From the human T2T-CHM13v2.0 reference genome, Homo sapiens, in contig CP086569.2 of assembly GCA_009914755.4 (NCBI GenBank), positions 5,504,001-5,568,000 on the forward strand: a stretch of DNA of 64,000 nucleotides, in the 5' to 3' direction. The notes under the pieces were generated by a model. That model had not been told where the DNA came from and did not search any database. It saw nothing but the letters and a program-made list of their open reading frames with translations. Positions 1 through 64,000 of the stretch are shown here, piece by piece (within the stretch, counting starts at the first letter, position 1; every line of letters begins with the position of its first letter). A program made the position numbers and the translations under genes.

Positions 1-3000
1 AAAATTTCCGTGTGCTTATCATTTTGACCCATTAACTTTATTATTTCTCATGGTCCTTCTTGCCTTTTTGCCCCTCTTTGTGCATAGTTTCAGTCTTACT
101 TCCCCATATTAACTATCCCATTCTCTTTGGACTCCTAGTTTAAGTTCCTTAAAACATAATCTGATTGGACCAGTTTATCTATATTTAGCCAGAATTATTT
201 GTTTTGTCGTCTCATGGGCTACTGATTAGTATAGGAAATGGCTTTTCTTGGTCAAGTGACCATTTGTAGTCTAATCTCCTGTTTTGGCGTACTGGTTGTA
301 GAGAAGCATAAAATGAAACATCATGTGGGAAGAACATAATCAAGAAAATACCAGGGGTCACTTCCTCCAGCAGGAGTCTTGCTCGCAATCGTGCGTAGAA
401 TGAGCTTTGACCTAGTAGGCATTATGCTTGGCTGATTGAAAACATCTGTGAATTAAATAAATTAACACAGAAAACCTAAATCTACTTCTGAAGTGATTTT
501 GTCTTTTCCTCTTTATTTTCATCAATAGTGTCTTAGCTTACATATTATTTTCATCTCTTATTAGGACCTTTGCTAACTTGCCTAACTGTTTCTGATCTTT
601 TCTTCATGATAACCTATTGTCCAAATTAATTTTTGAGTTTTATTTTAAAAACACATAATAGATAACATAACTCTCCTATTCAATATATTTAATGTCAATG
701 AAAGTTAGCATGTTGAAGTGCGATGTGTATTCTATTCACTTGACGTGTAGTTGTTTAAAAATGTTCTTCAAGTAATAGATTACTGTTATCATCCTCCATT
801 ATATACAAGGATATTGATACTCAGAAAATTCAAATAATCTGAGCAGATGAATAAAGTTAGTAAGTGTTGCAACTGGAATGTAAACCAATATTTATTGATT
901 CTGATACCAATTCAATATTTATTATTTTAAACTCTAGCCTACACAACTTTCCATTGTCTGCAGAAAGAAGTTCAACATTCCTACAAATTCATACATAGTT
1001 CTTGACAATTTTCCCCAAGCCACATTTAGAGGCTCATTTTTTTCCTCTTTCTCTCATCATGTGGCTACCCTTCAATATAATCATACTAAACTTCTTGCAG
1101 TTTCATAAATACACCACTTTAAAAATATATCTCCTGTTTATTCCAAACATCCTAGGCTGGAAATGTTCAAATGACAAAATTCAAAGTTATTTGTAGTGTG
1201 ATATTTTTAGTACTACGGTAACTGGAAATATATATCTCCAGATATTCCTTGCAACTACGGTTATGTCGGCTATAGTAGACAGAATTCTAGCTGCTCTCTC
1301 TGGCCCCAAGATTTCATTCTTGGTTACTGAATCAAATATTAATCTAGGTATGGTTGCGAAGCCATTTTATAGGTGTAATTTAAGTCTTAAGTTAATGGAC
1401 ATTAATATATGGTGATTATCTGAGTGAACACGACCCAAGCAAGTGAGCCCCTCCTTTCTTTTAAAATATTTAATTGACAAAGATTGTATGCATTAGAAGT
1501 GTAAAACATGATGTTTTGATATATGCATATATTTTGCAATAATTGTTGCAATCAAATAAATTAATACATCTATCAACACAGATAGGATCCATTAGGTTCC
1601 CAGAACATGATAGTCTTATACCTGGAAGTTTATACACTTTGACCATCCTTCATTCCCTCCAAACCCCAGCTCTTAGCACCCACATTCTGCCCTCTGTTTC
1701 TGTAAGTTTGACTTTTTTAGATTCCACATGTATGTGAGATTATACAATATTTTTCTTTATGTGTCTAGCTTATTTTGGCTAGCATAAAGCAAAACATTTT
1801 GTTTAAATGTAGAAAAGAATATCGAAAGGCTTTGAAGCAGGAGAAAGATTTAATGGACTCACATTTCTGGCTTTGAAGAGGAGCAGGACCGTGTGCAAGG
1901 ACTAGAGAGTGGCTTCTAGGACTTAAGAGTGACCCCTGACTGACAGCCATTACGGAAATGTGGACCTATGTCTTACAACCTCATGAAGCTAAATTTTGCC
2001 AACAACCTGAATGAGCTAGAATTACATAGGTTTCCAAACCCTCCAAACCTGAACTCAGACTGACATTTTGATGCCAGCCTTGTAATATGCTGAGCAGAGA
2101 AATCAACTATGACATGACAGATTTCTGAACTACATAAATGCGGGCTAAAAAGTGAATGTTGTTTTAAACCGTAGTAACTTGTTATGTAGTAATAGAAAGC
2201 TATCATAGAGTCAAATTAAGTTTTACTAATAAGTTGCAGTTACATAAGATTTGAGGGCTGAAATAAGGCATAGACCTTCCAAAATAACTTTTGCCATTTT
2301 CTGGCTGGCAAACAATGTATGTGAAGATTCTGTTGTTCAATTTCCAGTTTTAGCAATGAAAGTGGCAGTTACAGCAATAATAATGGACTAACATTTTTTA
2401 ATCTGTTTATAAGCATCATGAGTGTTGAGAAAAATACAGGCTATCATGGTGGCTAGATTTCACATTTCATTTCCTAGACAGTCATGTTCCCAGACAGGAC
2501 AAGGTTTGTCTGCTTGTTCTTGTGGTCCAATAACAAGACGCAGACAGACTGGGAAAGAAGGGAGTTTATTTCTCCAACTGGCTACAGACAGAAGGTCGGA
2601 GTAACTCACCAGACCAACTAAAAGTTACAAGGTTTTTCTTCAGTGCTCATATAAATTCAGACCATATGCCTATGTGTGAGAGTGCACCTGCAAGCCAAAG
2701 TGTTTCACCCTGTTTAATCTTTAACTAGGGGCTGGGATCTGAAAAATTTCTTTAGAGCTTTGGAAGAATTACTTAATCTAAAGTGGATCCTGGTACAAGG
2801 TGTACAAAGTGTGTAAGAACTTTTCCATTATTTTAATCAAACTCTAAGTTCTGAGAAGCCCAGGTGGGGTGTTAAATGCCTTGTTTTACATTCTAGCCTT
2901 TGTTCTAAGGTGCTAGTTTCTCCAGTTCTTTAGTGTTTAACTTACACTTTTATCAGAGTAACTGAAGGGTGTTGGTGAAGGCTGACCTCTCTGGTTCCTC

Positions 3001-4144
3001 ATGGCGACCCGGCCTACCACAGTTGTAGTAATTATAGTAGTAGTCATAGCTTCCTAAACATTCTTTCTAATCCCTGGATCATGGCTTCAATAAGATTACA
3101 TTAAAGCTCATGTTTTAGGGCCAAGCTTTCTGATTCCTTACCTTTGTGATTATGATGAAGGTAGTAGTGATTCTGATATATTTTCTTAGGAGTAGTAGGT
3201 ATTGTTTCTGGAGGTACAGCCTTAATCTTTACTCTCTAATTCTTGCAGTAACCTCATAAATACTAAATTTATTATGTTCAATTTCTTTTTTTTAAGTGAC
3301 TTCTATTACCTAAACTGAGCCCTGATTGATACTACAGTGCTTGATACTAGAAGTAATTATAGGCAATAAAACTTCAAAATTGGTAATCTAGTATTGGTTA
3401 TCTGGCCTTGGCATGTATAAAGCTATGACAATCCTGTTACTATTGGAAAATGTATCACTGTTAGTTCATAGGACACAGTGGCAAATAGTTACGGTTTTAC
3501 TGATAACTGTAATGAATAGCAATTGTGATAGACTGTTATTTTTGGAATGAATAATCTAGGTTTGAGGGTTAGATGTTTGTTTCTGACCATAGTAGAGAGT
3601 TTAATGAAAGAAAATGCTGACTTCAGGCTTATAAATTTTTGGCTTAGGATTTCTACCTTGAACCTGCACTGGCTTATGGCAGAGATAATGAAACAGAAAT
3701 CTCAGTGACCATACACAACAAGGAATACAAACTTCGCAAAAATAGTTTGGAAAAATCACTGAACAAATGTATAATGGCATCTCTCAGCAAACAAAAATAT
3801 GTAATCCCTTAGGAATAAGAAAATATGATTTCCAGAATTGCCAAATTATGATATTCAAAATATACAGTTCCAAACAACAGCAACAATAATAAAATTACAA
3901 AGCATACCAAAAAAAAAAAAAAGAAAAATGAAACACATAGCCCACTCACAGGAAAAAAAATTGACAAAAACCATCTCTGAGGAAGCCCAAACATTTGAAT
4001 TTATAGTAAAATACGTTAAATAAAATGTCTGAAATATGCTCAAAGAGCAAAAGGAAAGCATAGAAAATGAATTTAAGGTATTTGGAAGAACGATGTCTGA
4101 ACAAACAGCAAACGTCAGAAAAGAGATAGAAAGAGCTTTCAGAT

Positions 4145-4600
4145 AGTGGAACCTATGAAGGTTCCTGGAGGGTGGTGTATTAGTCCATTCTCACACTGAT
4201 ATAAAGACGTACCTGAGGCTGGGTAATTTATTTAGAAAACAGGTTTAATTGGCTCATGTTTCTGTGGTCTGTACAGGCTTCTGTTCCTGGGGAGGCCTCA
4301 GAAAGCTTATAATCGTGGTGGAAGGTGAAGGGGAAGCAGGCATTGTTTTCACATGGTCAGAGCAGGAGACAGAGAGAGAGAAGGGGGAGGTGCTACACAC
4401 TTTTGAATAACCAGATCTCATGAGAACTCTATCATGAGACAGCACTAGGTGGATGGTGCTAAACCCATAGAAATCAACCCCATAATCCAATTACCTGCCA
4501 CCAGGCCCCAACTCCAACACTGGGGATTGCAATTCAACATGAGATTTGAGTGGGGACACAGAACCAAATTATCAGATGGCACACCTGGTGAGGGCATGAA
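4145..4600 (+). repeat. Interspersed repeat of the G-rich L1 3'UTR type, older primate L1P/L1MA-like; family assignment uncertain
   Basis: Starts with the motif tattagtccattctcacactg...gactgggtaatttat and ends ...ggattgcaattcaacatgagatttgagtggggacacagaaccaaat. I recognise this unit as an abundant primate repeat. The same unit recurs at 36180, 37050 and, in reverse complement, at 48897. The ORFs at 4254-4490 and 4449-4682 fall inside it and are spurious. Confidence 0.5.
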
Positions 4601-4659
4601 AGCTTTGTACTCCTTTCCATATGCTTTGCCATATGCATCTTTTTATAAGATGCTAGCCA

Positions 4660-5990
4660 CAGAGGTGAGCTGGCTTGGGTAGAATAAGGTTCCAACTGAG
4701 CCACATAGTTTCAGGTCATGACGACCACACTTGGCCACATTTGTCCTGTTGGTTGAACCCAGTGGGCCTCTCTGCCATGGCCAATCTTTTGGGATATCCT
4801 TTATAATAAGATGGAAAATATAAGTAAATGTTTCCCTGGGTTCTGTAAGCTGATCTAGCAAATTGATCAAACCAAAGGAGGGGGTTACGGGATCTCTGAT
4901 TTATAACCAGTTGGTAAGATGTACAGGTAAAACAACCTGGAGCTTGCAATTGGCATGTGAAGGGGGAATACAGTCGTGGGGATTGAGACCTCAGCTTGTG
5001 GGATCTGAGACTATATTCAAGTAGACATTGTCAGAATAGAACGGAATTAGAGGAAACCTAGCTGATGTGAACTGTAGAAGTGATTGCTAGCTTGTTGGTG
5101 GAGAGAAATCCCCACACATTTTGTCACAGAAGTCTTCTGTGTTGATTGTTGTTGATGAGAGAATAGAAACTGCACTTTGAGTTTGTGTGTGAGTTTTTTC
5201 TACTCTCAACTGAGTCAATGGGGTTTACTAGAATAGTCCTGGCTCACAGAAACAGATGGTTTGGGATGAGAAAGAATAAAAGGGTGGTGATAAGGAATCT
5301 TTGATTCCTTAGGGGACATGTGGTCACCATGGTTTGGAGCCATGGATGTGTTGCAATTAGTTACTAAAGGTAAAATTTACCAGTGGAATTCAGAGATGAA
5401 CCTAGCTCCCATGGACTTGGTTCTGTAAACCAAAAATAAAATAATAAGGTCCCCCCAACCATATGCATGAATCACTCTCTTTGGCCAAGGGAATTCCAAA
5501 GTTAACCTGAGAAACTTGTTCAGGCCATGATGGTAAGGTGAAGCCAGACATGACTCATTACACCCTCCTCCCTTTTGGAACTACTGATAGAACAGACTCT
5601 TTAAGTCTAATAAGAGATATTTACAATCTATTCTGTCTGAAGCCTGCTACCTAGAGGCTTCATCTGCATGACAAAACCTTTGTCTCTAAAACCCCTTATC
5701 ATAACCCAGACATTCCTTTCTATCAATAATTGCTCTTCCAACCAATTGCCAGTCAGAAAATCTTTGAGTCCGCCTATGACTTGAAAGCCCTCCACTTCCA
5801 ATTGTCCCCCCTTTCTGGACCAAACCAATGTACATCCTAAATGTATTGATTGATAACTTATTTCTCCATAAAATGTGTAAGACCAATTTATGGCCAGACC
5901 ACCCTTGGACACATGTTCTCAGGACCTCCTGAGGGCTGTGTCACAGGCCTTTGGTTACTCATGTTTGGCTCAGAATAAATCTCCTCAGAG
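4660..5990. repeat. Possible ERV-derived fragment (internal sequence plus an LTR-like U3/R with a polyadenylation signal); family not assigned
   Basis: LTR-like organisation at about 5700-5985, with ccaaccaattgccagtc...ctttgagtccgcc...gaataaatctcc around 5965-5985 and an aataaa signal. No coding capacity. Low-confidence call. Confidence 0.25.
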
Positions 5991-8900
5991 ATTTTACAGA
6001 TATTAAATTTTTTCACAACAGTTCACTAGATGCATTAAAAGATACAACCTATTAGTTAAAAAAAAAGCAAAACATTCAAGCCCTTGGTTGTTATCTGTGA
6101 AAGCTGAAATGAAACTAAAAGAGAGTACTGAGTAAGACCTTTATTCTATCACAAGCACAGATTTCAGTGAGTCTGAGCTTTAGCCACTAGCCTCTAAGCT
6201 GATGCCCAAGGTAAAAATTATGCAGGGACAACAGACAGTACTTCTAAGACCTGTGGTTACTAAGAAGGTAGTCAATGTGGGGGAAGGGAAAAACCAAGTA
6301 ATGATTGGAACCAGTGGGTATAGTGTGAAAAAAAATTGTTTCATTTTGTAAATCTGTATCATCAAATTTCTGAGAAGCCTTTACTAAAATGGATTGTGAG
6401 AGTGTAACTGGCCAGTGGGTTTTTCTTGTCTGTTGCCCAGAGTGAGCAAATTTATCAAGACAGGGAAATGCCAATAGAGAAAGAGTTTAACTCATGCAGA
6501 GCTGGCTGAACAGGAGAATGGAGTGTTATTATTACTCAAATCAGTCTCCCTGAAAGTTCAGAGACTGAGTTTATTTTAAGAATAACTTGGGGGGTAGCGG
6601 AGAGTAAGTGGGGAGTGCTGATTTGTTGGGTCAGAGATAAAGTCATAGGGAATCAAGGCTGTCTTCTTGTGCTGAGTCAGATTATGGATTGTGGCCACAA
6701 GACCAGATGAGCCAGCTTATTGATCTGGGTTGTGCCAGCTGATCTATTGAGGACAGGGTCTGCAAAATATCTCAAGCACTGATCTTGGGTTTTACAATAG
6801 TGATGTTATCTCCAGGAGCAATTTTGGGAGGTTCCTCATCTTGCAGCCAGAACCTGCATGACTTCTCAACCATAATTTCTAATTGTGTAGCTAATTTGCT
6901 AGCCCTGCAAAGCAGTCTAGTCCCCAGCCAGGAAGGGAGTTTGTTTTGGAAAATAAGCTGTTATCATCTTTGTTTGAAAGTTAAACTATAGACTCAGTTT
7001 TCCCAAAGTTAGTTCAGCCTATGCCCAGCCCAGGAATGGACAAGGACAGCTTAGAGACAAGAAGCAAGATGGAGTCAGTTAGGTCGATCTCTTTCACTGT
7101 CATAATTTTCTCAGTTATAATTTTTTCAAAGGCAGTTTCACTGGGGACCTAAAGCTTTCTTACACAAGAGGGGATAAACTGATCTGGGGGTGGAGAAGAG
7201 AAGTTCCTAGGACTAGAATATAAAAATGTAAAGGTTGATATAATTATAAAGGTTGGAATGCTTTAACAGGTTTTATGTAAAGAAGTTGTGTCTCCTTTAG
7301 CTAAACATTTTATGAAACTGGATATTATATCTGAGTGGGGAACACTTTTCCTACCTAGTATCATAAAACAAAAACCAGTTGATAAAGTCCTAATGGAGGT
7401 TACAGTTGGGAAAGTAAGAGTTGATAAAATGAAAAGTTTATAGGCGAGTTTGTACACGTGAACATGATTTATATGAAGTGGTAGTGTCTCCTTTACTTGA
7501 TTGTATAATGAGCATGGACATTGTATCTGAATGGGAAATCTCCTACCCAGTTGTGTAAAATAGAAGAAATATAAATATGCCAATTTAGCAATATTAATTG
7601 GACATCATGTTAAACAGAAATCAGCAAGATTTTCTGAGCCCACAGAATGTAGAATAGAAGCTGGAGTTCTGGTAGGAATAAACTCTCCCTTTAATAGCCC
7701 TCTGTTCAGTGAGAGAAAAGAAAAATAGCTCAGAGCAATCTGAACTGTGTGAGGTATGCAGAACCAAGAGAAAATGAGTACAGGATTTTAGTCATCTCCC
7801 TCTGCTCACACTTATGCCTGGAGAAAATTTTTAAAAGTCATTTTGTTTCTGAATAGCTGTCTCACCCATTATTTTTATGTTCCTGGAATTCGTGATAAAA
7901 AGAACAATGTATAGCTGATCAATAGCTTATGTAATTTTAATGTAAATTCCGGGGAAACAACTCAGAAACTGACTCTTCTTTTCTTTACAAATCCACCTGT
8001 AACTGCTGCCAATTGAAGTTGTCCTGCCATATTCAGGACAATATGAATCTATGCTCTCAGGTTGCAAATTCTCAATTTTGGACCCAATAAAATCTCTACT
8101 TTTGTTAATTTTGCCCCAGCTTCTTCCATTTAGGTCAACAAGTGTTAGCAGAGGTAGAGCTTATGGCAAAAGTGGGTGAGTGCCTCTCTGTGATGATTAC
8201 CTGGAAGTTTGGATTAAAATCTTTTTACTTGCAGGACATTTGGTGCTTTACTATGGGACATTAAGTGAAGCTACCCTTTATGATTGAAATGAAGCTACCC
8301 TTCATTTTATAAACCTCGAATACCAAACTATCTTGGGTGATGTCAGAGAAATACTCTAACATAGTAGCAGTGGCCAGAAGAGTTTCATAATAAAACTGAA
8401 ATTGTTTATACAGAATCTTGTTACCTGGGGAATCCAAAAAGAAGATACTCTTGAGAAGGAAACCTCTTTTTCCCTAGAAATGACTAAGAAACTGTGTCCA
8501 AAGCTGCTGGATTCTATCAAAAGTTTGAAAGTGCCCTATAAACAACCCTCTTCTGACTAACAAAGAGCTGCTTGGGATGTAAATGACAATTCTGAGGTGA
8601 ACAGATGACATCCTATTTGGAAGGATGCCAGTCTGATTAAAGAAGGTAATGCCCACTTGCTCACTGCTAGCGCAGCAGTCTGAGATCGACCTGCTAGGCA
8701 GCAGCCTGGCAGGGAAGGGGCGTCCGCCATGGCTGAGGCTTGAGTAGATAAACAAATGAGGCTTGAGTAGGTAAACAAAGCCTCCGGAGAAGCTCGAACT
8801 GGACGGACCCCACCTCTGGGGGCAGGGCATAGCTAAACACAAGGCAGCAGAAACATCTGCAGACTTAAACGTCCCCGTCTGATAGCTCTGAAAAGAGTTG

Positions 8901-9289
8901 GGGTTCTCCCAGCATGGTATTTGAGTACTGAGAATGGACAGACTGCCTCCTCAAGTGGGTCCCTCACGCCCAAGTAGCCTAACTGGGAGACACCTCCCAG
9001 TAGGGACCGACTGACAACTCATACAAGCGGGTGCCCCTCTGGGACAAAGCTTCTAGAGGAGGGATCATCCAGCAATATTTGCTGTTCTGCAGCCTCCACT
9101 GGTGATACCCAGGCAAACAGTGTCTGGAGTGGACCTCCAGCAAACTCCAACAGACCTGCAGCTGAGCGACCTGACTGTTACAAGGAAAACTAACAAACAG
9201 AAGGGAATAGCATAAACATCAACAAAAAGGACATCCACACCAAAACCCCATCTATAGGTCACCAGCATCATCATCAAAGACCAAAGGTA

Positions 9290-10330
9290 GATAAATCCAC
9301 AAAGACTGGGAGAAACCAGAGCAGAAAAGCTGAAAATTCTAAAAACCACAGGGCCTCTTCTCCTCCAAAGGATCGCAGCTCCTCACCAGCAACGGAACAA
9401 ACCTGGATGGAGAATGACTTCGACAAGCTGACAAAAGTAGGCTTCAGAAGGTCAGTAATAACAAACTTCTCCGAGCTAAAGGAGGATGTTTGAAACCATT
9501 GCAAGGAAGCTAAAAACCTTGAAAAAAGATTGGACGAATGGTTACCTAGAATAAACAGTATAGAGAAGACCTTAAATGACCTGATGGAGCTGAAAACCAT
9601 AGCATAAGAACTATGTGACAAAGGCACAAGCTTCAGTAGCCGATTCGATCAAGTGGAAGAAAGGGTATCAGTGATTGAAGATCAAATGAATGAAATAAAG
9701 CGAGAAGAGAAGTATAGAGAAAAAAAAGTAAAAAGAAATGAACAAAGCTTCCAAGAAATATGGGACTATGTGAAAAGACCAAATCTACGTTTGATTGGTG
9801 TACCTGAAGTAACGGGGAGAATGGAACCAAGTTAGAAAACACTCCTCAGAATATTATCCAGGAGAACTTCCCCAGTCTAGCAATGCAGGCCAACATTCAA
9901 ATTCAGGAAATACAGAGAACACCACAAAGATACTCCTCGTCAAGAGCAACCCCAAGACACATAATTGTTAGATTCACCAAGGTTGAAATGAAGGAAAAAA
10001 TGTTAAGGGCAGCCAGAGAGAAAGGTGGGGTCACCCACAAAGGGAAGCCCATCAGACCAACAGAGGATCTCTTGGCACAAACTCTACAAGCCAGAAGGTA
10101 GTGGGGGGCCAATATTCAACATTCTTAAATAAAAGAATTTTCAACCCAGAATTTCATATCCAACCAAACTAAGCTTCATAAATGAAGGAGAAATAAAATC
10201 CTTTACAGAGAAGCAAAGGCTGAGAGATTTTGTCACCACCGGGCCTGCCTTAGAAGAGCTCCTGAAAGAAGCAATAAACATGGAAAGTAACAACCAGTAC
10301 CAGCCACTGCAAAAACATACCAAATTGTAA
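9290..10330 (+). pseudogene. L1 ORF1 (RNA-binding protein) remnant, interrupted by stop codons and frameshifts
   Basis: Track ORFs 9653-9835 and 9883-10101 match L1 ORF1p (EDQMNEIKREEKYREKKVKRNEQSFQEIWDYVKRPNLRLIGVPE; RATPRHIIVRFTKVEMKEKMLRAAREKGGVTHKGKPIRPTEDLLAQTLQARR). Several in-frame stops break the reading frame. Confidence 0.85.
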
Positions 10331-10393
10331 AGACCATTGATGCTAGGAAGAAACTGCATCAATTAATGGGCAAAATAACCAGCTAACATCATA

Positions 10394-14163
<3,770 letters not shown>

Positions 14164-16689
14164 TCAATGAGAACACTTGGACACAGGGCGGGGGACATCA
14201 CACATGGGGGCCTGTCATGGGATGGGGGGCAGGGGGAGGGATAGTATTAGAAGAAATAGCTAATGTAAATGACTAGTTAATTGGTGCAACAAACCAACAC
14301 GGCACATGTATACCTATGTAACACATCTGTACTTTGTGCACATGTACCCTAGAACTTAAAATAAAATAATAAAAAAAAATTCTTATGCCCTAAATCAAGT
14401 CAAATATGATAGACTGATATAGAGATTATTTTTACAGGAAATGCACCAATAAAACGAACAAGTTTAACAACAACAATAAAAAAAGGTAACAGCAACAACA
14501 AAATAACCCTGGTGGGATGAACTGCATTCTGTAAAATAAATAAATTAATAAATAATAAAAGCCCCTGTGCTTGGGTTTTTATTGATTCATGGGCAGTGGC
14601 CAATGGCTGGGCCACATGATCAGGCAGAAGGGCAATGAAAATCTGGCTTATTAATGGGATGCCCATATGACCTTATGGAAATTTGAGGAGTTCATTAAAG
14701 TAGAACATGTCTATGCTTATCAGAATAGCCCCTTTTCAGGTTCAGAACGTAATTAGAATTGACAAGCTGATATCCATCCACCATGCGATCCCTTGAAGTG
14801 GCTGCCTGGGTCCATGAAATGAGTGGATATAGGCATATTTCAGCAATTAAGAGATGAACTTAATCTAGACATGTTTCTCTTACACCCTATTAGACACATA
14901 ACAACAATAAAAATTCTTATGTATGCCAGCAAGGAGACAGAGCCTGCCAATGGTTATGTGGCAGATTCCCTGGTGGGAAGGCCATAAAACTAGCTGGCAA
15001 GTGGGACTGAAGCTGGTAGACCTGAGGGAGCTACAAATGGGTCTTGACAGGAAGAAACAGGTTCTGGACTAGGCTTTGATTATCCTGTGGAAGATGCAAA
15101 TGTTCAGAGTGTTGTAAGAAAACCAGAACAGAAGATATTGCATAGATGTGAATGGGCAAGCATCATTACTTCAGGCTGAGAGACCCACCATACAGGCAAT
15201 AACGTTCAACAGTGGGCAAAGATATCTCCTTTCAGAGTAATAGTTTGATAGAAAAGTGAAACAGGCAATGAAAACATTGGCTGCCTAAAACAAGGGGAGA
15301 TAAAAGAATAACGGAATGGCTTATGAATGTGAGCACAGGGCTTCATAAATGTGTGACCACACTCAACGTAAGTGGGGTTAAGGGAAGGTTCCCATTGGTT
15401 AGATTCCTTCACATTTCTGTGGTTTTTGTGAAGAGGGGATGGGAAAGAATGCCAGTGTGACTATGTGACCCTTGCCAAGAGAGGAGTATATTAATACAAG
15501 GACTATACTTTTTCCCTACATAACCTCAAAAAAATATTTCTCCTGTTTGATGCAGTGGTTCTAGGACCAGGGCAGTAAAAACAAGTGCTGAAAGCAGAGA
15601 CGATTTTTAAGAAAGAAACTATAACTATGTATTAAAGCTTTATGTCAGAATTTCAAAAGGCCAGATGTGGGTGGATGTTGCCTTCACCACATCTGGCAAA
15701 ATTGGAGTTAACAGTGAATGTAGCTACATTTTCTGGAGGTAACAATAGCTATCTAAATGTGAATGGACTGAGGAGGAGGTACCTGCTAGACTAGTGCTTG
15801 CAACGTAGATCAACACGACTGCTTATTCTAATGTCTCATCCAAAGGTGGAAGTCTGAGTATTAATGGAGAGATGGAATAATAGCTGAGGGTAAAGGGATG
15901 AATAAATGGGTTTTGAATTGAGGGAAATCCTATATTACTTTAAAACCTCAAAAGAGGCTTAAAGAAAGATTATATTGTCTCTTAGCTCAAGTATGCCAGA
16001 TGCCTGAAAGGGTGAAGCTATGTTTGCTAAGACCACTGCTGCTTTTGTATCCTGCCAAGATTGAATGAATATCTGTAAACATTAATGGCCTTACCCTGGA
16101 AGAGATTCATGCAATATAATGGACTGAACTAATGATTATATGGGATTCTAGAATTTGGTAGTGTCCTCTGAGTTGTATGTCCTTTTGATGTAAGGGATTT
16201 GAATTTGAAGACCAGGGGCAGTCTGTGATATTGTAAAATACATATTTAGTCTTCAATCTTGTTTCCAGCAATACAACTTCTAAAATCTTTAGAAACTCCA
16301 AAGTGATGTCTTTGTATATGCTAATAAGTTGACTGATGACTGGCATCCCCAAGGTAGCTTCAGGATAGGAGCTGGTTACGGGAAACACTAAGGCAGGATT
16401 AGAGGGTTGAGAGATTTCCCCAAATTCCAGGGGCTAAAGACTACCATGATCACCAATAGCCAATGGTTTAATCAATCATGCCTATATAATAAAGCCTTCA
16501 TAAAAACTCAAAAGGACAGGGTCTGGGGAGCTTCTGAATAGTTGAACATATGTAATTTCCTGAATGATGGTATGCCAGGAGAGCCATAAAAACTCCACAC
16601 CCCTCCCACATGCCTAGCCTTATGAATATATTTATGTGCATCTTTTGCAATATTCTTTATAATAAAGTGGTAAACATAAAAAAGAGAAA

Positions 16690-19600
16690 TTAGAAAAACA
16701 AACAAAACAGGAACTCAGAAGATGAAAAGTACAATAATTGAATTAAAAATTCACTAAAAGGATTCAACAACTTTGAGCAGGCAGAAAAATGAATCAGCAA
16801 AATTGAAGATAATTTAAATGAACTAGTGTGAGGAATATAGAGAAAAAATAATGAAAGAAACGAACAGAAACTGAAGTAAATGTCAAACATCAAAAAGTGT
16901 ATTAACATATACATTATGGGAATGCCAGAAGGAGAAGAGAAATGGGAAAATAAAATATTTAAATAAATAACTAATGGATGAAAAGTTAAATATGATAAAA
17001 TATATGAATCTACACACCAAAGAAGCTAAATGAACTTCAAATAGGAAAAACTAAGAGACTCACATTGAAACACATTACAATCGAACTGTTGGAATCTAAG
17101 ACAAAGAGACCTCTTGAAAGTGGCAAGATAGAAATGATTCATTTCACATAAAGAAATCTCCAATTAGATTAACAAATGATTTTTTATTAGAATCCATAAA
17201 GGCAAGCAAGAGGTGAGATGACATATTTAAAGTTCTAAAGACATAAAACTGGCAACAAAAATTCTATACTTCACAAAACTATTCTTCAAAAATAAAGGAT
17301 AATTAAAATATAACTAGATAAGCAAAAGCTGACACAGATTATTAATTGTAGAACTTCCCTGCAAGAAATACTAAAGGGAATACTTTAGGCTAAAATAAAA
17401 GAACACTAGACAAAAACTTCAAGGTATATGAAGAAATAAAGAACACTGGTAAAAGTAACTATATAGGTAAATATGAAAGGTGGTATTATCATACTTTGGG
17501 TTTGTGACTCCTTTATTTCTTCTACAATTTAAAGTCTAAATTAATAAAATTTTAATTATAAATCTATGTTAAAGGAAACATAATATGTAAGAATACGATC
17601 TGTGACTATTAAAATACAAAAGAAGAATGAAGGAGATATATAGTAGCAGTTTTTATACTACTGAAATTAAGTTGGTATTATTCAAACTAAGTTGTCTTAA
17701 GTTTAATATGCTAATTGTATTCTCCATGGTAACCAATAAGAAACAAGTAAAATGTATAAAGAAAAGAAAGAAGAAAATCAAAATGGTGAACCATTAAAAT
17801 TTTAAAAAGTAAAAATAAAGCAGTAATGGAGGAGTAGAATGAATATAAGACATACAGAAAACAAATATCTAGATGGCAAAGGTAAGCCCCTTCAAATCAA
17901 AAATTACTTTAAATATTAACAGATTAAACTCTCTAATTGAAAGGCAGATATTGGCATAAATGATGGAGAAACGTGATTTATTTATATGCTGGCTATAAGT
18001 GACACACTTTAGTTACAAATGCACAAAGAGGTTGAAATTAAAAGAATGGAAAAAGATTTTTCATGAAAATAGAAATCAAAGTGAGCTGGGGTGGCTATAT
18101 TATTGCAAAGAAAACAGACTTAAAGTAAAAAAGAAGTTACAAACACAAAGAGGATATACACTGGTAAAAGGCAAAATGTGGCAAGAAGATATAGCAATTA
18201 TAAACATATATGAACCCAACAACAGACTTCAGTGCTCCGTGTTCAATAACGGATAGAACAACCAGACAGAACTTTAATAAGGAAGTAGAGGACTTGAATA
18301 ATACTATAAAACTATTAGACCTTAAAGATATATACTGAATATTCCACCCCAAACGACCATACATTCTTTTCAAATGCATGCAGAAAATCTGTAGAACAGA
18401 TCATATTTTAGGCCGCAAACAATTTTTAATAAATTTTAAAATATTGCCATCATATAAAATATTTTATGATTATAACGGAATACAATTAGAAATCAATACC
18501 TAAAGAAAATCTAAAAACTTCATAATTATGCAGAAATTAAACCAAAACCTCTCAAACAACTAAAACATTAAAGAATAAATCATAAGGGTAATTGGAAAAT
18601 GTTAAGAAATATGCAAAACAATCTATCAAAACTTATGAGATGCAGCCAAAGCACTGCTGAGAAATCTATAGCTGCAAATGCTTAAATAAAAAAAAAAATT
18701 AAAATCTCCATTCAACAACGTAACTGTATGCCTAAAAACTATAAAAAGAACAGCAAACTAAACCAAATATTAGCAGAGGAAAGAAATAATAAATATTAGC
18801 AGGGAGGTAAATGTAACAGATAATAGAAAAGCAACAGAGAAAATTAATGAAACTGAAAGTTTTTGAAAAGATATTGACTAAGAAAAAGAAGACAAATTAA
18901 TACAATAAAAAGTAAAAGGATAACATTATTATCAACTTCATAAAAATAAAAGGATTAAAAAACATTATGAGCATTTACATATCAGAAAATTGACTAACCT
19001 AGATGATATAAACTCACTTTTAGAAAGATAAACTACCAAAACTGACACAAGAATAAATAGGAAATATGAAGAGAACAGTAAAAAGTAAACATATTAAATT
19101 GTTAATCAAGAACCTCCAAACATATAAAATTCCAAGATAGATCAGATGGGTTCATTGGTAAATTCTACCAGACGTTTAAGAAACAATTGGCACTAATTCC
19201 TTTGAAACTTTTCAAAAAAGTGGAAGAGCAGGAAATAGTTTTAAACTCATTCTGTGAGACTAACATTACCGCACCCCAAAGCCATATAAAGACAATACAA
19301 CAAAACTACAGGCTAGTTTCTTTTTGACTATAAATTTAAAAATCCTAAGCATAATATTAGAAAACCTAATTCAACAGCATATTAGAAGGATTATACATAA
19401 TATCTAAGTGGTATTTATCTCAAAAATCCAAGAGTGATTAAATATATGAAATTCAATCACTGTAATACACTATACTAACAGACCAAAGAAATAAAGCCAC
19501 ATTATCTGAATTGATACAGAATATGCATTGAATAAAATACAATATCCTTTCAGGATAAAGACATTCAAAAACTAAGAATGGAAGAAAATGTTCCCAAGAT

Positions 19601-20056
19601 TAAATAAATACCATAAACGAAATACCCACAGCTAATATCGTACTCATTTGTGAAACACTGAAAGCTCTTCTGAGGATTCCTGCTTTAGCCATTTCTATTC
19701 ATCATAGTCCTGGAAGCCCTAACAAGGAGATTATGCAGGAAAAAAACCTACAAGCACCCAAATTGGAAACTACATGGAAAATTATCTGTTTTCGCAGGTG
19801 ACCTAACATTATATGTAGAAAACCCTAAATATTACACAAAAAATAATCTGTCAGAGATAATAGACAAATGTATCAAAGTTTCAGAATACATAGTTACCAT
19901 TCAAAAATCAGTTGTATTTGTATACAGTAACAATTAAAAAATTATTCTATTTTCAATAGCATCAAAAAGAATAAAATACTTATGAATAAACTTAGCCAAG
20001 AAGGTAAAGGACATACATCAAAAAACCATAAAACATTACTGAAAGAAATTAGGGAC
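16690..20056 (+). mobile_element. Old L1M-type LINE-1, 5' portion (ORF1, ORF2 endonuclease and the start of RT), interrupted at 20056 by the ERV-L insertion
   Basis: Degenerate ORF1-like sequence at 16690-17250 (...MGMPEGEEKWENKIFK...). ORF2-like sequence continues to ...NKILMNKLSQEGKGHTSKNHKTLLKEIRD at 20056. The element is very A-rich and highly diverged. It resumes after the provirus at 26570. Confidence 0.7.
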
Positions 20057-20508
20057 TGTGATGGTTAATATTGAATGTCAACTTGATTGGATTGAAGGAT
20101 GCAAAGTATCGGTCCTGGCTGTGTCTGTGAGGGTATTGCCAAATGAGATTAACATTTGAGTCAGTGGACTGAAAAAGGCAGACCCACCCTCAACATGGGT
20201 GGGCACAATCTAATCAGTTGCCAGTGCAACCAGAATAAAAGCAGGCAGAGGAATGTGAAAAGACAAGTCTGGTTTAGTCTTGTGTCCTACATCTTTCTTC
20301 AGTGGTGGATGCTCCCTGCCCTTGAACATCAGACTCTAAGTTCTTCAGCTTTGGGACTCAAACTAGCTTACTTGCTCTGCGGCTTGCAGATGGCCTACTG
20401 TGGGACCTCACCTTGTTATTGTGTGAGTCAATACTCCTTAATAAACTCCTCTTTATATATACATCTATCCTATTAGTTCTATCCCTCCAGAGAACCCTGA
20501 CTAATACA
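20057..20508 (+). repeat. ERV-L 5' LTR, MLT2 family
   Basis: Begins tgtgatggttaatattgaatgtcaacttgattgg. Contains ...caacatgggtgggcacaatctaatcagttg... Ends ...atctatcctattagttctatccctccagagaaccctgactaataca (TG...CA termini). Homologous to 26119-26569 and to the solo LTR at 53716-54275. Confidence 0.8.
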
Positions 20509-20514
20509 AATTTT

Positions 20515-20532
20515 GGTACCAGAAGTGGTTCT
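20515..20532 (+). promoter_or_regulatory. Putative primer-binding site (tRNA-Leu-like) immediately 3' of the 5' LTR
   Basis: The 18-mer tggtaccagaagtggttc sits 6 nt after the LTR end. ERV-L elements use a tRNA-Leu PBS of the form TGGTRYCAGRAGTGG. This is a recollection-based match, not a computed one. Confidence 0.4.
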
Positions 20533-21195
20533 AGAGCAATAGAATATCAAGATGGAGTTATTTTGTTGGTTTTGGGGTTTCTGGAGTTGGCTACTTAATA
20601 TGGATTAGGCCTCAAAATGCTAAGGACTCTACTTCTAACTGTATGAAGAACACTGATAGTCCTTACCGTGAACTGTTTGGAGAGTTATGCATAATGAACA
20701 CATTTGATACTTCTGATTTCACTGCTCATGAGAGGCAAGGAGGTTAGTTACTCTACATAATACCTTTGATCATATGTGGAGAACCAAGGATATAATAAAG
20801 TTGGTTGGTTGCTTCTGAGTTCACTGGAAAGGGATGAAAGAAAATGATGAACTCAAGGATTCCAACTCCTGGCTTCAGAAGCAGACACGGAGCCTTAAAC
20901 CTTCTAAGACTGCTCTGAGTGAGAGTATTATCTCTTGTAGGAAAAGAACTGAAATTGTGGAAAATCAGACACAAGTTCTTATCATGTAAGCAGCTGACCT
21001 GCAACAAAAGGTGCATGCACAGCCTTTCCAGGTGTCTACTGTTAAAGTGAGGGCATTGATTCAAAAAGAATGGGACCCTGAAACTTAGAATGGGAATGTG
21101 TGAGAGGACCCTGATGAGGCTGGGGACATTGAGCTTGTAAACTCTGATGAGACTTTTTTGCCAGAAAACAAAAAACAGCTTCCCTATCCCCAGTA

Positions 21196-22290
21196 GTGGC
21201 AATATCCCCCCTGCCCCAACCCATGCTGCCATCAGCCTTTCCACCTTTGTCTGAGGAGATAAACCCTGCACTGCCTGAGGCAACAATGATGGCCTCCCCT
21301 GAGGCAGTTGTCAGCAAGACAATGCTGATTCTCCTCAGGAGCCACCCCCAACACCCCTGTTTGCATCTAGTCCTGTAACTAGACTAAAGTCCTGGCTGGG
21401 CCCCAGAGGTGAGGTTCAGAGTGTGACACACGAGGAGGTACACTACACTCCAAAAGAACTGATTGAGTTTTCTAATTTTTATAAGCAGAAATCTGGAGAA
21501 CAGGCATGGGAATGGATATTAAAGGCGTGCAATAATGGTGGAAGGAACATAGAATTGGATCAGGCTGAATTTATTGATTTGGGCCCACTAAGCAGGGGCT
21601 TTGCATTCAATGTTGCAGTTTGGGGAATTAAAAAAGGTTCCAATAGTTTATTTGCTTGGTTAGCTAAAATGTGGATTAAAAGATGGCATATTGTGAATGA
21701 GCTGGAAATGCCTGATCTTCCTTGGTTTAATGTGGAGGAAGGGATCCAAAGGCTTGGTGAGATTTGGATGCAGGAGTGGATTAGTAAATTTAGACCTACT
21801 CATCCTAGCTGGGAGGGTTCAGAAGATATACCCTTGACCAATATTTTGTTAAATAGATTTGTGAGGACAGTACCTGCATCCTTGAAGAGCTCTGTTATTG
21901 CTCTTCTCTGTATGCCAGATCTTGCAGTAGGAACCACAGTCACTCAACTACAAAATGGGAATAATTGGATCCCGAGGTGGCAGAGGCCAAGTGGCAGCAC
22001 TCAAACGTCAAAGGCAAGGTGGGCATAGGTACGATAATGGAAAGCAAAGGCAGAGCAGCAATCAGAATAGTCTGACTCTTGTAGAGCTCTGGCATTGGCT
22101 AATTAATCACAGTGGTCCTAGAAGTGAAATTCACAGGAAGCCTACTGCACTCTTACTTAATTTATATAAGCAGAAAACTTCCAGGCCAAGTGAACAAAAG
22201 ACAAATTTGAATTATAAAAATAGAGAATCATGGCGCCTCCATCAATTTCCAGACTTGAACCATTTTACAGACCCAGAACCACTTGAATGA
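21196..22290 (+). pseudogene. ERV-L gag remnant
   Basis: Track ORFs 21423-22028 (201 aa, MTHEEVHYTPKELIEFSNFYKQK...) and 21955-22290 lie in the expected gag position upstream of protease. They are frame-broken. Confidence 0.55.
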
Positions 22291-22308
22291 AGGGGAAGCC
22301 AGTTCCCC

Positions 22309-25300
22309 TTGGGGAAGGACCCCACTACACTACCAACAATTTATGCTGTTAATTTTTCTTCCATCTTTTACCAAGGAGACCTCCAGCCTTTTACCAGGGT
22401 AACTATGCATTGGGGAAAGGGAAATAATCAGACCTTACAAGGACTGGACACAGTCTCTGACCTGATGTTGATTCCCAGGGACCCAAACGTCATTGTCGTC
22501 CTCTAGTAAAAGTAGGGGCTTATGGAGGTCAGGTAATTAATGGAGATTTAGCTGAGGTCTGACTTACAGTAGGTCCAGTGGGTTCCCAGACTCATCCTGT
22601 TGTCATTTTCCCAGTGCCAGAATGCATAATTGGCATAGATATACTGAGCAGCTGGCAGAATCACCACATTGGGTCCCTGACTGGTAGGGTGAGGACTATT
22701 ATGGTGGAAAAAGCCAAATGGAAGCCATTAGAGCTGCCTCTACCTAGAGAAATAGTAAATCAAAAACAATATTGCATCCCTGGAGGAATTGCAGAGATTA
22801 CCACTACCATCAAGAACTTGAAAGACGCAGGGTGGTGATTCCCACCACATCCCCATTCAACTTTCTTATTTGGCCTATGCAGAAAACAGGTGGGGCTTGC
22901 AGAAAGACAGTGAATAATTGTAAGCCTAACCAAGTGGTGACTCAAATTGCAGCTGCTGTACCAGATGTGGTTTCATTGCTTGAGCAAATTAACACATGTC
23001 CCAGTACCTGGAATGCAGGCATTGACTTGGCAAATGGTTTTTTCTCCATCACTGTCCATAAGGCCCATCAGAAGCAATTTGCCTTTAGCTGGCAAGGCCA
23101 GTAACATAACTTTACTGTCCTACCTGAGGGGTACATCAGCTCTCTGGCTTTGTGTCATCATTTTGTTTGAAGAGCTCTTGATTCCTTTTCCCTACCACAA
23201 GATTGATCCATTACATTGATGACATTATGCTGGCTGGATCCAGTGAGCAAAAAGTAGCAAACACACTGGACTTATTGGGAGACGTTTGTGTGCAAGAGGA
23301 TGGGAAATAAATCTGACTAAAATTCAGGGACCTTCTATCTCAGTAAAATATCTAGGGGTTATGGGGTGTGGGGTCTGTCAAGATATTCCTTCTAAATTGA
23401 AGGATGAGTTGCTGCATTTGGCCCCTCCTACAACCAAGAAAGAGGCACAACCTATTTAGATTTTGAATACAACACATTCCTCATCTGGGAGTGTTACTCT
23501 GGCTCATTTATCAAGTAACCAAAAAAGCTGCCAGTTTTGAGTGGGGTCCAGAAGAGGAGAAAGCTCTGCAACAGGTTCAGGCTGCTGTGCAAGCTGCTCT
23601 GCCACTTGGGCCATATGACCCAGCAGATCCAATAGTGCTTGAGGTGTCAGTGGCAGATAGAGGTGCTGTTTGGAGCCTTTGGCAGGTCCCCATAGGTGAA
23701 TCACAGCAGAGGCCTCTAGGATTTTGGAGCAAGGCCTTGCCATCTTCTGCAGATAACGACTCTCCTTTTGAGAGACAGCTCTTGGCCTGTTACTGCGCTT
23801 TGGTAGAAACTGAACGTTTGGATATGGGTCATCAAGTTACCATGAGACCTGAAGTGCTTATCATAAACTGCGTGCTTTCTGACCCATCTAGCCATAAAGT
23901 GGGGCATGCACAGCAGCATTCCATCATCAAATGAAAGTGGTACATATGTGATAAGACTAGAGCAAGTCCTGAGGGCACAAGTAGGTTACATGAGGAAGTG
24001 GCTCAAATGCCCATGGTCCCCATCCCTGCCACCCTGTCTTCTCTCCCCCAGCCTGCACTGATGGCCTCATGTGGAGTTCCCTATGATCAGTTGACAGAGG
24101 AAGAGAAGACAAGGGCCTGGTTTACAGATGGTTCTGCACAATATGCAGGCGCTACCTGAACATGGACAGCTGCAGCACTGTAGTCCCTTTCTCGGACATC
24201 CTTGAAGGAAAGTGGCAGAGGGAAATCTTCTCAGAGGGCAGAACCTTGAGCAGTGCACCTCATTGTGCACTTTGCTTGGAACAAGAAATAGCCAAATGCT
24301 TAATTATATACTGATTAATGAGCTGTAGCCAATGGTTTGCCCGGATGGTCAAGAACTTGGAATAAGCATGATTGGAAAATTGGTGACAAAAGAATTTTGG
24401 GAAGAGGTATGTGGATGGACCTCTCTGAGTGGTCAAAAATTGTGAAGACATTTGTATCTCATGTAAGTGCTCACCGAAGGGTGACCTGAGCAGGGGAGGA
24501 TTTTAATAATCAAGTGGATAGGATGACTCATTCTGTGGATACCACTCAGCCTCTTTCCCCAGACACTCCTGTCATCGCCCAATGGTCCCATGAACAAAGG
24601 GGCCATGGTGGCAGGGATGGAGGTTATGCATGGATTCAGCAACATGGACTTCCACTTACCAAGGTGACCTGGCTATGGCCACTGCTGAGTGCCCAATTTG
24701 CCAGCAGCAGAGACCAACACTGATCCCTCGATATGGCACCATTCCTTGGGTAATTAGCCAGCTACTTGGTGATAGGTTGATTACATTGGACCTCTTCAAT
24801 CATGGAAGGGGCAGAGGTTTGTCCTCACTGGAACAGACACTTACTCCGGATATGAGTTTGCCTATCCTGCACACAATGCTTTTGCGAAGACTACATCCAT
24901 GGATTCACGAAGGTCTTATCTACCATCATGGCATTCCACATAGCACTGCCTCTGATCAAGACACTCACCTTACAGCTAAAGAAGTGTGGCAGTGGGCTCA
25001 TGCTCATGGAATTCACTGGTTTTACCATGTTCCCCATCATCCTGAAGCAGCTGGATTAATAGGATGGTGGAATGGCCTTTTGAAGTCACAATTACAATGC
25101 CGACTAGGTGACAATACTCTGCAGGGCTGGGGAAAAGTTCTTCAGAAGGCTGTGTGTGCTCTGAATCAGCATCCAATATATGGTACTGTTTCTCCCGTAG
25201 CCAGGATTCATGGGTCCAGGAATCAAGGGGTGGAAGTGGAAGTGGCACCATTCATCATCACTTCTAGTGACCCACTAGCAAAATTTTTGCTTCCTGTTTC

Positions 25301-25385
25301 CTCGACATCATGTTCTGCTGGACTTAAGGTTGTAGTTCTGATGGAGGAATGCTGCCACCAGGAGACACAACAACAATTTCATTGA
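22309..25385 (+). pseudogene. ERV-L pro-pol remnant (protease, reverse transcriptase, RNase H, integrase), fragmented
   Basis: Protease GIDILSSW at 22578-22838. RT spans 22772-23934 (SPFNFLIWPMQKTGGACR; LIHYIDDIML at about 23190-23240; ASFEWGPEEEKALQQVQAAVQAALPLGPYDP). The RNase H motif WFTDGSAQYAG at about 24110 is followed by a stop. Integrase spans 24514-25385 and includes an intact 251-aa ORF (...ECPICQQQRPTLIPRYGTIP...HGIPHSTASDQDTHLTAKEVWQWAHAHGIHWFYHVPHHPEAAGLIGWWNGLLK...). Confidence 0.8.
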
Positions 25386-25774
25386 ACTGTACATTAAGAT
25401 TGCCACTTGGCCACTTTGGGATCCTTCTACCTCTATGTCAACAGGCTAAGAAGAGAATTACAGTGTTGTCTGGGGTGACTGACCAGGGCTATCAAGTTAA
25501 AATCAGTCTACTACTCCACAGTGGAGGTGAGGAAGAGTATGTGTGGAATACAGAAACATTTTTAGGGTATCTCTTAGTATTACCATGCCCTGTGATTAAG
25601 GTCAATGGGAAATTACAACAGTCCAATCCAGGCAGGACTACAAATGGCCCAGACCTTTCAGGAATGAAGGTTTTGGTCATTGCACCAGGTGAAAAAACAC
25701 AACCTGCTAAAGTGTGTGCTGAAGGTAAAGGGAATACAGAATGGGTAGTAGAGAAAAGCGGTCATCAAAATTAG
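25349..25774 (+). pseudogene. ERV-L dUTPase domain: an open 141-aa ORF at the pol C-terminus, downstream of integrase
   Basis: The ORF reads MLPPGDTTTISLNCTLRLPLGHFGILLPLCQQAKKRITVLSGVTDQGYQVKISLLLHSGGEEEYVWNTETFLGYLLVLPCPVIKVNGKLQQSNPGRTTNGPDLSGMKV... It carries dUTPase-like motifs (GVxDxxYxGEI-like VLSGVTDQGYQVKISLLL). The position after integrase is characteristic of ERV-L. Confidence 0.6.
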
Positions 25775-26118
25775 CTACAACCACGTGACCAGTTGCAGAA
25801 TCAAGGACTGTAATTGTCATGAGTATTTTCTTCTTATTTTGTTAAGAACATGTTTGTGCATGTATACACTGTACTAAGAAAATATCTTCAATTTATTTCC
25901 TTTTTATTTTATCATGTGACATAAGATTTATTGACTTCATATCAACATTTAAGTGTTATTAACTATGTAATAGCATTTGTGTTAGCGATTGGTGCATTTC
26001 CTACTGTACAAAAGACAGTTGTATTATGTTAGGTGTAATTATGACCTTATTATTGTCTTTACTTAAGATTATGTATGATTTCAGATGTGTATGAGTTCAA
26101 GTTGACAAGGGGTGGACT

Positions 26119-26569
26119 TGTGATGGTTAATGTTGAGGGTCAACTTGATTGGATCGAGGATGCAAAGTATTGCTCCTGAGTGTGTCTGTGAGGGTGTTGC
26201 CAAAGGAGATTAACATTTGAATAATTGGATTGGGAAAGGCAGATCCACCCTCAATATGGGTGGGCACAATCTAATCAGCTGCCAGTGCAGCCAGAATAAA
26301 AGCAGGCAAAAGAAAATGAAAAGACTAGACTAGTTTAGTCTTCTGGCCTACATCTTTCTCCCATGCTGGAAGCTTCCTGCCCTTGAACGTCAGACTCCAA
26401 GTTCTTCAGCTTTGGGAACCGGACTAGCTTCCTTGCTCCTCAGCTTGCAGACTTCTTATTGTGAGACCTCACCTTGTGATTGTGTGAATCAGTATTCCCT
26501 AATAAATTCCCCTTTACATATACATCTATCCTATTAGGTCTGTCCCTCTAGAGAACCCTAATAGATACA
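26119..26569 (+). repeat. ERV-L 3' LTR (MLT2 family), preceded by a purine-rich tract
   Basis: Begins tgtgatggttaatgttgagggtcaacttgattgg. Ends ...atctatcctattaggtctgtccctctagagaaccctaatagataca. A polypurine-like gacaagggg lies just upstream at about 26105-26113. Confidence 0.8.
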
Positions 26570-28300
26570 CAAAAAGTAAATGAAAAGACATCTGTGTTGT
26601 TAAGAGGACAATAGTCCCCAAAGCGACATACAGGTTCAATACAATTTGATTTTTCTTTAATATATAATTTTTTTTAATAGAGATGTGGTCTATGTTGCCC
26701 AGGCTGTCCTGAACTCCTGGGCTCAAGCAATCTTCCTGCCTTCACCTCCCAAAGTGCTAAGATTGCAAACATGGTCCACAATGCCCAGCCCACAATTTTT
26801 TAATGGCCTTTTAAAAAAATGCATGATTTTAAAAATAGAATTATCTATTCCAAAATTCACATGGATTTTCATGATACCCTGAATAGCAAAAAGTAATCTC
26901 AAAAAGAAACACAAGAAACAAAGTGGAGGACTCACATGTCCTGATTTCAAAACTTACTATAGTACACAAAACATAGTATGGTTCTCACATAGGGATATAC
27001 AAAAAGGCCAAGAGAATAGAAATGAGAGCTCGGAAGTAAACCTTCGCATATATCACTAATTGATTTATAACAAAGTGCCAAGGCTATTCAATGTGGAAGG
27101 AAAGTTGTTCAACAAATGGAGCTGATAAAACTGGATATGCAAATGTATTGAATGACGTGAAATCTTTACTTTACAGCGTATCTGAAAATAGCTCAAAATG
27201 AATGAAAGACCTAAATTGAAGAGGTGAGACTCCAAAATTCTTAGTAGAAATCATAGGAACAAATTTTCATGACCCTTTATTTGGCAATAGTTACTTAAAT
27301 ATCATACCAAAACTACAATTAAGAGAAAAAAAAGGTAAATTCGACTTCATAAAAATTAACTTTTGTATATCAAAGGACACTATCAAGATAATGAAAACAC
27401 AACCCACAGAATTGAAGAATATATTTGCAGATAATATCTTAAGATTTAACATCTAGAATATATAAAGAACTCTTACAAAAAGGTAACTCAATTAAAAATG
27501 GTCAAAGTACTTCAACAGACATTGTTCCACAGAAGATATATAAATGGCTAATAAGCATATGAAAATATTCTTAGCATCATTAGTCTTATGAAAATGCAAA
27601 TCAAAACTACAATGAGATACCACTCCCCACCCACTAGAATGGCTACTAAAAAATATTCAAAAATAACATCAATTGTAATGGATGTGGGGAAATTGGAACT
27701 TTTTGCATTACTTGTGCAAATGCAAAATGTTGCAGCCTCCATCAAAAGCAGAGTTTGAGAGTTCCTCAAAAAGTTAAAATGTAGAATTACCATGAGGGAC
27801 TCAAACTGATAGTTGTACATGAATGTGCATAGTAACATTATTCACAATAGTCAATAGGTGGAAATAACCTGTGTGCATCAATGGATGAATGGATAAAAAA
27901 TGTATATTTATATAATAGAATATTATTCAGGCATTAAAAGGGATGAAGTTTTGATACACACTGCAACATAGATAAACCTTAAAAACATCTATTTTAAATA
28001 AAGTAAGCCAGACACAAAAGGACAAAAATGAACCATGTAAAACAGACAAAAATGTAGAGATAGAAAACAGAGGTTTCCAGTGGTTGGCAGGAAAAGCACT
28101 GGAGATTTATTGCTTAACAGGTTTATAGTATTTGCTTAGTGTGATGAAAAATTTCTAGAAATATACAGTGGTTTTGGTGCAGAATATTGTGAATTTGTTG
28201 AATACCACTGAATTGTACAGTTAAAAATGGTTCAAATGGAACATTTTATGTCATATTTTACCACATCAAAAAATGTATAATCTCTGAAAGAAGAGTAAAC
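26570..28300 (+). mobile_element. Old L1M LINE-1, 3' portion (ORF2 C-terminus plus 3'UTR), continuing the element interrupted at 20056
   Basis: The sequence resumes in the same ORF2 frame (T-K-W-KDICVV...VPKATYRFN). The 3' end shows the characteristic L1M tail: ggtttccagtggttggcaggaaaagcactggagatttattg...ccactgaattgtacagttaaaaatggttcaaatggaacattttatgtcatattttaccacatcaaaaaa. Confidence 0.7.
26672..26790 (-). mobile_element. Alu monomer fragment (FLAM-like, free left Alu monomer) on the - strand
   Basis: Reverse-complement Alu left-monomer sequence gagatgtggtctatgttgcccaggctgtcctgaactcctgggctcaagcaatcttcctgccttcacctcccaaagtgctaagattgcaaacatggtccacaatgcccagcc, preceded by a T-rich tail. Confidence 0.7.
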
Positions 28301-28309
28301 ATCTGAACA

Positions 28310-31010
28310 GGCGAGTTAATTTTGAAACAACCAAGAAGAAAGCATACTTAGAACTCCACAAACTGCAATTATATATGTATTGTCAGACATGAAATATAGA
28401 GTAGGTAAGCACAAAATGTTTAAAGAATAAAAGGTGAAATTACAAAGATCATTTAGTAAGAAAATATCAGAAAACAACAGGCATACTTGAACAAAGTGAA
28501 ACTTCCTGAAATGAAAAACTATATATTCAGTGTAATAACAAAACTCAAATCCAGGGATTAAATGGCAGATTGCAATTTTCACTAGAAAATAAATTTGAAG
28601 AACTTATTCAGAGTGCAGTTAAAGATATAAGATGGAAAATATAAAAAAGAGGTTAAAAGAAATGGAAGATAGACTGAGAATGTGTAACATTTGACTGATT
28701 AGGTTTACCAAGAGAAAATGAAAAAGAAAAATGAAATACAAAAATCAAAACTGAAAAAAAAATTGTGGCTTCCATTTCTAATAATAGTCATATGGATATT
28801 CCAGAAATAATAAAAAAAAATTAGATTTAAGATATAATACATAGATTTAATTAGATTACATTTAATTGATTAGATTTAAGATATAATAATAGATTTAAGA
28901 TATATAAGATATAAATGTATTATATCTTAAATCTAATCTTACTAAATTTAAAATCGTTTGTAAAAACTATTGTGGAGATATTTCTAGAAATTTCAAGACA
29001 CCAAATGAATTGCGTATGTGATAAATATAAATAAATCATCACTAGGTATGTTCTAATAAAATTTCAGAACACCAAAGATGAAGATAAATTTTAAAAGTAG
29101 CCAGAGGAAAAAGGTGAATTACCTTTAAAAGGTTACAGTTTAACAAGAAGTCTGACTTTTCAACTACAAAGATTTTCAGAATAATATCTTCAGTATGCTG
29201 AATGAAGTTTTAAAAAGCAGCTGCCAAAAGAGTTTTAAACTGTGTAGGTATATTTCAAGACTAAAGGGAAATGAAAACATTTGTAGATAATGAAATCTGT
29301 AATTACCAACTGAACTTAAGGATATGCTTCAAGTGGAAGAAAAGTAAATTGAAATGGAGGGTCTGAGATGTAAGAGAGAATGAGAAATAAATAAAATAGT
29401 AAATATATAAATAAATCTAGATGAACACTGACTGCAAAAAGCTACAATAATGATAACATCTTTGGGCATTTAAAAAGATAATTAAAATAAGTAAGAGGAG
29501 TGACAAATTCTTTGGGAGGTGATTAAATTGAATGAAGGTATTCTAAGGTACTTGCACAGTCACAAGGGGTGAAAAAAGGTTTTGTTTATAGTAAGACTTT
29601 GTCAAGTAGGCATATGTAATTTCCAGGTTACCCATAAAAAATTCAAAACAGAAAGTGAAATTTCCAAATTAGTAGAGAAAAAAATGACATAATAAAAATT
29701 ATTCAATTCAAAATGAGGCAAAAAAGAAGAGACAAAGAAACACAGGATATTTAGTACAAATAAAAATCACAACATAATACAGTTCATTAAAACTCAAATT
29801 TGTTAGTAATTCCATTGATTATATATGAATTATGTGTTCCATTTATGAAGCAAAATATCAGAAGAAAAATCCACCCATATACTGTTTTAAAGAAACATTT
29901 AAGACATAAGAATACAGAAAGTTTGGCAGTAAATGAATCAAAAATGAAATAATGAGTCTATGTGAAGATAATCAATGTTCACTGAAATATTAGGGTGAAA
30001 TGCTGATGGAGAACTTTATAATAGATATACCAGGTCTATAACACCTGAGCCTAATCAAATGTAACACCATAAAAGTGAAATATCCAGACACTATCCACCA
30101 GGTTATAGGAAATGCAAAGCAAAAGAATATTAAAAGACATAAAGATGACTCAATCTTGCAATTCCAGAACATGGGAACTTCTAAAAGATAAATTGTTTTA
30201 ATCAATATGTAGTAAAAAGGGAAAGGGAACTGTTACTGAATAAAAGTGACATCGTGACCAAATGTAATAACTTTGGACACTGCTTGAAGAAACCAACTAT
30301 AAAAATTCATATTGAGTCAGTCAAGAACATGTTTATATTGACTGGAATTTTATTACTTTAAGGATTAGTATTAATTTTTCAGTGTAGTAATGGATTGTAG
30401 TTATAGTAAAAAAAAGTTCTTATTTTTGAAATTTACATTGAATTATTGATGAATAAAATTATGTGATATTTGGAATTTTCTTTAACATAATTTTCATTAT
30501 TAATAATAAAATCATGAAAAGGAACAACTCTTGTTGAATGCACATTTGAACTCTGTTGAAGCAGGCATTTCTGACCTAGGGGGAAAAAAACATAAAAGAG
30601 AAGATTTTTATGTGATAAATACAGGTGGTTGCCAGGGGCTGCCGGGTGGGGAAAATGGGGAGATGTTAGTCAAATGGTACAAAGTTTCAGTTGTGCAGGA
30701 TGAGTAAATAAGCTCTGGAGATCCAGTGTACAACATGATGACTATAGTTAATAATACTGTATTATATACTTAAAATTTTCTGAGTAGATTTGAAACGTTC
30801 TCGCCATACACACACAGAAAAGGGTAACTGTGAGGTGATGAATACGTATTCAAGCTAATCACGTAATTAGCTCGATTGTGGTATTTATTTCACAATGTAT
30901 AAGTAAATTAATAAATCACATTGTACTCAACTATATATATTTTTTGTCAATTATACCTCAATAAAGCTGGGGAAAATGTAAAAATAAATAAATAAATAAC
31001 CGAGAAAACC
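28310..31010 (+). mobile_element. Second old L1M-type LINE-1, 3' portion (ORF1 C-terminus / ORF2 fragments plus 3'UTR)
   Basis: ORF1-like segment at 29100-29340 (...IFQNNIFSMLNEVLKSSCQKSFKLCRYISRLKGNENICR...). The typical L1M 3' end gtggttgccaggggctgccgggtggggaaaatggggagatgttagtcaaatggtacaaagtttcagttgtgcaggatgagtaaataagctctggagatc...cacaatgtataagtaaattaataaatcacattgtactcaactatat ends in (aaat)n near 31000. Confidence 0.7.
28795..28945. repeat. AT-rich minisatellite-like tandem repeat (unit about 16-20 bp, agatttaagatataata-like)
   Basis: Repeated agatttaagatataatacatagatttaattagattacatttaattgattagatttaagatataataatagatttaagatatataagatataaa, plus a partial inverted copy tatatcttaaatctaatc. Confidence 0.6.
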
Positions 31011-50830: not shown

Positions 50831-53715
50831 GTAATATATAAATATATAACAAATAATAAAATGAAAATATATAGCATAGTGTAATCCATAATATTTTTAT
50901 AATTTATATAATATTGGAGAATATAACTTGAAAAGAACTGGAGCTATAGCTACTGATTTTTTTGCCATAAGAATATGTTTATTTTGGAAGTGATTTTAAT
51001 TCTTTAGCCACAATGTCCCTATATTTTTACATTACCCCTTATTTTTCCATACTATTTATACATTAGATACAGAATTTGTTAGAAGTTAAAAGGGAAAAAC
51101 ACATTCTTTTGCTGAACAATAGCTCATTATATTTAACTTAAAAATTATTAGCTTGTTGAATATCAAAACTTGAAGCTGCTGGGAATCACATTTATTCTTA
51201 GGTTCCAAAATAGTTCTGAGTTCTCAGTAGGAAACCATCTTTTATAAACTATAACAAAACTCTCATCTCAAAATTAAATACTATAAATTGACACAACTAT
51301 ATCTATATTGAATGTCTTTATAATATCCAGAAACCTACTGGCTTTTTAGAAATACAATGAAAATAGATTTACATTCTGGCTTTATAAATCAATTTTTATT
51401 TTAGAAAATTTTAAACATATAGAGAATACTATATGAAACACCACATATTCAACATCTTTAATATCATTTAACCAATAATGTTCTAGTATATATCTCTAAA
51501 ATTCACACCTAAAGAAAACACAGAAAACATGTTTATCACTTATTAACATTTAATAATAATTTCTACAATAAAGTATCACTGAGCCTATTTCTCCAATTTC
51601 TTCATAAACATTTTTTACAGATGTTTTTTCAAATCAGAATCCAAAGAGGCTCTGCACATGCCATATTCCTGGAGTGTTTCCTAAGTGTACTTGACTCTGT
51701 ATGTTCACTGTATTTGTTGGAAAAAGTCACTGGTACTCCTGAGATCAGCAGGGATCAGCATCATCTGGGAACTTGTTAGAAATTAAGTTCTCAGGAAACA
51801 CCCCAAACCTATTGAACCTGAAACTCTAGAGTTAAGAGCCCAGCAATATGCTGATGCATGCTAAAGTTTAAAACCTACTACTATAGTTCTACACACTCAA
51901 GATTTTATAGATTGTATTTTCATGATACCATCTAATATGTTGATCTATCTCCCGTATGTCATACAGATTGTGGTTCTCAGGTACAATTGTTTGGTAATGA
52001 AAATTCATATATAGTGGGTTTCTTTAACTTTCCATAGAATCATATACAAAGATTCATAATGTCCTGTTGTCTCCTTTTACAGTGATAAAAAGTTTGATCA
52101 GTAAGTCAAGTGTGCCAGCTTCATTCATCAATTCATTATTAAATTATCCATTAGCTTTTCACATAATAGTTTCAGCATCCATTTATGATCATTTCTCAAA
52201 TCTGTGATTTCACTAGAATTTGCAAAATGGGACTATACTAATTCTTTCAATTTGTTATTTGTTAGCAGAAGCAATTTTTAAAAACATTTTGCACTGTTTG
52301 GTTACCCTGAGGAACAATTTGTACAAGAGAAGCAGGAAAACTGCCTGACTCTTTCCTTTGCCAGTTTCCAAAACTGGTTCCACAGAAACCTGCAAACTGA
52401 AGTTGTTTTTTCAAATCAACATAATTAATTCATGAATTTGCAATATATTTTATGTGTTTCTATCCACTGCAGTTATTATTACTTTTGATGCTCATATTAT
52501 CTGAACTTTGGCTAGCAGGAAACTCTTTAGGCATCTGAATCCTTTTAACATGATGCAAATCATTTCTTTTTATAGCTTCCCTGTTTTCTGGCATGACAAC
52601 ATGCTCCAGGCTCATTTTGTACATATTGTTCACCACACCCTTTTTTTTTTTATTATTTCTCCAAGACTCTCTGGTTGCCTTAATTGGAAAAATCATAGAG
52701 TTCATCATTGCAAATTTAGGGCAACTCATCACATATATGTTTGTCTTTTTTTTTTCACAGTAGAAATCAAGAAAATAGATTTATAGATTTTAGAATTTAT
52801 ATCATAAATTCTTACTGATATTTTCCATTTAAAATTAGGAGTTCAGAGTATAAGTATCTGTTTAATTATACTGAAAGTCTTAGCTTCCAATGACATTAAC
52901 ACAAATATTTATTTGCTTTCTCTGGCAATATCTACAGAAAAGTTTCCAAATAAAATGATCAATATTGTTAGTAAAAATATAATCATAAGTCAGTTTAATG
53001 TTTCTTTGCATTTTCTTTTGTCCTTAGGATAATCCCTACTAAGGATACGTAGATAATTCATTTTAAAGTCATTTGAAATAATTATCTGTGAGTATAGGCC
53101 TCCAACGAGATACACAGTTCAGATGATATAATTTTTGTATTTTATTTTTAAGTACTGATGTTTCATTTTGATTTCATTTTGTTTATAATGTGTAAGACAT
53201 TTATATACTACCAAAGTCAAATGTATAAGCATGGTAAACTGTCTTCCATTTCCATCCCCTGCACCCTGTCCCTACCACTTTTTATTTAGGTGAACTTTTT
53301 GCTAATTTATTTTAGTATTACCTTATTTTTTGTAAAGAAAAAATAAACAAATATGTATAGATATAGATATGCCCATCTTTCTTAAGTGCAAGTTAGCAAA
53401 CTGTACAAATTGTTATGCATGTGCCCTTTCTCACTTTGTAACGTGTTTTGGATGTCATTCCATAATAGTATACAGAAGTCTTCCTTATTTCTTTTTACAT
53501 TTGCACAGTATTTAATTGTTTGGCTGCTCAATTGTTTTCTTAAACAGTCCCCTGTTACTGGACATTCAGATTGTTTCCAGTTGTTTGCAGTGACAAAACT
53601 AGTGCTGTAAGCAATAATTATGTGTATACATATTTTTATATTTTTTGCTAGATGGCTTTGAGATAGATTCTTAGAAGTGGACTCAGAGTCAAAAGTAAAT
53701 AAACGTGTTTGGCCA

Positions 53716-54275
53716 TTGTGATGGTTAATATTAAGTGTCAACTTGATTGGATTGAAGGATGCAAAGTATTGTTTCTGGGTGTTGCCAGGATAGATTAACA
53801 TTTGCATCAGTGGGCTGGGAGAGCAAGATTCACTCTTACTCAGGAAAACACACCCACAATGTGGGTGGGCACCATTCAATTGCCTGCCAGTGTGGCTAGA
53901 AAAAGCAGGAGAAGAAGGTGGAAGAAGCTGACTTGCTGAGTCTTCCAGCCTTCATCTTTCTTCTGTGCTGGATGCTTCCTACTCTTAAATGTGAGAGTCC
54001 AAGTTAGTTGGCTTTTGGACTCTTGAACTTATACTAGTGGCTTGCCAGGGGCTCTCGGACCTTCAGACACAGACTGGAGGCTGTATTGCTAGCTTCCCTA
54101 CTTTTGAGATTCTGGGACTTGGACATAGCCACTACGGGCTTCCTTGCTGCTCAACTTGCAGACAGCCTATTATGGGACATCACCTTGTTACTGTGTGAGT
54201 CATGTCTCCTCATAAACTCCCTTTCATATATACATGTATCCTGTTAGTTCTGTCCCTCTAGATAACCCTAATAAA
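53716..54275 (+). repeat. Solo ERV-L LTR (MLT2 family) flanked by a 5-bp target-site duplication GCCAT
   Basis: tgtgatggttaatattaagtgtcaacttgattggattgaaggatgcaaagtattg...acaatgtgggtgggcaccattcaattgcctgccagtg...cttgcagacagcctattatgggacatcaccttgttactgtgtgagtcatgtctcc...tgtatcctgttagttctgtccctctagataaccctaataaa. gccat lies immediately 5' (53711-53715) and immediately 3' (54276-54280). Confidence 0.8.
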
Positions 54276-54789
54276 GCCATCCTACAAAAATGTGATGGAC
54301 CCTCACCCAAAATTTGGTTTGGATATCAAGGCTGATGGTGCCACATATGCACCAAGAGGGTATAAAAAGTTCTATTACTCACACAATGAGTTTTTCTGAG
54401 AAGAACAGGGCAATGTCTCAAACATAAATAAGGATGCCTTGAGAAAGTGGAGAAAGGAGACCAGTTTGTTTTTTATGGTAGCTGGGAGTGGGGTTAGGGA
54501 AAGAACTACTGCATAGGGGTTAGCACTTGTGTGTTTTGAACTTCCTACTGACACCAAAGGTAAGAGCATCGAGGCTTCCTCATCAGCTTGCCCAGATGTG
54601 TGTGGAAGGGCAAGTGGGAGTTGTTGGGCTTAAAAGTTGTCTGCTGTCCATTACAAAAACTTGAGTCAGACCCTTTTTGTTAGATCTTGACAAATTCTAC
54701 TCCAAAGTGGTTGTACCCTTTTGTAGTGCCGGATTGCCTATTTTTTCCATAGCTTTGTCCCCAAAAAACAAAACAAACAAACTAACAAA

Positions 54790-57005
54790 CAAACTATGTG
54801 GTCAAGCTTTTGAATTGTTAATAATCTGATAAGTGAGAAATGGAATGACCATGTAATTTTAATGTTAATGTATTCTGGTAGCTTGTATACATTTTTATAT
54901 GTTTAAGCCGTGGCTAATATGCCCTTATCTTATGCCTATTTTCTGTAAGGCTATTACTGTTTTCTTCTCTTTTTTTACAAGCTGTTTGTATATTATTGAC
55001 ACTGTTTTTCTGTTATATAACTTACATAATTTTTTTAATTTATTTTTTTGCTGATGGTGCTTTCTTTCTGATGAAAGATTTTTTAATTAAATGTTATCAA
55101 ACTTACTAGTATTTTCTCTTACAGAATCTGAATTTTGGTCTCTACTAAGAAAATAACTCTTCTAAATTTGCATCTGAGGTTATTATATATTTTTATGTAC
55201 TTTATTCATCCATTAGGAATTCTATATTGTCTCTATTAATCTCCTCCTAGACATATCTATGCATTTTAACACTGTTTAAATAATAACACATAAAACTAAA
55301 AGTGGAGTTATCCAGTGTCCATAATAAAATCTACCAATTACTTTGGTAAAATGGGTCTAGAAATCAGGTGGAGCTCAGCAATAATAAGAAAACTGATTAA
55401 TCGTGCCCATCTGACTCATTTTACGTTAAACCTAATGGTTTATTTAACTGACAGCTAGTGTCTCCTTTTAGGATGATTTGAACAGTAATTTAGTGTAATT
55501 TGAGCTTGAGAAGGTACTGATGATATAACAGAAAGATGTGGGTTCATCAATTGGTAGCTATATTTAGGATGATTTTATGGTATTCCAAAATTCTGTACTT
55601 TTGGGGGATTTTGTTGCCTGAAGTGAATGTGGTATAAAGAAGCTGTCATTAAATCTTAGTGATTCAAGGAAACCCAATCTTATATAACTTGCCAAGGAAT
55701 ACATAGCCAAATAGTATTCAATCTCTGAGGAAAAACAGCTGTGTTTTGACATTTTGCATAAACTTTGAAAGTAAAACAAAAAATATTTGCTTAAACTGTC
55801 CTTTCAGATGCTCAGAGTACTTATTGTTTCAAAAGTTTTTTTCTAAAACATGATGCTGTGTGTTCTTTTGCTTTAAAGCAGGCATTTGGTAATTTTGACA
55901 TGGTATTATAAAAATTTACTTTTGAGTCACCTAGCTTCAGAAATCTCCTAAACAATTTACATGTGAAAAACACACTTACACAAGTGAAGTGAGTTACATT
56001 ACAACAAACCTTTTCTACTAGCATTCCCTTTTAAGAGCAAGAAAAAAAATGAAGTTTGGCAACATGATTTAACAGCTGCATATAGTATTTATGCTAAAGA
56101 AATCACATAGCAGATTTTCAGTTACCCACAGAAGGAAGTCCAAGGAGAGCACACAATTAAGCTACACAGATAATCATCTCAACCATGAGTTTCAACCATC
56201 TGAGCTGTCAGTAATTAGCCAATTTTTATTTCACTACTACCCTGGCTATTCTCCCCAGGAACATTACAAGAGATATTCAATAATGACGAACAACAGTGAA
56301 TTATTAGTAACATGAAATATTCCATATTCTGAATGAATATTGTATATTAATTCTTAAATGAGAAACATGATATATCAATGAACAACAAGAGATAGAAATT
56401 GTTGATAGGACAAATTTAATATAAACACTTTGCTTGAAGGATAGAAAGGAGCTTATGTGGGATGGAGCAGCGTACTCAAAAGGACAAATAGCTAAACATT
56501 CTCATAATTTCTTCCACAATAAAATAATGCAATCTTTCCATGAACACACTTTATTTTCTATGTTTCCATAGCCTAAACGCATTATTTGAAACGGCCATTG
56601 ATGTATGAAGACTCGGAAGTAATCATGTGACTATTATAATTTATAGCAAATGTTGAATGGACAGTTTTAGAACACTTTGTAGTGTTTTTGTGATCCATAA
56701 TATATGGCTATCTTCAAAGTTAGCAATTACTTCTTGCACTTTTTTTCTGCTTGTGAAGACTTCAAATTGATCCTTTTTCTAATATTTAGTTCATCTCCCA
56801 AATAATTACTTAACTTTTATCAGCAGCATCTTTTTTGTCTTAATTGGTTCATGATACTATGTCAAAAAGTGATTTAAAAATCTTTCAGTGTCAGAAATGT
56901 AATAAGGAGGGGTGGAAATTATGCTAAACTGTATTTTACTACAAAGGTCATAGTTTCACTTCCAAAATACCATTGCTGCTCTGCTGCAGTTAATTATTTC
57001 CATTC
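54790..57005 (+). repeat. Local segmental (tandem-type) duplication, copy 1 (sub-segments X 54790-55140 and Y 55150-57005)
   Basis: Direct, high-identity match (about 93-96% by eye) to 57030-57365 (X') and 59290-61150 (Y'). For example, taatctgataagtgagaaatggaatgaccatgtaattttaatgttaatg matches 57050-57100, and ctattaatctcctcctagacatatctatgcattttaacactgtttaaataataacacataaaactaaaagtggagtt matches 59380-59460. The interval contains no recognisable TE coding sequence. Confidence 0.8.
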
Positions 57006-57029
57006 AAAAATGTAAGGCCAAGCTTTTGA

Positions 57030-60000
57030 TTTGTGTCAAGCTTTTGAATTGTTAATAATCTGACAAGTGAGAAATGGAATCACCATGCAATTTTAATGTT
57101 AATGTATTTTGTGAGGTTGTATACATTTTCATATGTTTAAGCTGTGGCTAATATGCTCTTATGCCTATTTTCCTATAAGGCTATTGCTGTTTTCTTCTTT
57201 TTTTACAAGCTCTTTGTATATTATTGATATTAACTATTTTTCTATTATATAACTAACATGATTCTTAAATTTTTTTTGCTGATGGTGTTTTCTTTCTGAC
57301 AAAAGACTTCTTAAATGTTATCAAACTTATTAATATTTTCTCTTACAGAATCTGAATTTTAAGAAGAAAATATTCATTTCTCACAGGTAATAGGTTAAAT
57401 CATCCTTGCCTTCTTCTACTACTGGTATTGTGTTTCACTTAACTTTTCAATCTTTTCAACCTCTGATCTGCTTGAAACACATCAAGGTGTATGGTGTGAG
57501 GAACAGATCAAATTTTGACTTTTGTGTTTTGCTGCTGTGTAGTTCCAACATCACTAATTTAAAAAGCCCATCCTTTCTCCTAATTGTTGTGAGATGTCAT
57601 ATTTGTCATATATAACTTTTTTTTATTTCTTGACTGTTTTTTTCTCTTCCACTGATCCACGTAACTATGTATATGCAAATACTCCACTGATTTAATAAAA
57701 GAAACATGATAATATATTTTGACATTTGGTAGGATTTACCCTCCTATCAACATTGCTATTTTTCAAGGTCCTCCTAAGTATTCTTACTTGTTGGTTTTAT
57801 CAAATGAATCCTAAAACCTAGGCTCATAAAAATGCTTGATGGCATTTTTATTGGAATAGTCTCACATTTAGGTAACTCAAGGAAAATTGACATAATAATG
57901 TTGATTCTTTATTTTCAAGACCACAGTATTCTACTAATTTTGAAAACATTTGTACCACTAAAGATATCAGAAACTTCCTTTGCAAAAATTATAACTGAGA
58001 CAATTTTTACAGTGAAAGAGATATGACATAACTGACTCCACCTAGCTTCGAACCTTAAAGTTGTCCTTCATTCTTGGGAGTAGGCCAAACTATCTTTGGG
58101 AGAAACTTAGTTTATGGTTTAGAAACAAAGACAATAATAGCCCTTTCCCAAAACAAATTCCCTTCCTGCCTGGGGACTACACTGCCTTTGCAAGACTAAC
58201 AGATTAGTCACAAAATTAGAAATTATGGTTTAGGAATCATGTAGCTGGAGGCTGCAAGATTCTTAACCTCCCCAAATTGCTCCTGGAGATAACATCACTA
58301 TTGTGAAATGTAAGATCACTGCTTGACATATTTTGCAGACTTTGCATTCGATGTACCAGCAGGCACTATCCAGATTAATCAACTAGCTTGTCTGGTCTTG
58401 TGGCCCCTCATCCAGCAACTGACTCAGGTCAAGAGGACAGCTTTAACTCCCTAAGATTTCATCTCCAACCTGACCAGTCAGAACTCCTGTCAAACTATCT
58501 TCAAAAATTCCAGTCCCTGAATTCTCAGGGAGACTGATTTGAGTAATAATAAAACTTTGGTTTCCTACACAGCTCGCTCTGTGTGAATTACTCTTTCTTT
58601 CTTGCAGCTCCCCTGTCTTAATAAATCAGCTCCGTCTAGACAGTGGGCAAGGTGAATCTGTTGGGTGGTTACAAGACTATTTAAGTCCTCACTTTATGTC
58701 TTTGATAGGTTCATGGAAACAGCTACATTAAATGAAACAACGTATATAACAAAACCATTTTTTTTCTCTTCATCATTATGTTATTCAAGGACCTGCTGTA
58801 TGTTGCTTCACTTAATGTTGCAGTTTCCAAGAACCTATCCATGATATTGACAACATACATTACATACGAAGCATGGAGTTTAACATGAAGAGTGTGTGTT
58901 CTACATGAGGGAAGGAGAAAGAACCACACATTTGGTAACAACAAGACGGCAATCCTGCATGAACTTCTGTGGCCACCTACATTCCGTTTTCCTCTATTTC
59001 TGGGAACACAGGGGAATTTTTTTTCCATCTCATGCAGTTTAGTGGGGTTATCTGCTACGACGACATGAGCATGTATTTTGACTAATACATAAGAACTGTA
59101 TATTTTCTTTTTTATAACTCTGGTGCCCTGTACATTGTATAGACAATTAGAAAATATGTATTAAAAGAATAAAAGTAATCATATTAGAAATTCCAGCAGT
59201 ATTATCCCATGGACTCACATAATTTTTCCATTGTAAATACAGTTAAATATTCAAAGTTGTATTATATATTAGTTTTTCATTAACCTACAATTTTCTTAAC
59301 ACTTCTAAATTTGAATCTGAGATTATTATACATTTTTCTGTACTTTATTCATCCATTAGGAATTCTATATTGTCTCTATTAATCTCTTCCTAGTCATATC
59401 TATGCATTTTAACACTGTTTAAATAAAATAACACATAAAACTAAAAGTGGAGTTGTCCAGTCTTCATAATAAAATCTACCAATTACTTTGGTAAAATGGG
59501 TCTAGAAATCAGGTAGAGCTCAGCAATAATAAGAAAACTGATTAATCGTGCCCATCTGACTCATTTTACGTTAAACCTAATGGTTTATTTAACTGACAGC
59601 TAGTGTCTCCTTTTAGGATGATTTGAACAGTAATTTAGTGTAATTTGAGCTTGAGAAGGTACTGATGATATAACCGAAAGATCTGCGTTCATCAATTGGT
59701 AGCTATATTTAAGGAAAGATGATTTCATGGCATTCCAAAATTCTGTACTTTTGGGGGATTTTGTTGCCTAAAGTGAATGTGGTATAAAGAAGTTGTCATT
59801 AAATCCTAATGATTCAAGGAAACCCAATCTTATATAACTTGCCAAGGAATACATAGCCAAATAGTATTCAATCTCTGAGGAAAAACAGCTGTGTTTTGAT
59901 GTTTTGCATAAATTTTCAAAGTAAAAAAATTTGCTTAAACTGTCCTTTTAGGTGCTCAGAGTACTTATTGTTTCAAAAGTTTTTTTTCTAAAACATGATG

Positions 60001-61150
60001 CAGTATGTTCTTTTGCTTTAAAGCAGGCATTTGGTAATTTTGTTAAGGTATTATAAAAATCTACTTTTGAGTCACCTAGCTTCAGAAATCTCCTAAACAA
60101 TTTACATCTGAAAAACACACTTACACAAGTGAAGTGAGTTACATTACAACAAACCTTTTCTACTAGCATTCCCTTTTAAGAGCAAGAAAAAAAATGAAGT
60201 TTGGCAACATGATTTAACAGCTGCATATAGTATTTATGCTAAAGAAATCACATAGCAGATTTTCAGTTACCCACAGAAGGAGGTCCAAGGAGAGCACACA
60301 ATTAAGCTACACAGATAATCATCTCAACCATGAGTTTCAACCATATGAGCTGTCAGTAATTAGCCAATTTTTATTTCACTACTACCCTGGCTATTCTCCC
60401 CAGGAACATTACAAGAGATATTCAATCATGAGGAACAATAATAACACGAAATATTCCATATACTGAATGAATACTGCATATTAATTCTTCTTAAATGAGA
60501 AACATGATATATCAATGAACAACAAGAGATAGAAATTTTTGATAGGACAAAGTTAATATAAACATTTTGCTTGAAGGATAGAAAGGAGCTTATGTGAGAC
60601 GGAGCAGCATACTCAAAGGACAAATAGCTAAACATTCCCGTAATTTCTTCCACAATAAAATAATGCAATCTTTTCATAAACACACTTTATTTTCTATGTT
60701 TCTAAAGCCTAAAAGCATTATTTGAAACGGCCATTGACATATGAAGACTCGGAAGTAATCATGTGACTATTATAATTTATAGCAAATGTTGAATGGACAG
60801 TTTTAAAAAATTTTGTAGTGTTTTTGTGATCCATAATATATGGCTATCTTCAAAGTTAGCAATACTTCTTGCAGTTTTTTTCTGCTTGTGAAGACTTCAA
60901 ATTGATTCTTTTTCTAATATTTAGTTCATCCCCCAAATAATTACTTAACTTTTATCAGCAGCATCTCTTTATCTTAATTGGTTCATGATACTATGCCGAA
61001 AAGTGATTTAAAAATCTTTCAGTGTCAGAAATGTAACAAGGAGTGGTGGAAATTATGCTAAACTGTATTTTACTACAAAGATCATGGTTTCATTTCCAAA
61101 GTGCCACTTCTGCTCTGCTGCAGTTAATTATTTCCATTCAAAAATGTAAG
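57030..61150 (+). repeat. Local segmental duplication, copy 2 (X' 57030-57365; insertion of about 1.9 kb at 57366-59285; Y' 59290-61150)
   Basis: Collinear with copy 1 apart from the 57366-59285 insert. The insert contains an LTR-like segment at about 58030-58680 (...gactgatttgagtaataataaaactttggtttcctacacagctcgctctgtgtgaattactctttctttcttgcagctcccctgtcttaataaatcagctcc...). Confidence 0.8.
58030..58680 (+). repeat. Possible solo LTR (ERV/MaLR-like U3-R-U5 with aataaa signals) inside the copy-2-specific insert
   Basis: Two aataaa signals at about 58545 and about 58622, a TG/CA-like arrangement and an LTR-like composition. Family not assigned. Confidence 0.3.
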
Positions 61151-62379
61151 GGCAGGATTACCACATATTCCGTTATTTCTAAAAGAAGCCACTAATAGCA
61201 TGATTTTAATGGTTACGAAGATTAATATTTTTATCATCTTTGCGTTCTTTATACTTAAAGAGCAAAATTGCATAGTACAGATAATCTATCCCTTAAATGT
61301 GTAATTAAACTTTTCGTGTGGACACATAGTTTCACACTTTGGTTCAATAACTAATTACATATTTAAACTTGCCCTTTCTCATCGTTAATGCCACATGCTG
61401 ACCACAAAGACAATACCCGTTTACTAAGAAAATTTTGTTTGACACAGTAATACCATTTACCTTGCTTTGAAATACAATTTCTCATTGTTCTGCTATACTC
61501 TTTTTTTTTTGCATCGTACCCACAAAACTGGAAACATTTCTCAACGGTTTCCATTAAAAACAGAAAAAGAAATAATTAGCTCATATTTATATGAAATAGA
61601 TAATTCATAAATTCTATAAGACACTCAGAACAAACACTATGATGCTAGCAGAAGAAGCAAGCATAAAATAAGTACAATCTCTCAAGGATATATTGATTCT
61701 CTCACAGCTTAGCTTGCACACAGGCTAATGATGACAATATTGTGGCATGAAACCTAAGAGTGTATGTGTGTGTGGGGGTGTACGTGCATGTTAGAGAGAC
61801 AGAGCCTGCTTTTTAAATCTACAACAGATAAGTCCAAAAAGTTTACCTTTTACATGCACACACACACTTATCACACGCTTATCATCTTAGGACCTTTTAA
61901 TATCTATTTATAAACATGTCTCAGGAGAATGTTAAACAGTAAATTGATTTTCATTTAGGCCTTTTTTTTCTAACCACATGCTATAGAAGTATGTGTTAGT
62001 GAAATATTTAGGAGAAAATATAACAAATTTTATTTGAATACTTGCTTTAGAAAACCAGCTGCATATGCTATAGAGTAGGAAGAGATTGCCTAGGTAAACT
62101 TCTGTAGTTCAAATCTTGAAGAAAACTAAAGGTTAAACACTGAGGAGACATTTCAAGTCTAGTGATTCCCTGAGTTCTCTTTAAAATACTTGCAACATGC
62201 ACACCATAAATATGCTAGAGAATGTATTTTAAGATATTAAGAAGACATAGGAATGTTAATTTAAAACCCCATGGAACAGAAATAGCCATAATGTCCTGCC
62301 CTACCTCACCCACATGGAGTAAATAGTAGGGGTTGATGCTACTGGCTAACTGAATGCTAAGACTGGAAAAAAGCAAAAG

Positions 62380-63520
62380 AGTCTGAAAAGTAAAATATCA
62401 AGTGTTAATTTCAACCCAAATCCTGCCACACTTTTTACGAGACAACATCAGACTCATTGTATGAGACATATTCACATGTTTGATGCTCGTTGTTAAGCAC
62501 ATACATATTAAGGATTGTTATACTTTCTTGGAGAATTGATTCTTTTATCATTATGTAATGCCCTTCTTTAGTTTCGATATTTTTCCTTACTCTCAAATCC
62601 GCTTTGTCTGAAATTAATATAGTTACTGCAGCTTTCTTCTTGTTAGTGTTGTTAGCATGGCATATGTTTCTCCATCACTTTACTTTTATGCATCATAATT
62701 TTCTGCTTCTTTGCATATTTAATAATTTTTTACTGAATGGTAGATATCAGTGAATATTATGGTGTTGAGTGTCTAAATTTGTTTTCCTACATTAGCTAGA
62801 TTTGAATTATGTTTAGACAGGCAGTTAAGTTACTTACAGATCAGTTTAATCCTTCTCTACTGAAAAATCTATCATACAAAGAGTTTTTTCAACCTGATTG
62901 GCCAGGATTTAAATGTTTCCCAACTCTGTGTAATTTCTGGGAATTCTTCAAGTCAGGACTTTCCAGTTATGTCTTGCCTCATGGAATTTCATCTTATGCA
63001 CGCACAGCTTTTTATTGAGCAAAAAATTCAAAGGCTTTTCTATGCAGATTTGTGAAGCTCTTCCACTGTGCTATTCCTTCAACTCTGGTACTCTACACCA
63101 CAAATTCCAAAGTTTAGCCATCTAAACTTTCCAAAATTTCAATTCTGGTCTTCTCAATCCAGGGAGATGACTGGTATTTTCCTGAGTTTACCTTTCCTAT
63201 TTCTCTGTCTGGGGTATTGTGGTGCTTACCTTCTTTTATCCCTTCACTGATTACGGTTCTATGCTACATGTTTGCCAACGTCTGCAGACAGTATTTTATC
63301 TGTATTTTCCAGTTTTGTAATTTTTTCTGAAAGGAGGGCAAGTCCACTACCAGTTATTCTATTAAAGTAGGAAAGATTTCATCTTTCATTTTTAATATAC
63401 CAAATTTACAATATTTTGTAATAAAATAATCACTTATGATAGTCCATGTTTTTATTTATTACTATTTGCTTTTCTTAGTTGTATTTAACTATAAAATAGA
63501 CTTCCTGGAACCACCGCCCC
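62380..63520 (-). mobile_element. Old L1M-type LINE-1 5'-region fragment on the - strand, paralogous to 44990-46150
   Basis: The reverse complement of 62500-63500 is collinear with 45000-46100 at about 85-90% identity. For example, 63247-63370 matches the reverse complement of 45150-45270 (ctgattacggttctatgctacatgtttgccaacgtctgcagacagtattttatctgtattttccagttttgtaattttttctgaaaggagggcaagtccactaccagtta). Also 62500-62640 matches the reverse complement of the ORF2 start region 45960-46100 (gatttgagagtaaggaaaaatatcgaaactaaagaagggcattacataatga). Confidence 0.65.
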
Positions 63521-64000
63521 CAACTCCCGCATCCATGTGGATTTCCCTCTGATCCTCTATGAGATGTGAGCCTCGGAAGCAGACAATAGCACCTCCTGCT
63601 CCAGCAAGAAACTCCCAGGCTCAAGGTGTGGCTTCCATTAAGGAGCCCAGGCTGGGGCCACAACTCTGAATAACCTCTGTTGGCACATAACCTTCAGCTG
63701 TGAGTGGTTCAGTCCTGTGATATTGGTTGGGTGTTGGTTTGTGTGTGGACAAGAGGTGGTTGGTGGCTGGTGGAGGCTAATGGCAGAGTTAGCCCCCTAC
63801 TCTCCCCAGCCACCCCTGCAAGAAGCATGGCAGGGCATATACCAGTCAGGAATGCCCAGTACCTGGTTCCTTGCCTGGTCTGCTTTCCTCCACGTTTGCC
63901 TGGGGCCTAACCCTGCTAGAAGCTACAGCACTTTATAAGCAAGGTTTGCCTTCTTCCAGCTCCTAGGCTGTGGGTGCTGTATACAATTAGGAACTTCCTT

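What the first reader, a model, noticed from the sequence alone, without database searches (positions are those of the whole stretch)
54790..61150. Local direct duplication of a roughly 2.2 kb non-TE unit, with one copy split by a 1.9 kb insertion
Segments X (54790-55140) and Y (55150-57005) recur as X' (57030-57365) and Y' (59290-61150) in the same order and orientation, at roughly 93-96% identity. Neither unit resembles a known transposable-element coding region. This looks like an old tandem segmental duplication. X' and Y' are then separated by the extra 57366-59285, which contains an LTR-like stretch, so that piece was inserted in copy 2 or deleted from copy 1. Such low-copy tandem duplications are substrates for copy-number variation.
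Basis: seen in the sequence. Interest (0 to 1): 0.5.

Follow-up and report, generated by a model that had tools for sequence, protein, structure and literature searches.

The report
Old tandem duplication with internal deletion
A roughly 4 kb stretch of repeat-rich, non-coding primate DNA was copied head-to-tail long ago and the left copy lacks 1.9 kb of it; this is a real but ordinary small segmental duplication.

Summary
X (54801-55136) recurs as X' (57035-57360), and Y (55154-57020) recurs as Y' (59297-61154), in the same order and orientation. Ungapped identity is 91.9% for X and 95.7% for Y. Neither has another copy in the 64 kb window.

It is ancestral. Degenerate antisense LINE-1 ORF2 homology runs unbroken from X' into M (nhmmer E 6e-8; 0 of 300 shuffles reach the score). 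Copy 2 therefore keeps the original X-M-Y order, and copy 1 lacks M through deletion or through being skipped during the event.

The claim that neither unit resembles TE coding sequence is wrong for X, which is a decayed L1 ORF2 C-terminal fragment. It holds for Y. The unit as a whole is not a transposon: it has no terminal repeats, poly-A tail or target-site duplication.

The Y|X' junction carries a 14-nt stutter that copies the start of X. A (CAAA)n repeat abuts the left breakpoint. These features point to non-homologous, microhomology-type formation.

Divergence is K2P 0.044-0.086, about a third to a half of that between the LTRs of an ERV-L provirus in the same window.

One oddity remains: two perfect tracts of 159 and 173 bp in Y, explained by gene conversion or by constraint.

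Genome-wide copy number could not be tested. The finding is ordinary and of low interest.

The parts
54762..54796 (.). (CAAA)n simple repeat abutting the left breakpoint of the duplication. It is present only beside copy 1, not at the Y|X' junction.
   Evidence: Tandem Repeats Finder, period 4, 8.2 copies. Junction sequences printed.
54801..55136 (+). X: left segment of copy 1. By descent from X' it is a decayed LINE-1 ORF2 fragment lying antisense (L1 sense strand = window minus strand).
   Evidence: Matches 57035-57360, E 9e-111. 91.9% ungapped identity. Weak direct L1 hits: 13472-13562 ~ 55018-54926 and 54863-54808.
55137..55153 (.). Scar where M is missing in copy 1: about 9 nt of unmatched filler (GGTCTCTAC), followed by TAAGAAAATAAC. 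The latter resembles the first bases of M (TAAGAAGAAAATA) and runs into the start of Y.
   Evidence: Alignments; junction strings. No convincing template for the filler was found nearby.
55154..57020 (+). Y: right segment of copy 1 (1867 bp). Unclassified non-coding sequence.
   Evidence: Matches 59297-61154 at 94.1% with gaps, E 0.0. No Pfam domain in six frames. No relative elsewhere in the window. No Rfam family.
55371..55529 (.). Perfect 159-bp tract shared with 59516-59674. It retains two CpGs in both copies.
   Evidence: Run lengths, permutation test, CpG table.
55964..56136 (.). Perfect 173-bp tract shared with 60109-60281.
   Evidence: Run lengths. Permutation test: P(longest>=173)=0.013, P(second>=159)=0.0002.
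57021..57034 (.). Head-to-tail junction between copy 1 and copy 2. CCAAGCTTTTGATTTGT is a near-repeat of the first 17-18 nt of X' (GTCAAGCTTTTGAATTGT) that follow it.
   Evidence: Read directly from the sequence. The flank B after Y' (GCAGGATTACC...) shows no such motif.
57035..57360 (+). X': left segment of copy 2. Antisense LINE-1 ORF2 fragment.
   Evidence: Lies inside the single nhmmer alignment 57730-57043 to a profile of three in-window L1 copies, E 6.2e-8. 0 of 300 dinucleotide shuffles reach the score.
57361..57929 (-). Left part of M: continuation of the same antisense LINE-1 ORF2 fragment towards the element's 5' side, roughly ORF2p residues 809-1040.
   Evidence: nhmmer hits to both in-window L1s: 57487-57929 ~ 13210-12746, E 4.5e-6, and ~38871-39147, E 1.2e-4. 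Collinear tblastn pieces. The reference was verified as L1 ORF2p.
57969..58673 (+). Solo-LTR-like element inside M, about 705 bp, ending in ...TACA. Its partner copy in the window begins TG.
   Evidence: 75% identity to 7139-6444, E 4e-128; alignment. No target-site duplication was recognisable.
58705..58837 (.). 133-nt palindromic hairpin element inside M, flanked by TA on both sides. Looks like a Tc1/mariner-type MITE; this is inferred.
   Evidence: Fold: MFE -44.3 kcal/mol, z -7.3. The arm matches only its own partner in the window. Sub-threshold Rfam hit MIR2599: 48.6 bits against a gathering score of 120.
58838..59296 (.). Right part of M: unclassified sequence that is missing from copy 1.
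   Evidence: No Pfam domain. No relative in the window.
59297..61154 (+). Y': right segment of copy 2 (1858 bp). Homology ends at ...AAAATGTAAGG, after which the unique right flank begins.

Best explanation
This is a neutral structural relic with no demonstrated function.

The ancestral locus read A - X - M - Y - B. X plus the left part of M was one old, antisense, decayed LINE-1 ORF2 fragment. That fragment carried a later LTR insertion, followed by unclassified sequence.

The roughly 4.1 kb block X-M-Y was duplicated head-to-tail. The mechanism was non-homologous, either microhomology-mediated end joining or a replication-based template switch. The left break fell inside the L1 fragment, next to a (CAAA)n run. 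The right break fell in unique sequence. The junction carries a short stutter copied from the start of X.

The proximal copy then lost the 1.9 kb M block by a simple deletion, leaving a short filler scar. The result is today's A-X-Y-j-X'-M-Y'-B.

The copies have since drifted 4-8% apart. Two short tracts in Y were kept or made identical, most simply by interlocus gene conversion.

Shown: the duplication, its borders, the L1 continuity across X'|M, and the uneven spread of differences.
Inferred: the order of events, the repair pathway, and gene conversion.
For: - Direct collinear matches with E 0.0 and 9e-111, and no other copies in the window.
- One continuous nhmmer alignment of an L1 profile runs across the X'|M boundary: 57730-57043, E 6.2e-8, 0 of 300 shuffles reach it. 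M-left alone matches both in-window L1s as far as 57929.
- tblastn pieces are collinear over L1 12767-13801 against window 57908-57026.
- The reference element is a genuine L1. It matches human ORF2p in the PDB at E 1e-102 and 5e-50 and Pfam RVT_1 at 2e-9.
- There is no homology between the flanks at the breakpoints, so no repeat pair is available for unequal crossing-over.
- Junction stutter and filler scar. (CAAA)n at the left break.
- Divergence is K2P 0.044 (Y) and 0.086 (X), against 0.156 for the LTR pair of the ERV-L-like provirus in the same window.
- Non-random perfect tracts in Y.
Against: - X/X' is about twice as diverged as Y/Y': 8.1% against 4.3%, Fisher p 0.007. Against Y without the two perfect tracts the contrast is 5.2%, p 0.047. 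X also has more indels. A single event with uniform neutral drift does not predict this. It needs gene conversion in Y, or a higher mutation or alignment-error rate in the T-rich, low-complexity X.
- Continuity of the L1 leftwards from X into flank A rests on weak hits only: tblastn E 0.29, and nothing for 54274-54800.
- No outgroup or population data could be consulted. The order of events (duplication, then deletion) and the single-locus status are therefore inferred.
Confidence: 0.62

Rival explanations
1. One-step complex rearrangement. A single replication-based template-switching event (FoSTeS/MMBIR type) copied X, skipped M, copied Y, then jumped back to the start of X and continued. 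The duplication and the 'deletion' would then have arisen together.
For: Both novel junctions carry short non-templated or locally templated material. There are about 9 nt of filler at X|Y, and a 14-17 nt near-copy of the adjacent X start at Y|X'. This is typical of template switching or polymerase-theta joining; that link is my own knowledge, with PMC12426944 read at title and abstract level only. No homologous repeats lie at the breakpoints.
Against: After 4-8% divergence the junctions cannot be read precisely. No convincing template for the X|Y filler was found within about 7 kb: the best was a 12-mer at 61422, roughly 0.1 expected by chance on my estimate. The Y|X' stutter could equally be a later 18-nt slippage duplication. 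Two simple events explain the same structure.
Confidence: 0.25
2. Two duplications of different age. An older small tandem duplication of X (plus about 13 nt of M) came first. A younger copy of Y was later inserted exactly at the X|X' junction.
For: X/X' shows about twice the substitution divergence and about 4.5 times the indel density of Y/Y'.
Against: It requires an insertional duplication of Y to land precisely at a pre-existing junction. The contrast weakens to p 0.047 once the two perfect tracts are removed. X is 26% GC with long T runs, where alignment error and slippage inflate the differences.
Confidence: 0.07
3. X-Y is an unannotated interspersed repeat (a composite transposable element or a transduced unit) that happened to insert twice side by side.
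For: Genome-wide copy number could not be measured with these tools. X is TE-derived.
Against: - The unit has no terminal inverted or direct repeats, poly-A tail or target-site duplication at its ends.
- In copy 2, X' is contiguous with more L1 sequence rather than with Y.
- There is no third copy in 64 kb.
- Y has no TE protein remnant.
- Two Y 27-mers are absent from the prokaryote-genome and metagenome collections. An Alu 23-mer finds 74 human-contaminated contigs in one of them. This test is weak and excludes only very high copy number.
Confidence: 0.04
4. Assembly artefact: two haplotypes or mis-joined reads represented in tandem.
For: None specific. It cannot be excluded without reads.
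Against: The copies differ by 4-8% and by 16 indels, far above allelic variation. One copy carries a 1.9 kb block that the other lacks. The junction is a clean, unique sequence.
Confidence: 0.02

Closest known systems
Small intrachromosomal (tandem) segmental duplication, in the operational sense of >1 kb and >90% identity (definition as quoted in PMC10172114)
   Same: Y/Y' is 1.87 kb at 94% identity with gaps (96% ungapped). The copies are direct, adjacent, and arose by duplication rather than transposition. Uneven identity compatible with interlocus gene conversion is typical of such pairs.
   Different: It is at the very small, old end of the class. One copy carries an internal 1.9 kb loss. 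No gene or exon was recognised in it. X/X' alone (336 bp) would not qualify.
Non-recurrent microhomology or replication-based rearrangements (FoSTeS/MMBIR; polymerase-theta-type end joining with templated insertions)
   Same: The breakpoints are not in paralogous repeats. Short filler or locally copied sequence sits at both novel junctions. A simple repeat lies beside one breakpoint.
   Different: These mechanisms are defined on fresh events with exact junctions. Here the junctions have aged by 4-8%, so microhomology length and template origin cannot be established.
Decayed LINE-1 (ORF2 C-terminal part) carrying a nested solo LTR
   Same: X, X' and the left part of M align antisense to L1 ORF2. 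The LTR-like block interrupts or abuts the fragment, which is the usual nested-repeat pattern in mammalian DNA.
   Different: The L1 is only passenger sequence. The duplication border cuts through it, and Y is not L1.

Membership tests
Segmental duplication (operational definition) | Paralogous stretches longer than 1 kb | tested here: met
   Y is 1867 bp and Y' is 1858 bp. X/X' (336/326 bp) falls below the length limit on its own.
Segmental duplication (operational definition) | More than 90% sequence identity | tested here: met
   Y/Y' is 94.1% with gaps and 95.7% ungapped. X/X' is 91.9% ungapped but 86.5% with gaps.
Segmental duplication (operational definition) | Arose by duplication of genomic DNA, not by transposition; low copy number | tested here: inconclusive
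   Structure argues for duplication. The arrangement is head-to-tail, the unit border lies inside an L1 fragment, and the unit has no TE termini. There is no third copy in the window. Genome-wide copy number is not measurable here; only Alu-scale abundance is excluded.
Tandem duplication | Copies adjacent, in the same orientation, with the end of one joined to the start of the next | tested here: met
   Y ends at 57020 and X' starts at 57035, with a 14-nt junction between them. All matches are direct and no inverted repeats were found.
NAHR (unequal crossing-over between flanking repeats) | Homologous repeats at both breakpoints, with a hybrid repeat at the junction | tested here: not met
   The alignments of A|X against Y|X' and of Y|X' against Y'|B show no shared repeat beyond the unit itself.
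Transposable-element copy (the unit as a TE) | Terminal repeats or a poly-A tail, plus target-site duplication at the unit's ends | tested here: not met
   None at 54801, 57020, 57035 or 61154.
Transposable-element copy (the unit as a TE) | Many dispersed copies in the genome | not testable with these tools
   No host genome is available. The indirect scans were negative but have low power.
LINE-1 fragment (X, X' and M-left only) | Collinear homology to L1 ORF2 | tested here: met
   nhmmer E 6.2e-8, with 0 of 300 shuffles reaching the score. E 4.5e-6 and 1.2e-4 against two separate L1 copies. The reference was verified against PDB ORF2p. The translated remnant itself gives no Pfam or PDB hit, so it is heavily decayed.
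Solo LTR (57969-58673) | Full-length LTR homology, TG...CA termini and a short target-site duplication | tested here: inconclusive
   Roughly 700 bp of homology to a second copy at 6444-7139. The 3' end is ...CA and the 5' end reads AG (TG in the partner copy). No target-site duplication could be recognised.
Processed retrocopy (copy 1 as a spliced copy lacking M as an intron) | GT...AG (or CT...AC) at the borders of the missing block; poly-A tail; target-site duplication | tested here: not met
   M's borders read AAGAAG.../...CTTAAC, with filler at the copy 1 joint, and there is no poly-A tail.

The most novel reading that the evidence does not exclude
The two perfectly identical tracts in Y/Y' (159 bp at 55371-55529 and 173 bp at 55964-56136) might be products of purifying selection on a duplicated regulatory element or non-coding exon, rather than of gene conversion. 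The first tract keeps both of its CpGs in both copies. By eye it is dense in homeodomain-, AP-1- and bZIP-like motifs. On this reading the duplication doubled a functional non-coding element.
Probability: 0.08. Interest if true: 0.35.

Novelty: already known. Interest (0 to 1): 0.1.

Why it matters
It matters little. It is a clean small example of how primate intergenic DNA accumulates layered events:
- an L1 insertion
- an LTR insertion and a hairpin element within or beside it
- a non-homologous tandem duplication
- an internal deletion
- possibly gene conversion

It also shows that passenger repeats can settle the 'insertion or deletion?' question without an outgroup.

The practical consequence is limited. 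The two Y copies (1.9 kb, 96% identical, 4.1 kb apart) could in principle mediate a 4.1 kb deletion or duplication polymorphism. However, the longest perfect match is only 173 bp, and no gene, Rfam family or Pfam domain was found in the 7.6 kb region.

Tried and rejected
- Pfam on the translated minus frames of X, X' and M-left found no L1 domain. A PDB sequence search with the same frames returned only a chance hit. The L1 remnant is too decayed for protein-level detection, and DNA profile search was needed.
- tblastn of the six frames of 54001-61600 against the rest of the window found only the LTR relatives.
- Pfam on all six frames of Y and M-right found nothing.
- Rfam found nothing at gathering threshold in the window. 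At E<=1 over 54500-61400 it found only a sub-threshold miRNA-model hit on the hairpin in M.
- Exact-product look-ups of two ORFs (56091-56315 +, 58723-59028 -), aimed at fetching orthologous or other contigs, found nothing on record.
- Exact 27-mer scans for Y in metagenome and prokaryote-genome collections, as a crude copy-number or contamination probe, gave 0 hits. The Alu control gave 74 loci. BLASTN of the region against those 131 kb of contaminant DNA found nothing. Power is low.
- I tried to show L1 continuity from X leftwards into 54274-54800. The result was only a weak tblastn piece and a separate L1 3' fragment at 53485-53622 (E 1e-6) whose spacing does not fit simple continuity. This is left open.
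- I searched for a nearby template of the X|Y filler. Only short AT-rich matches turned up, at about the chance level.
- Copy 1 as a spliced retrocopy was rejected, because M's borders carry no splice signals.
Full report
**Setting**

The window is primate DNA.
- An Alu 23-mer occurs at 39333 and 48972, against 0 expected by chance.
- A young LINE-1 lies on the + strand at about 9720-14400. Its ORFs match human L1 ORF2p in the PDB at E 1e-102 and 5e-50 and Pfam RVT_1 at 2e-9.
- A second L1 lies on the - strand at about 37900-42500.
- An ERV provirus lies at about 20053-26559. It has RT-RNase H, weak (below-cutoff) integrase and a weak (below-cutoff) dUTPase hit downstream of integrase. From my own knowledge this is an ERV-L-like layout.
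- The window is AT-rich throughout, and no Rfam family reaches threshold anywhere in it.

**1. The observation**

It is correct. The repeat finder and BLASTN show two direct, collinear matches.
- X 54801-55136 ~ X' 57035-57360, E 9e-111.
- Y 55154-57020 ~ Y' 59297-61154, E 0.0.

Global alignments give:

| Pair | Mismatches / aligned sites | Gaps | Ungapped identity | K2P |
|---|---|---|---|---|
| X/X' | 26 / 321 | 7 | 91.9% | 0.086 |
| Y/Y' | 79 / 1847 | 9 | 95.7% | 0.044 |

Copy 2 has an extra 1936 bp (M, 57361-59296) between X' and Y'. No other copy of X or Y exists in the 64 kb, whether by BLASTN or by nhmmer at maximum sensitivity.

**2. What the pieces are**

*X, X' and the left part of M are one decayed LINE-1 ORF2 fragment, lying antisense.*
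- Sensitive BLASTN of the in-window L1 against the region gives collinear minus-strand hits:
  - L1 12957-13277 ~ 57731-57411
  - L1 13479-13560 ~ 57239-57157
  - L1 13472-13562 ~ 55018-54926
- tblastn pieces extend this to L1 12767-13801 against 57908-57026.
- A profile built from three in-window L1 copies gives one continuous nhmmer alignment, 57730-57043, E 6.2e-8. It crosses the X'|M border at 57360/57361 in register.
- None of 300 dinucleotide shuffles of 57030-57980 scores above 0.3 bits, against 19.4 for the real sequence.
- M-left alone matches both L1 copies out to 57929 (E 4.5e-6 and 1.2e-4).
- Mapped through, the remnant covers roughly ORF2p residues 809-1156, and X itself roughly 1044-1130.
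- At protein level the remnant is too decayed for Pfam or PDB detection.

*The rest of M.*
- An LTR-like block lies at 57969-58673. It is 75% identical to 7139-6444 and ends in ...CA.
- A 133-nt near-perfect hairpin lies at 58705-58837, flanked by TA on both sides (MFE -44.3, z -7.3). It has a sub-threshold Rfam hit. I read it as a MITE-like element; this is an inference.
- The remainder of M is unclassified.

*Y.*
- It has no Pfam domain in any frame.
- It has no relatives in the window.
- It has no Rfam hit.
- It has no ORF above 76 aa.

**3. Insertion or deletion?**

The L1 homology runs unbroken from X' into M. M is therefore the ancestral neighbour of X. An insertion could not recreate that continuity.
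- The original unit was X-M-Y, about 4.1 kb.
- Copy 2 preserves it.
- Copy 1 lacks M.

M's borders carry no splice signals, and copy 1 has no poly-A tail, so copy 1 is not a spliced retrocopy.

**4. Junctions and mechanism**

- Left break: directly after a (CAAA)n run at 54762-54796.
- Right break: after ...AAAATGTAAGG, in unclassified sequence with no relative elsewhere in the window.
- No repeat is shared between the breakpoint flanks. Unequal crossing-over between repeats is therefore not supported.
- The head-to-tail joint (57021-57034) reads CCAAGCTTTTGATTTGT, a near-copy of the following GTCAAGCTTTTGAATTGT.
- The X|Y joint in copy 1 has about 9 nt of filler, followed by bases resembling the first bases of M.

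These features fit non-homologous, microhomology-type joining or template switching. That link comes from my own knowledge of FoSTeS/MMBIR and polymerase-theta joining; I read the review PMC12426944 at title and abstract level only.

The structure alone cannot say whether the duplication and the loss of M were two events or one. I favour two simple events (0.62) over a one-step complex event (0.25).

**5. Age**

K2P is 0.044 for Y, about 0.052 p-distance for Y without its perfect tracts, and 0.086 for X. The LTR pair of the provirus in the same window gives 0.156. The duplication is thus about a third to a half as old as that insertion.

With assumed rates of 0.5-2.2e-9 per site per year, the range is about 10-86 My. 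The central values, at 1e-9, are 22-43 My (arithmetic; the rates are from my own knowledge).

**6. An irregularity**

The differences in Y are not evenly spread.
- There are perfect runs of 173 bp and 159 bp.
- Random placement of the 88 differences gives P = 0.013 for the longest run and P = 0.0002 for the second longest.
- A coarse 200-bp block test does not reach significance (p = 0.18).
- X is more diverged than Y (p = 0.007). Against Y without the two perfect tracts the contrast is p = 0.047.

The simplest reading is patchy interlocus gene conversion, which is well documented in duplicated DNA (PMC10172114, PMC4467073). Purifying selection on both copies is the less likely alternative. 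It cannot be tested without outgroups.

**7. Comparison with known kinds**

Y/Y' meets the operational definition of a segmental duplication, >1 kb and >90% identity (as quoted in PMC10172114). It is tandem. Nothing distinguishes it from the many small, old, intrachromosomal duplications in primate genomes.

- Two Y 27-mers are absent from the two large non-host collections.
- An Alu 23-mer finds 74 human-contaminated contigs.
- This excludes only very high copy number.

**Verdict**

The feature is real and its anatomy is now resolved.

Noticed in passing
window 58705-58837: A 133-nt near-perfect hairpin with arms of about 45 nt, flanked by TA on both sides. MFE is -44.3 kcal/mol and z is -7.3. 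Rfam gives a sub-threshold, full-length match to the miRNA-precursor model MIR2599 (48.6 bits against a gathering score of 120, E 2.7e-7). It looks like a palindromic Tc1/mariner-type MITE sitting in the block missing from copy 1.
   Followed up: partly
window 55371-55529 and 55964-56136 (= 59516-59674 and 60109-60281): Two perfectly identical tracts between the duplicates, longer than random placement of the differences allows (P 0.013 and 0.0002). The first keeps two CpGs in both copies. The cause is either gene conversion or constraint, and this is unresolved.
   Followed up: partly
window 20053-26559: An ERV provirus with an LTR pair (20053-20498 / 26114-26559) that is 85.7% identical, K2P 0.156. 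Its ORFs hit RT-RNase H confidently, and integrase and dUTPase only weakly (below Pfam cutoffs), with the dUTPase hit downstream of integrase, which is an ERV-L-like layout.
   Followed up: partly
window 53716-54273: A solo LTR related to the LTRs of the provirus at 20-26 kb (69-82% identity). It lies about 530 bp left of the duplication. An old L1 3' fragment sits just left of it at 53485-53622 (nhmmer E 1e-6).
   Followed up: partly
window 45016-46077 and 62471-63499: An inverted pair of about 1.05 kb at 83% identity. The right member overlaps a hit to the 5' part of L1 (62687-62492, nhmmer E 4e-11), so the two are probably copies of the same L1 subfamily region in opposite orientation.
   Followed up: no
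window 6444-7139: A second copy, in inverted orientation, of the LTR family found inside M (75% identity over 700 columns). It begins TG and ends CA.
   Followed up: no
loci L001-L074 (genome contigs): The Alu 23-mer control found 74 stretches in prokaryote genome records. These include several 8-17 kb contigs of one 'Roseivirga sp.' MAG (CBDIHZ01...) with up to six Alu matches per contig, which points to human contamination of public bacterial assemblies.
   Followed up: no
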